In this document: positions 1 to 64,000 of the stretch, one piece after another | Numbering within the stretch: position 1 is the first letter of the stretch | Layout of the letters: every line of letters begins with the position of its first letter | From: a virus | IMG/VR virus record: IMGVR_UViG_3300025438_000010 | Span: 1-64,000 of that record | Reading direction: 5' to 3' (one strand) | Length of the DNA: 64,000 nucleotides | The notes under the pieces: generated by a model | What the model saw: only the letters and a program-made list of their open reading frames with translations | What the model was told of the DNA's origin: nothing | Databases searched by the model: none | Position numbers and translations under genes: made by a program

Positions 1-286
1 ACTTTGCAAAGGGACTCTGCCCCACAGGCTCCCAGCCCTGAGTCTTGCCCGTCACCTCATCCACGTTATCGACCAGATAATTCTCGGGTGCAGCTTTGCC
101 CGGCTTAACCTCGCGGCGAGCCCACCACTCACCATTGTTATCGAGCATCATGCAAGTGCCATCATACTTCCGGGTCGCCACACCCTCACCAGCTAACACC
201 CACTCGCACCCCGGCGTAACCTCATCAGTAACATGCGCCCTATCTTCCAGGTCACGCACAAACAGTGTCGGTATTTTTTTCATCAT
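1..286 (-). CDS. RNA ligase-like nucleotidyltransferase (DUF5565-like), runs off the window edge
   Basis: Hand translation, not in ORF track: MMKKIPTLFVRD...VTPGCEWVLAGEGVATRKYDGTC. KxDG ligase motif I; GAAGGGG SD upstream. Confidence 0.7.
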   Translation of the reverse strand, partial: MMKKIPTLFVRDLEDRAHVTDEVTPGCEWVLAGEGVATRKYDGTCMMLDNNGEWWARREVKPGKAAPENYLVDNVDEVTGKTQGWEPVGQSPFAK

Positions 287-446
287 TTCCCCTTCATTTG
301 ACTTGTGATTACCACCATACACAGTTATTCAGGCAACACAACTACTTGCAACCAAACTCCCCAGCCCTACACTCCCAATGCTCCCCAATATCGTGCATAG
401 CCTTAACCCACGCCCTCGCGTCCGGCAACTCAGCCGGTGGCCTCGT

Positions 447-695
447 CTATTCGACAGAAACTACACGAGTGCTGAGCCACCAATTATCAAGCCCAGATAT
501 GTACATACGCATACCAACAACAGGATCCCCGTGAGGGAGCGAAACGATATCGCTAAGACTCGCTACCTCTTCGGTCACCGGAATAATGATAAAAGGTTTG
601 AAGGCATCAATGCGCCTTCCATCCTTATCGGTCTTCACACAAATGCCATGATCGTCGATGTCGTAAACCGAGCCGGTCTCTGTGGTTATCTTCAT
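447..695 (-). CDS. hypothetical phage protein
   Basis: 82 aa; ATGA overlap with 692..922. Confidence 0.7.
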   Translation of the reverse strand: MKITTETGSVYDIDDHGICVKTDKDGRRIDAFKPFIIIPVTEEVASLSDIVSLPHGDPVVGMRMYISGLDNWWLSTRVVSVE

Positions 696-922
696 GATGG
701 AAAGTTCTCCGCGTCATCGGCCCAAAGGTCAGTAAAGACGCGCTCGGGTACGATGTGTCCTTTGGTTTTGTGCACCTCAAGGTGGTCAACCATTGCTTTC
801 GTTGAGTGGGCCTCGAAAGAACCCCAGTCCTCTTTATCCATGACACAGGCGCAACACTCTAGGTGACCGCCGACATGCATAAAGACGTAGACCTCGCCCT
901 CGAGGAACCTGCAGTAAGACAT
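692..922 (-). CDS. small Cys/His (Zn-binding-like) protein, paralog of 2980..3219
   Basis: CxxC...HLEVH pattern shared with the paralog. Confidence 0.7.
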   Translation of the reverse strand: MSYCRFLEGEVYVFMHVGGHLECCACVMDKEDWGSFEAHSTKAMVDHLEVHKTKGHIVPERVFTDLWADDAENFPS

Positions 923-1089
923 AGGAGCTCTTAGGCCTCTCGAGTAACTAAACGTCTCTTGGTCTGGTCAAAAACCTTAGGACGCTTCTTGTACGGCTTC
1001 TCTCCTCTGCCAGAGCCGGAGCCTGCAGAAGGATCTTTTTTCTTTGCTTGTTTACCCATGGCGAAAGAATAGCATAGACTGGTTGAAAT

Positions 1090-1281
1090 ATGACAAACAA
1101 ATTTGGGTGGTGTCTAGATAAAAACCACAAAACGTGCAGAGTTCACTATCGAGATTTCGTCAGTCAAGAAATTATAGAGTGCTCTTGCGAGTGCCACGAG
1201 GGGCAGAAAAAACCTCTGCTGCCGGAGCCTCGGGTGGTTAGTGCAGCCAAACCTTCGCGCTCCCGCTCCACTAAGAAGTAG
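1090..1281 (+). CDS. hypothetical Cys/His-rich protein
   Basis: WCLDxxHxxC...CSCECH. Confidence 0.6.
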   Translation: MTNKFGWCLDKNHKTCRVHYRDFVSQEIIECSCECHEGQKKPLLPEPRVVSAAKPSRSRSTKK

Positions 1282-1390
1282 TGCAGTGACAGTTGTTTTT
1301 AGCGCACGCCTCACAGTGGTGGGGGTCGATGAGGATTGACTGCAGTATTTCGCACACGCAGTAGTCGCTATTGTGCTCCATACATACCTC

Positions 1391-1603
1391 CTATTTCTTA
1401 GGGCTCGCCTTTGCGGTGACACGAGCCAGCTCAAGGATTGAGTACACAATCGCTCTTTGAGCGTAAAAGCTACTGTCCTCGGTGTCGTGGATCTCCGCCC
1501 AAGCCAAAGCGTCTAGGGCTGAAGACTTAAACTCGGTCTTCTTAGCCTCCGCTTCGTAGAACCTGGCGTGCTTTTCCTGCTGACGACTTTGATAGTCATT
1601 CAT
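1391..1603 (-). CDS. hypothetical protein
   Basis: 70 aa; AAGGAG SD; coupled to 1596..1877. Confidence 0.65.
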   Translation of the reverse strand: MNDYQSRQQEKHARFYEAEAKKTEFKSSALDALAWAEIHDTEDSSFYAQRAIVYSILELARVTAKASPKK

Positions 1604-1877
1604 TTTCTTTAATCTCCTTAAGTATTCCTGCTAAAGAGTTAAATCCTACGTCATCTATCTCATGCTCGTCAAGGAAGGATTCAAAAGCTTCTTCAACGAG
1701 GTCTGTCGCGTCGGGAGAAAGCTCATCGATAAGCTCTTCTGAGTAGGCGTATGCGAGAGTAACACCTAGAAGATTAAAATTAAAAAAATCTGAATAGGCT
1801 AATTCATCACGCTTGGCCCAAATATCTGCAAGAATGTCACATACGTTGTCAAAAGAGGTTGTTAATGCCTGATCCAT
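1596..1877 (-). CDS. hypothetical acidic protein
   Basis: 93 aa; leaderless TAGACT-N6-ATG. Confidence 0.7.
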   Translation of the reverse strand: MDQALTTSFDNVCDILADIWAKRDELAYSDFFNFNLLGVTLAYAYSEELIDELSPDATDLVEEAFESFLDEHEIDDVGFNSLAGILKEIKENE

Positions 1878-1928
1878 ACATCCAGTCTACCCGTAAAATA
1901 GAATATGTAGAAGTAGAAAGGTAGTTTT

Positions 1929-2657
1929 TTGATATACGAATGGTTAATGGACGGACACGTCCGCAACTTTGGTGATGCGCTATATGAAGTATTTGTTGAT
2001 CCTGAGACTTTAAAAGACTGGAAGCAAGACGAGGAAAAAATGCACTTTCCTATTGGAAGTGTTATACACAATCAAGTAATAGTAGAGACACTAGAGCTGG
2101 GATACACGCCAGTCTTCTATGACTGTGGGTGGCGGGGGGAAGAACTAGATCCGGACTTAGTTAAAGAGTGCACCTTCCTAGGAGCCCGAGGACCTCACAC
2201 CCAGGGGGAGCTGGCTCGGCACGGAGTGGTTGTCCCCATGTCCTTGGATGCGGCGTACAAAATACCTAAAATTGTACCTAAGGGAGTTCCTCACGGTATG
2301 ACAGTATCTATCCGACACATTATGGACGACTCGGACTACAGCATTGACGCTGCTCTTGCTTTGGGAGTAGACGCTCTTTTTGCCCCAGCTGTAGGAGAAA
2401 AACAAGATGTTCTGGATCTTATTGAAAAAATATCGGGTGCCAGGTTTGTCCTAGCGGGGTCAATGCATGCTGCAATTATTGCGCATGCCTACGAAGTACC
2501 GTTTGCTTTATTAGACACCGGATACATTAATTGCTCCCCTAAGTGGGAAGATTGGTTGGCATCCATTGAGGTAACAGATGTAGACTGGGTAGATAACATT
2601 ATTGACGGCAGAAAGTGGCATAAGTCCGCTGTACTGAAAGGAAGCACTCATGGATGA
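1929..2657 (+). CDS. polysaccharide pyruvyl transferase family protein
   Basis: NFGD, GARGPHT and SMHAAIIAHAYEVP motifs. Confidence 0.75.
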   Translation: MIYEWLMDGHVRNFGDALYEVFVDPETLKDWKQDEEKMHFPIGSVIHNQVIVETLELGYTPVFYDCGWRGEELDPDLVKECTFLGARGPHTQGELARHGVVVPMSLDAAYKIPKIVPKGVPHGMTVSIRHIMDDSDYSIDAALALGVDALFAPAVGEKQDVLDLIEKISGARFVLAGSMHAAIIAHAYEVPFALLDTGYINCSPKWEDWLASIEVTDVDWVDNIIDGRKWHKSAVLKGSTHG

Positions 2658-2772
2658 AGAACTTGAAGGTTTTGAAGACGACGACTACTTAGACGACATT
2701 ATTGGGCTTCCTCTCGTGGACGACGAGGACTTTGACGAGCAAGACCTACTGGACGAGGATGAGTACGAATAA
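2650..2772 (+). CDS. 40-aa highly acidic peptide
   Basis: MDEELEGFEDDDYLDDIIGLPLVDDEDFDEQDLLDEDEYE; overlaps both neighbours (TAATG). Confidence 0.6.
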   Translation: MDEELEGFEDDDYLDDIIGLPLVDDEDFDEQDLLDEDEYE

Positions 2773-3050
2773 TGGAAGATGATATTATTTGGGAGGGCCT
2801 TGTAGGGCTCAACAACTTTAAAGCAAAAATCCACGTCATTGCCCCGCAGGTGATGAAGAGAGGTTTGCTTAAAATCTACACACTTGATGACAAACTTCTA
2901 TACCAAAAAGAAGTTCCGGTTAACCGAATGGAAAAGTTTGGAGGGACTGAGCGAGAGATGAAGTGGTGGAATAAAGAAATTAGGAACTGGGTTCTGAATA
3001 ATTCACCGTATCGTCCTCAAGCAATCTTTCCTTCAGATCCTGAGGAATAG
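2772..3050 (+). CDS. hypothetical protein
   Basis: 92 aa; coupled start. Confidence 0.6.
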   Translation: MEDDIIWEGLVGLNNFKAKIHVIAPQVMKRGLLKIYTLDDKLLYQKEVPVNRMEKFGGTEREMKWWNKEIRNWVLNNSPYRPQAIFPSDPEE

Positions 3051-3219
3051 CATCTCCCGTGCGCTCGTGCGCCTCGAGGTGACCAATCATCTCTTCTGTA
3101 GACGGAGCAAAGTAGGCTGGCTCAATGAAGTCTCCAAACCGGCACATATAACATGCCAAGCCTCTGGTTTCCGTTTTTACGATAGATACGTCATAATGGG
3201 GTATTGAGCAATAAATCAT
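2980..3219 (-). CDS. small Cys/His protein, paralog of 692..922
   Basis: Start moved to MIYCS (leaderless TATACT-N6-ATG); CxxC...STEEMIGHLEAH. Confidence 0.65.
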   Translation of the reverse strand: MIYCSIPHYDVSIVKTETRGLACYMCRFGDFIEPAYFAPSTEEMIGHLEAHERTGDAIPQDLKERLLEDDTVNYSEPSS

Positions 3220-3240
3220 TTTTCGAGTATAGAGGAAAAA

Positions 3241-3606
3241 ATGGAAACTACAAAGATAGACATCCAAGACAGAGAGTGGGCATCAGAGCTGCAGATTGAT
3301 TTGCAGGAGTACATTATGCGGTTGTACGATTCTGTAGACGCAGAAGAAGGAACAAGAGAGTATGAGTGGGGTATTGAGACGGCTAGCGGTCTCCCCTTTT
3401 GTGGGTGTGACGTCTGCCAAGGAAGAGAGATTCTGAGTTTCCTGAGCGGGCAAATTATTGAAGGCTATAGAGCCGGGAAGATAGGTCTTTACGAAGATGA
3501 CCCCTCGTCGTCTTCATCAAACTCTTCCATGTCTTCCTCCAGCTCTTCGACGGTGCTGGGGTGTCGTTCGGCTTCTCCTGAAGACCCGTCCCTGTTTGAG
3601 GGGTGA
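3241..3606 (+). CDS. hypothetical protein with CxCxxC
   Basis: GAGG SD; PFCGCDVC; Ser-rich tail overlaps the convergent gene. Confidence 0.6.
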   Translation: METTKIDIQDREWASELQIDLQEYIMRLYDSVDAEEGTREYEWGIETASGLPFCGCDVCQGREILSFLSGQIIEGYRAGKIGLYEDDPSSSSSNSSMSSSSSSTVLGCRSASPEDPSLFEG

Positions 3607-3836
3607 TCATACTGAGGGGAGATGGTGACCTCATCTTCGTACCCCTCATCTCCCACATCCATGGATACAACTGCCATGGAGATGATAAAGAGAGCCTGCC
3701 TTTCACTAAAACCAACTCGTAGAAGAGAGAGGAACATTTCATGCATCTCATGAGACTGCGCATCAAGTGGGCTCATTGAAGCAGAGCCCGCAAGCTGGGA
3801 AAAAAGTTTGTTTAGGTCTTCCGGCTCTTCGCTCAT
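3489..3836 (-). CDS. hypothetical protein with acidic tail
   Basis: leaderless TAGACT-N6-ATG; HEMFLSLLRVGFSERQAL. Confidence 0.65.
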   Translation of the reverse strand: MSEEPEDLNKLFSQLAGSASMSPLDAQSHEMHEMFLSLLRVGFSERQALFIISMAVVSMDVGDEGYEDEVTISPQYDHPSNRDGSSGEAERHPSTVEELEEDMEEFDEDDEGSSS

Positions 3837-4018
3837 GTAACCAGTCTAGAAGGTAACAAGCCAGCTTAGTCAGTGTATCTTTGGTGTTTTTAAAAATAAG
3901 ACTAAAAAAATAAAGTAGATTCCTGGAAAACCTTGAAAAATAAACTGTCCTGGTGTGGCGATCGAAAGTCGTGGTTGTGGGTTATTTAATAAATCTGGTA
4001 ATATAGTAATATAGCAGT

Positions 4019-4297
4019 ATGGGACGGATTAAAAAATCTAAACAACAAACTCCTAACGCTTCCGCGCACTGGGTAGTCAACGAAGAAATGATGATTAACA
4101 ATCGTCATGTAGCCAGAGGCACAGAACTGTCTATCTATGGACAGCGTGGGAGGTTTCGTTTCTATAAGCACGTCTTAAATGAGGACAAAGAATGGATAGA
4201 CGTGATAGACAAGTTTAAAGCTTTTCGATCTTTTAGGGTTGAAGATGTTAAAAGAGTTCACTACAAGAACAAAATCAGGCTCCCTAAGGGGAAGTAG
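4019..4297 (+). CDS. basic hypothetical protein
   Basis: leaderless TAATAT-N6-ATG; 92 aa. Confidence 0.7.
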   Translation: MGRIKKSKQQTPNASAHWVVNEEMMINNRHVARGTELSIYGQRGRFRFYKHVLNEDKEWIDVIDKFKAFRSFRVEDVKRVHYKNKIRLPKGK

Positions 4298-4339
4298 AAT
4301 AAATCAGCGCCCGTTACTACAACTGCACGAAAAAAGAAG

Positions 4340-4594
4340 TCAGCCCCTAAAAAGAAGCTCTGACTCGTCAACCACATCAAGGGCCAGCTCAAAGATAGTG
4401 TCTTCGTGCCTGTCAAAGTGGTGCTTGCAGAAAAAAAGATTGCCATAGTCAAAAGAAACCATGAAGTAGCTCTGCGAATTACAGGCGTCGCATCGCTCGT
4501 TCAAGGTATACCATTCAGTTGTTTCTGTTGACGCAGACAGAAGCGCGAGGCTTGCGGGGTCTGTGGGGGGCAGCTCAGCCATTAAACTCCACAA
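4340..4594 (-). CDS. actinobacterial-type small Zn-binding protein
   Basis: RCDAC...LFFCKHH; start uncertain. Confidence 0.65.
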   Translation of the reverse strand: MWSLMAELPPTDPASLALLSASTETTEWYTLNERCDACNSQSYFMVSFDYGNLFFCKHHFDRHEDTIFELALDVVDESELLFRG

Positions 4595-4808
4595 TCAGCT
4601 CTGAGCAAGTAGGGCAAACGGGGTAGTTGTCAGGATTGCGATGAGGAACCCAAATCTTTCCGCAAAGAGCCATGACTGGATACCCCTCAACGGCTGCGAG
4701 GAGAGCGTCTTCTTTGGTGACGTAGTGAGAGAAGACATCGTGGTCGCCGTCTTCTGTAAACGTGCGAACTTGCTCATAGGTCAAAGCTCCGGATCCTGTT
4801 AGTGCCAT
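4575..4808 (-). CDS. DUF3039 domain protein
   Basis: GDHDVFSHYV...ALCGKIWVP...PVCPTC. Confidence 0.85.
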   Translation of the reverse strand: MALTGSGALTYEQVRTFTEDGDHDVFSHYVTKEDALLAAVEGYPVMALCGKIWVPHRNPDNYPVCPTCSELIVEFNG

Positions 4809-4817
4809 ATAAAAAGT

Positions 4818-5774
4818 TTAGTACTGAACAGGAGTAAGTGACTTGGATACTACCGACTTAGGCATAATTGCAATGTGGCTAGAGACATCTTCTCTCCCGA
4901 AAGAAATTAAAAAGTCGGTGCCTCGCTCGACTATTCCAGAACAAAACTCCACCCCTGGCTTGTGAAACTGAAAGCCTTTTGATAGAGCTACAATCATTCC
5001 TCTGGCGTCAAACTCGACAAAATAGTGGACATAGTTGCGTAAATAACTGTCTTTGTGTCCGAAGGCTCTCTGGTCCCATACCCTGCTTTGCTCAGCGTAG
5101 GTTCTGTGCATGACTCCAATATAGCCGGACTCTCCCCAGGGGAGCAGATTGCTGCTACCCCGCAAGGTGGATACCTCGGGGTTGTCGGTCATCCAGCTTG
5201 TCACAAGCTCTCCGGTGACCGTCGCGTTGGGGCCATAAATCCAGTCAAAAAAATCAGAGGGTTCATAGAGAGGAGTCATCCAGTTTTTTTCGGGGCGCTG
5301 ATCATCAATCCCGCTAAACTTTGTAAACTCTGTTAGGCAGTTCTTCCTTAGGTCTACTTTTGCTACTGCCATCCGAGCTGCCGGAGTGATGTCTTTCTCC
5401 ATCGTTACACACGAAAAGTACATCTGACCGTCCCTGTAGAAAATTTTAGGGTCCTCCGGCCCTCGCTCGAAGTTCCAGCCTTCAACGGTAGACGTATCAA
5501 TCTGCCTCAAGTTCTTTACTTTTAAATCCTTGGTTAGCTCTGAAAACCAAATGTTGGAGTGGAACTTGTTATCGGGAGTATTAGGGAGGTAAGAACCATT
5601 AGGAGCAATGATGTAGTTACTGGAGCGAAAGGCCACAACCAACCCTTTACGCGGGAAGTAGCCTATAGAGGGGTTAGTAGCTCCCCAGTTTTTATCATCG
5701 GACTTGACCAATCTTAAAAGGTCAACAATATCTCCGCCAAGCTGACGGACAGTAGGATATGCCTTGAGAACCAT
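4818..5774 (-). CDS. five-bladed beta-propeller glycoside hydrolase/transferase-like protein (GH130/GT91-like)
   Basis: NPSI, EDPK, EKNW, LRGS and VEFC motifs. Confidence 0.6.
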   Translation of the reverse strand: MVLKAYPTVRQLGGDIVDLLRLVKSDDKNWGATNPSIGYFPRKGLVVAFRSSNYIIAPNGSYLPNTPDNKFHSNIWFSELTKDLKVKNLRQIDTSTVEGWNFERGPEDPKIFYRDGQMYFSCVTMEKDITPAARMAVAKVDLRKNCLTEFTKFSGIDDQRPEKNWMTPLYEPSDFFDWIYGPNATVTGELVTSWMTDNPEVSTLRGSSNLLPWGESGYIGVMHRTYAEQSRVWDQRAFGHKDSYLRNYVHYFVEFDARGMIVALSKGFQFHKPGVEFCSGIVERGTDFLISFGREDVSSHIAIMPKSVVSKSLTPVQY

Positions 5775-5778
5775 AAGA

Positions 5779-6555
5779 CTAGTCTACATAGATAACAGAG
5801 GGATACCTATCGACGACAGGCCCTATTTTTTTAGCAACAGTAAAGATGTTGTCGCCAAGATGTTGCATGGAGAAGCCTAGATTTTTTAGACCTTCGAGGG
5901 GAAGCTCGGCGGGAGCTGCAAAAATATTTTCCGTCCACGCGGATCCGTCAAAGCCGGCTGCCTGGAGAACCTTAGACAGAGAATAGACGGTGTACTCATA
6001 GTTGTGTCGGTCCATTGACCCGGAAAGGCGGTACTGCATATAGAAGTACGGATCTAAGCCCTTCAACATGTTGCTTAGCCCCCTAGAGCTGGCGATGTTC
6101 GGAGTTGTCAGAAGCATAAGACCCCCTGGCTTGAGCACTCTGTTTAGCTCGGAGAGCATAAACATCGGGTCTTGCTCCATGTGCTCGATAACCTCAGAGC
6201 AAAGAATGTAGTCGAATGTCTCGTCTTCTACAGGAAGAGGAGTTGTTTCTAGATTAACTCGATATGCAGGGACTTTTCTAATGTTGTCCCCCATTTTAAT
6301 TGTTTTAGTCCCGCTGGCGTTCTTAGTTAAATCGTACTCTGTGACATGCACCTCTAAGCGTGGGGCCACTAATTCAAGAATGATGGGGACAATAGAAGAT
6401 GTCCCGATCTCAAGGAGCTTACCCTTTACGGGGCTCTGGTCCATGAGAACACTAAGTGTCCTGGCATACCTTAAATGATGAACTCGTAAGTACGGATCGT
6501 CCTGAGGGATGAGATCTTTTAAATGTCTACTGACAAACGGATTTATTTCTGGCAC
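5779..6555 (-). CDS. class I SAM-dependent methyltransferase
   Basis: LLEIG, LP..DETFD, EVIEH, RVLKPGG..TTPN. Confidence 0.9.
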   Translation of the reverse strand: MPEINPFVSRHLKDLIPQDDPYLRVHHLRYARTLSVLMDQSPVKGKLLEIGTSSIVPIILELVAPRLEVHVTEYDLTKNASGTKTIKMGDNIRKVPAYRVNLETTPLPVEDETFDYILCSEVIEHMEQDPMFMLSELNRVLKPGGLMLLTTPNIASSRGLSNMLKGLDPYFYMQYRLSGSMDRHNYEYTVYSLSKVLQAAGFDGSAWTENIFAAPAELPLEGLKNLGFSMQHLGDNIFTVAKKIGPVVDRYPSVIYVD

Positions 6556-6559
6556 ACAT

Positions 6560-7282
6560 CTAGTCTAGCGAAATATCAAACTTAGGGGTGTTGCGACCCG
6601 CGGGGACGCACGCTTCCCCTCCTTGTAGAAGAAGAGCGGTGAGATCCCTATACTTAATAATCCCTGAGCCATTGATTCCATAGCTAGTGCCCCAAGAGTT
6701 GCGCCACCTGAAAACTTCCTGAGCTTTTCCATTCACCACGTAAGAAGGATCGTAACCCGTGACCACCAAACAGTGGCCACCCACGTGGTCTCCTTCAACT
6801 GTCACAACGCCATTTCTTGTTGTCCGATACATCCCCGAATACCAGGGAATTCCGATGACTACGGGACCATAACTAATGATGCAGTCCCTAACATCCCAGG
6901 AGCCGAAACACCAGCGGTATGAACCAATCTGTCCGTCCTCTTGCATTATCTTTGCACCCGCTAAAACAGAAGTACCTTCATAGTTTTCTCCAGGAATGTC
7001 ATCAATCTTTTGAGCCCTGCGATATGCCAAAGTTGCGTAGTCCTGAGCTGCTGCCACTGTCGGGTTGGGGGATGGGGTGAAGGGCTCAGCCAATAGTTCT
7101 GCGGTCCAGCCATACCCAACGCAGGCACCCTCGCGTCCCTGATTGAGGACCGGGCCCTCTTTCCAGAAGACAGGCCGTCGCTGCACCGGAGCTGGGAGGA
7201 TAGATCGAACGGCGTAGTTTTTAGAACGCGGATCGTGGGTCGATGTCCAGTCCAGGACTCTTTCTTCAGGAAGGATGATCAT
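6560..7282 (-). CDS. papain-like (C1) cysteine peptidase
   Basis: NQGREGACVG, GGHC, WRNSWG catalytic motifs; leaderless. Confidence 0.85.
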   Translation of the reverse strand: MIILPEERVLDWTSTHDPRSKNYAVRSILPAPVQRRPVFWKEGPVLNQGREGACVGYGWTAELLAEPFTPSPNPTVAAAQDYATLAYRRAQKIDDIPGENYEGTSVLAGAKIMQEDGQIGSYRWCFGSWDVRDCIISYGPVVIGIPWYSGMYRTTRNGVVTVEGDHVGGHCLVVTGYDPSYVVNGKAQEVFRWRNSWGTSYGINGSGIIKYRDLTALLLQGGEACVPAGRNTPKFDISLD

Positions 7283-7301
7283 TGTACAAGTTTATCATTT
7301 G

Positions 7302-7374
7302 CTGGCTACCCTGGACTCGAACCAGGAACATTTCGGTTAACAGCCGAACGCTCTGCCAATTGAGCTAGTAGCCA
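7302..7374 (-). tRNA. tRNA-Asn(GTT)
   Basis: Cloverleaf: acceptor TGGCTAC/GTAGCCA, anticodon arm TTCGG-CTGTTAA-CCGAA, T-loop TTCGAGT; CCA not encoded. Confidence 0.95.
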
Positions 7375-7378
7375 TTAG

Positions 7379-7452
7379 AGCCTCCTGTCAGATTCGAACT
7401 GACGACTTCCACTTTACAAGAGTGGCACTCTGACCAACTGAGTTAAGGAGGC
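7379..7452 (-). tRNA. tRNA-Thr(TGT)
   Basis: Acceptor GCCTCCT/AGGAGGC, anticodon arm CCACT-CTTGTAA-AGTGG, T-loop TTCGAAT. Confidence 0.95.
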
Positions 7453-7457
7453 TGAAC

Positions 7458-7718
7458 TTACTTCCAGTCGTCTGGGCTGTCGCCGTTTATGTTCAGCTCC
7501 TTGGGCCACGGAAGGCCCGCATCTCGCCAGGCTGGGGGAACAGTAGTTCCTTCTTTCCAAATGTGTGAGTAGATCCTATCCCCAACATCTCGAAGATCGA
7601 TGCCGGTCTCTTCATAGATTTGCTCACCGTCTAGTTCCATGGTGGCTAACCAGTGAGATAGTTCCTCCTCGTGGTAGACGTGTTTGATCTTGATAACAAG
7701 TTCTCTATCTTCAAGCAA
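7458..7718 (-). CDS. hypothetical protein
   Basis: GGGAGGT SD before TTG. Confidence 0.65.
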   Translation of the reverse strand: MLEDRELVIKIKHVYHEEELSHWLATMELDGEQIYEETGIDLRDVGDRIYSHIWKEGTTVPPAWRDAGLPWPKELNINGDSPDDWK

Positions 7719-7956
7719 GGGTTACCTCCCTCTCACTCTTCGCTCTTTGTAGCACTTTGGGCAGTAGCTACCCATAAACCTTACCCGGTGTGTGTAGCAG
7801 GGATAGCCTTTTCTAGGTCTTTTGGACATTAAGATTAAAAAATACTAATAAGATAAATTGTCGGCACAATAATTGCTAAGACAAAACTAATCCAGGAAAG
7901 GTGTTTGTAGTCTTCTTCGGTTTTTTTGAACGGCTTACGAGAAGCCACGTCTGCCA

Positions 7957-8694
7957 TTAGTATTTTCCGCCGTTAAGAGCTCTCTGGAGGCCACTGATGG
8001 TCCCACGGCCCCAGATGCCGTCAATTCTCCCTGTATAGAAACCTCTGGACTGAAGGCGCCTCTGAACCGCCCGTCTGGTGTTGGGCCCCATGATTCCGTC
8101 AATCCCGTTCTTGGGGTATCCGTGCTTGACTCCGGAGCGCTGAATGGCACGATAGGTCATAGGACCAGGTCGACCATCGATCATTCCTTCGTAATCCCAA
8201 GCTACTTTAAGTGCGTCTTGCCATGCTTTCCAGGTGTTGCGGTCAAGTCTTCCATGGACCTGAAGCAAGGCCGGGCTCACCGGCGCTGAGATTGTTCCAT
8301 CAATCAGCGGGAGAGGATCCTGGGTGCGTCCCCAAAGCCTTGAGGTCCTTGCTTCGAAGTGAAGATGGTTTCCAGTAGAAGCACCTGTAGTGCCTGCACG
8401 GTAAATAAATTCTCCTGGTCGAACCCGAGCGTTCTTCTTTAAAGGAGTCCGGTGCTCTCCGTGGTAATAAACGGTGTAAAGATTAGATGCATGCTTAATA
8501 ATGACGACATGCCCCCCTCCCTTGGGGGACCAGCCGATGTGGACCACCTTGCCGTCGCCTGCGCTGAGGACATTGAACGATCCACCAAAATCAATACCGT
8601 GGTGCATTTTGCCGAGCTCCCCCGTGATGGGGTGCCTGCGGGGGCCGTAGGGGCTGGTGATAGGGCGTTTGGGGGCGGGATGTGAAAGCTTCAT
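7957..8694 (-). CDS. endolysin: M23 peptidase plus peptidoglycan-binding domains
   Basis: HHGID, YYH, STGNHLHFE; C-terminal DGxxGPxT repeats. Confidence 0.9.
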   Translation of the reverse strand: MKLSHPAPKRPITSPYGPRRHPITGELGKMHHGIDFGGSFNVLSAGDGKVVHIGWSPKGGGHVVIIKHASNLYTVYYHGEHRTPLKKNARVRPGEFIYRAGTTGASTGNHLHFEARTSRLWGRTQDPLPLIDGTISAPVSPALLQVHGRLDRNTWKAWQDALKVAWDYEGMIDGRPGPMTYRAIQRSGVKHGYPKNGIDGIMGPNTRRAVQRRLQSRGFYTGRIDGIWGRGTISGLQRALNGGKY

Positions 8695-8728
8695 ATATGT
8701 AGTGTACCTTTTTTAAAACTGTGCTAAT

Positions 8729-9073
8729 TTGACGAACAAGATATTAAATGAAAGAGAGAGTGAGATGTCCTGGATTAATAACCCCGAGCTAACCTCGGAT
8801 CAAAAAGAAAAAATTTACTACGAAAGTATGGAAAAAGCCATGGATGCTGGCGGAAAGCTGGCACTTAGTGAAGTACCTATGTTCCAGTTCAACCTGGCTC
8901 AGCTGCACCACGAGGCAAAAAAAGAAAGCCAGGAAAGGGCAGACGCTTTCCTCGAAGCATTAGAGCTGAGCTGCTTCCACTTTAAAGCTCAAGAGGGTGT
9001 AGACGGGGAAGTTGCGTGGGAATCTAGAGAGGCTAAAGCTCAAGAGGTTTTGAGTCTTGCCAGGAAGTCTTAA
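8729..9073 (+). CDS. hypothetical protein
   Basis: 114-aa ORF; true start probably the internal ATG (MSWINN). Confidence 0.6.
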   Translation: MTNKILNERESEMSWINNPELTSDQKEKIYYESMEKAMDAGGKLALSEVPMFQFNLAQLHHEAKKESQERADAFLEALELSCFHFKAQEGVDGEVAWESREAKAQEVLSLARKS

Positions 9074-9082
9074 ACATTAGGT

Positions 9083-9110
9083 AAAAGAAAAGCCCTCCAA
9101 AGGGAGGGCT
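9083..9110 (-). terminator. intrinsic terminator between convergent genes
   Basis: AGCCCTCC-N4-GGAGGGCT with U-tract on minus strand. Confidence 0.7.
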
Positions 9111-9155
9111 GATCTTTACTTGCCTTTACCGCAAGTGCAGTTTCCGTTACACATA

Positions 9156-10133
9156 TTAACCCTTAGCGTTGACCTCGTAAGAGGTGTTGGTGGACTCAAA
9201 GAAGTTTACCAACTGCAAGGTGTCGTTTGCCGTGGCCATCCACTTCGCGGGGTTGGACACGTTGTACTGAGCAGGAAGCCCAAGCTCCTCGAAGCGACGG
9301 TCAGCCAAGTACTTCACGTACTGGTTGACGTAATTCGCGTTGAGGCCAAGAATGCCTGAGGGGAACATCTCCTCGTTGTAAGCACACTCCATCTCAACGG
9401 CTTCCTTAATCATTGCAATAACCTCTTCAACAAACTCTTCAGTCGCGACCTCTGGATTTTCCTCCAAGACAGTCAGGATAAGATTGATGCCGAACTTAAG
9501 GTGCAAGGACTCATCACGAACAACCCAGTCGATAAGCGAACCATAGTTCCTGAGGAGGTTGCGCTGACGGAAGCTCAGAGCAACCATGAAGCCTGAGTAG
9601 AACCAGATGCCCTCCATGATGATGTTGTACGCAATAAGGTTACGCAGGAAGTCCTGCTTGCCCTCAACGGTTGTGATGTCCAGGGTCTCCTCAGTCATAC
9701 GCTTGATGAACTTCGTCTGAAACTCTTCCTTACGCGCAATCGTGGCAGACTCGATGTGCTGACCGTAGATTTTTTCACGATCAACGGGGAAGGTTTCGAG
9801 CACATACTCAAAGCTCATGCAGTGGTTGGCTTCTTCCCACATCTGCTTCGCAAGATACAAGTGTGTCTCAGGTGCGTTCACGTACGGGTACACGCCGAAA
9901 GCGAGGGCCTTGTTAACGATGAGCTCCGAAGGGTTGAAGAAAGACATAAGAAACTCAATAGCGTGACGTTCTTCATCCGTCATCTTCTTGAAGTCTGCGA
10001 TGTCCTCGCCCAACTGAATTTCGTTGGGGAACCAGGTGTTAGCAACAGCCTGGTCGTAGAGGTCCATGGCCCACTGATATTTCACGGGCTTGAGAAGGAG
10101 CCCATCCTGAATGCCCGTACCAAGGATTCCCAT
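9156..10133 (-). CDS. nrdB: ribonucleotide reductase class I beta (R2) subunit
   Basis: EEANH, EGIWFYSGF, RDESLH, NFFE..TSY; start moved to MGILGTG (TAATG overlap). Confidence 0.95.
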   Translation of the reverse strand: MGILGTGIQDGLLLKPVKYQWAMDLYDQAVANTWFPNEIQLGEDIADFKKMTDEERHAIEFLMSFFNPSELIVNKALAFGVYPYVNAPETHLYLAKQMWEEANHCMSFEYVLETFPVDREKIYGQHIESATIARKEEFQTKFIKRMTEETLDITTVEGKQDFLRNLIAYNIIMEGIWFYSGFMVALSFRQRNLLRNYGSLIDWVVRDESLHLKFGINLILTVLEENPEVATEEFVEEVIAMIKEAVEMECAYNEEMFPSGILGLNANYVNQYVKYLADRRFEELGLPAQYNVSNPAKWMATANDTLQLVNFFESTNTSYEVNAKG

Positions 10134-10219
10134 TACTGGCAACTTTCGCACATTAGAGCTTCCATTGGATCTACAGGACATGCGTACCCGTCGATTGTTG
10201 TTGTGTTTTCTGGGTCCAT
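10133..10219 (-). CDS. 28-aa peptide resembling the RNR alpha C-terminal CxxC tail
   Basis: MDPENTTTIDGYACPVDPMEALMCESCQ*; GAAAGG SD; in-frame TGA 6 codons upstream; stop overlaps nrdB ATG. Confidence 0.7.
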   Translation of the reverse strand: MDPENTTTIDGYACPVDPMEALMCESCQ

Positions 10220-10382
10220 AGGAAGACCAACCTTTCATGAGAGAAGAAAAAATGAAGAACCTCTAGTATACGCAGTTCGACAAAAGTTCTATAAGGTGCT
10301 AAAAATGTACAATATTGATTTAAAAAGGAAAACTATTATATGGATGTGATAGCCTAAACGGAGTCAGAAAGGAACCAACCCC

Positions 10383-11321
10383 ATGACCCAGACAGATAAA
10401 TCGGAAATAAATAAACTACATAAGTGGCACCCCTATAGAAAACTCCGCAGAGCTTCAAGAGACACGGTCGGAGAAAAATTTAAAAAGTCTAACCACACCT
10501 ACTCGGTTGTTTTATTCACAGGCCTAGCTTTGTTCGCACCAATGCTGGTGGGCCCCCCGGCTGGGGGAGCTAAGCCTCTACCACTAGTCGAATCTTCTAG
10601 AACTGCTCCTTTCGTTGCTGAGCTGCTCTCTGGTGTGGGAGGCCCCGAAATGGTCCCTGTACGAGAAGTGACGACACTTGAAAAAATAACTCTAAAACTT
10701 GAAGAAACAGACTCCCGGTTCGACATCTTCAACGAAAACGAGAAAGGACCAGAGAAAGGACCAGAGGTCACAGTGACGAAGGTCTACAACCATCTCAAGG
10801 TTGCCAACACTGTCATGCCTACAACGAATTCCGAGATCGCCAGTGATTATGGATGGAGGACACCTCCTTGTCGTGGTTGTAGTGCGGACCACAAGGGTGT
10901 TGATTTTGTCCCTGGTTTTGGAAAGCCCATTTTTGCTGTTGCTGATGGGATGGTCATTAAGATGGGGAGCAACGGAGGCTACGGAAACTACGTCAAGCTG
11001 GCACATCTGGTCGCAAACTCTGAGGGTGTCGTAGAAGAGTGGGAGACACTCTACGCACATATGAGAGATGACTCTTTTGTGGAAGGAATGATTGCTGGAT
11101 CTGTTGTGAAGAGCGGTGAGACCATCGGTGAAGTGGGAAACACCGGAATGTCTACAGGACCCCACCTCCACTTCGAGCTGATTATCAACGGAGAGCATGT
11201 GGATCCGCTTCCGCTTCTTGGAACCTACGAAGTGATCATCGTAACCGAGGAAGACTACCCGGACTTTATGTTTGTCGGGGAAACCATTAAAAAAGTAGAG
11301 ACGGTCGTAGCCTACGAATAA
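10383..11321 (+). CDS. membrane-anchored M23 family metallopeptidase
   Basis: TM segment; HKGVD, YAHM, STGPHLHFE. Confidence 0.9.
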   Translation: MTQTDKSEINKLHKWHPYRKLRRASRDTVGEKFKKSNHTYSVVLFTGLALFAPMLVGPPAGGAKPLPLVESSRTAPFVAELLSGVGGPEMVPVREVTTLEKITLKLEETDSRFDIFNENEKGPEKGPEVTVTKVYNHLKVANTVMPTTNSEIASDYGWRTPPCRGCSADHKGVDFVPGFGKPIFAVADGMVIKMGSNGGYGNYVKLAHLVANSEGVVEEWETLYAHMRDDSFVEGMIAGSVVKSGETIGEVGNTGMSTGPHLHFELIINGEHVDPLPLLGTYEVIIVTEEDYPDFMFVGETIKKVETVVAYE

Positions 11322-11334
11322 AGATGTTTAAAAA

Positions 11335-11380
11335 GAAGAAGCCCCGATGAGGAAGGTAAGTAAATCATCGGGGCTTCTTT
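11335..11380. terminator. bidirectional terminator
   Basis: GAAGCCCCGATGA/TCATCGGGGCTTC stem with flanking A/T runs. Confidence 0.75.
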
Positions 11381-11412
11381 ATTGGAGCGGAGAGAGGAGA
11401 ATCCCAAAACCC

Positions 11413-11946
11413 CTAACCACTAAAGATAGTATCACAGATGTACATTAAATGCGGTTCTTCCTCCTCGCTGTAAAACATTTTTTTATACGTAACATCTGCC
11501 TCGGTGTATCCAGCCTTCTTGAGAACTCGAGTGCTCAAGGAATTAGCGACGTGGACGTAAGCATGTACTTCCAGAACATTGAGATTCTCCAGGGCGAAGT
11601 TAGTGATGAGCCGGACGGCAGTAGTTGCCATCCCTTGTCCCCAATGCTTCTTGTCAATCCAATAGGCAACTTGACACGTGAAGTAAGTAAAGTCTCTTAG
11701 AGATACTTCTCCCACCAATTCATCGTGAAGGAAGATTCCGTATATGACCTTCGTTTTGTCGGTTGCTTCTGATCTTTCAATCAACCACTCTCTGTGGTAC
11801 TTCTTGTTCTCTTTTTTTAAAAAAGAAAGATCAAGACTAGCCGAGCTGTCTAGGCTTTGAACCACAACGTTTTTATGTTCTAGATAAAGATGGGTGTCAT
11901 GAAGATTTTTCCTCACTGTAATGGCGCTCCTCACAATCTCGGGCAA
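11413..11946 (-). CDS. GNAT N-acetyltransferase (RimJ/RimL-like)
   Basis: YWID..HWGQGMAT; N..S.RVL.KAGY. Confidence 0.85.
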   Translation of the reverse strand: MPEIVRSAITVRKNLHDTHLYLEHKNVVVQSLDSSASLDLSFLKKENKKYHREWLIERSEATDKTKVIYGIFLHDELVGEVSLRDFTYFTCQVAYWIDKKHWGQGMATTAVRLITNFALENLNVLEVHAYVHVANSLSTRVLKKAGYTEADVTYKKMFYSEEEEPHLMYICDTIFSG

Positions 11947-12025
11947 AACTTGGAACTACATAGATTTGGGAGCAAACGGCGCAAGTCCACTGATTATCAT
12001 GTGTTTTAGTCATACTCCTTCTATT

Positions 12026-12508
<483 letters not shown>

Positions 12509-12544
12509 TATTATTCCTTACTCCTTTTACGATAGGATTTCCCT

Positions 12545-13204
12545 ATGAATCACTATAACGTTGTATTTGCCACTCCCGGTAAAGATATGCACAGGGAATA
12601 TGTCATGAGCCTTGTAGCTAGCTGCGCCTGGCTGGCGGAGCAGGGTATGACCTTTACGCTGATTAATCGTACATCATCCTTTGTCGCTAGCGCAAGGGAG
12701 TGGACGGCTGTCTTTAGTGAAGGCAGTAGATGGGACGTGAATGAGATTGGTTCGGGAGCTTTCACATACGATCGATTAGTGTGGATCGACTCGGACATCT
12801 CGTGGACTGTCGAGGCGCTGAAGAATTTGTTGGCGCATGATCTTGATGTTGTCTCAGGGGTTATGCCGATAGATGTTAACGGTCGAGTAGGTATGACGAG
12901 GTTCACGGAGGGGGGAGCTCCTACTGTTATGAGCTGGACGGACATTCTGTTTGAAGATGACGTCTTTGAAGTAGACGGTGTTAGTTTTGGATTCCTTGCG
13001 GTGAAGAGTGGAGTTTTTGAGAAGATGCCACGTCCTTGGTTCAAGATTCGAGAAGTTCCTCTCCCTGAGGGGGGTGAAGATTTCTTCGTAAATTTAGGTG
13101 AAGACTACTCGTGGTGTCTCAATGCTCGAGAATCTGGGTTCACAATTTGGGTTGATAAAAATATTTCAGTCAACCACCAAAAAGAGAACACTCTTCATTT
13201 TTAA
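12545..13204 (+). CDS. GT-A fold (family 2-like) glycosyltransferase
   Basis: WIDSD, GFLAV...VFE, GEDYSWC; leaderless. Confidence 0.8.
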   Translation: MNHYNVVFATPGKDMHREYVMSLVASCAWLAEQGMTFTLINRTSSFVASAREWTAVFSEGSRWDVNEIGSGAFTYDRLVWIDSDISWTVEALKNLLAHDLDVVSGVMPIDVNGRVGMTRFTEGGAPTVMSWTDILFEDDVFEVDGVSFGFLAVKSGVFEKMPRPWFKIREVPLPEGGEDFFVNLGEDYSWCLNARESGFTIWVDKNISVNHQKENTLHF

Positions 13205-13214
13205 ATTAAAAACC

Positions 13215-13515
13215 AGCAAAACTATGACGAAGCGACTAACTTAACAAAACTATCAACTACCTTAATACTGCATGATTAGCTTAATAACAGACCTTTTCTA
13301 CCTAACCCCACGTATAAAAGTTTTTTAAATCTGAGGAGGGGTAAATTAGGTCTTATATTATCGTAATTACCGTATTGCCAGTTTCGCTAAGTTAGTGTTT
13401 GGTCGCTTCGTTAGTAGATATAAGGATTTTGCAAAAAAAACACGTTTCCCCTTGTCAGCTACTTCGGAGGGTGGTAGGTTAAAGTTGCATTGCATTGCAT
13501 GCATTGCATGTATTG
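13215..13515. repeat. AT-rich non-coding region with long imperfect inverted repeat and TGCAT microrepeat (origin candidate)
   Basis: GACGAAGCGACTA vs TGGTCGCTTCGTT; AGACC..TACC vs GGTA..GGTCT; (TGCAT)n at about 13485-13510. Confidence 0.5.
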
Positions 13516-13571
13516 ATATGTTTTAGTCTACATTGCAAAAAAAATAATACGATATACAGATAGGAAAGGCA

Positions 13572-14126
13572 GTGGTTAATAATTCAAAAAAGATACTTGA
13601 GGGACTTGGCTATGATATTGAAGATGCAATAGCTAAAGACGCAGCCCTCACTAAGGCACGATCAAAAAGTCCATACGTGTGTCTGTGTGGACACCCGGTG
13701 AGTAGTCATACTCCAGATCCTGAGGACGAGAGCAAGACTGTTTGTAAGCCAACCAGGATGTGGTGTCACTGCACGTCTCTCAATCCCGTACTCAAGGTGC
13801 AGGACACGAGAAAGTTCTACCGAAAGACAAATAGTTACGGAGTTGAGCACGCACTGATACGTGGAATTGTTGCCTCAATGCAGGCTGACAAACACACTGA
13901 GGTGATTGAGGAACGATACAAGTGCATGATTCCCAAGTGTAAAGTCAAAGGCTCTTCGAGTGCTATCCATCCTGTTCTTGTGGAATACGGACTCCCAAAC
14001 TTCCCCAAGGGGAAGCTAGTCAAGAACCATAAGTTCACCAAACTTTCAGAGTATGAAGTAGACTTGAGAGATATTTTGATGTGCCAGGAACACCTAGATG
14101 AGTTCGTATTAAGGAGCATTAGATAA
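13572..14126 (+). CDS. Cys/His-rich hypothetical protein
   Basis: CLCGH, C...CHC; GGAAAGG SD. Confidence 0.7.
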   Translation: MVNNSKKILEGLGYDIEDAIAKDAALTKARSKSPYVCLCGHPVSSHTPDPEDESKTVCKPTRMWCHCTSLNPVLKVQDTRKFYRKTNSYGVEHALIRGIVASMQADKHTEVIEERYKCMIPKCKVKGSSSAIHPVLVEYGLPNFPKGKLVKNHKFTKLSEYEVDLRDILMCQEHLDEFVLRSIR

Positions 14127-14356
14127 TGGAAAAGAAACTACGTGAACTAAAAGAAATGGGAATCTTGAATGATGTCTCCTTCTTCAGCGTCTTATCAATA
14201 GTCACTGAATTCAAGGCAGATGTTCTTTCAATGATTGAAGACTGGGAAGCAGGTATTGATCCCGAAGATAAAACTCTGTACAGTCTTGCTTTACGGAGAA
14301 CGGTTGACCTTATCAACGGCAACAGTTCTGTGGATAATAGAGACGAGGAAGGATAA
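14126..14356 (+). CDS. hypothetical protein
   Basis: coupled 76-aa ORF. Confidence 0.65.
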   Translation: MEKKLRELKEMGILNDVSFFSVLSIVTEFKADVLSMIEDWEAGIDPEDKTLYSLALRRTVDLINGNSSVDNRDEEG

Positions 14357-14358
14357 CA

Positions 14359-15039
14359 ATGTCTGACGAAATAAATAAAACCCCCAGGGAGTACTGGGCT
14401 GGTCCTCACATGCCACCTCCAGCTCCTGCACCACTTACACCGTTTGTCTCTTCTCGTGTACCTGAGACAAAGTGGGAAATCACCCCCGAGCCAATAACCG
14501 AGGAAGAGTCAGGGCGCATTATGAACGTAATTGATTCGGGACTAGAGCCTGAAGAGGGAAATATAAATCCCAAAACCCCCACAGAGAAGGCGCACAAATC
14601 AGCCAGGATTAATCCGGACACTCCTCGAGTTCTTGGACTTGCAGTGTTCCTGGTGTTTGTCCTCATGGTCTCCTCGTTCATTGTTTCGTTCTTTGGTATC
14701 TGGGGAGTCTCTCAAGAAACAACAAACATCCCTGATGCAATTACCTGGCTACCGGCACTCTTCTTGGATGCTGCGATTCTCGCCTACACAATCAGCTACT
14801 TTGTGTTTAAGGCTAGGGGTGAGCCAGTTGTCAAAACCAGGTTTGCTTTGTGGGCCTTCGCTTTGCTGTCAGTTGCAGCGAACATTGCTCACACACTTGA
14901 CGGCATTACTCCAGAGATGAGTACCTACTCTGTGGCAATCGGTCTGATGATTACCGGATCGGCTCCTATTGCTGTGGTCCTCTCTATGGAGGAGATTGCA
15001 CGACTGGCCTTTGAAAGGTCACCGGATAAGAAAAAGTAA
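14359..15039 (+). CDS. DUF2637-like 4-TM membrane protein
   Basis: WLPALFLD, SVAANIAH, AP......E. Confidence 0.7.
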   Translation: MSDEINKTPREYWAGPHMPPPAPAPLTPFVSSRVPETKWEITPEPITEEESGRIMNVIDSGLEPEEGNINPKTPTEKAHKSARINPDTPRVLGLAVFLVFVLMVSSFIVSFFGIWGVSQETTNIPDAITWLPALFLDAAILAYTISYFVFKARGEPVVKTRFALWAFALLSVAANIAHTLDGITPEMSTYSVAIGLMITGSAPIAVVLSMEEIARLAFERSPDKKK

Positions 15040-15071
15040 ATCAGTTTATATAATAACTAAATAGCACTACG

Positions 15072-15110
15072 AGAAACCCGCTGGTTGTCATACGACTGGC
15101 GGGTTTTTTG
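15072..15110 (+). terminator. intrinsic terminator
   Basis: AAACCCGCTGGTTGT/ACGACTGGCGGGTTT followed by T-run. Confidence 0.8.
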
Positions 15111-15229
15111 CCCCCGGTCACCAACCTGATTGTTTGGTAAAGTCTAGATTGTCCCCAGAGACCTCTCTCGGGATGTCGTACTCTGATGTATGAGTGCGAA
15201 ACTCTGTAATGAAATAGAAGGAGAACTAT

Positions 15230-15535
15230 ATGCTCACCTCGAAGGACTTCTGGACTGCTGCACTTGAGCGTGCGGTCACGGCCTTCGCAGCTGCACTTAT
15301 TGCAGCTATCGGATCGGACCAGATCGGTGTCCTTGACATTGACTGGACTGGAGCGGCCTCCCTTGCGGGAACAGTCGCTGTGCTGTCCATCCTCACTTCC
15401 ATCGTCTCCGGCGGATCAAGCAAGACCCACTCGGTCGCTTTGTTCGGCCCGGAACGAATCCAGGTTCCTGAGCCCCCTAAAAAGGCAACGGCAACCAAGA
15501 AGGCCCCTGTCAAGAAGGCAACGGCCAAGAAGTAG
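15230..15535 (+). CDS. holin (r1t-like)
   Basis: FWTAALERAV..F, 2 TMs, LSILTS, basic tail. Confidence 0.8.
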   Translation: MLTSKDFWTAALERAVTAFAAALIAAIGSDQIGVLDIDWTGAASLAGTVAVLSILTSIVSGGSSKTHSVALFGPERIQVPEPPKKATATKKAPVKKATAKK

Positions 15536-15598
15536 GAACACCAACGGTCCCCGCCCTGGGTAAAAATGCCCGGGGTGGGTCTGACCAAAAAGGACTAG

Positions 15599-16507
15599 AT
15601 GTTAGATTCTTTAGAAAGTACACCCGAAGACGAGGATACTGAGCCAGCTCACGATACTCCTGTAGATTTACGGCCTGACCTCTCCGAGATCGGCCTGAAC
15701 GAAATGGAAAAAGGTGTCGTTGAGGATACCTATGACAACCGTAGCGCTCTGCGTCGAGCAAAATTCACTTGGGATCCGGTCTACTCCCAGAACGGCACGC
15801 CCACTGGGTTGATAGCGGCCCGCTCTCCAGAACAACTTAAGGAACGGAGACTCCTTTCTCTCGTTGAGAAGAAGCCTCTCCTAGTAGATCCTTCTAATGT
15901 CAACGGTGACTACCTCACAGGCCTGGATCTTTTGGTAGATGAGGAAGCTTCTAAGCTCTCCCCACCGTGGGTTATCGCCTCAACGCGGGCCTGGTTGAAG
16001 GAGCAAGACAACGGCGGGCCTGCTTCCCCTACTCGTGCCCCGCTCGCTCACCCGCACCGCTGTATTCGAGTTAAGTCTGACGGTGTGCGCTGCATGCTGT
16101 GGGGATCCGGAAGGATCAAAGACGGTGGGCTATGCCGTATGCACTTGAAGTCGGCCCGGAAACCCGGCGAGGACGTAGAACGCGCCCGCCGTAAGCTTAT
16201 GCAGTCCGCACCTTACGCGGTAGACGTTCTTGAAGAGTTGATGGAGAATGCTGCTCTTGAGCAGGTACGCCTGAAAGCCTCAACGGAGATCCTAGACCGA
16301 GCCGGAGTACGAGCTGGGATGGATATCGGCGTGGAGATAGGGCTTATGGACGCCCGTAGCCCTGCTCAGATCGTAGCTGAAAGACTTTCACGGCTTGCAG
16401 AAGGAGCCAACGCTCTTCAAGCACGGCTTGCTCATCAAGAAGAAGAAGAAGTAGTAGAAGCAGAAGTAGTTAAGGAAGAGAAATCTGATGACACAACAGA
16501 TAGCTGA
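15599..16507 (+). CDS. possible terminase small subunit
   Basis: RC...DG.RC...CRMH Zn-like motif; VRLKASTEILDRAG helix. Confidence 0.4.
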   Translation: MLDSLESTPEDEDTEPAHDTPVDLRPDLSEIGLNEMEKGVVEDTYDNRSALRRAKFTWDPVYSQNGTPTGLIAARSPEQLKERRLLSLVEKKPLLVDPSNVNGDYLTGLDLLVDEEASKLSPPWVIASTRAWLKEQDNGGPASPTRAPLAHPHRCIRVKSDGVRCMLWGSGRIKDGGLCRMHLKSARKPGEDVERARRKLMQSAPYAVDVLEELMENAALEQVRLKASTEILDRAGVRAGMDIGVEIGLMDARSPAQIVAERLSRLAEGANALQARLAHQEEEEVVEAEVVKEEKSDDTTDS

Positions 16508-16699
16508 TCAAGCGGCCCGGCTTGCAGACAGACTCTTTGAGGATATACAGCTGGCAAGGACACGAGACGAGCACATTCGTGTAACGGCTAGGGCTAATGA
16601 GGCTCGCGAGCTAGCCAACGGCTTGCAATTATTAATTAAATAAAATACTATGCTATTTTATTAATTAATAATTTGTTTGTCAAATCGACAGGAGAGGAC

Positions 16700-16798
16700 A
16701 TGAACGAACCTACAACCTGCTTCTGGTGCGATCACCCGCTGAATTCCGAGGGGATCTGCTCTCACTGCGCCAGCGATTTGCGTATACTAGATAAGTAG
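16700..16798 (+). CDS. 32-aa CxxC-CxxC peptide
   Basis: GGAGAGG SD; MNEPTTCFWC...CSHC. Confidence 0.5.
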   Translation: MNEPTTCFWCDHPLNSEGICSHCASDLRILDK

Positions 16799-16919
16799 TG
16801 TAGAAATAGACACTACCTGCACCGAAGGGGCTTACCTCCTTTCACCCTAGCGGTGTAGGGCTCAGAGAAGAGCTACTGAAGGCCCCCCGTTCTTCCCAGC
16901 GGGGGGTCTTCTTCTTTTA
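16795..16919 (+). ncRNA. candidate sRNA with anti-SD loop
   Basis: TATACT -10 at 16783; four hairpins; loop UUACCUCCUUUC; terminator with U-tail. Confidence 0.55.
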
Positions 16920-17021
16920 TTGCCAGGATTCAGAAGATCTGTCGAGACTTTCCGTGAGACGGAAAAGGTCCCCGTACAAAGTTAATTTTAAACTTGTACG
17001 GAAATGTGCTATAAATGAACT

Positions 17022-17168
17022 ATGACAGAAACAGAAGCACTACCCAGCATATTCGCAATATTTATTGTTGTTCCTACATTGGTATCCGCTTTCGTAATCA
17101 TTTGGTTCTTTGGCCGTGCACAGATGAAGGCGGATTACTACCCCGAGCACTGGAAAGATGTTCCGTAA
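17022..17168 (+). CDS. 48-aa single-TM protein
   Basis: MTETEALPSIFAIFIVV...; its stop is the TAA of the first CCGTAAAA box. Confidence 0.6.
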   Translation: MTETEALPSIFAIFIVVPTLVSAFVIIWFFGRAQMKADYYPEHWKDVP

Positions 17169-17224
17169 AAAAATTTAACCGGGTGCTATATAATAAAAAC
17201 ACGACGGCCAGAAAGGAGAAAAAA

Positions 17225-17584
17225 ATGGCTACCACATATGAAGGGAAGGAATTCATTTTTACCTTCCCCGGTTCAGAGACAAACTACGATCTCAACATCT
17301 GGGATCGCAGGGGGTACGAGACCGAATACGCAGAGGAGGGCTGGGCTATCAGTGTCTATGAGATCCCATACATCGGCTCACCGTATGGCTCAGGCGAGTT
17401 CCGTGAGGACCTCAGCTTTGACCTCACCCCAGAAGAAGCCAAGAGCCTAACCCTGGGATGGGATCCGGCGCTCGGAGGGGACTACTGCCCGGACTCCGAC
17501 TTCTGGCTTGATGTTCAGGGGTTCATGGACACCTACACGAACATCCCGGCTCGAGTACGCGAACTACTCGAGAACCTGCCCTAG
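17225..17584 (+). CDS. hypothetical acidic protein (cassette 1)
   Basis: start corrected to MATTY after GAAAGGAG. Confidence 0.75.
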   Translation: MATTYEGKEFIFTFPGSETNYDLNIWDRRGYETEYAEEGWAISVYEIPYIGSPYGSGEFREDLSFDLTPEEAKSLTLGWDPALGGDYCPDSDFWLDVQGFMDTYTNIPARVRELLENLP

Positions 17585-17665
17585 ATTGCTGGCGAGGACC
17601 TCCGTAAAAAACGACGGGGGTCCTTGCTACAATACAAATACAACGGTCCGAGAAAAGGAGAAAAA

Positions 17666-17908
17666 ATGGACTACATGTTAGAACAACCCGAGCCCCAGGC
17701 TATTCGGGAAGAAAAAAGAAACCTAGTTTGTTTCAACGACGACTGCGCCATGTTTGAGTCCGAGGTAGAGATTCTTGTAGAGATTGAATACTGGAGTGAC
17801 ACCGAGGCACGGTTCGATTGGGAGTGCGACTCCTGCCGAACAATGTACGATCGAGAGTTCAATCCGATGGATGACATCGATTGGGATTCCTACTACGAAG
17901 GGAGATAG
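17666..17908 (+). CDS. acidic Zn-ribbon-like protein (cassette 2)
   Basis: AAGGAG SD; two Cys pairs. Confidence 0.7.
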   Translation: MDYMLEQPEPQAIREEKRNLVCFNDDCAMFESEVEILVEIEYWSDTEARFDWECDSCRTMYDREFNPMDDIDWDSYYEGR

Positions 17909-17910
17909 TG

Positions 17911-18105
17911 ATGTATAACGGCAGGTATGGCACTGTTGAGTGCCTGGTGTGTGGGAAAGATATAGAGCCAGGATCGGAGGAGGCCGTAAGCCTTCACGAC
18001 GGCGAGGATATCTCACCCGTTGCTCACCTATTCAGCTGGATGTGCGACAGCGATTGCGTTGAAGAATACGCCGACAACAATGAGTCAAGCTACTTCGAAG
18101 GGTAG
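17911..18105 (+). CDS. acidic Cys-containing protein
   Basis: CLVCG...CDSDC. Confidence 0.65.
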   Translation: MYNGRYGTVECLVCGKDIEPGSEEAVSLHDGEDISPVAHLFSWMCDSDCVEEYADNNESSYFEG

Positions 18106-18184
18106 CTACCACGAGGGGCCTGTCCGTAAAAAACGGATGGGCCTCTCGCTATAATAAAAATGTCCGAACGAAAAGGAGAAAAAA

Positions 18185-18709
18185 ATGGGATTGGACATGT
18201 ATCTATCAGTACGGAAATACGTCAGTGCAATTGATTGGAGAGGAGTTGACAAGCTTGGCCCGGAAGAGTCAATCAGCGATTACCCCAACCTTGACTACGC
18301 CGAGGTCACGGAACGGCTTGGATTGAAGCCTTTCATCGCAAATGCGGCACACTCCGGCATGAACGTGACCGCAACCGCTGTCTACTGGAGAAAAGCTAAT
18401 GCCATCCACAAGTGGTTCGTAGACAACCTCGCTGACGGCGTGGATGACTGCAGACCGCTGTGGGTTTCAACCGACCACCTGAAGGAGTTGTTTTTTAACG
18501 TGTGCGAGGTATTAGCTAGCAATAAAGACCCACAGGTAGCCGAGGAGGTTCTTCCATCAGAAGACGGGTTCTTCTTTGGCGACACCAGTTACGGTGAGGC
18601 GTACTGGGATGACCTGGAATACACACAGAAAGCCCTAGAAAAAATCTTGACTCTGGCTGAGTCGGATGAGGGTAAGGCTGTGGACTTCGAGTATCAAGCC
18701 TCCTGGTAG
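18185..18709 (+). CDS. conserved phage protein (MGLDMY/YWRKAN/GFFFG family)
   Basis: motifs recognisable from a widespread phage family. Confidence 0.8.
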   Translation: MGLDMYLSVRKYVSAIDWRGVDKLGPEESISDYPNLDYAEVTERLGLKPFIANAAHSGMNVTATAVYWRKANAIHKWFVDNLADGVDDCRPLWVSTDHLKELFFNVCEVLASNKDPQVAEEVLPSEDGFFFGDTSYGEAYWDDLEYTQKALEKILTLAESDEGKAVDFEYQASW

Positions 18710-18822
18710 GCCTCAAGCGGAAAGACCCTCGGTGAAAGCCGGGGGTTTTTCTGTTTCCGTAAAAAAACAACAATAGGGGTTATATAATAAAAACATAACG
18801 ACGGAGCTACGAAAGGAGAATC

Positions 18823-19539
18823 ATGAAGCTCAAGCGTTCCAAGGACCGGAAGGTCACCAATCTAGTCACACCGAACGGGAAGGCCCCGTCCATTGCTAAC
18901 ACCTTTGGACTACCAGCAGGTAAGGCCTACTCATGCCCCGGCGCGACGTCCATCTGTGAGAGTGTCTGCTACGCGGGCAAGCTCGAGAAGGTATACAAGA
19001 ACGTCAAGGCGGTCCTGGTACACAACTGGGAACTGCTGAAGGACGCGGATCTCGATGAGATGCGACGACTACTCACTGAGATGGTCGACGACTTCATCAC
19101 GGACTGCAACCGACGGCAAGCGCCTAAGGACTTCAGAATCCACTGGGACGGCGACTTCTTCTCGGACACCTACGCTATGGCGTGGAGGATGACGATGGAG
19201 TCACGGCCCGAGGTCAACTTCTGGGTCTACACCCGGACCATGAGTGCGGCACGGTTGCTCAAAGGCACATCCAATCTGTCCCTGTACTTCTCGGCAGACA
19301 ACGAGAACATGCCGATAGCGCTCACGTTACGGCGTGAAGGGATACTGCTTGCCTACCTGGCGGATACTTTTCAGGAAGGTCAGGCACGGATGAAAGAGGC
19401 AACGGGCAAGCCCGGAGCCAAATGCCCGGAGAACACTAAGCAGATCCCATTGATTAGTGTCAACGGCTCGGCATGCATGGTGTGCCAGCTATGTCCTAAG
19501 GGCAAGGCTGACATCGTATTCAGTGCCAGCAAGTCCTAG
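18823..19539 (+). CDS. Gp88-like protein
   Basis: CPGATSIC..CYA, FRIHWDGDF, WVYTR. Confidence 0.75.
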   Translation: MKLKRSKDRKVTNLVTPNGKAPSIANTFGLPAGKAYSCPGATSICESVCYAGKLEKVYKNVKAVLVHNWELLKDADLDEMRRLLTEMVDDFITDCNRRQAPKDFRIHWDGDFFSDTYAMAWRMTMESRPEVNFWVYTRTMSAARLLKGTSNLSLYFSADNENMPIALTLRREGILLAYLADTFQEGQARMKEATGKPGAKCPENTKQIPLISVNGSACMVCQLCPKGKADIVFSASKS

Positions 19540-19633
19540 CGGAGTCCCCCGGTGAGAGCCGGGGGTACTTCCGTAAAAAATAAAATTGCTTGGAGATATA
19601 ATAAAGATAGCAACGACGAAAAGGAGCAAGACA

Positions 19634-19855
19634 ATGGAAACAACTGAGATGACAAATTTCTACCGGAAGCACTACGGAGTTTTGGTAGGGAGAAAAATAA
19701 TCGCAATACGATCAATGTACCCCGAAGAGATGAAACTTTTTATGTGGTACGGAGACCCCGGTGTGGTTATTGAGACCGACAAGGGACTGATTGTCCCCTC
19801 GAGCGACCCGGAAGGCAACTCTCCCGGACAGCTACTGCTAGACGGATTCGAGTAG
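19634..19855 (+). CDS. hypothetical protein
   Basis: AAGGAG SD; PSSDPEGN. Confidence 0.7.
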   Translation: METTEMTNFYRKHYGVLVGRKIIAIRSMYPEEMKLFMWYGDPGVVIETDKGLIVPSSDPEGNSPGQLLLDGFE

Positions 19856-19941
19856 TCCGTAAAAAATTGGGGAGCCTCTCGCTATAATAAAAACAGATAG
19901 CGAGGGGCTTCCCTCAAAAAAAACGACAAAAGGAGAATGAC

Positions 19942-20586
19942 ATGCCTAACTGGGTATCTAATCAAATAAATATCACGGGACCTAAAGAAGAACTCGATAG
20001 GCTCCAAAAGCAAGCCGCAACGCCTTACCAGACTAAATCGTCTGTACTCACCGAAGACGGATTCGAGTGGGTGGACGCAGAGAACCAGGAGGAACTTTCA
20101 TTCTGGAACTTTGTCAGTCCCGACGAATCAATCCTGGAGGAGTATTTTGGCCCGGAGGCTAACAAGACTCTGGAGCAAGCGCTTCGACACGAGACCAACC
20201 ACTGGTACGACTGGAATGTCCGCAACTGGGGAGTCAAGTGGGACGCCAGCTATGTGGGAGTGACCCAAGTGTCTGACACGGAGATTGCCTACACCTTTGA
20301 GACACCGTGGGACGCAGTCGTTCCGGTATTCCTGAAGATGGTGGAGGAGTATCCTGCCCTTGACTTCGAGTACCGATATCTGGAGGAGCAAGGCTGGGGA
20401 GGGGAGCTTCACGCCTCAGAAGGTATCTACTGGATAATGGACGAGTGGGAGATTCCGGAGACACACGAAGACCGCGTGGACAAAATTGGCTACTGCCACT
20501 GTGCGGAGGTCGGCACGCGCGAGGAGGACATCAAGTACTTGTTCGACGATTGTCCCCCAAAAATGGTCTTGATGGCCAGCAAGTAA
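19942..20586 (+). CDS. YubB/DUF1281 ferredoxin-like domain protein
   Basis: MPNWVSN, WYDWNVRNWGVKW, FETPW. Confidence 0.8.
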   Translation: MPNWVSNQINITGPKEELDRLQKQAATPYQTKSSVLTEDGFEWVDAENQEELSFWNFVSPDESILEEYFGPEANKTLEQALRHETNHWYDWNVRNWGVKWDASYVGVTQVSDTEIAYTFETPWDAVVPVFLKMVEEYPALDFEYRYLEEQGWGGELHASEGIYWIMDEWEIPETHEDRVDKIGYCHCAEVGTREEDIKYLFDDCPPKMVLMASK

Positions 20587-20643
20587 GATACTGGAGGGGG
20601 CGAGTAACGGCTCGCCCTCTCTAGTCCTAGAAAAGGAAGAAAA

Positions 20644-20919
20644 ATGGAAGAAGAAACAGAAACTATCGGCGAGGTCGAAAGAACTCTTCACTACTTCGCT
20701 GATGACGGTAACTATGGGTCTGCGGACGGACTTACGATCATGGAGTCTACCCATTGGGACGAAATTGATTGGTCAATTATTGAGGGAGCACCCGAGCACT
20801 TCCGCCCAATGGTTGCCCGGTTGATTACAGAAAGCTATGAACCGGACGCTAATGAACAAGCCCTACGCGCTGAGTTTGCTAAGTACGGGGTTGACATTAG
20901 TGACTATGAGAAAGACTAG
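20644..20919 (+). CDS. acidic hypothetical protein
   Basis: AAGGAAG SD. Confidence 0.7.
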   Translation: MEEETETIGEVERTLHYFADDGNYGSADGLTIMESTHWDEIDWSIIEGAPEHFRPMVARLITESYEPDANEQALRAEFAKYGVDISDYEKD

Positions 20920-21102
20920 TAAGTAACTGGGGGGAATTGACTTGGGGGTTTCCCGTCGTTTCCTCCACGGTGTTGGTGGTCACCGTTATCAAAATCACTA
21001 TTTTAGTTTCCGTAAAAAATGTCTGAGGTGGGAGATACAATAAAGACAACACAGCAACAAGCCCGTTGTTGTGAAAAAATGACGGAGTGAAAGGAGATAG
21101 CA

Positions 21103-21453
21103 ATGGCTATCGTCAGAAAGCGCAAGGTAAGCAAGGTTACGATTGTCGAGGACACCAAGACGGTCACCAAGACCGCCGTGGAACTTACGGACAGCGAGCA
21201 GGAAATCCTGGAGTCGTTTCTGAAGGCACGAACTGAAGAAACCGAAGCCAAGAAGGAGAAGGAACGCCTCTCCGCCCTGGTGAAGGACATTATCGGTGAC
21301 GCTCAGGTCGCTCTGGTGAACGGCGAAGTCCGAGTGGAGTTGCTCCGCTACCCACGAGTGACAATCGACTCGAAGTTGTTGTTCGAGAGTTTCACCGAAG
21401 CCTACGAAGCCACGGCACGCCAGTCCGTGGTCACCCGTATCCAAGCCAAGTAA
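21103..21453 (+). CDS. coiled-coil hypothetical protein
   Basis: GAAAGGAG SD. Confidence 0.75.
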   Translation: MAIVRKRKVSKVTIVEDTKTVTKTAVELTDSEQEILESFLKARTEETEAKKEKERLSALVKDIIGDAQVALVNGEVRVELLRYPRVTIDSKLLFESFTEAYEATARQSVVTRIQAK

Positions 21454-21509
21454 CACACGGGTCGGCTCCCCTCCGGGGGAGTCGGCTCACCCTAACGAAA
21501 GGAAACAAA

Positions 21510-21791
21510 ATGGGAAACATGACGGCACGAGAATTAGCGTTTCTAGGTAATGAAGGATTAGGACTAGACACCGCTATCTCATTCCACCTTACGAGCAATC
21601 ACTTTCCGCCGGTACCGACGATTATGGTCGGCGCGTGTGTCGAAGCGATAGACAACGCTAATGAAGGCGAGTGGGACAAGTTAGTCCAACTACCAGAAGG
21701 TGTGGGGTACCGGGGAAGGACTGTCGCACCGACAAAAGCGATCATTGAGCAACACCACCTTGACTCATTCCTAGACGACACCGAGGACTGA
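21510..21791 (+). CDS. hypothetical protein
   Basis: HLTSNHFPP...HHL; SD. Confidence 0.75.
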   Translation: MGNMTARELAFLGNEGLGLDTAISFHLTSNHFPPVPTIMVGACVEAIDNANEGEWDKLVQLPEGVGYRGRTVAPTKAIIEQHHLDSFLDDTED

Positions 21792-21903
21792 GCGACAAGG
21801 AAGCCCCTGAGAAATCAGGGGTTTCTTTGGTTCCGTAAAAAACTGAAGCGCACGGTTATACAATAGAAGCATACAGGGACAAGCCCTGGAAAAGGAGAAC
21901 GAC

Positions 21904-22245
21904 ATGAGTGATGTAGTAATTATCAAAACTGACGGTACTGTCGAAGCCCACAAGTTGTCCGGGGATTCAACCGCCGACTTCAACCTCATCAGAAACGCCG
22001 TCGAGGGCTTTGTGGAGCGAGTTCCTATCTCTGACTACACCCAACTGATGTGGGTGAACGAGGAGGGCAAGTTGCGTGGACTCCCCCACAACCCGAAGGC
22101 TCAGACCCTCTGGGACTCACAATGGGGAGCCGGAACTGACCGGATTGTGGGAAATGTGGTCATCACGGGTGACGACACCGAAGAAGGCGAAACAGGCACT
22201 CTCCCCGAAGGAGAAGCCGAACGGCTAGTGGCGCTACTGTCCTAG
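21904..22245 (+). CDS. DUF3846 domain protein
   Basis: VNEEGKLRGLPHN..A; IVGNVVITG. Confidence 0.8.
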   Translation: MSDVVIIKTDGTVEAHKLSGDSTADFNLIRNAVEGFVERVPISDYTQLMWVNEEGKLRGLPHNPKAQTLWDSQWGAGTDRIVGNVVITGDDTEEGETGTLPEGEAERLVALLS

Positions 22246-22378
22246 CCGACACGGAGAAGCCCCTGCTACGGCAGGGGTTTCTTTGTTCCGTAAAAAATGT
22301 AAAGGCGTGGCTATATAATAAAACTACTAGCCCAAACGGGTTAGTAAGACGGGAAACATAAAACGAAAGGGGCCAGAA

Positions 22379-22819
22379 ATGGCTAGAAGTATCGCAGTCC
22401 GTATCAAGACGGAGAAGGTTATAGCCTCGCTAGAAGCCTCACTTGAGAAGATGCAGCACGACAAGGAGAACGAGAAGCCACTCAGGGAGAAGTACGACAA
22501 GGAGTTGGAGGCTTGGACTCAGAAGGTCAAGAAGTACGCTCTCACCATGCCCAAGCCTAAGGACATGGACATGGTCGCGGTTGGGGGAGGCTACTACCAC
22601 CGTATTGCCTCGGACAACCCTGAGGATATTGCTGTTCAAATAGTCCTTGCGGTTCCGGCTAATAAGGTTCCAGAACGCCCCGAGGCTCCTGACGCTGTTG
22701 CGGCTTGGCAGTACCGTGATGCGGTGGAGAACATTGAGAACGCGCTCCGGTTGCTCCGTATGACCGACCAAGAAGAAATCAGCACGGGTACTTACAGCAA
22801 AATTGCTCAGTACCTCTAA
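22379..22819 (+). CDS. hypothetical protein
   Basis: 146 aa in cassette 9. Confidence 0.75.
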   Translation: MARSIAVRIKTEKVIASLEASLEKMQHDKENEKPLREKYDKELEAWTQKVKKYALTMPKPKDMDMVAVGGGYYHRIASDNPEDIAVQIVLAVPANKVPERPEAPDAVAAWQYRDAVENIENALRLLRMTDQEEISTGTYSKIAQYL

Positions 22820-22942
22820 CGGCTGGACAGCCCCTCACTACGGTGGGGGTTGTTCCCGTAAAAAATATCGGGCACGGTCTATACAATAAAGACATACCGA
22901 CACCGAGTAAAAGGCTGGGTGCGGTCTACTGAGGAGGTAGTA

Positions 22943-23272
22943 ATGATTATCGAGAGTGCGGTCAGGGATAGTTCCCTGGAGTTGTACCTGGACAATGCTC
23001 ACGGCATTGCCTTTGACACCTGCCACAAGATTTATGTCTTGATGGACAGCGAGCAGATGGGTCTGATGCGGGAGTATGAGTATGACCCTTTGATTTCTTC
23101 AGACGAGATGACACCTGCCGAGATGTACGAAACGGTGGCTGGCTGGTACGAGGAGTCTTGCCAACTGCGGTTTATCCAAGCCGTCACCACAGCCCCAGAT
23201 AACCCCAACGAGGGCTATGTAGATATAGTTCCCCAGTTCCTACTGTTCAACGAGGACGAGGACGAGGACTGA
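22943..23272 (+). CDS. acidic hypothetical protein
   Basis: GAGGAGG SD; FDTCHKIY. Confidence 0.75.
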   Translation: MIIESAVRDSSLELYLDNAHGIAFDTCHKIYVLMDSEQMGLMREYEYDPLISSDEMTPAEMYETVAGWYEESCQLRFIQAVTTAPDNPNEGYVDIVPQFLLFNEDEDED

Positions 23273-23366
23273 TAAGGAGAGTGCCCCTCTACGGAGGGGT
23301 ACTTTCCGTAAAAAGTGGCGTGGTGCGCCGATACAATAAAGACACGGACAGCAAAGGAGGACAATT

Positions 23367-23549
23367 ATGTCTGAAAAAGTGACGGTGGCACACCTGCCTA
23401 CCTGTAACTTCTGTACCAACCTGGCAGGATATGACGCTAGGACGGTGTTAGGCGCGTGGGCTTACCTATGCGAGGAACATTTCTACCCCATGACCGAGGG
23501 ACGGCTTGGGACTGGCTACGGTCAGAAACTAATCCTGGAGGAGGCATGA
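23367..23549 (+). CDS. small Zn-binding phage protein
   Basis: CNFC...YDART..WAYLC..H. Confidence 0.75.
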   Translation: MSEKVTVAHLPTCNFCTNLAGYDARTVLGAWAYLCEEHFYPMTEGRLGTGYGQKLILEEA

Positions 23550-23692
23550 TGGCAATAGTAGTTAGGCGCTACGGCGTTACACCAACACGCGCCGGTCTGG
23601 TATCGACCTGCGTGGAGTGTGGGAGAGTATTCGACCTCACCGATGAAACTGACGCTAACGAGTTAGCCTACGGACACGACTGCGAGGTGTGA
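23546..23692 (+). CDS. small Zn-binding protein
   Basis: CVEC...GHDC. Confidence 0.65.
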   Translation: MMAIVVRRYGVTPTRAGLVSTCVECGRVFDLTDETDANELAYGHDCEV

Positions 23693-23790
23693 GTGACACG
23701 GCACGCCCCCTCTCCGGAGGGGGTGCTGTCGTTGTCCCGTAAAAAATTGGGAGTAGTGGGAATAAAATAAAGGTATCAACGGGAGGAGGA

Positions 23791-23967
23791 ATGATGATAT
23801 GTCAATACTGTAATGAGAACCCTGTCCGGGAAGGCTGGGCTATCACCTGCGCCGTGTGTACTTTCATGTGTACACGGTGCAAGGAGGACACACCCTACGA
23901 ATTAGGAGTGTCCTGGGATAGGTACTGTGACCCCTGCGGTGTTGCGGTGGCTTCTGTCCCATTCTAA
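23791..23967 (+). CDS. Cys-rich small protein
   Basis: GGAGGAGG SD; 4 CxxC. Confidence 0.6.
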   Translation: MMICQYCNENPVREGWAITCAVCTFMCTRCKEDTPYELGVSWDRYCDPCGVAVASVPF

Positions 23968-24086
23968 GCGACTCCCCCTCTCCGGAGGGGGTTTCGCCGT
24001 TCCGTAAAAAACATGGAGGGGGGCTTATACAATAAAGACATGACGGGGGGACACTAGGGCTTTCCGCATAACCTGAGGAGGACACC

Positions 24087-24425
24087 ATGGGTGACCGTTC
24101 GAATATCGCGATTGTCTACCACACCGGAGAAACTATCTACCTGTACGGGCATTGGCTCGGGCATGAAAGTCAGAGGATTGTCGCACGCGCAATTTCTGAG
24201 GGCAGGCGAATGGAAGACGAGTCTTATTTCGCTCGGATTCTTTTTAGCAAAATGATTGCTGAGGACATTGCCGGCGAAACCGGCTTCGGTATCGCACCGT
24301 ATGAGGTAGACCAGGACTACGGCAATCCCACAGTTACCGTGGATTTTCGTGACCACACGGTGATGCACGACAACTGGGATAACGCTGTCCCGTTCGCTGA
24401 CTACCCCCGGCTAGTACTGGTATAG
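24087..24425 (+). CDS. hypothetical phage protein
   Basis: MGDRSNI...YLYGHW.G. Confidence 0.75.
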   Translation: MGDRSNIAIVYHTGETIYLYGHWLGHESQRIVARAISEGRRMEDESYFARILFSKMIAEDIAGETGFGIAPYEVDQDYGNPTVTVDFRDHTVMHDNWDNAVPFADYPRLVLV

Positions 24426-24539
24426 CCTGACGGGAGCCCCTCACTTCGGTGAGGGGCTACCCCGTTCCGTAAAAAATTGGCTACGGCATGGATACAATAA
24501 AGACAACAGCAGGGGAAATACCCCTACGGGAGGAGAGTC

Positions 24540-24875
24540 ATGGATACGGCTACGGTAGTAGGATTGGTGGCTACTACACCACGATATGTAGAAACTATTG
24601 ACGGGAAGCGTGTTTTATCTTTTCGTCTGGCGTGCCCTCAGAAGGGTTACGACAGGGACACCGGCGAGTGGGTGCCTAAAGACACAAACTGGTACACGGT
24701 GCTGTGCTTTGACGATGTAGCAAGCGACTGTGTCGACAGGGTTGGCAAGGGGAGTCGGATTGTTGTAGTTGGTAATCTGATGAAAGTCACAGATTGGTCT
24801 GCTGACAGCCCCTCGGGTACTTCGGTAGAAATACACGCCCACACCCTGGGTAACCTGGGGAAGAACATATCCTAA
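24540..24875 (+). CDS. ssb: single-stranded DNA-binding protein (OB-fold, no acidic tail)
   Basis: TVVG.VAT.P, SFRLA, T.WYTV, KG.RIVV.G. Confidence 0.75.
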   Translation: MDTATVVGLVATTPRYVETIDGKRVLSFRLACPQKGYDRDTGEWVPKDTNWYTVLCFDDVASDCVDRVGKGSRIVVVGNLMKVTDWSADSPSGTSVEIHAHTLGNLGKNIS

Positions 24876-24967
24876 CGGTAACCCCCTCTCCGGAGGGGGA
24901 TTACCCGTCTCCGTAAAAAATCACACGGTGCTTCGGTACAATAAAGATATGGAAAGGAGGTCAGCAA

Positions 24968-25171
24968 ATGTCTGACATAAAATACCCTGAGGTGGAAGTA
25001 GAACTGGTAGGACAGGACGGCAACGCGTTCGCTGTTATGGCAAGAGTGAGCAAGGCTCTCCGCCGGGCTAGTGTGGCTCAGCAGGAGATTGACGAGTACC
25101 TCAAGGAATCTACCTCTGGGGACTACGACCACCTAGTGGCAACCGCCACCCGGTGGGTTACGGTTCACTAA
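24968..25171 (+). CDS. conserved phage small protein
   Basis: LVGQDGNAFA...SGDYDHL. Confidence 0.8.
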   Translation: MSDIKYPEVEVELVGQDGNAFAVMARVSKALRRASVAQQEIDEYLKESTSGDYDHLVATATRWVTVH

Positions 25172-25299
25172 CCCCACACGGCACTAGCCCCTCTTCGGAG
25201 GGGTTATTGTCGTCCGTAAAAAATGCGGTGAGGACACCATACAATAAAGACATAGACAAGGAGGCACTAGAACTCTTTGCTATAACCTGAGGAGGAACT

Positions 25300-25521
25300 A
25301 TGTACGAGGTCGAGACCAGAATGGTCATAACCACACCACGGTGTCCCGAGTGCGGAGAGGCTGGCATTCTCCAAATCCCGGCAGACGGCTACGACCGCTG
25401 GGCAGAGGGTGCGCTTATTCAAGAAGCCTTTCCCAACCTTTCCCTAGCCCTTAGGGAACAACTGAAGACCGGCTATCACGGCGCTTGCTGGGATACGGCT
25501 TTTGGACCCGTCCCTTTTTAG
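25300..25521 (+). CDS. small Zn-binding protein
   Basis: CPECG...LIQEAFP...HGACW. Confidence 0.75.
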   Translation: MYEVETRMVITTPRCPECGEAGILQIPADGYDRWAEGALIQEAFPNLSLALREQLKTGYHGACWDTAFGPVPF

Positions 25522-25650
25522 CCCCACACGGCAATTCCCCGGCTTAGGCTGGGGTTTTGTCGTCCCGTAAAAAATGAGGGAACACGGGAATATAATAAAG
25601 ACATAGACACCAAGCAAAAGGCTTAGTGTCACTACCCTGGAGGAGTACCT

Positions 25651-25926
25651 ATGAGTACACGGGCAAAGGTAAGGGCAAAAGTCCTTGCAGATGGTGGGAC
25701 CTTTGAGGAGGGCTACACCGGCTGGGCAAGCGACACCTACTGGGTCGAGGTAACACTCTCCGATTCAGAAACGGTGTGGGCTTGTGAGGCGACAGAGTAC
25801 GACAGCCTCTGGACCCTGAGGGTCGAGCAAGAGGATAGCGAAACTCGCGCTCAGATGTGGAGCTATGTCTGGGACAAGGTACGCTTTCCCGTAGTTCGCC
25901 GTGATAGCTTCTCACAAGCTGTCTAA
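25651..25926 (+). CDS. hypothetical protein
   Basis: GGAGGAG SD. Confidence 0.7.
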   Translation: MSTRAKVRAKVLADGGTFEEGYTGWASDTYWVEVTLSDSETVWACEATEYDSLWTLRVEQEDSETRAQMWSYVWDKVRFPVVRRDSFSQAV

Positions 25927-26051
25927 CCCCCAAGCCCCTGTCAGAAATGGCAGGGGTTCCTGGGGTGCCGTAAAAAAATTCTATCGAAGGTCGTACAATA
26001 AAGACAACGGCACACGGGGTACGCCTGTGAGCCACTACCTGAGGAGGCACT

Positions 26052-26165
26052 ATGAGTGACAACCCTTTCGACAACCTGGACATTATCAACCAGGACGCGA
26101 TTGACGCGATGGATGACGAAACCGTCAAGACGGTTTGGGAAATCCTTACCAAAGCCGGCTACTAG
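26052..26165 (+). CDS. 37-aa acidic peptide
   Basis: GAGGAGG SD; MSDNPFDNLDIIN... Confidence 0.65.
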   Translation: MSDNPFDNLDIINQDAIDAMDDETVKTVWEILTKAGY

Positions 26166-26222
26166 GCGAGAGAGGGCGGGGAAACCCGCTCTCTCCCCCT
26201 ACCCCAACAGAAAGAGGAAAGA

Positions 26223-26450
26223 ATGTTAGAAAGAATTACACGGGTAAATTACTACTGGAAAGACACGGTAATCCCTGGAGATACTGACGCACAAGTAGTT
26301 ATCCTGAACGATAGCGACAAGTACGAACAAATGTCTAATGATGGAAGTTTCGATGAGCGTATCTGGTTCTACTTTCAGAATGAAGATGAGTTCCAACGAG
26401 CCTTTGACCCCGCTAACACGGAGTTCGAGTTCGTCCTCACCGGAGGATAG
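26223..26450 (+). CDS. acidic hypothetical protein
   Basis: 75 aa; SD. Confidence 0.7.
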   Translation: MLERITRVNYYWKDTVIPGDTDAQVVILNDSDKYEQMSNDGSFDERIWFYFQNEDEFQRAFDPANTEFEFVLTGG

Positions 26451-26591
26451 GTTTTCCTCCCAGGGAAAAAGCACAAGCCCCGCCATTTCTGGCGGGGTTT
26501 TGTGTGTCCGTAAAAAGTTAGGGGACACGGGGATACAATAAAAACATCAGCACGGAACAAGCGGTGTTCTGTGTCTAACCCTGGAGGAACT

Positions 26592-26747
26592 ATGTATTAC
26601 TTTGTTACGGTTATAGAAAAAGCCTCACGAGAGATTGTGGCGACTTATCTTGACGCCTTTGAGTCTGACGCTCACGAGAGGGCTCAGACCATTGGAACCA
26701 TTGAAGGCTACGCGGTGTTCATTACTAGTGGTGACCCACTCTCATAG
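26592..26747 (+). CDS. 51-aa hypothetical protein
   Basis: GGAGG SD in cassette 19. Confidence 0.65.
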   Translation: MYYFVTVIEKASREIVATYLDAFESDAHERAQTIGTIEGYAVFITSGDPLS

Positions 26748-26873
26748 CAACTAGGGGAGCCCCAGCTTAGGCTGGGGTTTCTGCTGTCCGTAAAATTCGA
26801 TCGACACGGACGATACAATAAAAGCACAGACAGGGACACAAGGTTTCTGTCCTAACCCTGGAGGATAGCAATT

Positions 26874-27062
26874 ATGCGTTCACACGATGGATTGGCAGAA
26901 TGGGCTTTGGAACAAGCCACCACACGGGAGCAAATTGCTCACCACATCGAGCGTTTGCGCGATGATGCCCTGATGATTCACGACTACCCCGAGCAGGCTA
27001 TCGCCTTTATCGAGGACGAACTCCGTGAGATTCGGGTGCTACTGGCTAGGGATTCAGACTAG
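26874..27062 (+). CDS. hypothetical helical protein
   Basis: cassette 20. Confidence 0.7.
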   Translation: MRSHDGLAEWALEQATTREQIAHHIERLRDDALMIHDYPEQAIAFIEDELREIRVLLARDSD

Positions 27063-27179
27063 CCAGACACGGAACCCCTCTCCGGAGGGGTTTCGGTCGT
27101 CCGTAAAAATCGATCGAAGGACGGAATACAATAAAAACATCAGCACGGAAATACCGGGCGATTGCTGGGAGGAGTGGCT

Positions 27180-27386
27180 ATGCCCACTTTGGTTGTCACG
27201 GACACCAACAAGATTGGTGTCGATGGTTTGGTGGAAAGGCTTGCCGACCACATCATTATGGTAGTCGATAGGCGCGGGTATGGTGAGCAGGACAATGTCC
27301 ACACCATCACGCTTGCCGACACCATTCGCAACACGGAGGCGCACGGGCTTGCCTGTCGCCTAGGGTTTCTCGCCCACATCGAGTAG
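27180..27386 (+). CDS. hypothetical protein
   Basis: GGAGGAG SD; start MPTL. Confidence 0.7.
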   Translation: MPTLVVTDTNKIGVDGLVERLADHIIMVVDRRGYGEQDNVHTITLADTIRNTEAHGLACRLGFLAHIE

Positions 27387-27516
27387 CCCTGCCCATACTG
27401 TCCCCTCTCCGGAGGGGATAGTGTGCGTTTGCTGTCCGTAAAATTCGATCGAAGCACGGAATATAATAAAGACACAAGCACACGGGAACCCCTGTGGCTT
27501 ACCTGAGGAGGAACTA

Positions 27517-27600
27517 ATGAGTGAAAATATGTGTTCAGGCTGTGGCGATATCTGCCGGGCAAGTGAATCAAAGTGCGGTATCTGTAGAGGGGGGTGGTGA
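27517..27600 (+). CDS. 27-aa CxxC-CxxC peptide
   Basis: GAGGAGG SD. Confidence 0.55.
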   Translation: MSENMCSGCGDICRASESKCGICRGGW

Positions 27601-27603
27601 GAG

Positions 27604-27780
27604 ATGGGCATCACGGAAATGTTCCAACTGATTCGCCAAGTCTGGTCAGACTCTATGTCAGACAATGGCGCTATCTGGGAACGCTCTAACGCGGAACTAC
27701 AGAATGCTAAGGCTAACTACCCCGACCTGTACGAAGAAGCCCTGGCTATGGCATACGAGGCGAGTGTGAATCAACGATGA
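27604..27780 (+). CDS. hypothetical protein
   Basis: ATGA overlap with next gene. Confidence 0.6.
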   Translation: MGITEMFQLIRQVWSDSMSDNGAIWERSNAELQNAKANYPDLYEEALAMAYEASVNQR

Positions 27781-27980
27781 GCCAGACACCAGACACGGCT
27801 TATGGGGTAACGCTCAGTTTCACATTCCACGAGCCACGGAACAAGACACGGGAAGAAGCCGAGCGCTTTATCAACGAGTATGTGAGCAGACTCGCCGAGA
27901 ATGACGAGAGTGACCTACCCGAAGTCCGATGGGACGATGTGGAGTGGAACATCGTGGAACTACTGCCAGAAGCACAGTAA
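27777..27980 (+). CDS. acidic hypothetical protein
   Basis: 67 aa. Confidence 0.65.
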   Translation: MSQTPDTAYGVTLSFTFHEPRNKTREEAERFINEYVSRLAENDESDLPEVRWDDVEWNIVELLPEAQ

Positions 27981-28109
27981 GCCACAAGCAAGCCCCTGGC
28001 GAGAGCCGGGGGTTTTGCTGTCCCGTAAAATTCGATCGAAGCACGGAATATAATAAAGACATAGCACAAGGGCACAAGGTCCTAGTGCTCTAACCCTGAG
28101 GAGAAAGAA

Positions 28110-28430
28110 ATGCTGAAAGAGAAACTGACCACACTGCCGGAGTTGTACAGCACGGACGAGACGAAGGGCGACCTGCCTGCTGTTTATGTGTTCACACCAG
28201 ACGCTGGAGCGACCTGGGTGCTTTGGGAGTACAGCCCCGAAGAAGGACTGGCGTTCGGGCTGTGCGACCTGGGCTTGGGCTTTCCCGAGATGGGATATGT
28301 CTCAGTCCCCGAGTTGGAATCACTACGCGGTAAGTTTGGCTTGCCTGTCGAGGTAGACACCAGCGTCACCACACGGTTCCAGGGCTACGAGAAGGCTGGA
28401 GTGTCGACCCCTGAGTACCTGATGGCTTGA
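28110..28430 (+). CDS. DUF2958 domain protein
   Basis: FTPDAGATW, FGLCDLGLGFPEMGYVS..EL. Confidence 0.85.
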   Translation: MLKEKLTTLPELYSTDETKGDLPAVYVFTPDAGATWVLWEYSPEEGLAFGLCDLGLGFPEMGYVSVPELESLRGKFGLPVEVDTSVTTRFQGYEKAGVSTPEYLMA

Positions 28431-28539
28431 GAGCCGTACCCCCCAGCCCCCACTCCGGTGAGGGTTGGGGCAGTGTGCTCGTAAAATTCGATCGAAGCAC
28501 GGGTTATACTAAAAACATCACAAGGGAAAGGAGACAATA

Positions 28540-28692
28540 ATGTCTTACACTTACAAAATAGTGTTTGTGATAATCACCCTGGGAGTGGTACTCTCTTTCC
28601 ACGACACCTACTGGCCTTGGGCTATGGTTCCTCTGGTGCTTTCGGCACTGGTTGGCGCTATTGGGCTCAGGCTCGGGGGTCGAGGAAAATAA
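28540..28692 (+). CDS. small 2-TM membrane protein
   Basis: AAAGGAG SD; hydrophobic. Confidence 0.6.
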   Translation: MSYTYKIVFVIITLGVVLSFHDTYWPWAMVPLVLSALVGAIGLRLGGRGK

Positions 28693-28834
28693 GTTTTCCT
28701 CCCAGGGGAAAAGGCAGACCCCCTACTTCGGTAGGGGGTTCTGTCATTCCGTAAAAAAGACATAGCACGGAGAATATAATAAAGACATAGACAGGGAGAC
28801 AAAAGGGCTTTCTGCTATAACCTGGGAGGTCATT

Positions 28835-29044
28835 ATGGCTAAGCAGTTTCGAGTCCTCGCAAGCAAGTCGGGCTTCAAGACGTTCGACTTCACTTATGAC
28901 GCACACGAGGAGTCATACGCTCGCAAGGTCGCTAACACACTGAGCGATGAAAATTGGTCAGTGTGGTTTGAGACCCTCGATGACAAGCACCAGAGTGCGG
29001 TCATCAACGACCTAGACTTTGTCTTCGGCAAGACACAGTTCTAA
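28835..29044 (+). CDS. hypothetical protein
   Basis: cassette 25. Confidence 0.7.
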   Translation: MAKQFRVLASKSGFKTFDFTYDAHEESYARKVANTLSDENWSVWFETLDDKHQSAVINDLDFVFGKTQF

Positions 29045-29177
29045 GGCGCACGGCAGACCCCTGGCTTCGGCTAGGGGTTTTGTCGTTCCCCGTAAAATTC
29101 GATCAACACGACTTGTAGAATAGAGATATCACAGAGAGACACTAGGGCTTTCTGGATATCTGGGAAGGAAACAAATT

Positions 29178-29369
29178 ATGTATCAGGTAAAAATCTTTAC
29201 ACACAGAGATGCCTCGCTCTTCGCCGAGTCTGAGACGTTCCAGACTAGGGAGGAAGCCGATGCCTACGCCACGTCTGTTGGCACGGGAGAGGGCTACTGG
29301 ACCGAGATTCACCACTCGCAGGCGGTGTGGAGCAACTTCACATCACACGAGAGGCTTGCCCACCAGTAA
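29178..29369 (+). CDS. hypothetical protein
   Basis: cassette 26. Confidence 0.7.
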   Translation: MYQVKIFTHRDASLFAESETFQTREEADAYATSVGTGEGYWTEIHHSQAVWSNFTSHERLAHQ

Positions 29370-29492
29370 GCCCTCACCCCAGGACCCCACTTCGGTGGGG
29401 CTTCTGGCATTCCGTAAAATTCGATCGACCCTAGGAATACAATAAAGACATAGACAGCAGGGAAATGCCCTGTGTCTACCTGGGAGGCACTA

Positions 29493-29714
29493 ATGGCTCA
29501 CAACTACAAGGTCAATGGCTGGTTCGGTTCTACCACGGCAGGGTGGCGTATCGCCCTGGAGCCTGCTTTCTTCGAGGACATCGAGGAGGCACGGCTCTAT
29601 GCCCAGGGACTCCACCTAGCCAATCAGGAGGCTAACACGGAAGCCTACGAGGTCGAGGTCTTCAGACTTCGGGAGCGAGGTCTTGCTCTCCGAGTCCTGG
29701 AGTACAGCGCCTAG
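29493..29714 (+). CDS. hypothetical protein
   Basis: GGGAGG SD; start MAHN. Confidence 0.7.
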   Translation: MAHNYKVNGWFGSTTAGWRIALEPAFFEDIEEARLYAQGLHLANQEANTEAYEVEVFRLRERGLALRVLEYSA

Positions 29715-29799
29715 GACTACCCCAGGGACCCCACTTCGGTGGGGTTTCTGGAGTTCTTGCGCCGTAAAAATCCCGGAGTGAGATTGGTACAATGGAACC

Positions 29800-29897
29800 A
29801 CACCACAAGGGAGCACAGGGCTCCTCGCGGAGCTCTCCACGAGAGCAAGCTCTAGCTCATCACCAGGACCCCACTTCGGTGGGGTTTCTGGCGTTTA
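29800..29897 (+). ncRNA. candidate small RNA (ORF-less 28th cassette)
   Basis: promoter, two short hairpins and terminator; no SD-led ORF. Confidence 0.4.
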
Positions 29898-29964
29898 TAG
29901 GTTTTTACGATAAAGGTGTGTAGGGTAGTGGCAACTAACTAATATTTATTTCTAGGGGGGAATA

Positions 29965-30423
29965 GTGGCTAATCCAGATACGGACTTACAAGGGGTAGGG
30001 GTCTACTTAGAACAAAGATCCCCTAACAGACTGACCGGAGCTACTCACCAGCTGTTTATTTTTCCGGAGGGCTATACGCCTACACTTCAAAGGATTGTCC
30101 CTAAGGTTTTCCATAGGCATCTCAACAGGTACGCCCCACGGAAGAACTGGATCTGTGCGCCATTACACCTTAACGAGGTTGACTTTTCTGATGAGGAAAC
30201 TGTGGCTGAGTTACTACTACCTCCGCTGGCTCGAGCTGTATGGGGAGAGTACACACTGGTTGGGAAGCCACTACTCTTCGAGGTATCAAAGAAGGACATG
30301 TTCGAGGTTGCTAGGAGAAAACTACCTACGCGGATTAATTTAAAGATAAAGACAATGCGGAGTGCTCACGGCTACCCAGAATCTGTAGTCGAGATCGAGA
30401 AGAAGGAGGAAGCAGATGGTTGA
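29965..30423 (+). CDS. hypothetical protein
   Basis: 152 aa; coupled to the ATPase. Confidence 0.7.
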   Translation: MANPDTDLQGVGVYLEQRSPNRLTGATHQLFIFPEGYTPTLQRIVPKVFHRHLNRYAPRKNWICAPLHLNEVDFSDEETVAELLLPPLARAVWGEYTLVGKPLLFEVSKKDMFEVARRKLPTRINLKIKTMRSAHGYPESVVEIEKKEEADG

Positions 30424-31468
30424 TGTAGCACGGGATGGTGTAGGTAGGTTCCAGGGCCCGGTAAAAGGCTCAAGGGCAGTTACTGAGCTCGAATCATGGG
30501 ACATCTTGGTTGATATCCTTAAACAGAGCTCAGACGAGGCTGTGGCCAAGAGATTACTTGGTGAGGTCCCTGGAGATGGAAGATACATCCCACGGAAGCC
30601 TAAAGGCTCCGGGATGTCACAAAAGGAAAAGAAGTTAATGAATATTGATGCTCTAGAAGGCCACACCAGCTACGAGAGGCCAAATGGGGATCTCTACTAC
30701 AGCAGACCCTGGGGAGCTCACGCGGATGTCGAGGTCCTGAGGAAAGCCAGGGAAGCCACGGCTTCTGGCTCTGGCTCGTCGCTGTTTGCCTTGCTCTATG
30801 GATCACCAGGGTGTGGCAAGACTGCACTGGTCGAAGCGGCGTTCCCGGATGTTTATACGTTGATGGGAACTGGCGACACTGAGGTTGCTGACCTGGTTGG
30901 TGGTTACATCCAGAATGACGATGGTGGCTTCGAGTGGGTTGATGGTGATCTGTTGAAGGCTGCAGAAAATGGAGCTGTCTACTTCATCGACGAGATTGGG
31001 TTGATTGACCCCAAGGTTCTTTCAGTCGTGTACGGGCTGATGGATGGGCGGCGAGAGCTTTCTGTTACTGCCAACCCCCAACGCGGAACCATTAAAGCTC
31101 ATCCCAACTTTTATGTGGTGGCTGCAACAAACCCCAATGCTCCTGGCGTGCGGCTTTCAGAGGCGCTGCTGTCACGCTTCACGATGCAGGCAGAGATGAC
31201 CACGGACTGGGGACTGGCCAAGAAGTTAGGTGCCTCGGTCCGAATCGTCACTGCCGCCCAGAACCTGGCTAAGAAGCAGAGCTCGCGTGAGGTGTCTTGG
31301 GCACCTCAGATGCGAGAGCTCCTGGCGTTCAGGGATGTGTCAGAGCTTTATGGAACTGATTTTGCGATCTCTAATCTCCTGGCTTTGGCTCCAGAGATGG
31401 ATCGTCCAATGGTTGCAGATGTGTTGACCAGGGTCTATGCTGAGGACCACCGACCAGCGAGGATTTAA
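30416..31468 (+). CDS. MoxR/CbbQ/CobS-like AAA+ ATPase
   Basis: Walker A GSPGCGKT, Walker B FIDE, AATNP, ALLSRF. Confidence 0.9.
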   Translation: MVDVARDGVGRFQGPVKGSRAVTELESWDILVDILKQSSDEAVAKRLLGEVPGDGRYIPRKPKGSGMSQKEKKLMNIDALEGHTSYERPNGDLYYSRPWGAHADVEVLRKAREATASGSGSSLFALLYGSPGCGKTALVEAAFPDVYTLMGTGDTEVADLVGGYIQNDDGGFEWVDGDLLKAAENGAVYFIDEIGLIDPKVLSVVYGLMDGRRELSVTANPQRGTIKAHPNFYVVAATNPNAPGVRLSEALLSRFTMQAEMTTDWGLAKKLGASVRIVTAAQNLAKKQSSREVSWAPQMRELLAFRDVSELYGTDFAISNLLALAPEMDRPMVADVLTRVYAEDHRPARI

Positions 31469-31469
31469 G

Positions 31470-33218
31470 ATGGAGCATTTGAGGCACAGTGATCCAGAAG
31501 GGGAGAGCCCTCCGCCCCCGATCGAGTGGCTGAAGGTCGGGACCACTGTTGCTGACCTGACCAATCAGCTCTCTGCCCGGAATGACATCATCGCCCTCGT
31601 CGGGCCTGATGCGGCACATGGTGCGCCAGCCTGCTTCTTCCCCCACCACTCTGAGGTTGAGCTCAACACCAACACAGCTTTTGGGCCCAGAACAGCCCCA
31701 GAGGATGTCGGGGACCTCACTGATCCCAAGAGGCAGTACGAGTTTCCTCGTGCAGTTGGTCTGATTGCCCACGAAGCCTTCCATGCTCGATACAGCAGGT
31801 GGAGTGCGTCTGAAACAGCAGATCAGCTCAATGCGGAGGAGTTCAAGGCCTTCGAGCTGCTGGAGGAGTCACGAATTGAGTATCAGGGGCTTCAGGATGT
31901 CCCACGGGTTCGTGAGTTCATTAGATCGGCTGTGATTGACATTAATCTTGAGCACCGCCCCGAGATGGAGCACACAGAGGCCGCTTTCCAGGTTTTTGGT
32001 TTAATCAATGCACGCGTTCAGGCTGGCACGCTCGAGGAGCGAGAGGTCGAGGATGTTGTGGGCCAAGTCACTGACTTTTTAGGCGCAGAGCTTTCCCTGC
32101 ACTTGTCTGGAATTGTCTCGACGTTCCATGAGTCCAGAGATCTTTCGGAGAGGCACCAGCTGGCTCGTGAGTGGGTCGCTGCAAAGCATGAGGCGGCTGA
32201 TCAGAGAGGGGAGAAGCCTGATGGTGGTTTTGACCCCGCAGCCCTGGCTCAGGCCGTAAAAAATGCGCTAGAAGATATTATCCTTACAGCTAGCATTGCT
32301 TTAGCTGACCAAGAGTCAGACGAGGTAGCCGAAGCTTTCGTGCTTGATGTCCAACAAAAGACAAAGCAGCGTAAGCGCAACGAGCAGGAGGCAGAGAAGC
32401 TGTTCAGCAAAGCTTCGGAGCTTAGCTCAAGCTTCACTCGGTCACACATGAAGCAGATGCGGGATCCAACCCCCGAGGAGCGTGCGGCTGCAGTTATCGT
32501 CGCCACCGAGCTGGAGAAGGCAAAGTACCACGACCGCATTGAGATTGAGACAGACAACTATCTTCCTCCTGGTCGACTTCGCACACGAGCACTTGTCCAA
32601 GCACGGGCAGCTGAGAGCAAGGGCCTCAGGCTGGCAAGCACACCCTGGCGTAGGACCAAGCGCAAGCACACTATCGACCCTTCTCTCACAGTGGGGGTGA
32701 TGGTGGACATCTCTGGCTCTATGTCGAGCGCCATGGAGCCTATGGCAGTGACAGCCTGGGTCATGAGCGAGGCAGTTCGTAGGATTCAGGGGCGAGCGGC
32801 TATGATCTACTATGGCGACTCAGTGTTCCCCACACTCAGCCCTGGGCAGCACCTAGAGAAGGTCTACATCTACGGAGCCTATGATGGCAGCGAGGAGTTT
32901 GACAAGGCTTTTCGTGGGCTAGATGGGGCCCTTGGACTTCTTGAGGGCTCGGGTGCTAGACTGTTAGTGATATCGTCTGATGGACACTATCGGTCTGATC
33001 AGATTGAGCAGGCACGACATTGGATCACAGAGTGCGCCAAAGCCGGGGTTGCGATTCTTTGGTTGCCCTACGACACAGGGCGTAGTCTCAGCAGGCTCCT
33101 GGGCCCTGGTGTGCCCCAACATCATATTTCGGTGGTCACAGGAACTATGTCTCCAGCAGGCGTAGCCACACGCATTGGCCGAGCTGCAGCCGCAGCCCTG
33201 GCTCAGGCAAGTCAATAG
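31470..33218 (+). CDS. vWA domain protein with N-terminal HExxH domain (CobT-like MoxR partner)
   Basis: AHEAFH, LEESRIE; MIDAS DISGS, SDG. Confidence 0.85.
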   Translation: MEHLRHSDPEGESPPPPIEWLKVGTTVADLTNQLSARNDIIALVGPDAAHGAPACFFPHHSEVELNTNTAFGPRTAPEDVGDLTDPKRQYEFPRAVGLIAHEAFHARYSRWSASETADQLNAEEFKAFELLEESRIEYQGLQDVPRVREFIRSAVIDINLEHRPEMEHTEAAFQVFGLINARVQAGTLEEREVEDVVGQVTDFLGAELSLHLSGIVSTFHESRDLSERHQLAREWVAAKHEAADQRGEKPDGGFDPAALAQAVKNALEDIILTASIALADQESDEVAEAFVLDVQQKTKQRKRNEQEAEKLFSKASELSSSFTRSHMKQMRDPTPEERAAAVIVATELEKAKYHDRIEIETDNYLPPGRLRTRALVQARAAESKGLRLASTPWRRTKRKHTIDPSLTVGVMVDISGSMSSAMEPMAVTAWVMSEAVRRIQGRAAMIYYGDSVFPTLSPGQHLEKVYIYGAYDGSEEFDKAFRGLDGALGLLEGSGARLLVISSDGHYRSDQIEQARHWITECAKAGVAILWLPYDTGRSLSRLLGPGVPQHHISVVTGTMSPAGVATRIGRAAAAALAQASQ

Positions 33219-33234
33219 AAGGAGAAAGAGCATT

Positions 33235-33498
33235 ATGAGAGAAGAAGGATCCATAGTTATAAGCAGGCGCTACACCCCGATGCTGAGCGCAGCCCTGGGG
33301 CACTACATGAAATTCCTCACGGCCTCCCTCCATCGAGAAGAAGACATGGACATTGATCAAATGGCTGATTTCATGGAGGTGTACACGACAGCCGGAAGCC
33401 TCTGGGTCAAGGCAATGAAGTCCCAGGGGTTTGACCAGAAGGACATTGCAGCCCTGATGTCCATGATCGATGGTAGGCGCTTAGATGGTCTACTCTGA
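33235..33498 (+). CDS. hypothetical protein
   Basis: AAGGAG upstream. Confidence 0.6.
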   Translation: MREEGSIVISRRYTPMLSAALGHYMKFLTASLHREEDMDIDQMADFMEVYTTAGSLWVKAMKSQGFDQKDIAALMSMIDGRRLDGLL

Positions 33499-33700
33499 TC
33501 TCATCCCCCTGATTCGAGAGGTGCTGTTTGTCGGAGAGCATTTCACGATGATGACTTCGGTTGCTGTGGACGAGGCCCTACGGGAGCCTGGTGAGTCGGA
33601 CGACGAGTTTTACATCCGTCTTGCTTCGGTGGGTATAGAGCAGTACTACGGGTGGAATGTGCGGGAGCAGTCGGTCGATATTGCTGTCGTCCTGGAGTAG
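33485..33700 (+). CDS. hypothetical protein
   Basis: 71 aa; coupled. Confidence 0.6.
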   Translation: MVYSDLIPLIREVLFVGEHFTMMTSVAVDEALREPGESDDEFYIRLASVGIEQYYGWNVREQSVDIAVVLE

Positions 33701-33739
33701 GGTTGCTATCATATAGGGGTGGATAAATCATATCGCCCC

Positions 33740-33886
33740 GTGGCCAACCCTGCATACGCCAAGGCCATCTCCGAGCTTCGTCGAAGCAACGCGGCGGGCA
33801 CTCACGCGGACGCCAGATCGCGTAGAGAGAGAAGTCGAGAGGCGGCTCTCAAGGCGGCAATTAAACGAGAAACCGAGGCCGAGTGA
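33740..33886 (+). CDS. small basic protein
   Basis: ELRRSNAAG.H...RSR; hand translation. Confidence 0.55.
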   Translation: MANPAYAKAISELRRSNAAGTHADARSRRERSREAALKAAIKRETEAE

Positions 33887-34128
33887 ATGTACTAGAGGTT
33901 ACATACGTAACTCCTACCACCGCAGTTGCACTGGTCGACGACCCCAAGGATGGCTCCACTAAATTGGTGGTGGTGCACCTCACCGGGGAGGATGCTGTCG
34001 TGCTAGACTTTGACTCCTTGATAACTACTGAAGCACTGACTGCGGCAGGACCTCGAGAGGCGATGCGAGTCACTCGGGAACTTCGGAGTCAGCTGTGGGA
34101 TAGTGAGAGCGGTCATGCGGTATCCTAA
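33883..34128 (+). CDS. hypothetical protein
   Basis: GTGA overlap. Confidence 0.6.
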   Translation: MNVLEVTYVTPTTAVALVDDPKDGSTKLVVVHLTGEDAVVLDFDSLITTEALTAAGPREAMRVTRELRSQLWDSESGHAVS

Positions 34129-34171
34129 TATAGCGCCCCTCGTAGGGGCCGTGAAAGAACGGTTTAACACA

Positions 34172-34333
34172 ATGAAAGTTGATCTGAGTCGAGTAGTCTG
34201 GACCTCAGTTGCAGCCACTGGTTGCGCACTGGGCTCCATTGCCTCAGCCATCTGGGGCTCTTTGGATCTGACGCTGGCCCTTGGGCTGGTTGCAGTGGCC
34301 TCGGCTTTGCTGTCAACGCGAGAGGTTAGGTAA
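34172..34333 (+). CDS. small 2-TM protein
   Basis: MKVDLSR... hydrophobic. Confidence 0.6.
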   Translation: MKVDLSRVVWTSVAATGCALGSIASAIWGSLDLTLALGLVAVASALLSTREVR

Positions 34334-34725
34334 TGGATAACGAGAAGACCCCAGAAACAAAAGCAGATGAGCAGGAGAGTGCAGTAGTCATTGAGGCTGT
34401 GGAGCCCCAAGAGACTCCCAAGCCCAAGGCTCCAGTTGCTTCGACCCCAGCTAGTTCTATCGAGCATGGCTCAGTCGTTTCGATGTCGGCGATTGTCGCA
34501 GGCAGTAACAGCCGGAACTCTACTTCTGTGCGGCTGGTCCAAAGACGGCTAATTGAACTTGGCCACATGGGTGCAGGGTCTGACCTTCCCGGTTGGCTCA
34601 GCAATGGCACTCTCGACGCCCTGGCTGAGTACATGGACAAGGCACGAGTCAAGGCGTCAAGCGAAACTGATCATGCGGTGATTGAGTCCCTGATGAAGGG
34701 CACACCCGCCAAAGTCACCAAGTAG
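34333..34725 (+). CDS. hypothetical protein, possible PG-binding-like domain
   Basis: VRLVQRRLIELG...T.DAL. Confidence 0.6.
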   Translation: MDNEKTPETKADEQESAVVIEAVEPQETPKPKAPVASTPASSIEHGSVVSMSAIVAGSNSRNSTSVRLVQRRLIELGHMGAGSDLPGWLSNGTLDALAEYMDKARVKASSETDHAVIESLMKGTPAKVTK

Positions 34726-34928
34726 CCCACACGGTTCTAACACGGGCAACCTTGGGCGCTTTTTCTGTTGGGGTGGTGCCCCCTGTGGGAGTGCCCCCTT
34801 ACCCTAGCCAGGGGGGCGCTGGGGGTGACTTGAGTAGGCGCTACCCCAGGGGCTGAGACTCTACTAGGACAGTCTCCACCCCCAACGACTAAGCCCCCCT
34901 CTTTCGAGGGGGGCTAGCCTGTGATGAC

Positions 34929-35153
34929 CTACCAGGTGGCGACTGTGCGAGCCCCTGTGAACTCCCAGGGGAGTGAGCCGTAAGCCAAGCGAGCCATGTC
35001 GTGGAATGCAAGCTCTTCGTTCTTGTAGGTTGCGCTAGCAATTCCAGTTCCCATTGCCTTGCAGTCTTTGGCGAACTCGCGAACCTGCGCGACTGTGTCG
35101 ATTGCGAAGCTGTACTCTGTGCCGTTCATGTCCCTAGCTGTGATTCCAAACAT
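34929..35153 (-). CDS. 74-aa protein, copy 1
   Basis: GGGAGG SD; followed by terminator hairpin. Confidence 0.8.
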   Translation of the reverse strand: MFGITARDMNGTEYSFAIDTVAQVREFAKDCKAMGTGIASATYKNEELAFHDMARLAYGSLPWEFTGARTVATW

Positions 35154-35533
35154 TTTGCTACCTCCCAGATTGTGAGCCTGGCTTCGTGCCCTGCTCGTTG
35201 TAACTATTATTGCATGATTTATTAGAATAACCTAATCGCTTACATCCCGGGCGTGTCGCTTCTGGGTTGTAGGCTTTCATGCCGTGACCCCTCTAGAGTC
35301 ACTTGCCTATGTCCCTGAGTAGCACGGTTGCCCACACGGTTCTAACACGGGCAACCTTGGGCGCTTTTTCTGTTGGGGTGGTGCCCCCTGTGGGAGTGCC
35401 CCCTTACCCTAGCCAGGGGGGCGCTGGGGGTGACTTGAGTAGGCGCTACCCCAGGGGCTGAGACTCTACTAGGACAGTCTCCACCCCCAACGACTAAGCC
35501 CCCCTCTTTCGAGGGGGGCTAGCCTGTGATGAC

Positions 35534-35758
35534 CTACCAGGTGGCGACTGTGCGAGCCCCTGTGAACTCCCAGGGGAGTGAGCCGTAAGCCAAGCGAGCC
35601 ATGTCGTGGAATGCAAGCTCTTCGTTCTTGTAGGTTGCGCTAGCAATTCCAGTTCCCATTGCCTTGCAGTCTTTGGCGAACTCGCGAACCTGCGCGACTG
35701 TGTCGATTGCGAAGCTGTACTCTGTGCCGTTCATGTCCCTAGCTGTGATTCCAAACAT
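35534..35758 (-). CDS. 74-aa protein, copy 2 (identical)
   Basis: GAAAGGA SD; start MFGIT. Confidence 0.8.
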   Translation of the reverse strand: MFGITARDMNGTEYSFAIDTVAQVREFAKDCKAMGTGIASATYKNEELAFHDMARLAYGSLPWEFTGARTVATW

Positions 35759-35807
35759 TTTGTTTCCTTTCCCAGGTAGCTTGGCCTTGTGCCTTGCTGA
35801 TGTTTCT

Positions 35808-35838
35808 ATTATAGACACACCCCCCTAGGGGTTGTCAA
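35808..35838 (-). promoter_or_regulatory. sigma70/SigA-type promoter TTGACA-N19-TATAAT
   Basis: perfect hexamers, long spacer; leader resembles array leaders. Confidence 0.7.
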
Positions 35839-35879
35839 GTCTGAATCTGTTTTTCTGCATCCCGGGCGTGTCGCGCTTA

Positions 35880-36600
35880 GGTATGCGGGTATGTCTCTAG
35901 GGGGGGGTGTGACTGTGTACACCTAGCCCCTAGCCCCTACACGGGTGTAACACGGGCGCGAATTGGGGCAACCCTTCATGCGGTGGGTGGTCGCCCAGAG
36001 AGTCCCTGAGGGTTCCCTAGTACCTAGAGGGGAAGCCCCCCCCCTTACTTGCCTAGTTACTTGTGCGCCATTAGTCATACCCCAGGGGGCAGGGGTGTAC
36101 TAGTTGAGCACGCTCTAGCACTTAGTTGCCTGTCTCTAGGTCAGGGGGTAGCCCTCAATGCTTAGGTGACCCTTACCCACCCCCACCCCTACGCTCAGGG
36201 AGTACACCTAGACATGCGGGTGATGACCTTTTAGAGAGTCTCTGAATCTCTAGGTTGATTGACCAACACCCCACCCCCCCTATCCCCAGCACATCACCCC
36301 ACCCCCCACCCCTAGCACCCCACCCCCCTCACTAGTTGTCTCTCTTATGTCTCAATGTCTTAGTCGTGTCTAAATGTCCTAGTCAATGTCACTCAATGTC
36401 TTAGTTAATTTTTTTTTCGTCGAGTCTCCAAGATTTTTTTAGTGCCGGGTTTTTTAGCACAAACACAACACCCACCCCACCCCCCTGAATTACCCCACCC
36501 CCCTCCCGCCAAACAGGAAACAATCTCAACAGGGCTGAAATGTAAGCCCATCCAACTCACCGGTCAAATTCAAAAAAACATACTGTTCATATAAATAATG
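35880..36600. repeat. non-coding low-complexity region (C-tracts, CTAG-rich, AATGTC repeats)
   Basis: no ORFs; CACCCCACCCCC repeated; TGTC units at 36346-36400. Confidence 0.6.
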
Positions 36601-36665
36601 TTTCCGTACAATCTACGTTTCGCGATTCTCCGTACGATTCAGGTAAAGCCCTGTACAATAGAGAA

Positions 36666-37163
36666 ATGGCCTCCCTTTCCCCCGATGAAGTAGTTTTCCT
36701 CGAAAGTTTGCCTCGAGCAGCCTTTGAGTCAAGACTCCGCGCCTTGTGGAACACTGGCTGGTCTTTAAACTCTTTAGGCCAGTCTTTAAGGCCGCCACGC
36801 CCTAAAACAACAATCCACTTCTGGGTCCGCAGGGCTTCTGATGTGAAGCAGTTTCGTGCCGTACCTATGCCACCTAAGAAGTCTTTAGCGACCGAGACGC
36901 CAACAAAAAAGCCTCCCCGCCTGCGCTCAGTGTCCCCTGGGGTTCCGCAGGATATGAAACCTAGGCTTCTAGAGCTCTCATCCTTGGCGCGTCGCTATCG
37001 GTCAAAAACTTCGTCGTCCAGTCCTTTTGCGCAAGCAAATGAGGAGCTAACAACAATTTCCCTGACTCTCCGCAGTATGGGAGTGCCAACCGCCGCTATC
37101 GCTGAGGCTGCAGGGGTCTCGTACCGTGCAATGGCTAAGAGATTGAGTAAGAATCAAAAATGA
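36666..37163 (+). CDS. HTH DNA-binding protein
   Basis: GVPTAAIAEAAGVSYRAM; second HTH-like N-terminal segment; leaderless TACAAT-N6-ATG. Confidence 0.7.
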   Translation: MASLSPDEVVFLESLPRAAFESRLRALWNTGWSLNSLGQSLRPPRPKTTIHFWVRRASDVKQFRAVPMPPKKSLATETPTKKPPRLRSVSPGVPQDMKPRLLELSSLARRYRSKTSSSSPFAQANEELTTISLTLRSMGVPTAAIAEAAGVSYRAMAKRLSKNQK

Positions 37164-37492
37164 AAACGTATAAGACACAAAGCGGTACCTACAAAGAGGA
37201 GGACCTCGCTGTTGTAATCTGGGTAAACCCGAAACACCTCAAAAAAGCAAATGCTCGGTTCCTTGAGACCATGACCTCTGATAGCTCCCCACACCCGATG
37301 GCTTTTCCGATTACTTCTTTGACTACCAATAAGATGTGGCGAAATGCTCGGATCGCTAACACCAAAGAAGATGTCTACGCCCTTATCGGGTCTACCGAAC
37401 GAAACAAGCCGCTTCTCGTGCCACTCCCCACGGCAAGAGAGGCTTTGGACTGGACAAGCTTTTACGTCCCCACAGAGTATGTGGATATGTAA
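37160..37492 (+). CDS. hypothetical protein
   Basis: coupled ORF. Confidence 0.7.
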   Translation: MKTYKTQSGTYKEEDLAVVIWVNPKHLKKANARFLETMTSDSSPHPMAFPITSLTTNKMWRNARIANTKEDVYALIGSTERNKPLLVPLPTAREALDWTSFYVPTEYVDM

Positions 37493-37857
37493 TGCAGAAG
37501 ACAATAGATATTTTCCCGGCAGTATTGCGCCTAGCCCCACCAGGTTCGCTGGAAAATATTACAGACCTACCGGTCAGGGGTGATGCCCCCGCCGGGACAA
37601 GAAAACTGGATCGAGCACGGGCTGTGATTGTCCAGGGCACCCTTTACGTTGCGGTCGACTCTCCTACAGGCCCCGAGGTTGTTTTTAGGGAAAAGGTTGA
37701 GGAGCAGCACCACGAAAAAAAAGTTTCCCATGTAAGGACAGTTTCAGGTAAGATAATTGTTATTAGTAAAGACGAGAACTGCGGATGCGGCTCTCGCTTG
37801 AGAGGCTGGAACCCGTTCGGCTTCTTAGTATCATCATCGGAGGATCCTCTTGCATAG
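37492..37857 (+). CDS. hypothetical protein
   Basis: CGCGSRL C-terminus. Confidence 0.7.
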   Translation: MQKTIDIFPAVLRLAPPGSLENITDLPVRGDAPAGTRKLDRARAVIVQGTLYVAVDSPTGPEVVFREKVEEQHHEKKVSHVRTVSGKIIVISKDENCGCGSRLRGWNPFGFLVSSSEDPLA

Positions 37858-38007
37858 AGAAAATTTAGTGCGAGCCATAGAGCTTGCCATTAGAATGAGT
37901 GACAAAGACTGCGAGCACCACGCTCTGTCTGAAAGACACGCTCACGAGTGCACTCAGTGCACTGCTGAGATAGCTGTTGAAGCCCTAGAGAACAGGATTT
38001 CCCTTCC

Positions 38008-38283
38008 GTGGAATACGTCATCCTCGGTCTAGCCACCTACAGGCTTACCCGTCTGTTTACAAGGGACACAATTCTTGAGTCTTTTCGCAATTGGTGGTGG
38101 TCCAAGTTTCCCCCCGAGAAAAACCCTCTAGGCTATCTGCTTACATGCGAGTGGTGTTTGTCCTTTTGGTTCGGGTCACTTGTTTTTGTGTGTTATATGA
38201 TTAGTACAGTAACTGTTTTAGTTGTGGTGCCTTTTGCACTGTCTGCTATTGCAGGCCTGTTGACCGCGTATGAGGACAAATAA
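38008..38283 (+). CDS. DUF1360-like membrane protein
   Basis: LATYRLTRL..D.I; LLTCEWCLSFW. Confidence 0.7.
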   Translation: MEYVILGLATYRLTRLFTRDTILESFRNWWWSKFPPEKNPLGYLLTCEWCLSFWFGSLVFVCYMISTVTVLVVVPFALSAIAGLLTAYEDK

Positions 38284-38316
38284 CTCATACTCCGCAACAA
38301 CTGACAAGAGGAACAA

Positions 38317-40146
38317 GTGGGCATATACACTCGAGGCGAGTCTGATGACTCCACCCCGACTCCCCCAAAAGCTAAAAGCCAGGGCATCAGGACCTCCGGC
38401 AAAAACAGTTCCCGGTCTACTCAGTATGTAGTCAACAAAAAAGTTCCGCAGCCTTCGGCATTCTCTAATCTTTTCATTGCCAACTCTCCAGCGTCGTCTG
38501 TTCCCTATAACTACCCTCGCTCGATGACAGCGGCTGCTGCTCAAATGAAGGTCAACGACCGCGCTGAGTTTGAGCAGTTTAAGTCTCGCCGCTCCGCTTC
38601 TTCCAGCGCTTGGCAGTCTGAGGCCTGGGAATATTACGACGCAATCGGGGAAATTAAATACGCTTTTAATCTTGTTTCATCAGTAATCTCCAGAATCCGC
38701 ATTTATTCAGCAACTGTTGACGACCCCAGCCAGGCTCCCATCTCAGTACACGAGTCTGGAACAATTGAAGCCAACCTTGCTTCTGCTGCAGAGCGTGCTC
38801 TAGCCCGTCTTAGCTCTGCGTACGGCGGACAGGCTGGTCTTTTGAGAGACGCCGCCTTGAACATCTCTGTCACAGGTGAGTGCTATCTCGTCCAGTTCCC
38901 AGCTCGCATTGGCTCCGGGGAACCAGAGTCCTGGGACGTAAGATCCGTTGATGAAGTCCTTCCTGACTCTAAAGGTAACTTTGCTGTAGCCGGACGCCGT
39001 GAGCAGCTTAGTGGCCAGGGGGCTTCTCAGGGAATGGGACTGTACCCACTTCCTAAGTCAGCTTTTGTTGGGCGCATTTGGCGATCACACCCTCGCTTTT
39101 CCGATGAAGCAGACAGCTCCTTGCGCGGTCTTCTTGACCTGTGTGCTGAGCTTCTTTTGCTCAACCGCACATTCCGTGCAACAGCTCGTTCACGTCTTAA
39201 CGCCGGTGCTCTCTACCTGCCAGACGGACTTTCCGTTGCCGCCCAGGCTGACCCTAACTACCCCTTTGATGATGAAGATGGCATGGGCGCTTCGTTTACA
39301 CCTGAAGAGGCAGAAGACGAGTTCGAAGAGCAACTGATTGACGCAATGACGACCCCCATCAGGGATGAAGAGTCTGCAAGCGCCGTTGTTCCTTTGATTA
39401 TCCGTGGACCTGCCGAGCTTGGTGACGCAATCAAGCAGTTCAAGTTTGAGCGTTCCTTCGACCCAGCACTGGCTGAGCGTTCGGACCGCGTCCTTGAGCG
39501 CATCATGCAGGGCCTTGACGTTCCTAAGGACGTCGTTTCGGGAATGGCGAACGTTAAGTACTCCAACGCCCTACAAATCGACGAGAGCCTCTACAAGGCG
39601 CACATTGAGCCTTTGATGCTTCTTATTGTCGACGCGCTTACGGCTGTCTACCTTCGCCCCTACCTTATTGCTCAGGGGTACCCAGAAGTTGACGTAAACC
39701 GTCTTGTTGTTTGGTATGACCCCAGCGCTGTCTCTACTCGTAATGACCGAGCAACAGACGCAGACGCAGGGTTTGACCGGGGAGCAATCAGTTACGACAC
39801 CTGGCGACGGGCTCATGGCTTCTCCGACCAAGACGCACCCAAGCCTACCGAGGTAGCCCTCCGGATGCTCCAAGAGCGCGGAGTTATCACGCCTGAGCTT
39901 ACCGAGGCACTTCTTGGTGTGGTTGCGCCTGATGTCATGGAAGCGGTCCGTGGTGCCTCTCAGGGCGCTTCCGCAGGCCCCATCCCCCCTGAGCTAGAGC
40001 AAATACTGCAACAGGCAGCTGGCGGAGCCCCCGCAGACCCGGCTGCTGAAGAGTCAGAAGCTCCGGCAGCTCCCCAGGAGGAATCACCCGGAGCGCAGGC
40101 CGGGCAAGAGCCTCCAGGCCTGGGTATTCCCGAGGTAGCCCCGTAA
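38317..40146 (+). CDS. portal protein
   Basis: WQSEAWEYYDAIGE, GECYL, R.W..HP; position and size. Confidence 0.75.
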   Translation: MGIYTRGESDDSTPTPPKAKSQGIRTSGKNSSRSTQYVVNKKVPQPSAFSNLFIANSPASSVPYNYPRSMTAAAAQMKVNDRAEFEQFKSRRSASSSAWQSEAWEYYDAIGEIKYAFNLVSSVISRIRIYSATVDDPSQAPISVHESGTIEANLASAAERALARLSSAYGGQAGLLRDAALNISVTGECYLVQFPARIGSGEPESWDVRSVDEVLPDSKGNFAVAGRREQLSGQGASQGMGLYPLPKSAFVGRIWRSHPRFSDEADSSLRGLLDLCAELLLLNRTFRATARSRLNAGALYLPDGLSVAAQADPNYPFDDEDGMGASFTPEEAEDEFEEQLIDAMTTPIRDEESASAVVPLIIRGPAELGDAIKQFKFERSFDPALAERSDRVLERIMQGLDVPKDVVSGMANVKYSNALQIDESLYKAHIEPLMLLIVDALTAVYLRPYLIAQGYPEVDVNRLVVWYDPSAVSTRNDRATDADAGFDRGAISYDTWRRAHGFSDQDAPKPTEVALRMLQERGVITPELTEALLGVVAPDVMEAVRGASQGASAGPIPPELEQILQQAAGGAPADPAAEESEAPAAPQEESPGAQAGQEPPGLGIPEVAP

Positions 40147-41198
40147 TGGCAGACCCAAAAGAGGTATACGCAGCTCTTCACAAGACTGAAGAGCTTCTTG
40201 CCGAGATGCGCAAAGAGGCCCGGGAGCTTTCTACTAAGAAAACGGGAGCAGGAACCCCGGCTCCTAAGAAAGATCGGGTCAAGGGGTCTAAGAAAAACCC
40301 CAAAGGTTCTGCATCCGGGGATAAAAAAATTACTTTTGACGCCAAAACTGAGACAGCCATTAAAAACAAGGTTGAAGAGCACAACAAGACCGCTAAAAAG
40401 GGCCGTAAGGCCACCACAAGGATGCTCAAGGCAGTCTACCGCCGTGGAGCTGGTGCCTACAGTACCTCACACCGCCCCGGAAAGACTCGCAATCAGTGGG
40501 CAATGGCTCGAGTAAACGCTTTCCTCAAGCTTTTGCGCTCTGGAAAGCCCTCCAAGGCTGCTTACACTCAGGATAACGACCTTCTTCCCGCTGCACACCC
40601 TAAGTCTTCAAAGAAAAGCGCTTCTACCCTTACTGCATCGGGGCTGATACCCGAAGAGCAAGCCTTAGCAGATGCTTTGGCGGAGGTTGTAGCAGTCCAC
40701 GGCAAGTTTGACCAAGACGGTGACGGCGTTTGGGCGGGCTACACTCCCGCAAACGAAAACGAAGACGCCGCAATTGGCGTTAAGTGTTCAAACTGCGTTT
40801 TTTACCAAGGCGGAGACCAGTGCGGAATCATCAGTCTCAGTGTTGAACCAGAGGGCAAGTGCCGCTTTGCTGTTTTGCCCGAGGGGGCCGTCCAGGGAGA
40901 CAAAGTCCCCCTTCGAGACCCCGAGTCTCTCGATCTTTTGCTTGCCTCTGCGGACGCTTCCGGCGAGTTGGCCATCTCACTAAAGGACTATTCAGAGTAT
41001 AATTCTGTAGAAGAAACAGTCATCGCTTTAACAGAGGCTTCGGGTATGGGATACGACGCAGAATTTGCCATTAAGGCGGCTTGGATGCGTGCAGTTAGAA
41101 ACGGAGAAGACCCGTTTGAGCGGGCAAAGCAGCTTGCGCTAAACCCCGCTGGTAGCCTTGATGTACACCTTCTTCCTGCAGACTGGGAGGACAGGTAG
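40146..41198 (+). CDS. head-associated multidomain protein
   Basis: basic VYRRGAGAY...QWAMARVNAFL domain plus 4-Cys CSNCVFY domain. Confidence 0.65.
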   Translation: MADPKEVYAALHKTEELLAEMRKEARELSTKKTGAGTPAPKKDRVKGSKKNPKGSASGDKKITFDAKTETAIKNKVEEHNKTAKKGRKATTRMLKAVYRRGAGAYSTSHRPGKTRNQWAMARVNAFLKLLRSGKPSKAAYTQDNDLLPAAHPKSSKKSASTLTASGLIPEEQALADALAEVVAVHGKFDQDGDGVWAGYTPANENEDAAIGVKCSNCVFYQGGDQCGIISLSVEPEGKCRFAVLPEGAVQGDKVPLRDPESLDLLLASADASGELAISLKDYSEYNSVEETVIALTEASGMGYDAEFAIKAAWMRAVRNGEDPFERAKQLALNPAGSLDVHLLPADWEDR

Positions 41199-44100
41199 TG
41201 TCTGATAATATTCCCGTCTCCCCCCTTAACTATCACGGTTCCTTCGAGGACGAGAATAATCAAATTATTGACGCGGCTCTGGAGTTTGCACATGATGCCA
41301 ACCAGGGCTATACGGGCACCCGGGTTGCCACAGACGGAGTAGTTCTCGACGTTGCCAGGCGGACTCTCCGGGAACTAGACAACCATCCTTTCTCTGTTCG
41401 TAAACATCTTACTTTGACAGATGTTTCTCACTTTATTGTTTTGCTTCAGAAAGACAAGGCTGTTACCGCCTCGGTCCAGCACACCGATCTTCTCCCCGTT
41501 GCCCACCCTCGGTCTTCCGCAGAGCACGAGCTGAGTAACCAAGATCTGTTCGCCGCCAAAGCCCGCTGGATTGCCGACGACCCGTCTATTAAAGACGAGG
41601 AAACTCGTGCCATGGTTGCCTCGATGCTTACGGCTCCTGAGGGCTCTGCTGAGCGCGAATATTACGCAACCAGGCTTGAGAACAGCCCCCAGGGGGCTAT
41701 TCCTGTAAGAGCCTTGATTGCGGCGTTTACCGGCGGCCTAGGCGCTAACAAGGGTTACTGGATGCGCCAGCGTCGTGACCGTAAGGGTCGCTTTGCTTTC
41801 GAGGGCGGTGGCCTTAGTGTATTGGTCAAGGGCAGCACAGGTGCTGTTCGCAGGCTGACTGGTCGTACTGTTGGTCCGGGTGTTGGTGAAAAAAATGACT
41901 ATTTTGATATGGAAGTTTCTCCCGGAAGCCTTGTCCGTGTTCCAGCATCTGCAACCGAGTCTTCTAAAGCGTACTTGCCTAGCCCAAACGCCCCGGACGG
42001 ATACAGCCCTCAAAAGGCTCGGGTCCAAGCTGGCGACCCCGTCATCGACGAAAAAGACTTAATTCGTCCTGATGCTCCCAGTGGCTTTAATAAAGTTGCC
42101 GACGGAGCTGATGTCGACTCTCCCGAGGAAAAAGAGTACTATGGCGAAGACGCCGACTTTGGTACAGTGTACGAAGACGAAAATTATACTGTCCGGCAGT
42201 TTGACTCAGGGTCTTCCCCCGTTGCCCGAGACAATTTTAACTTGGCTCAGGAAGCCGAGCAGTCTTGTGGGCTCACCGCAGCCGGTGAGGGCGATAACTG
42301 TCCGATTAAAACTAGTGGCGCTGGTGAAAACGGAAGCTTTGACCCAGAGAAGCCGGTTTTGTTTGTCAGCCGTACAGACGACGCGAGCAATCCTGACATC
42401 TTTGCGGCCTCCCAGAGCTGGGCGGACACCCTAGACTACATTCGTCAGGATGAGCCTCGGTACGAAGCCGAAGATAGACCAGCCCCTTACATCAAACTTG
42501 GTGACCCGAGTAGGCGGGATAACCTTGACCCCACTAGGCGCGAAGAGGGCCCACGCGGCCCCGATAATAGAAGAGTCGATCCACACGGCTTTATTATTCC
42601 GGATAAACCCGGCCTTATTGATGGCGGGGGAAGAGTAAGACCTGACGGAACAAGAGAGTTGCTCGAGGGGCGTCGGCCGGACAGCTATCCGATGCGCATC
42701 CCCCTCCCGGGCCCCTGGAACCCCCGCATTCCCGGCACTGGGCGAAGGCCCCGCCCCGGAGGAGGCCGCGCTCCTGGCGGAGGCGGACGCTCTCCCGGAA
42801 CAGGACGCCGCTGGGGCTCCAACGGCCCTAACGAGGGCCACGCTCCCTACCCAATCCCTGGGCGTCGTGTCTACCCCGGCGAAATTGCGGACATGCGCGT
42901 TGGATCAGAGATGGAGCAATATCTCGGAGGATTCCTTTCGACTCTCTTTGGAACAGCAAAAAAGCGACAGCTACGAAAAACTGGTGCTGACGAGTGGGTT
43001 GACCTGGAGACCGGAGAGACTTACACTAACGATCAAGTCTCAGAGATGGCCGCAACTAGTGGTAAAGATAGTTCTCCTTTTACGGGACTTGCGACAGGAC
43101 CCGAGGTACGCCCCGGAACATTTACTAAAATGATGTCAGGCTCGCTTTTTAGCGAGCTTCCCACCGGCAGTGAGCTTAATGATCACCTAAGACTTTTTAA
43201 CGTTATGACCCAGTTCCGCAAGGTTGGGTATAACCAGTGGCGTCGGTGGGACGGCAAAATCTTTACAGATGCTGAGGTGCAAAAAAAGAGCGGCACTATG
43301 CAGATTGACCGAGTTGGAGAATTTGGTCCTGGTAGACCCCCCGGTGGGGAAGTATCAGGAGAATCCTCTAAACCAAGACTCCCCAGAGGTCCACTGACCC
43401 CCGAAGAGCTGGCCGAGCTTCGCCCCGGATCCCTTATTTCTATACCTGGAGAAGACGATCAACCTCCTCGCTTCTTTGTAAAAGTAGGCGAAAACGACTG
43501 GCGCGAGATTGACCCAGAGAATTTTACGTCAGACCCTGCAGTTTCTTTCACTGATGAAGACATTCTCAACATGGGTAAGGACATTACTCTAGAGAAAGAG
43601 CCAGAGGCCTACGAACAGGGGCAACTAGGCATGCGTCCATCAGATCTTTCTCCTGAGGCCCTGGAAAACCTCCCCGAGGGCACAGTTGTAGGGACTTCAG
43701 ATGAAGAAATTGATAACCTCAACATTCCCCGGCAGCCCTATGCGACTGAAGAGGCGTACCAAGCAGCCCTAGAAGAAGCCAAAGAGTTTTACCGCCGCAA
43801 TAGGTGGCGTAAGCGTGGTCCCAACGAGTGGGTAAATGACTTTGGTGAGTTTGCTACAGACGCAGATATTGCAGACGGAAAGAAAACTCCTGGACTTATT
43901 ATCTCTCTCGGCGATGAGGTTAGCACCCCCGAAGGCTACTACGATTTAAATCGAGAAGAGCTTTACACGCCTACAGGCGGCGCAGAAGGGCAAACCTCAC
44001 CTGACTTCACCGATGACCCCGCAGAGCTGGCTCAACGTTTCTCAGAGGAAGAGCTGCAGGCAGCCCTTAAAGAAGCCCTCGAGAACCCCAACGGTTTTGG

Positions 44101-47100
44101 CTATCTAGAGTTTGCAGAAGGCGACGAGCCGGTGCCTGCAGAAGCACTGTACTATGCCTTGGTTCGTAAGCTCGGTGTCGATGTAGCAGATAAATTTGTC
44201 AGCGTCGTTTATGGTGAAGGGCGAGCCTTTGACGCAGAGACTGAGCTTGCCCGAGAATTCCCCGACATTCTTAGTGATGACCCAGGCAAGCGCCAGGCTG
44301 CTCTTATCGAGGCTTGGAACACCCAATGGGGGCGCTCCAAGTTTGCACTAGATAGAGACGGAAACTTCACTGTTACCGGTAAAGACAATGACAGCATTGC
44401 CACTCAGTATCTGCTCGACAAAATCAGGGCAGAAGAGTGGGGGCAAGAGTTTCTTAACGACTTCCAAGAGGAGTATGGCGAGGTTCTTAATGACCGCACT
44501 AAGGCGGCAATTAAAGATCTTTTCAAGGCTTATCCAGGACTAGAGAGCTCCGACCCCAAAGAGCGTGAAGCCGCAGTACTCAGGGCTCTAGACGATTTAA
44601 TTAGTGACGACGAATATGTTGCTGATGAAGACGGAAACATCGTTGAGGTGAGCCCCAAGACTGCGCTTACTAAACTTTTGTGGGACATGGCTCAAGAGTT
44701 TATTGGTGGAACATCCGCCCCTACTGGTAGAAAAGAAGAAGGAAATCTTCCTTCCGTGATCGAGGGGGCTTCCGAAGAGGAGAAAGCTGAGTTCGATAAA
44801 ACAGGTGACCCCACTCCTTTCCTCCCTAAAGACAACCCCGAGTCCTTTGAAAACGTGTGGAACAACTACTACAACCCACTTCCCGAGCCTTATGACCCCA
44901 AAGACGGTCCTGACCAGATCAATCCGGTAAATCTTGCTCGTAAATTCACCCCTGATCAGCTGAAAGAGCAGCTTCGCGAGGCCATTCTTGATGGGAGTGG
45001 TTACGGTGTCGTTGCTTTCGAGGGCCCCTCCGGCGAGCCCATTGAGTTCCGAGTCCCAGCCGAAGCGCTGAGGGATGCACTGCAGCTTCAGGGCGAGGAT
45101 GCAAACGCCTTTATTCAAGATATTTTTAACGAAAACCTTTCACCAGCCAAGCAGGTTCAAAAACTTATTGACGAAATTGCTGACCTTAAAGCTAGGCGTG
45201 ATGCGGAGACAAACTCCACGGAGAAGGGCAAACTTACTCGACAGATTAACAAGAAGACCGCTGAGATCGGGATGCGCTATAAGGCTATTGTGGCTCTTAA
45301 AAAGCGCGAGGCCCAGCTAGACCGTCTATCCAAGCAGAGCAGCTTGTCTGACGAAGAGCGCCAGCAGGTTCTGGACAAACTTGAGCAGGTTCGAGCACGT
45401 CGGGAGCAAGAAGAAGGCATCTTCAATGGAGACCTAGAGCAGGGCGAAAGCATGACCCCGTTCGAGGAAAATGTAGATGCTGAGCTTGAGAAGTTTGACT
45501 TTGAGCAGGCCTCTACTCGTACGCCAGTCGAGCCCCCTGCAGCTGAATCTCCTGAAACGGTAGAAAAGGATAAGCCTAAGCCCGTTGTCTCCTACAAGAG
45601 GGTAGGCAACAAAGTATTCATCAGACAGCGGACTGGTCGCGTTATCACCAACAACCCTGAGTTTAAAGAGTTTATTAAGGAAAACGGTTTTGTCTACGAC
45701 TCTAAAGTAGACAAGGTGTTTGAAATTTCTGAAATGGATGACACTGAATTTAACGAATTTATGCGTACCGTTCGTGACCGGTTCGGTATTAGTCTTGAGC
45801 CCGAGAAGGGTCAAGAAGCCATTGACTTTGATGCCTCGCCTTCACCTACTCCTCGCCCCGTGCCCAGCCCAGCTGAGTTTGGAAAGTCCCCCAATAGTGC
45901 GTCTATTATCGAGTCTCTTCAGCGCCGAATTGCGGATATTCAAGAATTTGTTAGAAAAAAAGTTGTCCCACTTCTGCGCTCCGATAAAAGTGACGAGAGC
46001 CGGCAGGGACAGCAGCTTAATCGCAGAGCAGAGAACATTACTCGTAAGCTTAAGAATCGGATTAGTCGTCATCAAGATGAGGCACCAGTCGGCAAGGATG
46101 CTCGTGACCCCCGTGTCCTCAACATCCGCCCTACGGACTACCAAGTAGGGGATGTCTTTGTAGACGATTTGTTCACTGTTGATCGAATTGAAGTATCAGA
46201 GCCCATCACAGACCGGCAAAGTCCCTACTTTGGTGAGCGCGAAATTGTCTACTTCGGGCACTACCCGGGTGGCGTGGAGCAAATGAAAAAGCGCCCGGAG
46301 AACTTCAGAACCGATGGAGTTTACCGAGGCTTAGGGTCACCTGCTGGGGGGGACCTGCCCGCCCTGAATTCTCCCAAGGGTGAGGAGTATCTCCCCGAGG
46401 CAGCTCGTAATCAGCCTAGAGGAAATCTGGAGCAGATTGAGCGAGAGCCTCTTGACGGCCGCGAGAGACGGAATCTTTATGGTCCTAAGCAAAGAGACTT
46501 CCCCGAAGAACACGACAAATTCCTTAGAGACTATGAAAAGTACGAAGCTGACCTAGCGGAAAGAAGGGCTAGCTGGTCTCCCCCGGCTCCTTCTGGTGAA
46601 ACACGACCCACCACTACATCAGAAGGCCAAGGAGCTCCAACTCCTGGTCCTCGCCCCAAGATTGTAACCGGGTCTGACGAAGCTCAAAACTTGAAGCCCG
46701 GGGATATTACATACAGGGAAAACCCAGACGGCTCTCTTGAGTTTTTTGTTGTCCAAACTGTTGAAAACCGTAAGGTAAAGACCGGGACTAAGACTGTTAC
46801 GCAGGAGGCCCCCGAAGCCCCTCAGGTCGTAGACACTGAGACGGCCCAATCGGCTCTTGACGAGGCCGTCAGGCGCTACCCCGAGCTGGGGGAGGATGAT
46901 CCGGCTAGACGGAAACGTGCGTACGCCAAACTTATCGGAGAGTTTTACGCAGAGGCCCAGCAGGCTGGAGAAGCCCGTAAAGAAGGTAAAGACTATGTTC
47001 CACTGGAGGGCCCTTTAGGAGAGCGCTTTGGTTGGCTGCTTAGTCAGCGAGAACGAGTTGTCGCAGGTGAGCCCCTTAGTGTAGAAGAAGTGGTTCCAGG

Positions 47101-50100
47101 CGAGCCTCGAGAAATTGAAGAAGATGTTTTCGAAGAAAAAACATTTGTAACTGGTTACCACCCAGGGCACGAAATTCAAGAAAAGTCTTGGAGCCCCCAG
47201 ACTACTATTAATTACGTCAGAGGTGAGACTGGTCTTCCCCCGGCTGGGGATAAGCCAGCTGTTCCCGGAAAAACAGATATCTACGCTTCTACTTCCAACA
47301 AAGCGGAGCGTGCGAGGCTCCTAGCAGAGAGAGAATCCACCCTTTCTGAGTCATCAAAGCTCTACGCTCTTGACTCTGCTGCTAAAGTCAACGCTGTCCC
47401 GAGTAAAGTTAAAAACCCCAATAGTTTTGTGATGATTGGAAAGTTTGTTCCGGCTTTCTTTGGGAAAAAGATTTTGGACCTTGTCCGTGGTAAGACTGGC
47501 AAGGAAATTAAAGAAGAGCTGAAGAGCAAGAGGGTTGTGTTCCTTGACTTTGAAAGTGTTGGTAAGGGATTTGATAGACGAAACCCAGATGCCCCAATTC
47601 AGGTCGCGGCGGTTGTCTACGAAAACGGTCAAGAAACTGGTCGTAAGGTTCTCTTTATCAACCCCGGTGAGCGCCTTGGCGGGTATTACTACGAGGCCTA
47701 CCCTAAGAAAGACCAAGATGCTGCTCCTGGTGATGTCACCCCCGGAAAACTGCCAGACGGCTCACGTGTAGGACAAATTGTTGGCGATGAGCTTATTACC
47801 TACACAAGGCAGGGAGCGCGTTGGGTTAATGATGCCAACTCCGAGGATGTTTTAAACACAACCCAGCTAAAAACCCGCTCTTCTGAAACTCTAAAGCTAA
47901 ACGAAGAAGGACAGCCCACTCTAAGAGGTAATCGTCTTCGTGATTCTGACGGTAATCCCATCACTGATGAGTTTTTGTCCTCGCAAAAGGGACTCGAGGA
48001 GTCCTTCCGCGAGCTGATTGACTTTATCGGGGAAGATGCATACCTCTCCGCTTTTAACGCCGATTTCGACATTAATTTATTGGATAGTTTTGCGGAGCGT
48101 TTAGGGCTTGACTTCCGCAGTGACGGGTTTATCGACCCTCTAGCCCTGGCCCGGGCCCTCAATCCAGATGACTCTGTCCCCAACAACCTTCCCTCGGTCG
48201 CAACCAGATACGGGATTATTAGGGACCCAGATGACTGGCACAACGCTGAGATTGACGTTGAGGTTCTTCCAGATCTTCTGGACAAAATGCTTGATGAAGT
48301 AACCCCCGACAACTCTGTTCTTGACGCAGACAAAAGAGCAGCCGAGTATGAGAACGGGATTCGCAGATATTTTGAACAGCTAGACCAGTGGGAGGCCCAA
48401 GAGGGGATTACACCTAGGTCGCCCGCGCCGGTAGAAGCCCAAGAGGAGCCTACACCTACACCTACACCTACACCTGCTCCTGCTCCTGCGCCTCAGGGCG
48501 AAGACACCTCTTCAGATCAAGAAATTGATGCTATGGGGATCGGGGCCAACCCTCGCTCTATATTTGGTGACACAATAAATGAAGAGTGGATTGCAGACGA
48601 AGAAAACACTATCGTTGTGGCCAATAGTGCTAGCAATGTCAGAGACCTGCGGATTGGTGACTTTTTCGGAGATCAAAACGGAGAGTACAACGAGCTTCTT
48701 GTAGTAGAGACAGATCCCATCACCGGCAGGGAGACATTTACTTACCGAAATGTCAACACAGGAGAGATTTTTAGGGCTTTTGGGGCTCCAGGGTCTCAGG
48801 CGCGGGTGGGTACAGATCAAATGCCTTTGCGCAGGCGATCCGAACTAGACGGGCTGAGTAACGCTGAAATTCTAGGTCTTTTAAATAATCGCGCACGTAG
48901 AGACTCTCTAAATATGGCCGTCCCTGAGGTTCAATTTGAAGACGGGGCAAGTAGGGCTGTTTCTAAAGCTATTGACGACTTTATTAACGAAGGTCGTGGA
49001 GACGCCTCCGTCTCGGACGGCTTGCCTGCTCGCGAGACAAGTGCCATGCACACCGATAAAAACGGATTTGCTCTTGCCGTAGACGACCTTGTCTATAACC
49101 CTAAGACAGGTACTACACATAAAGTAACCCAAACTTACCCAACGTACTCTAAAAATGAATACGTTAACTACGTTCGAATAAGTTTTATTAATTCCAAAGG
49201 CCAGGCCGACTCTAAGCCTATGGCGTCCGACAAACTTGAACTGATCAATCCCCCTGCTCAGGAAGAGGCCCTTTCGCCTCTGTCAGATGTTTTTGGCGAG
49301 CAGGTCGTTATCGGAGGTAAGAAAGAAAAGCCTAGAGATCCAATTTTAATTGCTCGCACAATAGAGCGACTTATGGGCTACCTGAACCCCGGGCCAGGAT
49401 ATATTCGTCCGATTGGCAATGCCATTAAGGCGGCTATTAAAGCCTATAGAAATAATGATTTTGCATCTGCTGAACGCTTTGCGGGGGCGGCAGTAGACTA
49501 CGCTGACTCCATAGAAGCCCCAAAAATCACTGTTGAAGACATCAAAAACCAGGTTGCTGACAGAGCAAGAGGTCTTGCTGGCCTGATTCAGCTGCCTGAG
49601 ACAGGTCCTGCACCCAGGGAGGCCTTTGCTGAAGCCGTTGGTCTGTACAACACCGGGAAGTATGCCCAGGCTCGCAGGAAGCTTGACACGGTGGAAGATC
49701 TACTCTGGAACGAGGCAGAAGAAGCTCGTCAATCTGCAGGTCGCTCACCGCAAACTGCTGTTAAAAAGTTTATTGATGGAGTTGGAGAACTAGAATCTGC
49801 GATTGATGCTCCCCTAACCAGAGAATATTTTGCTCGGCTACTCCGAGATGCTCAACGCAAAGACTATGATTTTGAAAATAAAGAGGGGATTATTCAAGAG
49901 GCACTTCAAGCCATTAGAGACGGATTTATTATCCCCGGATATCAAGTTCTTGAAAGACTTGCTCGCACCAGAGAACGCCAGCTTGATCAAAAAAATCCAA
50001 AGCGGAGAAAGCTTGGAGAAGAAAGCTATACTCAGCGGCTCACAGCTGAGATTAACTCTGACGTTGCTGAGAAGCCGGGGTCCTCTGCAGATGAATTAGC

Positions 50101-53100
50101 GGAGACAGGGACACCCGAAGAGGCTGCTCAGGAGCAATTAGACCAAGTTGTCAACACGGAAGGTCGTCGTGGTCTTTTTTACACAGACGCTGCGAGTATT
50201 CAAGAAAAAGATATTGTCTTTACAGAAAGCGGTGTTGGGACTGTCATAAAGAGGCGGGACCTTGAAGACGGGTCCATTGAATTGACTGTTACGTCTTCGC
50301 GTGCTGTCCTTGATGCAGATGGTAACGAAGTAGATCTTCTTACCTCCTACAATAAACTGTCCTCCCAGCCCGATGATGAAATACTTCTTCTTCAACGACC
50401 CGCCAAGGACAATGCCCCTCTCCCCCAGAAAGCTCGCAGTATTGGGTCCTCTGAGATTTCTGACTCTGATTATAACGAATTTGAAGGATTCACTGGGCCA
50501 GAAATTGTTGATGAAGAGGATAACGAAATTGAGCCTCCCCCCGTCCTTAACATGGCAGTCCCGGGAACTTCTCCAGCAGAGGACGTAAATGCTACCCCAG
50601 AGCAGGCAGCCATTATGGATGCTATCGCAGAGGGAGTTAAACGCGTTAAGGTTCTAGCATTTGCTGGAAGCGGTAAGACCACCAGTCTTAAGATGGCTGC
50701 TAAGTCAATTCTTAAAAAGAACCCTAAAGCCAAGATTCTTATGGTTATGTTTAATGTCTCTTTGAAGGAAGAGACCTCTGCAAAAATGCCAAAAGGCGTC
50801 GAGGTTCGTACCTCTGGATCACTTGCTTTCCAGGCCTTAGACCCCCAGCTTAAAAACAAACTGAGTAACCAGGCAAATACAGCCAAGTTCCCCGACATGG
50901 CCGTTTCCCTCCGGCAGGAAACTAAAAAGCTCGGCATCCAGGGTCCTCGTAAGCTTACGGTTGATGGCTCAGAAGAAGAATTCAGTGCCACTAGAGTAGC
51001 TCGGGAAGTTAAGAGAGCTGCTATTAAATTTTCATACAGCTCAGATGATAGAGTTACTGCTGAGCACTTTGGTGATAAATTTGATGAGGTTCCAGCCGAG
51101 CTGATTAATTTAGCGCAGAATTACTTTGACATGGCTGTATCGCCAAATGGTGATATTAAGCTAGAGAATCACCACATTGTAAAGCTTTGGTCAATGTCCA
51201 ACCCCGATCTGACAAAGTTTGGCTCTGGTGTCTGGAACACCGGAGCTCAGTATCTCTTTTTTGATGAGGCGCAAGACATCAACCCAGCCGTGGAAAAAGT
51301 TATCACCAACCAGAAAAACTTTGAGTCTATGGTCTGGGTCGGGGATAGCCGACAGGCTATTTATCAATTTATGGGTGCTGTAGATGCAATCAAGAGGTTC
51401 TCTGCCGACCGTGTGCTGGCACTCACACAGTCGTTCCGCTTCGGGGAAAAAATTGCTGGGATTGCGAATCGTGTGCTCAGTCTTATCGGTGAGCCAAGAC
51501 GCATTAAAGGCTCCGGCCCGAGCGGTGAGATTATCGATGGCATGTCTGATCCGACCATTGTTATCAGTCGAACTAACCCTGGTGGCTTGGCCAAGTTGGC
51601 TCAGTTTATTGAAGAAGGAAAAGCTGTCGCCATAGACGAAGACGCACTCATGGAGTACACATCTCTGCTCGACGGTATTGCTTTCCTCAGAGCACGCACT
51701 AACAATCCGGGACTAGAGCGCCCCGCCACACTGCACCCGCAACTTGTTGCATATGACGACTATAGCCAACTCCTTGAGGAGAAAAAAGAGGGAATGCTTG
51801 GCGGAGGTGCTTCTGCAATGCTCAACATTTTGCAGAAGTTCCAAGAGTCTCCTAACGACATCGGAGCTGTGCGTGATCTCATAAATCAGTTCTCCGTGGT
51901 TCGAGACATCCCCACTGCAAAGCGTAGTGAAGACTATAAAGCTCTTGATTACGACGACATTGAGCCCGGAAGTATTGTCCAGGTCAACGCGGAGTCCGAG
52001 CAGGCTCGCAGGGGGAACTCCGCAGCTTACGCCTGGGTGGGAGACGACGGCACAGTTTTTGCCCGAGCTTTTGGATTCAACCGAGGTCAAGGAGCTGCTC
52101 AAGAGCGCAAAGCTATGCATGCTTACTTTAAGTCTCTAGGGTTTAAATGGGACCCAGAGGCAAGCATCCCCGACTCCTTGCGCCAGATAAAAAACTCTAA
52201 CGGTAAGTCTATGCAGACTCCGCCCGAGGGGCAGGGTGGAGCATATGTTATGCCCGCCGGGTCTCCCACAAATCTGGACGAAAACGGTCGCTGGATGCTC
52301 GCCAATCAAATTAAAAAATACGCTAATAACTACTTCCAAACTCCAGAAACTCCCATCTCGTTTACCACTGCCCACAGGGCAAAAGGCCGTGAGTGGGATC
52401 AAGTTCTAATTGCCGGGGACTTCCCAAAGCCAGATATGGACGAAGAAAGCCTTGAATGGAAGCTTCCCGATGAGGAGGAGCTAAACCTTATTTACGTAGC
52501 AGTCACTCGAGCAATTAAAGGCTTAGATCTTGGCTCCCTGAGTTGGGTGCTGGAGGAGACCACGGACGACGACGCCGCGTATCGTCAGCCAAGTGCTGAA
52601 GAGAGCGTCTTGAACATGGCTATTCCTACTAAAAAAGTCAGCAAAGTTGAATTTGTTGAAATGGTAGATGAAGCCGATCAAGCCTTGGCTGCCCAAACCC
52701 AGCGGGTTCTGGATGAGATTAAAACAGCAATTGCGGACGGGGAAACCCCCCCGTGGGTCGCCCCATGGCAGGCAACAACCAGAAATCAAAATACTACTCC
52801 GGGTCGTCTTCCTATAAGTGTTACTACCGGTAACGCCTACTCGGGAAGCAATCTTCTTTATCTGCAGGCAGTAGCTAAGAACAACGGTTGGTCAGATAAC
52901 CGCTGGGCCACCCAGGGCGAAATAGATAAGCGCGGGGGCAAAGTAAAAGCAGGTGAGCTCCCCACTAGGATGACTGCTTGGTTGCCCAACTACACCACAA
53001 TTTTAGATGACGAAGGCAACGAACTTGAGACCATTTATTCGGTAAGCCCTCAAGATCACTTTGTATATAACGTTGAGCAAGTAGACGGTCTAAGCAACCT

Positions 53101-54781
53101 TGGAAATACCCCTAGTGCCGCATCTCTTACCCCTTCAGAAGCAGAAAATGCTATGTTGGCTTCCTACGTAGACGCACCCTCTATTGTTAACCAAGAATCC
53201 AGCCCCGAAGACGTCGAAAGCGGCCGGGCTGCCGCTAACTACCAGCTAACCACGGACACCATCTCTCTGCCTCTCAGGGAAAACTTTCCTTCTAATGAGA
53301 AATATTTTGAAGCACTCGCCCATGAACTTATTCACTCAACAGGCGCGACTCAGCGACTCAATAGGGAAAGTGTTGCCTTCCCCGGAGGGGTGAGTGCCTA
53401 CTCCGCTGAGCAGTATGACGAAATGAGAGTCGAGGAAGAGTTTATTGCTCAGATTGGTACAGCTATTCTGGCCTCCCGGTTAGGGGTTAGCCTAGATATT
53501 CCAAACTTGGCTTCTTACATGAAAGCCTGGCAAGATGTGTACAGTGACGACCCAGACCGCCTTGTGCGAGCAGCCAGAAAAGCTCAGGATGCTGCTGATT
53601 ACATTCTTCGAGGCGGTGGCGGAGGCTCCGCGTCAGCCCCTGAGGCCGCCCCGCTAGATGATTTTCTTGTCTCCTCTACTGGCTGGCAGCTAGCCGTTCC
53701 CACAGAGCGTTTTAACATGGCTATCCCGTCGGAAGACACAACTCCGGAAAAACTAAAGAGTGAAGTTTCCGAAACTAAGACTAAAGCTCAAGAAATTTCT
53801 GAAAAAGTGACCAACATGGTTGTACAGGCCATTGAAGATGGAAAGGAGCTTCCATGGAACAAGCCGTGGACAAGCGACAACATTTTCTCGATGCCCTACA
53901 GCGTGACCTCAAATAAGCCCTACCGAGGATCTAACATTGTTTCCTTGTGGGTAGCGGCGGCAGTAAACGACTGGGAAGATAATCGCTGGATTACTTTCAA
54001 CGAAGCCAAAAAGCGTGGTGGGTCCGTCAAAAAGGGCTCCAAAGGCACTCAAATTGTTAACTGGAGCCCAGTCAAGAAGAACGTAGAACAGCCAGACGGA
54101 AGCATGAAAGAGGAAGTAGCCTTTATGCGGCCCTCAGTCTACACTGTGTTCAACGTGGAGCAGACAGAGGGTGTGCAAGACCTCCCCGAGCCCGAGTTGA
54201 TGGAGCCAGTGCCGATTCTAGAGGCAGAAACTGCTGTCCTCGATCGGTACAAAGATGCGCCTCCTATTAGCAATAAGCTTCAAGATGCCGCCTTCTGGCG
54301 TCCCTCAACAGACGAAATTGTTATGCCGCTTCGGGAACAATTTAGTGATGTAGGAGAGTACATCGCTACCCTATTTCACGAACTTACCCACAGTACCGGG
54401 CACAAGAATCGGCTAGACCGTAGTGACCTTGGCGATAAGTATTCAACACACCTTGATGCTCGAGGAGAGGAGGAGCTTGTTGCCGAAATAGGCTCTGCTA
54501 TTCTTGCCGCCCGCATGGGAATAGAGCTAGACCTCACTCGAACAGCTGGTTACGCACAGTCCTGGTTGCGCCCTTTGAAGAATGATCCCGACATGATAAC
54601 CAAGGCAGCTCAGAAGGCGCAGGCTGCAGTAGACTACATTCTCGGAGACTCCCCCTACCGGGGAGAATCCGGTCGGACTGGTGAGGAGCGTGCAGCGGAC
54701 CTAGAGGCCCCTGAAGCAAATGCCGAGCCCACTGCCCCAAACCTAGGAGAGCAGGGAGTACCTGGAGATAGCAATGATTGA
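41198..54781 (+). CDS. 4527-aa polyvalent protein: repeats, DEDDh exonuclease, SF1 (UvrD-like) helicase, 2x ArdC-N/zincin
   Basis: LDFES/FNADFD/HNAEID; AGSGKTT/DEAQD/GDSRQAIY/SFRFG/HRAKG/YVAVTRA; PWxxPW, YxGxN, HELxHSTG, EExxAxxG twice. Confidence 0.9.
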   Translation: MSDNIPVSPLNYHGSFEDENNQIIDAALEFAHDANQGYTGTRVATDGVVLDVARRTLRELDNHPFSVRKHLTLTDVSHFIVLLQKDKAVTASVQHTDLLPVAHPRSSAEHELSNQDLFAAKARWIADDPSIKDEETRAMVASMLTAPEGSAEREYYATRLENSPQGAIPVRALIAAFTGGLGANKGYWMRQRRDRKGRFAFEGGGLSVLVKGSTGAVRRLTGRTVGPGVGEKNDYFDMEVSPGSLVRVPASATESSKAYLPSPNAPDGYSPQKARVQAGDPVIDEKDLIRPDAPSGFNKVADGADVDSPEEKEYYGEDADFGTVYEDENYTVRQFDSGSSPVARDNFNLAQEAEQSCGLTAAGEGDNCPIKTSGAGENGSFDPEKPVLFVSRTDDASNPDIFAASQSWADTLDYIRQDEPRYEAEDRPAPYIKLGDPSRRDNLDPTRREEGPRGPDNRRVDPHGFIIPDKPGLIDGGGRVRPDGTRELLEGRRPDSYPMRIPLPGPWNPRIPGTGRRPRPGGGRAPGGGGRSPGTGRRWGSNGPNEGHAPYPIPGRRVYPGEIADMRVGSEMEQYLGGFLSTLFGTAKKRQLRKTGADEWVDLETGETYTNDQVSEMAATSGKDSSPFTGLATGPEVRPGTFTKMMSGSLFSELPTGSELNDHLRLFNVMTQFRKVGYNQWRRWDGKIFTDAEVQKKSGTMQIDRVGEFGPGRPPGGEVSGESSKPRLPRGPLTPEELAELRPGSLISIPGEDDQPPRFFVKVGENDWREIDPENFTSDPAVSFTDEDILNMGKDITLEKEPEAYEQGQLGMRPSDLSPEALENLPEGTVVGTSDEEIDNLNIPRQPYATEEAYQAALEEAKEFYRRNRWRKRGPNEWVNDFGEFATDADIADGKKTPGLIISLGDEVSTPEGYYDLNREELYTPTGGAEGQTSPDFTDDPAELAQRFSEEELQAALKEALENPNGFGYLEFAEGDEPVPAEALYYALVRKLGVDVADKFVSVVYGEGRAFDAETELAREFPDILSDDPGKRQAALIEAWNTQWGRSKFALDRDGNFTVTGKDNDSIATQYLLDKIRAEEWGQEFLNDFQEEYGEVLNDRTKAAIKDLFKAYPGLESSDPKEREAAVLRALDDLISDDEYVADEDGNIVEVSPKTALTKLLWDMAQEFIGGTSAPTGRKEEGNLPSVIEGASEEEKAEFDKTGDPTPFLPKDNPESFENVWNNYYNPLPEPYDPKDGPDQINPVNLARKFTPDQLKEQLREAILDGSGYGVVAFEGPSGEPIEFRVPAEALRDALQLQGEDANAFIQDIFNENLSPAKQVQKLIDEIADLKARRDAETNSTEKGKLTRQINKKTAEIGMRYKAIVALKKREAQLDRLSKQSSLSDEERQQVLDKLEQVRARREQEEGIFNGDLEQGESMTPFEENVDAELEKFDFEQASTRTPVEPPAAESPETVEKDKPKPVVSYKRVGNKVFIRQRTGRVITNNPEFKEFIKENGFVYDSKVDKVFEISEMDDTEFNEFMRTVRDRFGISLEPEKGQEAIDFDASPSPTPRPVPSPAEFGKSPNSASIIESLQRRIADIQEFVRKKVVPLLRSDKSDESRQGQQLNRRAENITRKLKNRISRHQDEAPVGKDARDPRVLNIRPTDYQVGDVFVDDLFTVDRIEVSEPITDRQSPYFGEREIVYFGHYPGGVEQMKKRPENFRTDGVYRGLGSPAGGDLPALNSPKGEEYLPEAARNQPRGNLEQIEREPLDGRERRNLYGPKQRDFPEEHDKFLRDYEKYEADLAERRASWSPPAPSGETRPTTTSEGQGAPTPGPRPKIVTGSDEAQNLKPGDITYRENPDGSLEFFVVQTVENRKVKTGTKTVTQEAPEAPQVVDTETAQSALDEAVRRYPELGEDDPARRKRAYAKLIGEFYAEAQQAGEARKEGKDYVPLEGPLGERFGWLLSQRERVVAGEPLSVEEVVPGEPREIEEDVFEEKTFVTGYHPGHEIQEKSWSPQTTINYVRGETGLPPAGDKPAVPGKTDIYASTSNKAERARLLAERESTLSESSKLYALDSAAKVNAVPSKVKNPNSFVMIGKFVPAFFGKKILDLVRGKTGKEIKEELKSKRVVFLDFESVGKGFDRRNPDAPIQVAAVVYENGQETGRKVLFINPGERLGGYYYEAYPKKDQDAAPGDVTPGKLPDGSRVGQIVGDELITYTRQGARWVNDANSEDVLNTTQLKTRSSETLKLNEEGQPTLRGNRLRDSDGNPITDEFLSSQKGLEESFRELIDFIGEDAYLSAFNADFDINLLDSFAERLGLDFRSDGFIDPLALARALNPDDSVPNNLPSVATRYGIIRDPDDWHNAEIDVEVLPDLLDKMLDEVTPDNSVLDADKRAAEYENGIRRYFEQLDQWEAQEGITPRSPAPVEAQEEPTPTPTPTPAPAPAPQGEDTSSDQEIDAMGIGANPRSIFGDTINEEWIADEENTIVVANSASNVRDLRIGDFFGDQNGEYNELLVVETDPITGRETFTYRNVNTGEIFRAFGAPGSQARVGTDQMPLRRRSELDGLSNAEILGLLNNRARRDSLNMAVPEVQFEDGASRAVSKAIDDFINEGRGDASVSDGLPARETSAMHTDKNGFALAVDDLVYNPKTGTTHKVTQTYPTYSKNEYVNYVRISFINSKGQADSKPMASDKLELINPPAQEEALSPLSDVFGEQVVIGGKKEKPRDPILIARTIERLMGYLNPGPGYIRPIGNAIKAAIKAYRNNDFASAERFAGAAVDYADSIEAPKITVEDIKNQVADRARGLAGLIQLPETGPAPREAFAEAVGLYNTGKYAQARRKLDTVEDLLWNEAEEARQSAGRSPQTAVKKFIDGVGELESAIDAPLTREYFARLLRDAQRKDYDFENKEGIIQEALQAIRDGFIIPGYQVLERLARTRERQLDQKNPKRRKLGEESYTQRLTAEINSDVAEKPGSSADELAETGTPEEAAQEQLDQVVNTEGRRGLFYTDAASIQEKDIVFTESGVGTVIKRRDLEDGSIELTVTSSRAVLDADGNEVDLLTSYNKLSSQPDDEILLLQRPAKDNAPLPQKARSIGSSEISDSDYNEFEGFTGPEIVDEEDNEIEPPPVLNMAVPGTSPAEDVNATPEQAAIMDAIAEGVKRVKVLAFAGSGKTTSLKMAAKSILKKNPKAKILMVMFNVSLKEETSAKMPKGVEVRTSGSLAFQALDPQLKNKLSNQANTAKFPDMAVSLRQETKKLGIQGPRKLTVDGSEEEFSATRVAREVKRAAIKFSYSSDDRVTAEHFGDKFDEVPAELINLAQNYFDMAVSPNGDIKLENHHIVKLWSMSNPDLTKFGSGVWNTGAQYLFFDEAQDINPAVEKVITNQKNFESMVWVGDSRQAIYQFMGAVDAIKRFSADRVLALTQSFRFGEKIAGIANRVLSLIGEPRRIKGSGPSGEIIDGMSDPTIVISRTNPGGLAKLAQFIEEGKAVAIDEDALMEYTSLLDGIAFLRARTNNPGLERPATLHPQLVAYDDYSQLLEEKKEGMLGGGASAMLNILQKFQESPNDIGAVRDLINQFSVVRDIPTAKRSEDYKALDYDDIEPGSIVQVNAESEQARRGNSAAYAWVGDDGTVFARAFGFNRGQGAAQERKAMHAYFKSLGFKWDPEASIPDSLRQIKNSNGKSMQTPPEGQGGAYVMPAGSPTNLDENGRWMLANQIKKYANNYFQTPETPISFTTAHRAKGREWDQVLIAGDFPKPDMDEESLEWKLPDEEELNLIYVAVTRAIKGLDLGSLSWVLEETTDDDAAYRQPSAEESVLNMAIPTKKVSKVEFVEMVDEADQALAAQTQRVLDEIKTAIADGETPPWVAPWQATTRNQNTTPGRLPISVTTGNAYSGSNLLYLQAVAKNNGWSDNRWATQGEIDKRGGKVKAGELPTRMTAWLPNYTTILDDEGNELETIYSVSPQDHFVYNVEQVDGLSNLGNTPSAASLTPSEAENAMLASYVDAPSIVNQESSPEDVESGRAAANYQLTTDTISLPLRENFPSNEKYFEALAHELIHSTGATQRLNRESVAFPGGVSAYSAEQYDEMRVEEEFIAQIGTAILASRLGVSLDIPNLASYMKAWQDVYSDDPDRLVRAARKAQDAADYILRGGGGGSASAPEAAPLDDFLVSSTGWQLAVPTERFNMAIPSEDTTPEKLKSEVSETKTKAQEISEKVTNMVVQAIEDGKELPWNKPWTSDNIFSMPYSVTSNKPYRGSNIVSLWVAAAVNDWEDNRWITFNEAKKRGGSVKKGSKGTQIVNWSPVKKNVEQPDGSMKEEVAFMRPSVYTVFNVEQTEGVQDLPEPELMEPVPILEAETAVLDRYKDAPPISNKLQDAAFWRPSTDEIVMPLREQFSDVGEYIATLFHELTHSTGHKNRLDRSDLGDKYSTHLDARGEEELVAEIGSAILAARMGIELDLTRTAGYAQSWLRPLKNDPDMITKAAQKAQAAVDYILGDSPYRGESGRTGEERAADLEAPEANAEPTAPNLGEQGVPGDSND

Positions 54782-55070
54782 AAACTTTCTAGACAAAAAA
54801 TCGGTTGAAGACTACTATTATATTGTGGACAGTGCTTTCTATGACGGAACTGCTGCAGAAGACGTAGAGTCCGATAAAAAGTACGCTGAAGAGAATCCCG
54901 AAAAGGCGGAGGATTTATAATGGATAAAGATAAAACACCCACAATGTGGACTGAAGAGATCCTTGAAAAGTATCTCCGAGTAATCGAGCTAGCCGAAGTA
55001 GACCCAAATGTTCTTCAAGAAAGAGCAGATGCTGTTGTACCCATAGAGTTGCCAGAAGGAGAGAAGCCCC

Positions 55071-55355
55071 GTGAGTGATTCTCCTGAAGAAAAATTAACA
55101 GATCATATGTACATTATTTATGACGCTCCCACGGGTCAAGTCACCCAGGTTAAGTACGAAACAGCTGCGCACGGGCTGTGGACCAGAATTCAAGGGGAGT
55201 GGCGGGAATTAGCTTTAGAAGATGAGAGCGAAGATTTTATGGAGCGCAGAGAAATTGCTGGAAAAAACTACCTAGAAACTCGTGACTATTTTGACGACCA
55301 AACCGAGCAAAAGATACTTACCTACGAGCCAGAGTACAGGATGTGGTTTGCTTAA
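55071..55355 (+). CDS. hypothetical protein
   Basis: 94 aa; AAGGAG upstream. Confidence 0.6.
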   Translation: MSDSPEEKLTDHMYIIYDAPTGQVTQVKYETAAHGLWTRIQGEWRELALEDESEDFMERREIAGKNYLETRDYFDDQTEQKILTYEPEYRMWFA

Positions 55356-58300
55356 TGATTGAGCTCTTAGGGCATAGAGGCAATAGAGTCTTATTCGACG
55401 ATGACGGATATGGCGTCATTATCGACGCCCAAGAAAACACTGTAGTCGAGTACGGAGAGACCGACTCTTTGGTTGCCTCGGCAGACTGGAGCTCCTCTAC
55501 GGAGTCAGGGAATTATGCACTTGCAGAAGAGCTGGCTTCTGCCGCGCTTACTGATTTAGATATAAATGTACTCTCAGCCAATGACCGTATGTACACCATC
55601 CCCGCCGGTGTGAAAGAAGAGGCAAAAAGAGGACTTAAGTGGCGCAAAGAGGAAAGCCGTGGAGGCACTAGCGTTGGCCTGAATACCGCCCGGACTTTGG
55701 CAAAAGGTGGCCAAATTGGGATTAAAAAAGTTAGGCACATTGCTAAATATTTTCCACGGCATGAGGTTGATAAAAAAGGTAAAGGCTACAAGCCCAAAGA
55801 AGACGGGTACCCCAGCAATGGTCGTATTGCATGGGCACTTTGGGGAGGCGACTCCGGTAAGAGCTGGGCCTCAAGGATTGTAGAAAGCGAAGACAAAAAA
55901 AATAAAAAAGGTGTCTCCGCCGGGGGGTATGACCAGAGCCCTAGGGTAGATTTCTCTGCTTTTACAGAAAAAACAGATTTTTATGTACGAATTAGATTAG
56001 ATGGAACCGGCATTGACAGGCTTTATCGCGTTCTGACAGACGGCATGTGCCAAGTTTGGGACGACGGCTGCTGGGACGATATGGGCGATATTTCGTTTGA
56101 CTTTATCACCTATGACAAAGCCCTGGACGACCCCTACGACTCCTGTAAAAAAATTCATGTTCCCGTAGACCTTAAAACAGCTGTAGCCGTTTCTGCTTTG
56201 TTTGACAGTGACCCCTACAGAGCTGTGAAAATAGTAGAAATTGAGCCAGAGGAAACAACCCTATTTGAAAAATCCATGGCTGAGCTTGACTGGGATGTTT
56301 TTGACCAGCTAAGTGATGACCAGCTTGAGGTAGACGACTACTGGGACGACGGTCTTACAGCTTCAGGAACAGCTACTTTTGCAGAAGAAGCTGACAGTAC
56401 CCCGGGTGTCTACACCGAAGAGGAGCGCTCCGAGAACGCCTCGACTCAGGTTAGAGACCGTCTTGGTCGCTTTGCCGAGGTGGGCCAGCGAGTTGTTATT
56501 GGTGGGAACTACAACTACCAGGGAAACATTACAGCACTAGACGGAGCCACAAAGCAGATTAGTGTCGAACTAGACAACGGCACGTCTGTTGATGTGCCGG
56601 GGGACTCTGTGCAGGATGTCTCCACTTTTGAACCAATCCCAGTGTCTAGTCCTACTGCCACTCCTTTGGATTACACAGGAATCCTCGGAGAGCCCAGAGT
56701 TCCCATCGACCAGCCCAATGCCATGCTGCCTGGACGCCTCCCCCCTCTCACCGCAACTGACACAAATCTTCTGGTAAACGACTGGGATTCCTGGGTTGCG
56801 GGGCAGCGGCTAGCCCCTGAATACTCAGGCGACCCCCTCCCTCCTTTTGTTCCCAAAGAGGTTCCTGATATTAATACGGCTATGGGGCGCTACTACGAGG
56901 GAGCATTTAATCCTGACGGATCCACCAAACCTGGTTGGAACCCCGCAGTGGCGCAGAACGTATTTAACGAACCGCTTCTACGCGACTGGCTAGATGAGCG
57001 GTACGCCAACAATTCTGGGGAAATCGGGTACCACAACCGTGGTTGGTATACGCCTCCTGTAACGCCAAGGTCCACGCCTGTTGAGCAAAAAAAGACTCGT
57101 AGTGAGGTATACGACCCCACCAACGTGGCCTACTGGAATGATAGATTTAATCCAGTTAACTTCTCTATTACCGCTGCTGCTGACGATAAGCCCCTAACTC
57201 CCGAAACAAGTGATGTTCCGGTCATGTACCTGGCTATTGTAGCTGACGACGACCCCCAGGCGGTTATGGAGCTTGTAGCGTTGGTGCCTGCGTCAAAAAC
57301 AAGCAACGCTCCTTTCGCGTACAAGCGTGAGCCCGGCAAGTGGGTTGCTGATAACCAGATTATCTCTGATCTTAGAAGTGCAACACCACCCCCCGTAATT
57401 GTCCTTGACAACGAAATGCTTTCAGAAGTCACTGAGCAGATTGATAGTATACAAGCCTCTGTGAAGCTTCCCTACTTTATTGCCCACACAGACAACAAGA
57501 TTATTCGGGCATTAGTAGCCGCCGGTGGAGCTGACCGCAACCGTGGCAACGCTGAAAAGCTTCGCAGGTACTGGACTGTTGGCAAAGGCGGATTGAAAAT
57601 TCGCTGGAACACTCCTGGTGATTGGACTCGGTGTAACCGCCAACTTAAGAAGTACATGGGTCCCCGTGCAAAAGGCTACTGCGCTCTCCGCCACAAAGAG
57701 ATGACAGGTGTCTGGCCTGGAGATAAGAAAAATATTGGTAAGAAAACCAAGAAAGCACTGAAAGCATCTGCTGAACTAGAAACACTTAAATCTGAAGACC
57801 AGATTATTTCTGAATTTACTTTAAGAGCTAAGGCCGAGTCCGCCAGGTCACGAGTTGCTGGGAGGCACGGAGTTTCTCCAACTCTGCACGGCCTTGAGTT
57901 TGTAATCCCCCTCGTCATCCCTGAAAACGTAGAAACGGGGGATGGACGTATATTTAAAAAAGGATCGATCACCCTAAGAAGTCTTCCTCTGCCTCTTCTA
58001 TGGCAGATTAAAACAGGGGACGGCCATGACGGGTCCGTTGTGGTTGGTCAAATTATTTATATGGAAAGAACTAATGAAGGCATAGGAAATGCCTATGGAG
58101 TTTTTGATACAGGACCCTTCGCTAAAGAAGCAGAGCGTTTAGTTCGTCATGGGTTTATTCGTGGGGTTTCTGCGGACATGGATAAATTTGAAACTGTAGA
58201 CGAAATTCTCCCTGAAGACGAAGCCGGAGAGAAGTCAGATGATGACAACGCCGGTAAAATAAATATAAAGAGCGCCCGTGTGATGGCTGTAACTATTGTC

Positions 58301-60145
58301 CCTAAACCAGCTTTCCAAGAGTGCTACATTCAAATTGTTGATAACTCCAAATCGAGTTATCAGGAGGAAGATATGATCCCCGACGGCATTTACATTGATG
58401 AAGTGGACCCCCTGGGTGCGTCTGCTCTTGTAGCTAGTGGCCTCATAGCCGGAGCAGTCCCTCTAGAGCCCCCCACAGAGTGGTTCAATGACCCACGGCT
58501 GCGGCAGGCTACCCCTCTTACAATTGATGACGATGGAAGAGTTTTTGGGCACGTTGCCGCTTGGAATGTTGACCACATTGGAATGACGTCTGGGACTCGT
58601 CCTCCCCGTAGCCGCTCCAAGTACGCTTATTTCCACACGGGAGCCCTCAGGACAGCCGAAGGAGCAAACGTCCCCGTGGGGCAGCTTACCCTGGCTGGTG
58701 GACATGCGGGTCTAGAAGCTTCGGCGCAGGAAGCTGTTCGTCATTATGATGACACCGCTTCCGCGTTTGCAGACGTTCACGCTGGCGAAGATTCTTTCGG
58801 CATCTGGGTCGCCGGCTCTTTGCGACCCGGCATTACCCCAGAACAGGTTCGTGCAGCCCGTGCGTCAGCTCCCTCTGGTGACTGGCGTCCGATTAACGGT
58901 CGCCTAGAGCTGGTAGCAGTGTGTCAAGTAAATGTCCCCGGATTTCCCATTGCGCGGGCTCGTGTTGCCTCCGGTCAGGTTATGGCTTTAGTCGCAGCAG
59001 GTGCGAACGTTCTTGCTCACATGAAGCACGACCCACTCGCAGAGTTGAATCAAAAAGTTGATGAGGTTCTCCGGCAACAAAATCAGCCCTACTTTGAAAA
59101 AGCAGAGGAGCTAAAATCTCGCTTTAGCTCACTGACTTCTGATATTTACACGGAAAAAGCATCTGAGCTTTCCGCCCGTGTGAGTAAGGCTAAGAAGGAA
59201 GACGAAGAAAGCTCTGACTACATGATCCAGATGATGGATGATGATCCCGAATCAGAAATGGCCGTTGTCCCTCGTAGAGTCCGCCAGCGTCTTGCAAAAG
59301 AGGGTAAGGCAATGCCAGATGGCTCCTTCCCCATCCGCAACCCCCAGGACTTGAAAAATGCCATTCGCGCTTATGGCCGGGCAAAGCCAGGAAGTAAGGG
59401 TGCGGTTCGTAAGCACATTATGCGACGAGCTAAGGGCTTAAAGCTGACAGACCTGATTCCACCCAAATGGAGTACCGCGTATTCAGAGGACGGAGAAGAG
59501 CTGTCGCTAAGGCAGAGAGCCGAGGCCGCCGCCTCTTTTTTAAAAAGTGAGGCAGTTTTTGCACAAGCCGTAGAGCTGGACCCGGACGAAATCAATGTCA
59601 TTAAGCAGCTTCCGGGGCGGGATGAAGATGGCAGGATTAAGTACACACCTGAGACACAGCCTCGTGATGCCGAGGGGAAGTTTCGCAGGGTCTTGGCTCG
59701 TCTAAAGAATGATCTGGGCACTTCAGGTCTTCAAGATGTTGTCGAAAAGGTCGAAGAGGCAGAGGGTATGGCATTTGCCGGAAACTACGCTCAAGCCGCT
59801 GAGTCCGCCGCTGCTCTTATCGATATTTTAGAGCGCCTAGACACTAACGCCCTTAATTCGGATGCGCTGGAGAATATTAAATCCAGTACTGCAGAGCTAG
59901 GCAAGGTAATTGCCAATCTTCCTCTTGCCTTCGGTGAAGATGCAGAGAAAATTCGCTTCAGTGATGTCCCTCCGGCGCTGCAAAGATTGATGGAAGAAAT
60001 GATTGAGCGAGTCGAGGAAAAGATTGGTCAAGAAGACGCCGACATCGCTACGCAGGGGCTGAAGTCCTTTATGTCCGGGTCAGACCTGTACAGCCAGTCA
60101 GAGATATCCAGCGAAATGTCTACGCTTTTGAGGCTCCTCACCTAA
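55355..60145 (+). CDS. multidomain capsid maturation (prohead) protease
   Basis: ETGDGR, PL.WQ...GH..VVG, GVSAD; GRVFGH.A.W; PDGSFPI domain; upstream of capsid. Confidence 0.7.
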   Translation: MIELLGHRGNRVLFDDDGYGVIIDAQENTVVEYGETDSLVASADWSSSTESGNYALAEELASAALTDLDINVLSANDRMYTIPAGVKEEAKRGLKWRKEESRGGTSVGLNTARTLAKGGQIGIKKVRHIAKYFPRHEVDKKGKGYKPKEDGYPSNGRIAWALWGGDSGKSWASRIVESEDKKNKKGVSAGGYDQSPRVDFSAFTEKTDFYVRIRLDGTGIDRLYRVLTDGMCQVWDDGCWDDMGDISFDFITYDKALDDPYDSCKKIHVPVDLKTAVAVSALFDSDPYRAVKIVEIEPEETTLFEKSMAELDWDVFDQLSDDQLEVDDYWDDGLTASGTATFAEEADSTPGVYTEEERSENASTQVRDRLGRFAEVGQRVVIGGNYNYQGNITALDGATKQISVELDNGTSVDVPGDSVQDVSTFEPIPVSSPTATPLDYTGILGEPRVPIDQPNAMLPGRLPPLTATDTNLLVNDWDSWVAGQRLAPEYSGDPLPPFVPKEVPDINTAMGRYYEGAFNPDGSTKPGWNPAVAQNVFNEPLLRDWLDERYANNSGEIGYHNRGWYTPPVTPRSTPVEQKKTRSEVYDPTNVAYWNDRFNPVNFSITAAADDKPLTPETSDVPVMYLAIVADDDPQAVMELVALVPASKTSNAPFAYKREPGKWVADNQIISDLRSATPPPVIVLDNEMLSEVTEQIDSIQASVKLPYFIAHTDNKIIRALVAAGGADRNRGNAEKLRRYWTVGKGGLKIRWNTPGDWTRCNRQLKKYMGPRAKGYCALRHKEMTGVWPGDKKNIGKKTKKALKASAELETLKSEDQIISEFTLRAKAESARSRVAGRHGVSPTLHGLEFVIPLVIPENVETGDGRIFKKGSITLRSLPLPLLWQIKTGDGHDGSVVVGQIIYMERTNEGIGNAYGVFDTGPFAKEAERLVRHGFIRGVSADMDKFETVDEILPEDEAGEKSDDDNAGKINIKSARVMAVTIVPKPAFQECYIQIVDNSKSSYQEEDMIPDGIYIDEVDPLGASALVASGLIAGAVPLEPPTEWFNDPRLRQATPLTIDDDGRVFGHVAAWNVDHIGMTSGTRPPRSRSKYAYFHTGALRTAEGANVPVGQLTLAGGHAGLEASAQEAVRHYDDTASAFADVHAGEDSFGIWVAGSLRPGITPEQVRAARASAPSGDWRPINGRLELVAVCQVNVPGFPIARARVASGQVMALVAAGANVLAHMKHDPLAELNQKVDEVLRQQNQPYFEKAEELKSRFSSLTSDIYTEKASELSARVSKAKKEDEESSDYMIQMMDDDPESEMAVVPRRVRQRLAKEGKAMPDGSFPIRNPQDLKNAIRAYGRAKPGSKGAVRKHIMRRAKGLKLTDLIPPKWSTAYSEDGEELSLRQRAEAAASFLKSEAVFAQAVELDPDEINVIKQLPGRDEDGRIKYTPETQPRDAEGKFRRVLARLKNDLGTSGLQDVVEKVEEAEGMAFAGNYAQAAESAAALIDILERLDTNALNSDALENIKSSTAELGKVIANLPLAFGEDAEKIRFSDVPPALQRLMEEMIERVEEKIGQEDADIATQGLKSFMSGSDLYSQSEISSEMSTLLRLLT

Positions 60146-60308
60146 GTGACCGAAAAGGGTTAAAAATCGTCCAATCACCTTTTTTAAACCCTAGTAACAT
60201 TATTACTAGGTGGAGTGCCTCTACACGCACTGCGGTTGGAAGTCCCTCGGCCTCGACTAACAAGCAATAGAACAACCCCGTTCTATCTGACTGCCCTAAG
60301 GAGGGACA

Positions 60309-62354
60309 GTGGACCAAATCAAAGAAATGCTGAATCAGCTTTCTGAGTTGGCCGACGATCAAGTCGGCGAACTTCAAAGCCAGATTGTCGGCGAATTTGA
60401 AGCGGTCGAGAAAGAAGACCCTTCTCCGCAGACAGTTGACGCTATGACGTCTCTTGCCGATATGCTCGACTCGGTTCGCACCGAGATGAAGCAGCGCGAG
60501 GCCGCAGCCCAGGAGCTTGCCCAGCGAGCCGCCGAGGCCGCTTCTCGTGTATATGGCGAAGGCGACTCAGCCGAAGAAGAAATGATGGCCGACTCAGAGA
60601 CCCCGATGGAAGAGGGTACTGAAGAGGCTGGCATGGACCCTGAGGCTGAAGAAATGGATAAAGAAATGGCTATGGAAAAAGAAGGAATCGTGGACACCGA
60701 GGACGGCCCTATGGAGGTCGAAATTGAGCCCGCAGATTCTGACGACATTGCTGAGGCTGAAGGCGAAATGCCTGATGACGAAGAAGAAAAAGCCATGATG
60801 TCCGAAGCGTCAATTGACGAAGAGAAGACTACCGAACTCTCGACCGAAGAAACAACTACTTCTGAAGCACCTGCTGAAGAAGCACCTGAGGATGAAGAGA
60901 CCGACTCTTCTGAATCTGACGAATCAGCCGATGAAGATGCTGAAGGAACCGACGAAGCCGAGGCTTCCGTTGAGTCCGATGCAACTACAGAAGCTTCCGT
61001 CGAAACTCAAGAAACCCCAACTGAGCTTTCCGCTCAAGAAACTATGGAGGCACCCGTGACCGCCGCTGCACAAAACGCAGAAAACCTCGAGATTGAGGTA
61101 CCAGCGGACCGCCGCCCTGTTGCTCAGGTATCAGCAGCTCCCGTGGCTATCACGGCAGGTGCTGACATCCCAGGCTACACAGCTGGTAGTACGCTAGAAA
61201 GCATGGACACCGTCGCAGAGGCGATGTCCAAACGAATTCACTCGCTTCGCCGCGTGAATGGTGGAGATGGAGAGCAGCACATTGTTGCTTCTGTTACCAC
61301 CTCCTTCCCCGAAGAGCGTACGCTCTCAACCGATGCAGAAGCGAACTGGAACAAAATTCAGGACGTCGTTGGCCCCGAGGCCCTCGTCGCTGCTGGTGGA
61401 CACCAGGCTCCCTTTGAAGTTCGTTATGACATCTTTGGATTCGGTTCAACAAACCGTCCCGTCCGAGAGGCCCTTCCGAGCTTTCAAGCAGATCGTGGTG
61501 GAATTCGCTTCATTACTCCGCCAATTCTCTCTGACTACCCCGACGCAATAGGCGTGTGGACAGCTGCTAATGACGCAGCTGAAACCCCCAGCCCTAGCAC
61601 CAAGAACAGTCTGACTGTTGCTGCCGCTCAGGAGAACACCGTTGCTACTGACGCTGTGACCCTTCAGCTGCAGTTCGGCAACCTGGCAACTCGCGCGTAC
61701 CCTGAACTGATTGCTCGTCACAACGAGCTCGGTCTTGTTCAGCACGCACGCGAGGCAGAGCAGAACCTGCTCAGCAAGATTGCTGCTGGTTCGACAGCCG
61801 TAACCTCCACCAGCCTCATTGGTGTTGGTCGCGACTTCCTCGTCCAGCTTGGTCGCGCTGCTACAGGCTACCGTGCCCGGCACCGTCTTGAGCCAGATGC
61901 TCCATTGCGCATTATCCTCCCCGTGTGGGTTAAGGATGCAATGGTAGCTGACCTGGCTCTGTCGATGCCTGGTGACAGCCTGCTCAACGCATACAGCGAG
62001 ATTGACGGCCTGATGGCCTCTCGTGGCATCAACGCTAGCTACACCCTGGACAGTGGCATGGCCACCGCTCAAGGCGCTAACGCGCTGAACGAGTTCGCTG
62101 ATACCTTCGTTTGGTACATCTTCGCTGAAGGAACATTCTTGTTCCTTGATGGCGGAACACTGGACCTGGGTATCATCCGAGACAGCTCGCTCGCTGGAAC
62201 CAACGACTACAAGATGTTCGTTGAAACCTTCGAAGGTGTTGCAAAGGTCGGTGTCGAGAGCCTTGCGGTTACTTCCACTATCCAGGTGAATGGTGCGGCT
62301 GCTGCCCTCCGTGACACCCTTGGTGGGGTTGCCTCAGCGGTAATCGAGTACTAA
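60309..62354 (+). CDS. major capsid protein with acidic N-terminal scaffold region
   Basis: LVAAGG, RGGI, FLFLDGGTLDLGIIRDS...NDY..F.ETFEG. Confidence 0.85.
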   Translation: MDQIKEMLNQLSELADDQVGELQSQIVGEFEAVEKEDPSPQTVDAMTSLADMLDSVRTEMKQREAAAQELAQRAAEAASRVYGEGDSAEEEMMADSETPMEEGTEEAGMDPEAEEMDKEMAMEKEGIVDTEDGPMEVEIEPADSDDIAEAEGEMPDDEEEKAMMSEASIDEEKTTELSTEETTTSEAPAEEAPEDEETDSSESDESADEDAEGTDEAEASVESDATTEASVETQETPTELSAQETMEAPVTAAAQNAENLEIEVPADRRPVAQVSAAPVAITAGADIPGYTAGSTLESMDTVAEAMSKRIHSLRRVNGGDGEQHIVASVTTSFPEERTLSTDAEANWNKIQDVVGPEALVAAGGHQAPFEVRYDIFGFGSTNRPVREALPSFQADRGGIRFITPPILSDYPDAIGVWTAANDAAETPSPSTKNSLTVAAAQENTVATDAVTLQLQFGNLATRAYPELIARHNELGLVQHAREAEQNLLSKIAAGSTAVTSTSLIGVGRDFLVQLGRAATGYRARHRLEPDAPLRIILPVWVKDAMVADLALSMPGDSLLNAYSEIDGLMASRGINASYTLDSGMATAQGANALNEFADTFVWYIFAEGTFLFLDGGTLDLGIIRDSSLAGTNDYKMFVETFEGVAKVGVESLAVTSTIQVNGAAAALRDTLGGVASAVIEY

Positions 62355-62401
62355 TCCCCTAATCATCTACACGAGCAACGCTTACAGTCTAAGGAGTAAA
62401 A

Positions 62402-63289
62402 ATGGCAACATTTCAAGGAGTATTTGAAGCTCACAAGCTTACTCCCGCTCCCGCCGGACTGCTAAGCGTTGCTCGTGTGATGACACACACCGCTCGTGCC
62501 TATGACGAGCGCTGGGTTAGAGAGTTCTCTCAGGAGTATGACTCACTTCCCACATCAGTTCAACTATTAACAGTTAATGATGCGACCGTCGCAGACGGTG
62601 TTATTTCGACTGATTCTGGATCTAGTTACCTAGACTATGTTCCTTTTTACATTGATGTTGAGGATTTCGCCTCAACTTTTGGTCTTCTCGGAGAAGATCG
62701 GTTTAAGCGTGTTATCACAGAACTTGAGTCAGTTACTCAAAAGGTGATAGAGCGTGAGTTCTGGGAGGGTAAAGCCGCTCAGGCAGAGACTACTGCCAAT
62801 TCAAACATGTATTTGACCAAGTCTGGCTTAGCCACTATTCCCGTTGCGGGGGCCTTTAAGCCCGAAAACGCTTTGATGCACCTGGAACAGGCTATCTCTT
62901 CCTCCCCCGTAGGTGAGACCGGTGTTATTCACGTGACGCGCGACGTCGCCTCCATCCTGGGATCCCGGTTGGTTTACCTTAAAGCAAAAGACGACAACCC
63001 CGCTCAGGTGATGACTCGCCTTGGAACCCCCGTAGTCATCGGCTCGGGGTACACAGGGAAGGGCCCCATCGGGGACACAAACGCAGCGGCTTCGGCCACA
63101 AACAAATGGATTTTTGCCACAGGGAGCGTAGACGTTCACCTAGGCAAGATAGAGGTTGTAAACGACACCTTGGCTCAAGGTGCCGATGTTACAATTAATA
63201 ATATGAGAATCAAAGCGTATCGCCCAGCGGCGGTGCTCTCTGACCCAGCAATGCATTTTGCAATGCGAGTGACACTTCCCAGCGATTAA
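62402..63289 (+). CDS. virion structural protein (minor capsid or head-tail)
   Basis: position; GTPVVIGSGY, WIFATG.V. Confidence 0.55.
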   Translation: MATFQGVFEAHKLTPAPAGLLSVARVMTHTARAYDERWVREFSQEYDSLPTSVQLLTVNDATVADGVISTDSGSSYLDYVPFYIDVEDFASTFGLLGEDRFKRVITELESVTQKVIEREFWEGKAAQAETTANSNMYLTKSGLATIPVAGAFKPENALMHLEQAISSSPVGETGVIHVTRDVASILGSRLVYLKAKDDNPAQVMTRLGTPVVIGSGYTGKGPIGDTNAAASATNKWIFATGSVDVHLGKIEVVNDTLAQGADVTINNMRIKAYRPAAVLSDPAMHFAMRVTLPSD

Positions 63290-63323
63290 CCCACAAACAA
63301 GAAAGAAATAGGAGCACACTGGT

Positions 63324-64000
63324 ATGGCTACACAGGACTACGCGGCCAGCGTCCAAGGTGTGGCGATCCGAGTCACTCGACTGGACGCCGCAGGCAATCT
63401 GCTTAATGGACCCGGAGATTCCTACGCCACTTCGGCGTTTCTCCGAGCATCATTTACACCCGAATACGAAGAAGGCGACGAAATCACCGAGAAGGCTGCT
63501 GACGGCACAATTTGTGTTTCGTACAAAGCACCTGACACCCTCAAGCGAATCACCATGGAAATTGCGATCTGTGAGCCCGACCCCGAGCTTACAGCGTTGA
63601 TGTCCGGTGGATTGCTTCTTCGCAAGAACTACGGAAGCTTTGCTTCACCTGACAACAAGAGCATTGGTTGGGCCGCACCTGGTGTGGGCGACGACCCCGC
63701 TGGAAACGGTGTTTCCATCGAGGTTTGGTCCTTTGCTATTAAAGACGGCAAGCGTGACGCTGCTCTTCCCTACTTCTACTGGGTTTTCCCCTACGCCAAG
63801 TTGCGTCAGAGTGGTGACCGCGTTATCGAGAACGGCCTTCTCGCTAACACTTTTGAAGGACACGGACTGGGTAATGCGCTCTTCTCGACAGGTCTTGACG
63901 ACCGCTGGGAGTTCCCCATCGCCACAGAGCGTCCCTACAGCTACGCACGTGGCACATGGGCACCTGAAGGCCTTAAGGGCTTCTACCGTTGGTTTGGTCT
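63324..64000 (+). CDS. major tail (tube) protein, runs off the window edge
   Basis: hand translation MATQDYAASVQGVAIRVTRLD...YEEGDEI...CEPDP; AGGAG SD. Confidence 0.6.
   Translation, partial: MATQDYAASVQGVAIRVTRLDAAGNLLNGPGDSYATSAFLRASFTPEYEEGDEITEKAADGTICVSYKAPDTLKRITMEIAICEPDPELTALMSGGLLLRKNYGSFASPDNKSIGWAAPGVGDDPAGNGVSIEVWSFAIKDGKRDAALPYFYWVFPYAKLRQSGDRVIENGLLANTFEGHGLGNALFSTGLDDRWEFPIATERPYSYARGTWAPEGLKGFYRWFG

Follow-up and report, generated by a model that had tools for sequence, protein, structure and literature searches.

The stretch analysed here, hereafter the window, corresponds to the opening 64 kb of an IMG/VR virus record of 75.6 kb, the completeness of which is estimated by CheckV at about 57%. 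On the minus strand of the window lies an open reading frame (ORF) of 28 aa (10219..10133, stop codon included) with the translation MDPENTTTIDGYACPVDPMEALMCESCQ, directly followed by nrdB (10136..9156, minus strand), which encodes a 326-aa class I ribonucleotide reductase (RNR) small subunit (PF00268, E 8e-76). The stop codon TAA of this micro-ORF and the start codon of nrdB share the sequence TAATG (10137-10133). A terminator-like hairpin (9091..9110, minus strand) is located 3' of nrdB, with an 8-pair stem containing 6 G-C pairs that is followed by the T-run TTTCTTTT. Because of the TAATG overlap and the hairpin closing nrdB, the micro-ORF and nrdB are therefore regarded as a small two-gene unit, and are predicted to be co-transcribed and translationally coupled.

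An in-frame TGA closes the frame of the micro-ORF 5 codons upstream of its ATG. The only candidate ribosome-binding site is the purine-rich GAAAGG (10231..10236, minus strand), a weak Shine-Dalgarno-like sequence placed rather far away, 11 nt 5' of the ATG. Better sites are found in the relatives described below, in which AGGAG, GGAGG or AAGGAG precedes the ATG of the micro-ORF; in L002 and L005, for example, AGGAGAA is located only 4-5 nt from it. A 163-nt intergenic region (10220..10382, minus strand) separates the micro-ORF from a divergent M23 peptidase gene (10383-11321, plus strand) and presumably holds the promoter of the unit. A promoter consensus scan of this region gave only a weak plus-strand site and identified no promoter, and neither an NrdR-box-like palindrome nor an Rfam family was found in it. 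Salt-lake Logan contigs from three public runs span positions 10078-11400 with 0-1 differences, so the micro-ORF and its upstream region are not an assembly artefact. The only RNA runs found contained about 4% of the sampled words, and one of them gave no contig over the stretch. Thus, most of what the first-pass annotation had read at this locus is indeed present, namely a free-standing 28-aa gene whose start codon is conserved in relatives and whose pN is far below pS, an in-frame stop just upstream and the TAATG overlap with nrdB; the claimed Shine-Dalgarno sequence of its own does exist, but it is weak.

The longest ORF in the nrdB frame of the window (9156-10238, minus strand) has 360 aa and starts at an ATG at 10238, which adds 34 low-complexity residues (MKGWSSYGPRKHNNNRR...) ahead of NrdB. 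This longer ORF overlaps the micro-ORF in another frame and would mask it. As NrdB begins at MGI or MAI in every relative, 10136 is considered to be the true nrdB start.

The other side of the unit is flanked by a second M23 peptidase gene, which carries a peptidoglycan-binding domain (7957-8694, minus strand). Elsewhere in the window we noted adjacent tRNA-Asn(GTT) and tRNA-Thr(TGT) genes (7301-7452, minus strand), a GP88-family protein (18823-19539), an AAA_5 ATPase with a weakly VWA-like partner (30416-33218) and two giant ORFs of 4527 aa (41198-54781) and 1600 aa (55343-60145), both on the plus strand. The window and the 75.6-kb record as a whole gave neither a PF02867 match nor a match to a class-II-like alpha, in agreement with the earlier statement that no nrdA is adjacent or present in the window. 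Since CheckV rates the record as 57% complete, an alpha gene may still be present in the missing part of the phage genome. Thioredoxin and glutaredoxin families were not found in the phage record either, and cultured phages gave no match to the nrdB region at the nucleotide level.

With its own ATG, the upstream in-frame stop and an alpha gene neither adjacent nor in the record, the micro-ORF is not covalently part of an RNR alpha. Its C-terminal part reads ACPVDPMEALMCESCQ and closes with C24-E-S-C27-Q28-stop, so that the cysteine pair lies within the last ~10 residues, as in the tail of class I alpha subunits. Scans of Pfam, NCBIfam and PHROG with six family members (E up to 10) yielded noise only and no family match, and a PDB profile search with the peptide gave no sequence match.

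We collected 33 viral loci through NrdB, and 17 of them carry the micro-ORF. All 17 copies have a start codon, and a Shine-Dalgarno-like site precedes most of them. Its position is varied. It overlaps nrdB in L001-L003 and L005, lies just 5' of it in L004, L008 and L012, about 1 kb upstream in L011, L014 and L030, and 3.4 kb upstream, ahead of nrdA, in L009, L026 and L027; in L018 it is found just downstream of nrdB, and in L016 and L017 5 kb downstream. The start codon and the N-terminus (MDPE/MNEE) are kept in L001-L005. Over the last 20 codons of the window ORF, comparison with L001-L005 gave a pN of 0.05-0.09 and a pS of 0.8-1.3. Purifying selection on the peptide is strong. Because the ORF is start-conserved in 17 of 33 relatives selected by nrdB and its pN is far below pS, it is far beyond chance.

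The family can be described as ORFs of 20-35 aa ending in [YF]xVPxDPM[DE]xLxC[DE]SCQ and a stop codon. D17, P18, M19, C24, C27 and Q28 are invariant in two family alignments (A1 and A2), although the invariance of the cysteines is partly imposed, the members having been found by a pattern that requires those residues. When IMG/VR was scanned with a degenerate DNA pattern for DPM[DE]xxxC[DE]xCQ-stop, at least 120 loci were obtained, and all of the 120 matches listed are short ORFs, typically of 22-32 aa, none of which ends a long gene. From 1.84 billion representative proteins, a profile of 74 members retrieved 488 clusters at an E-value of 0.001 or below; nearly all of the best 150 clusters are 25-112 aa long and carry the motif C-terminally. 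Standard gene callers had been expected to miss the micro-ORF, and in the window the 360-aa frame does mask it, but the 488 clusters mean that many members have been called publicly.

Two further observations were made among the viral relatives. A 315-aa ORF (L009:2592-3539; at about 5055-5987 in L011, L014 and L030) gives no Pfam match and by eye resembles a Hint/LAGLIDADG-like homing endonuclease. In several relatives it separates the micro-ORF from nrdA or from nrdB, and it could represent a mobile element located at the point of the split or close to it. In addition, a 687-aa class-II-like alpha with PF17975 and PF21995 and its own CTTDAC end is encoded at L035:490-2553, in the same record as L005 (G001); this relative thus has a class-II-like alpha with a CxxxxC tail of its own beside nrdB and the micro-ORF.

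In most class I alphas, the active site is reported to be reduced by a CXXC at the C-terminus (PMC9669993). We examined the NrdA proteins of the relatives with respect to this tail. The NrdA of L009 is complete at 805 aa, with ATP-cone, all-alpha and barrel domains, the catalytic residues C230, C444 and C459 and the tyrosine pair YY 762-763, and it ends in ...KKGFGFASAKN without cysteine. The phage NrdAs of L006, L009, L026 and L027 are all tail-less, without terminal cysteines. Hence, the suggestion that a phage nrdA found elsewhere might lack its C-terminal cysteines holds for the NrdA of these relatives. The best 120 homologues of the L009 NrdA, including those of Aurantimicrobium minutum, Alpinimonas psychrophila and Pontimonas salivibrio, likewise all have KKGFGF-type ends without cysteines.

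The same DNA pattern was then applied to one genome per prokaryote species, and at least 120 loci were found, mostly in Microbacteriaceae. At 58 of the prokaryote loci listed, the motif is flanked by nrdA and nrdB or adjoins one of the two genes. We sorted the 56 listed loci with a usable NrdA match into fused and split states. At 17 of the 56, the motif forms the in-frame end of NrdA, ...ACPVDPMERLQCESCQ, directly 5' of nrdB; these fused tails belong to Demequina, Nakamurella, a gammaproteobacterial MAG, Saccharibacteria and Paceibacterota, a further example being ...VGGVACPVDPMERLQCESCQ. At the other 39, mostly from Microbacteriaceae, NrdA stops at RRGFGG... and a separate short ORF with the motif follows. 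An ATG within range gives a peptide of 21-39 aa at 32 of these 39 split loci, often overlapping the nrdA stop. In Demequina and Nakamurella, the tail motif ACP[VI]DPME.LQC[DE]SCQ stands at the very C-terminus of NrdA, and 16 of the last 20 residues of the window peptide are identical to the fused tail of Demequina L193, VGGVACPVDPMEALQCESCQ. The nrdA gene and the micro-ORF of Microbacteriaceae jointly cover the one ORF of the fused NrdA taxa, at the same operon position. As judged from this motif and its placement, the peptide and the CxxC tail at the C-terminus of one class I NrdA clade are homologous, and the earlier view that it represents the redox CxxC tail of an RNR alpha is supported, the same motif ending full-length NrdA at 17 bacterial loci. 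It should be further pointed out that NrdA proteins of this clade (P0004-P0123; fused NrdA in L210) have one or two (K/R)(K/R)GFG(F/G) motifs in a C-terminal extension, in split and fused forms alike.

Because 32 of the 39 split loci have the micro-ORF in the -1 frame, we considered a frameshift or readthrough that would join the bacterial micro-ORF to NrdA. It was rejected as the main reading. At lower G+C, the frame of the micro-ORF is closed by a stop a few nt upstream of the start codon; this ATG shares bases with the nrdA stop (TGATG/TAATG), which is the usual layout of translational coupling; and the phage micro-ORFs are far from any nrdA. As to public annotation, three bacterial family members of 26-28 aa (NCBI HAA79333.1, TXK20019.1 and OJX69781.1; P0129, P0157 and P0179) bear the apparently mistaken name 'ribonucleotide-diphosphate reductase subunit beta'.

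Among 151 Microbacteriaceae species genomes, 72 have the motif, usually in two copies, and the control matches were zero. The motif is present in 71 of 71 genomes with a close homologue of the window NrdB and in 1 of 80 without one, counts that overstate the number of independent events because the genomes are related to one another. The co-occurrence profile of motif and NrdB is nearly perfect. The second bacterial copy is found on its own, in most cases with a MaoC/FAS1-type dehydratase pair and murB downstream of it. The stand-alone copy of Leifsonia poae (L167:4090-4300), for instance, has an NrdR-box-like palindrome, a strong Shine-Dalgarno sequence and its own terminator. Such a palindrome, e.g. 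ACACTACATGTAGTGG, is found 100-240 nt upstream of 41 of the 62 listed stand-alone bacterial copies, compared with 4 of 575 random windows. The same type of box occurs 5' of nrdA, several times paired with a spacing of 32 bp. The most conserved positions of NrdR boxes are C4, A6, A8, T9, T11 and G13 (PMC13584703); the palindrome carries all of these, and it is called NrdR-box-like by sequence. No such palindrome was found upstream of the phage copies among 136 viral loci.

The comparison thus shows, at the level of sequence, an NrdA clade of Microbacteriaceae and phages that is without its tail and has the micro-ORF instead, either in the nrdA-nrdB operon or alone behind NrdR-box-like sites. 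The split RNR proposed in the first-pass annotation is supported by this comparative genomics, but it is no peculiarity of the phage; the split is a property of Microbacteriaceae, the likely host family.

The window NrdB shares 95-96% protein identity and 85% nucleotide identity with its counterpart in genome G039, compared with about 80% identity to other Microbacteriaceae NrdB proteins. The NrdA tail of G039 is identical to that of the Pontimonas salivibrio protein P0082, and G039 was taken as Pontimonas salivibrio. The operon of this species reads nrdA...GGE-TGATG-MNPTQTPTHEDYLVPVDPMDLLQCESCQ, followed by an 86-nt spacer and nrdB, and its NrdA is tail-less. The window sequence itself comes from salt-lake metagenomes. 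A Pontimonas-like host with a tail-less NrdA is the simplest assumption in view of the NrdB identity, the split operon and the salt-lake source, and the Pontimonas lineage is accordingly the likely host. As no alpha was found in the 75.6-kb record, the alpha served by the window peptide is probably the host's own.

Most viral copies lie away from RNR genes. Only 3 of the 120 listed motif-selected viral loci have RNR genes in reach (~8 kb), and 117 have none. The commonest neighbours at these 120 loci are an M23 peptidase (48) and an r1t-type holin directly upstream (31); at 25-26 of them, the micro-ORF has TerL upstream and portal downstream. Moreover, three complete cultured phages, phiPsal1, CN1A and Pan2, carry the micro-ORF and have neither RNR alpha nor beta. 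The copy in Pontimonas phage phiPsal1, MSDPFDAIDRVDGIDVPIDPMDLLQCTSCQ, overlaps the holin stop and is unannotated, as is that of Clavibacter phage CN1A, MNNDNEYTVPIDPMDELICEGCQ. Pseudanabaena cyanophage Pan2 has a variant copy, MDDFDTIDGFACPNDPADLVSCESCQ (L156:4987-5067), and the annotated CDS Pan2_27 (locus 4990-5073) lies in another frame than the conserved micro-ORF. We read these loci as suggesting that phages captured the micro-gene repeatedly, as an accessory gene at module boundaries that would serve a host enzyme. The carrier phages without RNR genes fit an auxiliary role for the host RNR and equally allow another target.

Taken together, the 28-aa ORF is probably a functional micro-gene that encodes the cysteine-pair tail of class Ia NrdA as a trans-acting dithiol shuttle for a tail-less NrdA. 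The CxxC pair of the peptide would reduce the active-site disulfide of the tail-less NrdA after each turnover (C230/C459, phage L009 numbering), with the conserved VPxDPM[DE]xL stretch docking the peptide, and the oxidised peptide would be re-reduced by the host thioredoxin or glutaredoxin system. The phage would thereby supply the peptide and a host-like NrdB, the partner most likely being the tail-less host NrdA, and raise the dNTP supply during infection. The case for such a trans-acting reductant shuttle is drawn from comparative genomics. Action in trans is chemically plausible because, in work on yeast Rnr1, the CX2C tail of one alpha can reportedly regenerate the active site of a neighbouring alpha. 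A predicted complex of the L009 NrdA (residues 145-805) with its 31-aa peptide gave a score of 0.25, the mark being 0.32, a result that speaks neither for nor against binding. Some observations weigh against the shuttle reading, namely the missing alpha in the 75.6-kb record, the scarcity of RNR genes near the listed viral copies and the class-II-like alpha of G001 with its own cysteine tail.

Other readings of the peptide were also weighed. Its target in infection might be unrelated to RNR, such as a lysis-tied redox or metal-binding regulator, in which case it would be an NrdA tail by descent only. The main support for this comes from the phage loci, with the micro-ORF in three complete phages without any RNR gene and the commonest listed viral neighbours (M23 peptidase with 48 of 120, r1t-type holin with 31 and TerL/portal with 25-26), to which may be added the overlap of the phiPsal1 ORF with the holin stop and the two M23 peptidase genes flanking the unit in the window. 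However, the motif stays identical to the NrdA tail, terminal CxxCQ included, and its occurrence in bacteria follows that of the RNR operon almost without exception, behind NrdR-box-like sites. Lysis-cassette ends and the terminase-portal gap are the usual spots for inserted accessory genes, so a lysis or terminase neighbourhood says little, and we consider a target outside RNR unlikely. We think it quite improbable that the peptide is a decoy, which would compete with the host tail peptide or soak up thioredoxin and thus inhibit or redirect the host RNR. It is conceivable that a small mimic of the tail would obstruct the entrance to the active site, and the window peptide differs from the Pontimonas operon copy at about half of its residues; yet neither cysteine has been lost and the docking stretch is complete, as one would expect of a working shuttle. 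Phages without an RNR of their own would gain nothing by blocking dNTP synthesis, and the window peptide is coupled to nrdB, which should raise RNR capacity.

Two readings in which the peptide itself would have no function fare worse against the conservation data. If the ORF were a cis-acting leader, only its translation would matter, loading ribosomes onto nrdB via TAATG, and both this overlap and the nrdB Shine-Dalgarno sequence located inside the micro-ORF are in keeping with such a role. It is nevertheless very improbable, as the amino-acid sequence is under strong purifying selection, the position is not fixed (the ORF of relatives lies 1-5 kb from nrdB or downstream of it) and most phages are without nrdB near the micro-ORF. 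The idea that it is a deletion scar, i.e. the functionless last codons of a lost nrdA, is scarcely credible. The micro-ORF does occupy the position of the nrdA end in relatives with nrdA directly before nrdB (L009, L027). But its start codon and N-terminus are retained in L001-L005, synonymous sites are saturated with a pN of only 0.05-0.09, and relatives with an intact nrdA still keep the separate ORF, their nrdA being without the tail. The first-pass annotation had named a scar as what would overturn its proposal, should relatives carry this sequence solely at the end of an intact nrdA and the start not be conserved. Neither is the case, and the related nrdB loci to which it pointed carry the micro-ORF in 17 of 33 instances, at varied positions.

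Compared with known systems, the trans-acting tail peptide is closest to the fused NrdA tails of Demequina and Nakamurella, with which it shares the motif, the position directly before nrdB and presumably the disulfide-reducing job. It differs from them in being a separate 28-aa polypeptide with its own start, and the long low-complexity linker of the fused forms is absent. In the class II NrdJa/NrdJb enzymes of the Pseudomonas type, the barrel and the cysteine-bearing C-terminal part are located on two polypeptides (PMC9669993). The division of catalytic barrel and cysteine-bearing part between two chains is alike in the two systems. However, NrdJb is folded, with IscU-like and zinc-finger domains, and belongs to class II, whereas the micro-protein has about 25 aa and belongs to class I. 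To our knowledge, NrdJb does not occur as a stand-alone phage gene without alpha.

The nrdA of Aeromonas phage Aeh1 is split by the mobE homing endonuclease gene into NrdA-a and NrdA-b, pieces that must assemble (PMC3045599). Here too a phage class I alpha would be in two pieces, and the Hint/LAGLIDADG-like ORF adjoins the micro-ORF in some relatives. In Aeh1, however, the catalytic body is cut into two large fragments, whereas in the present case the flexible tail alone is separate, the split is common to the host family and the window is without any alpha piece. A survey of phage RNR genes reported two phages with nrdB but no nrdA (PMC3653736). These likewise have nrdB without nrdA, and the survey reports no tail micro-ORF alongside. 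NrdH-redoxin and glutaredoxin, whose genes are often located in nrd operons, are likewise small proteins with a CxxC and deliver electrons to RNR. They differ from the micro-protein in being thioredoxin-fold proteins of about 75-100 aa that reduce the tail, whereas the micro-protein is the tail itself. A redoxin fold comprises about 75-110 aa, with the CxxC at a helix N-terminus; with 28 aa and no Pfam, NCBIfam or PHROG match, it lacks the fold and the size of a redoxin. Neither the motif strings nor a split tail in class I led to a relevant paper in the literature library searched.

Several annotations can be corrected in the light of these results, namely the 'subunit beta' names, the frame of the Pan2 gene, the unannotated copies in phiPsal1 and CN1A and the possible over-extension of nrdB across the micro-ORF. 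Judging from the loci collected, the phenomenon is much more general than the window phage, with a family in the likely host lineage and in many other phages. With confidence only slightly on the positive side, we propose that much of Microbacteriaceae has a class Ia RNR built from three polypeptides, its redox tail being a diffusible micro-protein of about 25 aa made from an operon copy and an NrdR-controlled stand-alone copy, and that phages carry the tail gene alone, speeding up the turnover of the host RNR even without an RNR of their own. The tethered cysteine tail has been taken as a fixed part of class I alpha. If the proposal is true, a natural diffusible tail would mean that tethering is dispensable, the re-reduction step would be open to clean study with synthetic peptides, and the turnover of tail-less NrdA proteins would be explained. 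A gene of about 25 aa would then join the auxiliary metabolic genes as one of the smallest, and phages with nrdB only would be explained as well, the phage giving beta and the shuttle, and the host giving alpha.

Follow-up and report, generated by a model that had tools for sequence, protein, structure and literature searches.

A hairpin in a 64-kb stretch of viral DNA (hereafter the window), whose open loop copies the 3' tail of 16S rRNA, belongs to a real, uncatalogued class that is sporadically distributed among phages. A hairpin of this kind, copying the 16S tail across unrelated phages, is absent from Rfam, and none was found in the literature searched. Judged from the sequence, a function as an RNA that pairs with Shine-Dalgarno (SD) leaders is plausible. 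The case for the class is carried by the recurrence of one and the same loop on unrelated stems in five independent contexts and by control scans with altered loops, and it has to be weighed against the absence of the loop from the only diverged syntenic relative found, a locus that we call L004.

Source and setting of the element

The window takes up the first 64 kb of a viral contig from IMG/VR that is 75.6 kb long and to which CheckV assigns a completeness of ~57%. The stretch was found in 20 sequencing runs, all of them salt-lake DNA metagenomes, and near-identical contigs are present in many salt-lake DNA metagenomes; in the salt lake the phage attains a contig depth of 40-90x. By its protein matches the virus is probably an uncultured actinophage; GP88 and DUF2637 are the Pfam matches among its proteins. 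Among named phages the closest by protein is Actinomycetia phage DSL-LC01 (freshwater, 129 kb), with 63% identity in a 302-aa protein that is gene 1 in large Microbacterium and Arthrobacter phages. At the homologous locus of DSL-LC01 an endolysin gene comes next and there is no comparable element, and among 50,697 phage records no named phage gave a DNA match to the region in either near or distant mode.

Several features of the surrounding DNA may be recorded here. Inside the gene for the 302-aa protein lies a GAA/GTA-rich low-complexity coding stretch (16434-16470), a run of Glu codons, which draws many unrelated metagenome contigs and so produces a spurious spike in depth. The late region holds two giant ORFs, 41198-54781 (4527 aa) and 55355-60145 (1596 aa). 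There is no tRNA or tmRNA cloverleaf at the element, the adjacent tRNA pair listed in Table 1 being all that ARAGORN and Rfam returned.

Table 1. Positions of the element, its flanking features and its best complementary site in the window.
Feature	Position	Strand	Remark
tRNA-Asn(GTT) and tRNA-Thr(TGT), adjacent	7301-7452	minus	ARAGORN / Rfam
AT-rich near-perfect palindrome, possible operator	16626..16675	none	overlaps putative P1
Putative P1, extended -10 TGCTATTTTA	16651..16660	+	motif
SD AGGAGAGG of the small ORF	16690..16697	+	
Gene for 32-aa zinc-ribbon microprotein (CxxC...CxxC)	16700..16798; stop TAG 16796-16798	+	SD-led, kept in L004
TATACT, -10 candidate of the first-pass annotation	16783-16788	+	codons 28-30 of the zinc-ribbon ORF
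Hairpin H1, arms GTAGTGT/ACACTAC	16795-16801/16810-16816	+	7 bp, 8-nt loop
Hairpin H2	16817..16858	+	8-bp lower stem, 2x2 internal loop, GGGG/CCCT clamp, 14-nt loop
H2 lower stem	16817-16824/16851-16858	+	
H2 upper stem GGGG/CCCT	16827-16830/16845-16848	+	
H2 open loop CUUACCUCCUUUCA, 14 nt	16831-16844	+	CUUA, a YUNR-type turn, then CCUCCUUUC
Hairpin H3, GGCTC/GAGCT	16859..16874	+	GCUC/GAGC core, 6-nt loop
Intrinsic terminator	16878-16889/16900-16911, U tail to 16918	+	12-14-bp GC stem
14-nt palindrome (CCGTACAAAGTTAA / TTAAACTTGTACGG) and P2 motif TGCTATAAAT	16972..17024	+	spacing conserved in L004
SD GAAAGGAGGT of the gene 24968-25171 (67 aa), the window's best complementary site	24952..24961	+	

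A structured region with an open 16S-like loop

A first-pass annotation of this DNA, made from the letters alone, had described here a TATACT hexamer, a series of hairpins, one of which displays the anti-SD motif, and a terminator with a U tail, and every one of these sequence features is in place. It overlooked that TATACT and the first bases of H1 fall within a 32-codon ORF, the stop codon of which is included in the 5' arm of H1. The region is non-coding, highly structured and terminator-ended: no ORF of at least 30 aa is found on either strand in 16799-17008, and the 137-nt stretch has a minimum free energy of -61.7 kcal/mol against -41.6 +/- 3.7 in shuffles (z = -5.44; none of 200 shuffles equalled it). 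The terminator has the make-up of an intrinsic one, with 14 pairs, nine of them GC, in 16878-16911, followed by TTCTTTTATT. Its own loop is CU-rich (UUCUUCCCAG), and it is one-directional, the U tail being present on the + strand only.

The motif ACCUCCUUUC is located in the 14-nt loop of H2, the bases of which are unpaired with a probability of 0.90-1.0 in the ensemble, both for the UTR alone and for the full putative transcript. The loop is thus accessible (>0.9 unpaired) and identical over 10 bases to the 16S 3' tail, as had been claimed. The extent of that identity can be put in terms of a known cut: MazF-mt11 cuts mycobacterial 16S rRNA between C and ACCU and thereby takes off its last 11 nt (PMC12274833), and the loop 10-mer at 16834-16843 is therefore the first ten of these bases. 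Within the window ACCTCCTTTC has two copies against 0.28 expected, one in the H2 loop on the + strand and the other as its complement, the SD GAAAGGAGGT at 24952. The first-pass annotation had also allowed that the minus-strand GAAAGGAGG might serve a translated ORF; in the window only a GTG 12 nt away with an 11-codon frame is available to it. In L016/L017, the other one tested of the five contexts described below, no minus-strand frame follows GAAAGGAGG.

The small zinc-ribbon ORF and the start of the transcript

On sequence grounds the 32-codon ORF looks real: it is kept in L004 at 64% identity and with its cysteines, and its start codon is ATG or GTG in the population. Salt-lake contigs carry two natural variants near the element, C>T at 16689, just 5' of the SD, and A>G at 16700, which changes the start of the ORF from ATG to GTG; among the same contigs there is none within the hairpin element. 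Upstream, the P1 motif is one of three clustered TGCTAT(A/T)4 copies (16651, 17007 and 17184), and transcription from it would start near 16666. The palindrome that it overlaps is AT-only and near-perfect when taken as 16626-16683, with arms of ~18-22 nt, and L004 has an AT-rich palindrome of different sequence at the same place. On the minus strand, a near-consensus sigma-70-type promoter (TTGACA, 17 nt, TAAAAT; 16683-16655) faces back into the upstream genes.

The first-pass annotation had taken TATACT for the promoter of a separate RNA, a claim that does not hold up well. The hexamer is surrounded by the coding sequence of a small ORF that is conserved, and at the homologous place L004 has no TANNNT hexamer. 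TATACT matches a bare TANNNT, not the array promoter consensus, as both the TGn extension and the CCGTAAAA box of the 19 array promoters are missing. Given the position of TATACT in that ORF and the missing box, the element is best read as the 3' UTR of an early transcript of ~250 nt. We consider an independent sRNA of ~125 nt, started from TATACT, unlikely, though with a prospect worth keeping in mind. A bare TANNNT hexamer can suffice for actinobacterial sigma-A promoters, for which reason an internal start at ~16795 has some standing, and TATACT ends 6 nt 5' of the first base of H1.

Recurrence of the hairpin in unrelated phages

The 21-mer that comprises the GGG clamp, a 15-nt loop and the closing CCC is matched exactly in two more viral and seven metagenome contigs, and together these represent five independent contexts: the window with its near-twin L199; L016/L017/L200/L201, at 56% GC; L202; L203; and L204/L205, at 66% GC. 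Beyond the 21-mer the sequences of the five contexts are unrelated, yet each adds 5-11 base pairs to the stem, an extension that a chance 21-mer match would reach (at least 5 pairs) ~0.7% of the time. A relaxed pattern, GGGG N2-5 ACCTCCTTT N1-4 CCC, gave 54 distinct sites, with ~15 lineages that have long stems and no opposite-strand ORF. In control scans of the same format, with one permuted and one mirrored 9-mer, stems of at least 9 pairs were found at 3 of 135 sites, as compared with 8 of 54 for this loop (Fisher p = 0.002), a moderate enrichment of long stems over control loops. A plain scan with the 14-mer loop turned up mostly ordinary SDs of opposite-strand genes and no new members.

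From five members we built a covariance model, R1, the class being defined by a GGG/CCC clamp, a G-free loop of 11-17 nt with ACCUCCUUU, and a variable, covarying outer stem. The hairpin at 16816-16859 of the window has all of these features and scores 29.8 bits (E = 1.4e-4); no match to the model came from 822 kb of unrelated viral DNA. Both sides change at 7 of the 10 pairs in the R1 alignment of 21 rows, in which 91.6% of cells are paired, against 65% when shuffled and at most 58% with the pairing slid. This covariation statistic is partly circular, because the rows were chosen for being hairpins, and the unbiased evidence of recurrence is that of the 21-mer contexts and the control scans. 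A second match to R1 in L189/L197 carries another loop and lies outside the family. Across one genome per species for 185,579 prokaryote species the motif is essentially absent; the two matches obtained are weak, lack stems and do not belong to the family. An Rfam search, which the first-pass annotation had proposed as a check, left the window and eight family loci without a match above threshold. On conservation of the loop, which the same annotation had made a condition of its reading, the outcome is divided: unrelated phages share the loop on stems that covary, an argument that the loop itself has a function, but L004 lacks it.

The family also has features of position and loop composition in common. 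In 13 of 15 lineages the hairpin has the same orientation as the genes that flank it, and it mostly lies 1-64 nt 3' of the stop codons of unrelated genes, those for a major head protein, RecT, terminase and a nucleotide-metabolism fusion among them. About half of the hairpins either precede a terminator or are one (window, L174, L134, L192 and L176); others stand 16-60 nt 5' of the next SD and start codon (L016, L173, L179, L166 and L153). The loops are G-free and pyrimidine-rich, and in 11 of 15 a YUNR sequence, the four bases that end in the A of ACCUCC, comes directly before CCUCC. YUNR is a U-turn motif that speeds pairing in antisense RNAs. Further CU-rich stretches are seen in L134 (CUCUCCUCUCCUC) and L203 (CCCUCCUCUCCC), between the anti-SD hairpin and a second hairpin or terminator, so that some members may carry more than one anti-SD element.

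A position 3' of genes is what one would also see for a passive 3'-end structure, in which H1-H3 and the terminator stabilise a short mRNA and stop transcription before the array, and the loop has no function. Stable hairpins 3' of genes are common in phages, the members of this family follow major head genes and other unrelated genes, and L004 has a structured UTR and terminator without the loop. We nevertheless think such a passive role unlikely. A loop of 14-15 nt weakens a stabiliser or terminator hairpin, and three more features speak against such a role: an identical 15-nt loop on unrelated stems in five contexts, long stems that are enriched over permuted and mirrored controls, and loops that are free of G and have a YUNR turn.

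The syntenic relative and the patchy distribution

L004 retains a structured UTR of ~140 nt with a strong terminator and, downstream of it and with identical spacing, the block of an operator-like palindrome, a TATAAAT promoter and a leaderless gene for 48 aa. Its UTR has no ACCUCCUUUC and no R1 match, and all that it displays in the way of loops is CU-rich, as in UUUCUCU. It follows that the hairpin has been inserted in a lineage-specific manner into a UTR that is itself conserved, and its absence from this relative counts against a conserved role in the clade. At 2330-2395 of L004 the terminator pairs a CU-rich UUUCUCUUUU with GGGAGG within its own apex, whereby SD-like and anti-SD-like stretches are sequestered together.

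Loci reached through either flanking gene tell of the same narrow distribution. Among 12 found via the 302-aa protein the zinc-ribbon unit is present only in L004 and the hairpin in none, and seven found via a 119-aa protein have different upstream genes and no hairpin. Such patchiness, which agrees with that seen in other phages, suggests, as far as sequence comparison goes, a small module that may have been gained, lost or re-invented.

The cassette array and the proposed mechanism

Past the terminator, the palindrome formed by CCGTACAAAGTTAA and TTAAACTTGTACGG abuts TGCTATAAAT, with an ATG 7 nt past the -10, and 17022-17168 is probably a leaderless gene for a hydrophobic membrane peptide of 48 aa. 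It is followed by an array of at least 19 cassettes (17100-27000; the first-pass annotation counted 28), in which CCGTAAAAAA, a spacer of ~16 nt and TATA(C/T)AATAAAGACA recur. L004 uses CCCCTAAAAAAA instead, which suggests a phage-specific upstream promoter box that may co-evolve with some recognition factor.

Nearly all array genes carry strong SDs complementary to the loop. Their leaders fall into two classes, ACGA(CGG)...GAAAGGAGAA in the cassettes at 17.2-22.4 kb and (TAA)CCTGAGGAGG at 22.9-29.5 kb, which may mark two temporal or regulatory groups, and the H2 loop is complementary to both over 7-10 bp. The leader at 17211 belongs to the first class and that at 24087 to the second. The complementary array SDs noted earlier are confirmed, with GAAAGGAG at 17211, 18811, 21089 and 24952. 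At the last of these the loop can form 10 contiguous base pairs, or 13 of 14 with flanks. This complementarity is unspecific, because by its very nature an anti-SD loop can pair with any SD, and in neither leader class is there a private extension beyond the generic GAAAGGAG(G) that would match the loop flanks. The earlier suggestion that such an RNA would spare leaderless phage genes fares poorly: only the gene at 17022 fits it, and almost all array genes are SD-led and would be the best targets. With a single gene that looks leaderless, the sparing idea has little to act on.

The reading that we tentatively favour, and to which we give somewhat less than an even chance, is that H2 serves as an antisense seed hairpin, the loop of which pairs with SD leaders and blocks 30S binding. 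A short early unit of ~250 nt would be transcribed from P1 at ~16651, comprising the zinc-ribbon ORF, H1-H3 and the terminator at 16878-16918. H2 would be its functional core, with the GC clamp keeping open a G-free pyrimidine loop in which a YUNR turn is followed by CCUCCUUUC, and this loop would act as a seed on purine-rich SD leaders of the form GAAAGGAG(G), so that the 30S subunit could not bind. The acting form might be the whole mRNA or a fragment derived from its 3' UTR and stabilised by the terminator hairpin. The likeliest targets would be those early cassettes of the phage itself that are SD-led, with host mRNAs as a further possibility, and the outcome would be that early translation is tuned or shut down. 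In this reading we infer that P1 is used, that the RNA pairs in vivo and which way the effect goes, as well as any processing. Stoichiometry counts against SD blocking, in that one RNA would face phage mRNAs in the dozens and host mRNAs in the thousands.

The same complementarity could be put to use in cis, the loop pairing with an SD on its own RNA, be it the 5' SD of the zinc-ribbon ORF or, in members without a terminator, that of the next gene, as a pseudoknot that couples or damps translation. There is precedent for the former in the icaR mRNA of Staphylococcus aureus, in which a 3'-UTR anti-SD motif, UCCCCUG, pairs with the mRNA's own 5' SD. The icaR motif resembles the present element in lying in the 3' UTR of a protein-coding mRNA, and differs in not being carried on a clamp hairpin. 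Self-pairing of that type is poorly matched in the window: the best duplex of the element with 16661-16710, formed with its own SD AGGAGAGG, reaches no more than -9.6 kcal/mol, a weak value at the 13th percentile of all window sites. For the next-gene version, L016, L173, L179, L166 and L153 each have, 16-60 nt downstream, an SD and start with 6-9 bp of complementarity to the loop, and the upstream stop codon is near enough for a terminating ribosome to melt the stem. In the window itself what comes next is a strong terminator, and the gene after it, which probably lacks a leader, is served by a promoter of its own. We accordingly rate a cis element as quite improbable.

The zinc-ribbon neighbour and the loop as a possible decoy

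A small Cys-rich, zinc-ribbon-like ORF adjoins the hairpin in 4 of ~16 lineages (window, L016, L153 and L174), against a crude background of ~0.4-0.8% of SD-led ORFs. One could take from this that the hairpin is the binding site of the adjacent protein, either for autoregulation or as part of a ribonucleoprotein, much as CcaF1 binds the CcsR RNAs that are made from its own 3' UTR (PMC8034643). The adjacency was observed post hoc, and we treat it as a lead and not as a finding. The four peptides have no detectable homology, three of the four fit the CxxC...CxxC screen (that of L016 does not), most family members are without a zinc-ribbon neighbour, and L004 keeps the peptide but not the loop. 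A protein-binding site would, on our analysis, be distinctly improbable.

Least probable of all, and by our reckoning very much so, is that the loop mimics the 16S tail as a decoy titrating a factor that recognises the anti-SD, such as a MazF-type abortive-infection endoribonuclease: the ten-base identity would suit it, and Actinobacteria do have toxins by which precisely this tail is cut off (PMC12274833), but it is weakened because the CACCU site of MazF-mt11 is absent (the loop has UACCU, with U at that place in most family loops), no toxin or defence context is seen, and SD pairing is the simpler reading.

Comparison with known anti-SD RNAs

The closest parallel to H2 as an SD-pairing hairpin is found in the cuckoo/CcsR1-4 RNAs of Alphaproteobacteria (Rfam ar14 group; PMC8034643, PMC4615179), which likewise display anti-SD hairpin loops. 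Their source is the 3' UTR of a gene for a small protein, and they act by SD occlusion (PMC8034643); like the element, they are terminator-ended. They have two hairpins per RNA with CCUCCUCCC loops, whereas here there is one CCUCCUUUC loop and the terminator loop reads UUCUUCCC, and their neighbour is a DUF1127 protein, in place of which we find a zinc-ribbon ORF; the setting here is a phage, and there are no tandem copies. The ar14 model (RF02344) is the best Rfam match, at a sub-threshold 24.4 bits against a gathering score of 58.8 (E = 0.013 in a 451-nt search).

A second comparison is with the 6C RNA (RF01066), which occurs in Actinobacteria, the presumed host phylum, and has two terminal hairpins, as here. 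The C-rich hairpin loops of 6C pair with G-rich mRNA sites without Hfq. Its model gives 23.9 bits against a gathering score of 47 (E = 0.49) and covers H3 and the terminator only. Moreover, 6C has two loops with at least six C each, and those of the element are CU-mixed. The sub-threshold resemblance to both ar14 and 6C is thus weak at the level of sequence.

Phages themselves provide a third case in the c4 antisense RNA of P1 and P7 (RF01695), a phage RNA whose loops, like the one proposed here, pair with phage ribosome-binding regions. Its targets are specific sequences within a single operon; it is no generic copy of the 16S tail, and cmscan returned no RF01695 match to the element at the gathering threshold or at E <= 10. 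In Firmicutes, the sRNAs RsaE/RoxS and LhrC occlude SDs by means of UCCC or CU-rich loops; as compared with the element they are chromosomal and host-encoded, their motifs are shorter, and there is no sequence or model match. The action proposed for H2 would be that of CcsR/cuckoo, 6C, LhrC, RsaE and phage c4, though by the membership tests of these families it falls outside each of them.

Implications

RNAs that occlude ribosome-binding sites with CU-rich loops are already known from bacteria (CcsR, 6C, RsaE and LhrC) and from one phage system (c4). A broader proposal is that diverse, unrelated phages have either acquired independently or exchanged a compact hairpin module, consisting of the GC clamp, the U-turn and CCUCCUUUC, that copies the 16S tail as a general anti-RBS RNA, possibly together with a zinc-ribbon RNA-binding protein, and that would reprogram initiation during infection or else divert anti-SD-targeting nucleases of the host as a decoy; we regard this as rather improbable.

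What the hairpin means depends on which of these readings holds. Should the loop turn out to be functionless, 16S-like loops in the terminator-type hairpins of phages would be no evidence of regulation. If the adjacency of zinc-ribbon ORFs holds, it would point to a new small RNA-protein pair. If, on the other hand, the pairing with SDs is true, the hairpin would offer an easily transferable means of synthetic translational control for Gram-positive and actinobacterial hosts, and for the phage itself it would be a very cheap device, of ~45 nt, with which to time early genes or to stop host translation.

Follow-up and report, generated by a model that had tools for sequence, protein, structure and literature searches.

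Twenty-eight terminator–promoter modules in a salt-lake actinophage form a putative counterpart of the PeSL elements of T4-type phages

The window analysed here, a stretch of 64,000 nucleotides (positions 1 to 64,000 of IMG/VR record IMGVR_UViG_3300025438_000010), comes from an uncultured salt-lake actinophage, whose capsid matches that of DSL-LC01 at 71%; the record as a whole has 75.6 kb, ~57% of the phage genome. On its + strand, between 17163 and 29897, lie 28 terminator–promoter modules with 33 small ORFs, one unit being devoid of an ORF, and every promoter combines a −10 hexamer with the box CCGTAAAA or, in one case, a variant of it. This raises the question of what kind of array this is, and of what reads the box.

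One promoter class, restricted to one block

The window contains 30 copies of CCGTAAAA, where 1.6 would be expected and the highest of 100 shuffles reaches 5; 27 of these copies, together with one variant, TCGTAAAA (at 28479), form the 28 boxes of the + strand from 17163 to 29769, confirming the count given in the preliminary description. The fixed geometry claimed there holds throughout: in 28/28 promoters a hexamer T-A-n-A-A/C-T begins exactly 26 nt past the first box base (TACAAT in 15 cases, TATAAT in 10, and TAAAAT, TAGAAT and TATACT in one each). The predicted −10 is of the normal actinobacterial sigma-A type, and the reported lack of TTGACA is borne out by a sigma-70 consensus scan, which picks up none of the 28 promoters, the box agreeing with TTGACA at only two of six positions. 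Conservation extends further than first described, over a block tCCGTAAAAaa-N15-aTAYAATAAARACA, with TAYAATAAARACA on the 3' side of the −10. Nowhere in the remaining ~63 kb of the 75.6-kb record does the full motif recur, and it is never found apart from a −10. The 28 promoters are one class, restricted to one block.

The spacer had been described as varying freely, which is contradicted by TTCGATCGA, common to the spacers of seven promoters between 26788 and 29412 (an eighth, at 27101, has ATCGATCGA), and by the tetranucleotide ACGG, present in 14/28 spacers and in 12 of those at offsets 14–20. Units 22 and 23 have identical promoters from the box (CCGTAAAA) to AAAGACA, and units 25 and 16 are 77% identical from the −10 to the ATG. 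Since the box is invariant and most of the spacer is variable, the conservation of the box is better explained by selection than by recent copying.

A sibling promoter on the − strand (35758–35845), cTTGACAa-N19-TATAATAGAAACA, drives a 74-aa gene and carries a canonical −35 element at the box's offset, with the 19-nt spacer, the −10 flank and the leader as in the array. As its TTGACA lies at the same offset, the array box holds the −35 position. The pairing of two elements at rigid spacing is a classic sigma signature, and an alternative sigma factor, either encoded in the missing 43% of the phage genome (the record covering only ~57%) or a host group-2 factor, could read the box together with the sigma-A-like −10. 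We consider this very unlikely, as the −10 has the textbook hexamer of a principal sigma, the sibling promoter pairs the −10 and leader of the array with TTGACA, and Sigma70_r2 and Sigma70_r4 have no match in the 75.6-kb record.

Organization of the units

The view of the units as self-contained, each with its promoter, leader, SD, ORF and terminator, is supported by the hairpins in the gaps and by the SD-led ORFs. A strong hairpin ends just 5' of the next box in 22 of the 27 gaps, about 15 of them with cUNCGg loops, and the 45-mers upstream of the boxes have z < −2 in 23/28. The leaders reach z < −2 in 13/28, with a 5' hairpin ahead of the strong SD, the stem sequences being different. About 34 SD-led ORFs of 47–238 aa are present, one or two per unit; no paralogs were found among the 34 array ORFs, and five of them belong to a Pfam family (GP88, DUF1281_C, DUF3846, SSB and DUF2958). 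With a family assigned to these five alone, the host-takeover or anti-defence role suggested in the preliminary description is conjectural. The typical unit proposed earlier, with small unrelated ORFs and a hairpin before the next box, can thus be retained, except that units 2, 3 and 6 have no terminator in front and that unit 28 has no ORF ahead of its terminator.

All units lie on the + strand, and the ranges given here open on the first base of the box. The array entrance is marked by a palindrome, CCGTACAA-N14-TTGTACGG. Unit 1 (17163–17601; −10 TATAAT at 17189) carries an ORF at 17225–17584 (119 aa), unit 2 (17602–18123) has two, at 17666–17908 (80 aa) and 17911–18105 (64 aa), and unit 3 (18124–18756) has one at 18185–18709 (174 aa), all three being without an upstream terminator. 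The box of unit 1 contains the stop codon of a 48-aa ORF (17022–17168). The ORFs with a Pfam family are found in unit 4 (18757–19570; 18823–19539, 238 aa, GP88), unit 6 (19857–21009; 19942–20586, 214 aa, DUF1281_C/Api92-like), unit 8 (21833–22287; 21904–22245, 113 aa, DUF3846), unit 14 (24467–24910; 24540–24875, 111 aa, SSB family) and unit 23 (28023–28478; 28110–28430, 106 aa, DUF2958). Unit 6 has a second ORF at 20644–20919 (91 aa), and the two genes adjoin in most relatives having both. Gene pairs are also present in unit 7 (21010–21832; 21103–21453, 116 aa, and 21510–21791, 93 aa), unit 11 (23306–23736; 23367–23549, 60 aa, and 23549–23692, 47 aa), unit 18 (25968–26507; 26056–26229, 57 aa, and 26223–26450, 75 aa) and unit 22 (27436–28022; 27604–27780, 58 aa, and 27777–27980, 67 aa), the last also containing a possible 27-aa ORF (27517–27600).

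A single ORF follows the promoter in unit 5 (19571–19856; 19634–19855, 73 aa), unit 9 (22288–22855; 22379–22819, 146 aa, start uncertain, alternative at 22571), unit 10 (22856–23305; 22943–23272, 109 aa), unit 13 (24002–24466; 24087–24425, 112 aa), unit 15 (24911–25213; 24968–25171, 67 aa), unit 16 (25214–25564; 25300–25521, 73 aa, behind a 5' leader hairpin), unit 17 (25565–25967; 25651–25926, 91 aa), unit 19 (26508–26787; 26592–26747, 51 aa), unit 20 (26788–27100; spacer TTCGATCGA; 26874–27062, 62 aa), unit 21 (27101–27435; 27180–27386, 68 aa), unit 25 (28749–29089; 28835–29044, 69 aa) and unit 27 (29412–29761; 29493–29714, 73 aa). The same applies to the three units with the −10 hexamers seen only once, unit 12 (23737–24001; TAAAAT; 23794–23967, 57 aa), unit 24 (28479–28748; variant box TCGTAAAA, TATACT; 28540–28692, 50 aa) and unit 26 (29090–29411; TAGAAT; 29178–29369, 63 aa). 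From its predicted start near 29800, unit 28 (29762–29897) would yield a structured RNA of ~95 nt ended by a terminator, which is near-identical to the one preceding the unit 28 box; having no ORF, it is a candidate for a small RNA or an attenuator located where the array ends. Four salt-lake samples have a stable array, and in one salt-lake sample the first C of the unit 10 box is G.

Fixed backbone and shuffled cassettes in related phages

The array is embedded in a backbone kept by 58 related loci and by DSL-LC01, in which the order is holin, 302-aa gene, array, 152-aa gene, AAA ATPase, VWA protein and again array. Upstream (15230–16507, + strand) are the holin (15230–15535) and the 302-aa gene (15599–16507), and downstream (29965–33218, + strand) an operon of the 152-aa gene, an AAA_5 ATPase (30416–31468) and a VWA protein (31437–33218). 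The 152-aa ORF (29965–30423) is part of this conserved ATPase operon and not a cassette.

Across these 58 loci and DSL-LC01, each lineage has a multi-copy promoter type of its own, among them CCTGnTATAAT, CTARRG-N4-TATAAT, TTCCAGAG..TATAAT and TTGACA-N17-TAnnnT. The type of DSL-LC01 has a dyad GATTC..GAATC around the −10; its 31 copies share a strand and lie within a single block of 20 kb, in a genome that is complete at 129 kb. Homologous cassette genes stand behind whichever promoter type is resident in each genome, as does the DSL-LC01 homolog of the unit 13 ORF, which is found behind a DSL-type promoter. The CCGTAAAA motif occurs in no close or diverged relative; the nearest relatives show a strong enrichment of its GTAAAAA core in one orientation, the positions being variable and some of them within coding DNA.

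The order of the small genes is reshuffled among relatives around the fixed ATPase–VWA operon. The comparison of cassette order proposed in the preliminary description thus shows wide differences, and not an identical order in divergent relatives, which agrees with shuffling. In closer pairs of relatives, insertions, deletions and replacements break 0–21 nt from the promoter motif of their own lineage, so that the expected gain and loss at the motif is seen at the relatives' own promoters, but not at CCGTAAAA itself, which no close relative has. An integron-like, site-specific capture of cassettes was also considered, given that the array is an ordered series of small single-gene units, unrelated to one another, in which the boundary sequence recurs. 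In our view this is extremely improbable: each unit comes with a promoter and a terminator of its own, the boundaries consist of terminator–promoter modules, unlike the imperfect inverted repeats of attC type, the 75.6-kb record shows neither a tyrosine nor a serine recombinase, and the relatives' breakpoints suit homologous exchange at promoters. From the first reading we therefore keep the self-contained modules, the single promoter class, the likeness to PeSL and the shuffled order, and abandon the integron analogy and the free spacer.

Proposed mechanism and what reads the box

We propose that the block is a hyperplastic region built from 28 terminator–promoter modules and is probably an early regulon. 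In each module the GC hairpin would stop the upstream transcript, and transcription would restart ~50 nt on, at the predicted start. Many mRNAs would carry a 5' hairpin, with a putative stabilising role, and a strong SD, so that the small genes may be expressed individually and at a uniform level. The repeated modules would also offer homology for the gain, loss and swapping of genes.

The −10 (TAYAAT) would be recognised by the host principal sigma-A holoenzyme, and the CCGTAAAA box, which is invariant and covers roughly −38 to −31, would stand in for the −35 element. Our preferred, if tentative, reading (probability about 0.4) is that a lineage-specific dedicated factor, presumably acting positively, reads the box within the initiation complex, in place of free sigma region 4. 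This factor, phage-encoded or injected, might be an activator of class-II type, an adaptor for sigma region 4 or a WhiB-like partner, and the 28 units would then be one switchable regulon. In the 75.6-kb record (~57% of the genome) WhiB, MotA, AsiA and HTH_3 have no match, and if the array genes are the very first expressed, an activator encoded by the phage would need to enter by injection or to be produced beforehand from another promoter.

The rigid spacing is equally compatible with direct reading of CCGTAAAA by the host RNAP, as a non-canonical −35-region contact without any phage factor, made either by region 4 of sigma-A, shifted to an unusual register, or by the alpha-CTD on the A-tract, in which case the promoters would be very strong early promoters of host type. 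Immediate-early genes normally rely on the unmodified host RNAP, the 26-nt rigidity and the offset shared with the TTGACA sibling suit an element read in the holoenzyme, no factor gene is present in the 75.6-kb record (~57% of the genome), and the succession of a T-rich terminator tail and an A-tract is similar to the AT-rich regions upstream of PeSL promoters. We nevertheless regard it as somewhat unlikely, since the ability of sigma region 4 to recognise TTGACA is widely conserved, the box agrees with that hexamer at just two of six positions, and related phages, as well as one promoter of this phage, use a good TTGACA. Weak evidence in the same direction is that the genomes of 185,579 prokaryote species gave at least 120 matching stretches, the matches listed all being single-copy and none of them from an actinobacterium.

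In actinobacterial sigma-A promoters the −10 alone often suffices, so the box may be dispensable for initiation. It might then be an operator, at which a repressor or an early shut-off protein of the phage covers the −35 region of each unit, with initiation by the −10 alone. Mycobacteriophages offer a precedent, with multi-copy, asymmetric and oriented sites bound by a monomeric repressor (PMC9283540, PMC6550527), and the DSL-LC01 dyad around the −10 has an operator-like look, the one-orientation enrichment of GTAAAAA in the nearest relatives is stoperator-like, and the entrance palindrome would also fit. We judge an operator unlikely, as pure occlusion would allow positional slack where the spacing is exact in 28/28, 8–11 conserved bases are short for a repressor site, the full motif does not occur away from a −10, and neither a repressor of the HTH_3 type nor an integrase or resolvase was found in the 75.6-kb record. 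A dedicated factor within the initiation complex remains our preferred, tentative reading.

Comparison with known systems

T4 middle promoters, which depend on sigma appropriation by MotA/AsiA, likewise join a normal −10 to a non-canonical box replacing the −35, a combination that defines a temporal class. However, the MotA box differs in sequence and has its centre near −30, the array phage has an actinobacterial host, and MotA/AsiA homologs were not found in the 75.6-kb record. The stoperators of Cluster A phages (L5, Bxb1; PMC9283540, PMC6550527) are also short, asymmetric actinophage motifs in ~30 copies, intergenic and in a single orientation relative to transcription, with an operator copy overlapping a promoter, but they have 13–17 bp, are scattered genome-wide and keep no fixed distance to a −10, whereas every array copy lies 26 nt from its −10 in a single block.

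The host-takeover module of the Bacillus phage SPO1, a terminal region of 12.4 kb whose 26 small genes are early and have strong promoters and RBSs (PMC6873191), is similar in size (~12 kb), in its some two dozen small genes, mostly of unknown function, and in having numerous separate promoters and ribosome-binding sites, both of them strong. It uses canonical host sigma-A promoters for 26 genes in ~12 operons (PMC6873191), in contrast to the 28 promoters for 34 ORFs and the non-canonical upstream box of the array, and its early timing and toxicity are demonstrated, whereas the early timing of the array is a prediction.

The likeness to PeSL, judged apt, is with composite elements of a sigma-70 promoter and a terminator stem-loop, found in hyperplastic regions of T4-type myoviruses, where they mediate shuffling (Arbiol 2010, PMC2839356; Comeau 2014, PMC4122927). 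The array differs from PeSL in the actinobacterial host and lack of kinship to T4, in a promoter made of a sigma-A-type −10 with CCGTAAAA in place of the −35, in a terminator that is always ahead of the promoter with no overlap, and in having 28/28 copies on one strand, in one block. The two share a module composed of stop codon, stem-loop terminator, strong promoter, SD and start codon, which separates small ORFan genes, a copy number in the dozens with clustering in a variable region, and the gain, loss and replacement of genes at the modules, here in the relatives of the array phage. On this analysis, the array is best described as a PeSL-like terminator–promoter cassette array, the putative actinophage counterpart of the T4-type PeSL.

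A repeated promoter with fixed geometry

The box CCGTAAAA is present 30 times in the window, against 1.6 copies expected from dinucleotide shuffles, with 27 of them on the + strand, in the 17163-29769 interval; a variant, TCGTAAAA, is found at 28479. The resulting array of 28 promoter-led units spans 17163-29897, and in all of them (28/28) a TAnnnT hexamer starts exactly 26 nt from the first base of the box, in agreement with the invariant spacing reported in the preliminary description. Most hexamers are TACAAT (15) or TATAAT (10), and TAAAAT, TAGAAT, and TATACT occur once each. Counted column by column, the array promoters give the consensus tCCGTAAAAaa-N15-aTAYAATAAARACA, where conservation extends 3' of the -10, so that the conserved block spans the discriminator up to the likely transcription start, ~7 nt past the -10 at the A of ACA. 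In the 75.6-kb record the combined motif is matched exactly 25 times, each time within the array block and on the same strand, and no TAnAAT followed by AAARA was found outside this block in the record. The array is a real and clean feature, and statistically overwhelming.

The absence of TTGACA from these promoters was also borne out, as a sigma-70 consensus scan picks up 0/28, missing all of them because the -35 fails. The spacer, which had been described as varying freely, is not wholly free: TTCGATCGA is common to seven promoters between 26788 and 29412, and an eighth (27101) has ATCGATCGA. ACGG is present in 14/28 spacers, and a CCGT..ACGG dyad was ruled out as a general promoter feature, since it would involve these spacers only and the offsets vary. 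Recognition of the TAAA-containing boxes by sigma-28 (FliA/WhiG) was also considered, and was rejected on account of the spacing and the -10, neither of which fits.

Two compositional biases were observed in the same region. CACGG shows a strand bias in 25-30 kb (35 on the + vs 2 on the - strand) and occurs 60 times in the array, where ~13 would be expected. Its enrichment concerns coding DNA, promoter spacers, and terminator 5' flanks, and it may act as a polar signal, Chi-like or other. GATC is nearly absent from 20000-30000, with 2 and 7 copies per 5 kb vs 13-27 in most other parts of the genome, and the 7 copies in 25-30 kb are those of GATC-containing promoter spacers (TTCGATCGA, ATCGATCGA, and TTCGATCAA).

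Anatomy of the units

The array carries 34 ORFs of 47-238 aa, one or two per unit and each led by an SD sequence, among which no paralogs were found when they were compared with each other. A Pfam family could be assigned to five of the 34 proteins only (GP88, DUF1281_C, DUF3846, SSB, and DUF2958), leaving 29 without one, and a literature search on DUF2958, DUF3846, and DUF1281 yielded nothing useful. Whereas the ORFs are unrelated, the intergenic modules are similar over 40-80 nt, and those of units 16 and 25 share 77% identity from the -10 to the ATG.

In 22 of the 27 gaps there is a strong GC hairpin, whose end is a few bases 5' of the next box, and the 45-mers upstream of the boxes have folding z-scores below -2 in 23/28 cases (mean -3.9). 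These putative terminators often have a cUNCGg tetraloop and a short tail of the GGGGTTTCT type, and they are missed by an E. coli-style terminator scan because the tails are too U-poor. Units 2, 3, and 6 have no terminator ahead of them. About 18 leaders open with a hairpin at most 7 nt from the predicted start, followed by (c)uAACCCUGRGGAGG; 13 leaders fold with z < -2, with differing stem sequences, and we infer that these are 5' stabilising hairpins. The last unit, unit 28 (29762-29897, + strand), has no ORF, and consists of a promoter, a structured RNA of ~95 nt, and a copy of the preceding terminator, so that the terminators on its two sides are nearly identical. This unit is a candidate for a small RNA or an attenuator, placed ahead of the ATPase operon. 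A scan of 16000-38400 at Rfam gathering thresholds returned no family.

Genomic setting and occurrence of the array

The IMG/VR record, of which the window is the initial 64 kb, is 75.6 kb long, and its completeness is estimated at ~57%. Its capsid protein is 71% identical to that of Actinomycetia phage DSL-LC01, and more distantly related to those of Microbacterium, Arthrobacter, Gordonia, and many Mycobacterium phages. All array copies lie in a variable block between conserved backbone genes. On the left are lysis genes (two M23 peptidases and a holin), the small subunit of RNR, a methyltransferase, and two tRNAs, and on the right an operon (29965-33218, + strand) of a 152-aa gene, an AAA_5 ATPase, and a VWA protein, followed by a minus-strand region and, past it, the genes for the portal, a polyvalent protein of 4527 aa, the protease, and the capsid. 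The polyvalent protein (41198-54781), encoded in the portal-protease interval, has an RNase_T-like exonuclease, a UvrD-type helicase, two ArdC-N, and MPTase-PolyVal domains, and is probably a virion-delivered anti-restriction or DNA-processing protein.

Several other elements flank the array. After the 302-aa gene, the 16632-16912 stretch contains an AT-rich palindrome, then a 32-aa CxxC..CxxC mini-ORF (16701-16798), and a structured stretch with the anti-SD-like loop UUACCUCCUUUC ahead of a terminator. At the array entrance, a palindrome (16972-17001), CCGTACAA-N14-TTGTACGG, one base different from the box, directly precedes TATAAA and a 48-aa hydrophobic ORF (17022-17168); CCGTACAA is found again at 36604, in a divergent intergenic region (36.6 kb), and the palindrome is a possible operator. 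A non-coding, C-rich repeat cluster (CCCCACCCCCC and variants) lies at 36271-36505, between minus-strand units. Also on the minus strand (34722-35626), a 74-aa gene and its terminator are perfectly duplicated as a 300-nt repeat, 605 nt apart, and since the two copies stand behind different promoter/leader modules, one of them TTGACA-N19-TATAAT, this is a visible case of promoter-module swapping.

Twenty salt-lake metagenome runs (2017-2018) contain the same DNA, with 98-99% of the sampled words present. In four DNA runs the array shows a few SNPs, one of them at the first base of a box, and no rearrangement. Units 22 and 23 have identical promoters, at which contigs break. No match was obtained by megablast among 50,697 phage records, either with the array or with the 30-50 kb region. 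Exact-pattern scans with CCGTAAAA-N18-TAYAATAAA returned single chance copies only in IMG/VR, and in metagenome contigs only the same phage (99.9% identical) and an unrelated tandem repeat; in prokaryote genomes there were at least 120 matching stretches, with one copy each and no actinobacterium among the matches listed.

Promoter types and cassette shuffling in related phages

A search with the ATPase retrieved 58 related IMG/VR loci (58-75% identity), none of which has multiple copies of CCGTAAAA; the motif is also absent from DSL-LC01. Most of these loci carry their own multi-copy motif at the place of the array: CCTGnTATAAT (an extended -10), CTARRG-N4-6-TAnAAT, TTCCAGAGtTTnTATAAT, TTGACA-N17-TAnnnT, or, in GC-rich relatives, GCTATCAAGGGA and TGCTACTAAG. 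The complete genome of DSL-LC01 has 31 copies of CTAAAGnnGTTATAAT on a single strand, in promoters of the form GATTCTAAAGnnGTTATAATwGAATC (n=31) that are confined to one 20-kb block (23590-43318) and in which a GATTC..GAATC dyad brackets the -10. Repeated promoters are not mentioned in the description of this phage (PMC10611076). The DSL-LC01 homologs of array genes stand behind DSL-type promoters, and therefore the promoter type goes with the genome, not with the gene.

The backbone genes keep their order (holin, 302-aa gene, array, 152-aa gene, ATPase, VWA, array), and the small genes occur in varying order and to either side of the ATPase operon, as anticipated from the proposal that cassettes are shuffled. 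Between pairs of relatives with ~85-95% nucleotide identity, most breakpoints of indels or replacements are found at 0-21 nt from the resident promoter motif, a placement expected by chance in roughly 4% of cases at about one motif per kb; these breakpoints concern CCTGnTATAAT in relatives with their own motifs, and no diverged relative has the CCGTAAAA motif. In Gordonia phage GodonK, which is cultured but distant, the operons are tightly packed, and neither such an array nor a repeated promoter motif is present; this phage is unfit as a laboratory stand-in.

Other oriented motifs were observed among the relatives. GTAAAAA is enriched in the nearest ones (L042, L047, L052, L054, L056, L057, L058, L076, and L088), with 8-26 copies on the + vs 0-4 on the - strand, and shows no link with a -10; L047 and L057 have several copies that follow a terminator and lie ~50-110 nt upstream of TTGACAAATGTCAG promoters. 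The GC-rich relatives L043 and L098 have 21-24 oriented copies of ttGCTATCAAGGGA or TGCTACTAAG near start codons, resembling the start-associated sequences of Cluster K mycobacteriophages.

What may read the box

In actinobacteria, promoters read by the principal sigma usually have TAYAAT as their -10. On the other strand, a promoter at 35.8 kb (35758-35845) has the form cTTGACAa-N19-TATAATAGAAACA with an array-like leader, and its TTGACA stands at the offset of the box, which therefore occupies the exact -35 position. The box shares 2/6 bases with TTGACA, and its direct reading by the host RNA polymerase seems unlikely. The exact spacing in 28/28 promoters speaks for a reading of the box inside the initiation complex, and this, together with a sequence unlike an ordinary region-4 target, favours a dedicated factor, to which we give a probability of roughly 40%. 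Sigma70_r2, Sigma70_r4, WhiB, and HTH_3 have no match in the 75.6-kb record, which represents ~57% of the genome and does not imply their absence from the whole of it; reading of the box by an alternative sigma factor is very improbable. The box could also be a repressor or shut-off operator, as suggested by the dyad around the -10 in DSL-LC01, the precedent of stoperators (PMC9283540), and the oriented GTAAAAA enrichment in the nearest relatives, but the lack of an HTH_3 match in the 75.6-kb record speaks against a repressor, and we regard this as rather improbable.

Extending the dedicated-factor reading to the relatives, we tentatively consider that the phages of this aquatic actinophage clade might have private "promoter codes", each combining a host-read -10 with the lineage's own box, read by a co-evolving phage factor. 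Possibly injected, this factor would be an adaptor to sigma-A region 4, or an activator, of a kind new in Actinobacteria, with CCGTAAAA being one such code. If so, the phage would have an insulated, all-or-none early regulon, and newly captured genes would be instantly and correctly expressed behind a resident module. Within the clade, the -10 is constant while the upstream element is rewritten per lineage and homogenised within each genome, offering a simple handle to list the early or accessory genes of uncultured phages. For experiments, this raises the question by what means a non-TTGACA box at a rigid position in an actinobacterial promoter is recognised.

Comparison with known systems

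The promoter-early stem-loop (PeSL) elements of T4-type phages are composite modules of a promoter and a terminator stem-loop between ORFans, in hyperplastic regions, and are points of exchange (PMC2839356, PMC4122927). The array closely fits this definition, as the likeness to PeSLs noted earlier implied: between an upstream stop codon and the next SD/start codon its modules combine a promoter with a stable stem-loop, hairpin, box, -10, and SD occur together in 22-23/28 of them, and, like PeSLs, they are concentrated in a variable region beside ORFans. In contrast, PeSL promoters match the host sigma-70 consensus at both -35 and -10, whereas the array promoters fit the -10 only and hold CCGTAAAA at the -35 position. 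The array is also similar in size and gene type to SPO1's host-takeover module, which is marked by small proteins that are expressed early and shut off the host, the architecture alone being compared (PMC6873191).

The analogy with an integron drawn in the preliminary description does not hold. Integrons have an integrase, attI/attC sites, and promoterless cassettes under one Pc, and the array is not an integron, because each cassette has its own promoter, there is no attC-like site at the array, and family searches for Phage_integrase and Resolvase gave no match in the 75.6-kb record (~57% of the genome). Sigma appropriation of the MotA/AsiA kind requires a phage-encoded MotA-type activator and an AsiA-type anti-sigma, and family searches for MotCF and AsiA gave no match in the same record, which lacks ~43% of the genome. 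Cluster A stoperators are asymmetric repressor sites, distributed genome-wide, not tied to promoters, and accompanied by a cognate immunity repressor, whereas every full copy of the array motif is linked to a -10 and all are in one block.

The kind of system is thus known, a PeSL-like early cassette array, of which the early timing is predicted. It would extend the PeSL principle, by which a repeated terminator-promoter module is an expression unit and a recombination joint at once, from the T4-type phages of Gram-negatives to a large clade of uncultured aquatic actinophages. What is new in this variant is its presence in an actinophage, the rigid non-canonical surrogate of the -35, and the lineage-specific promoter types.
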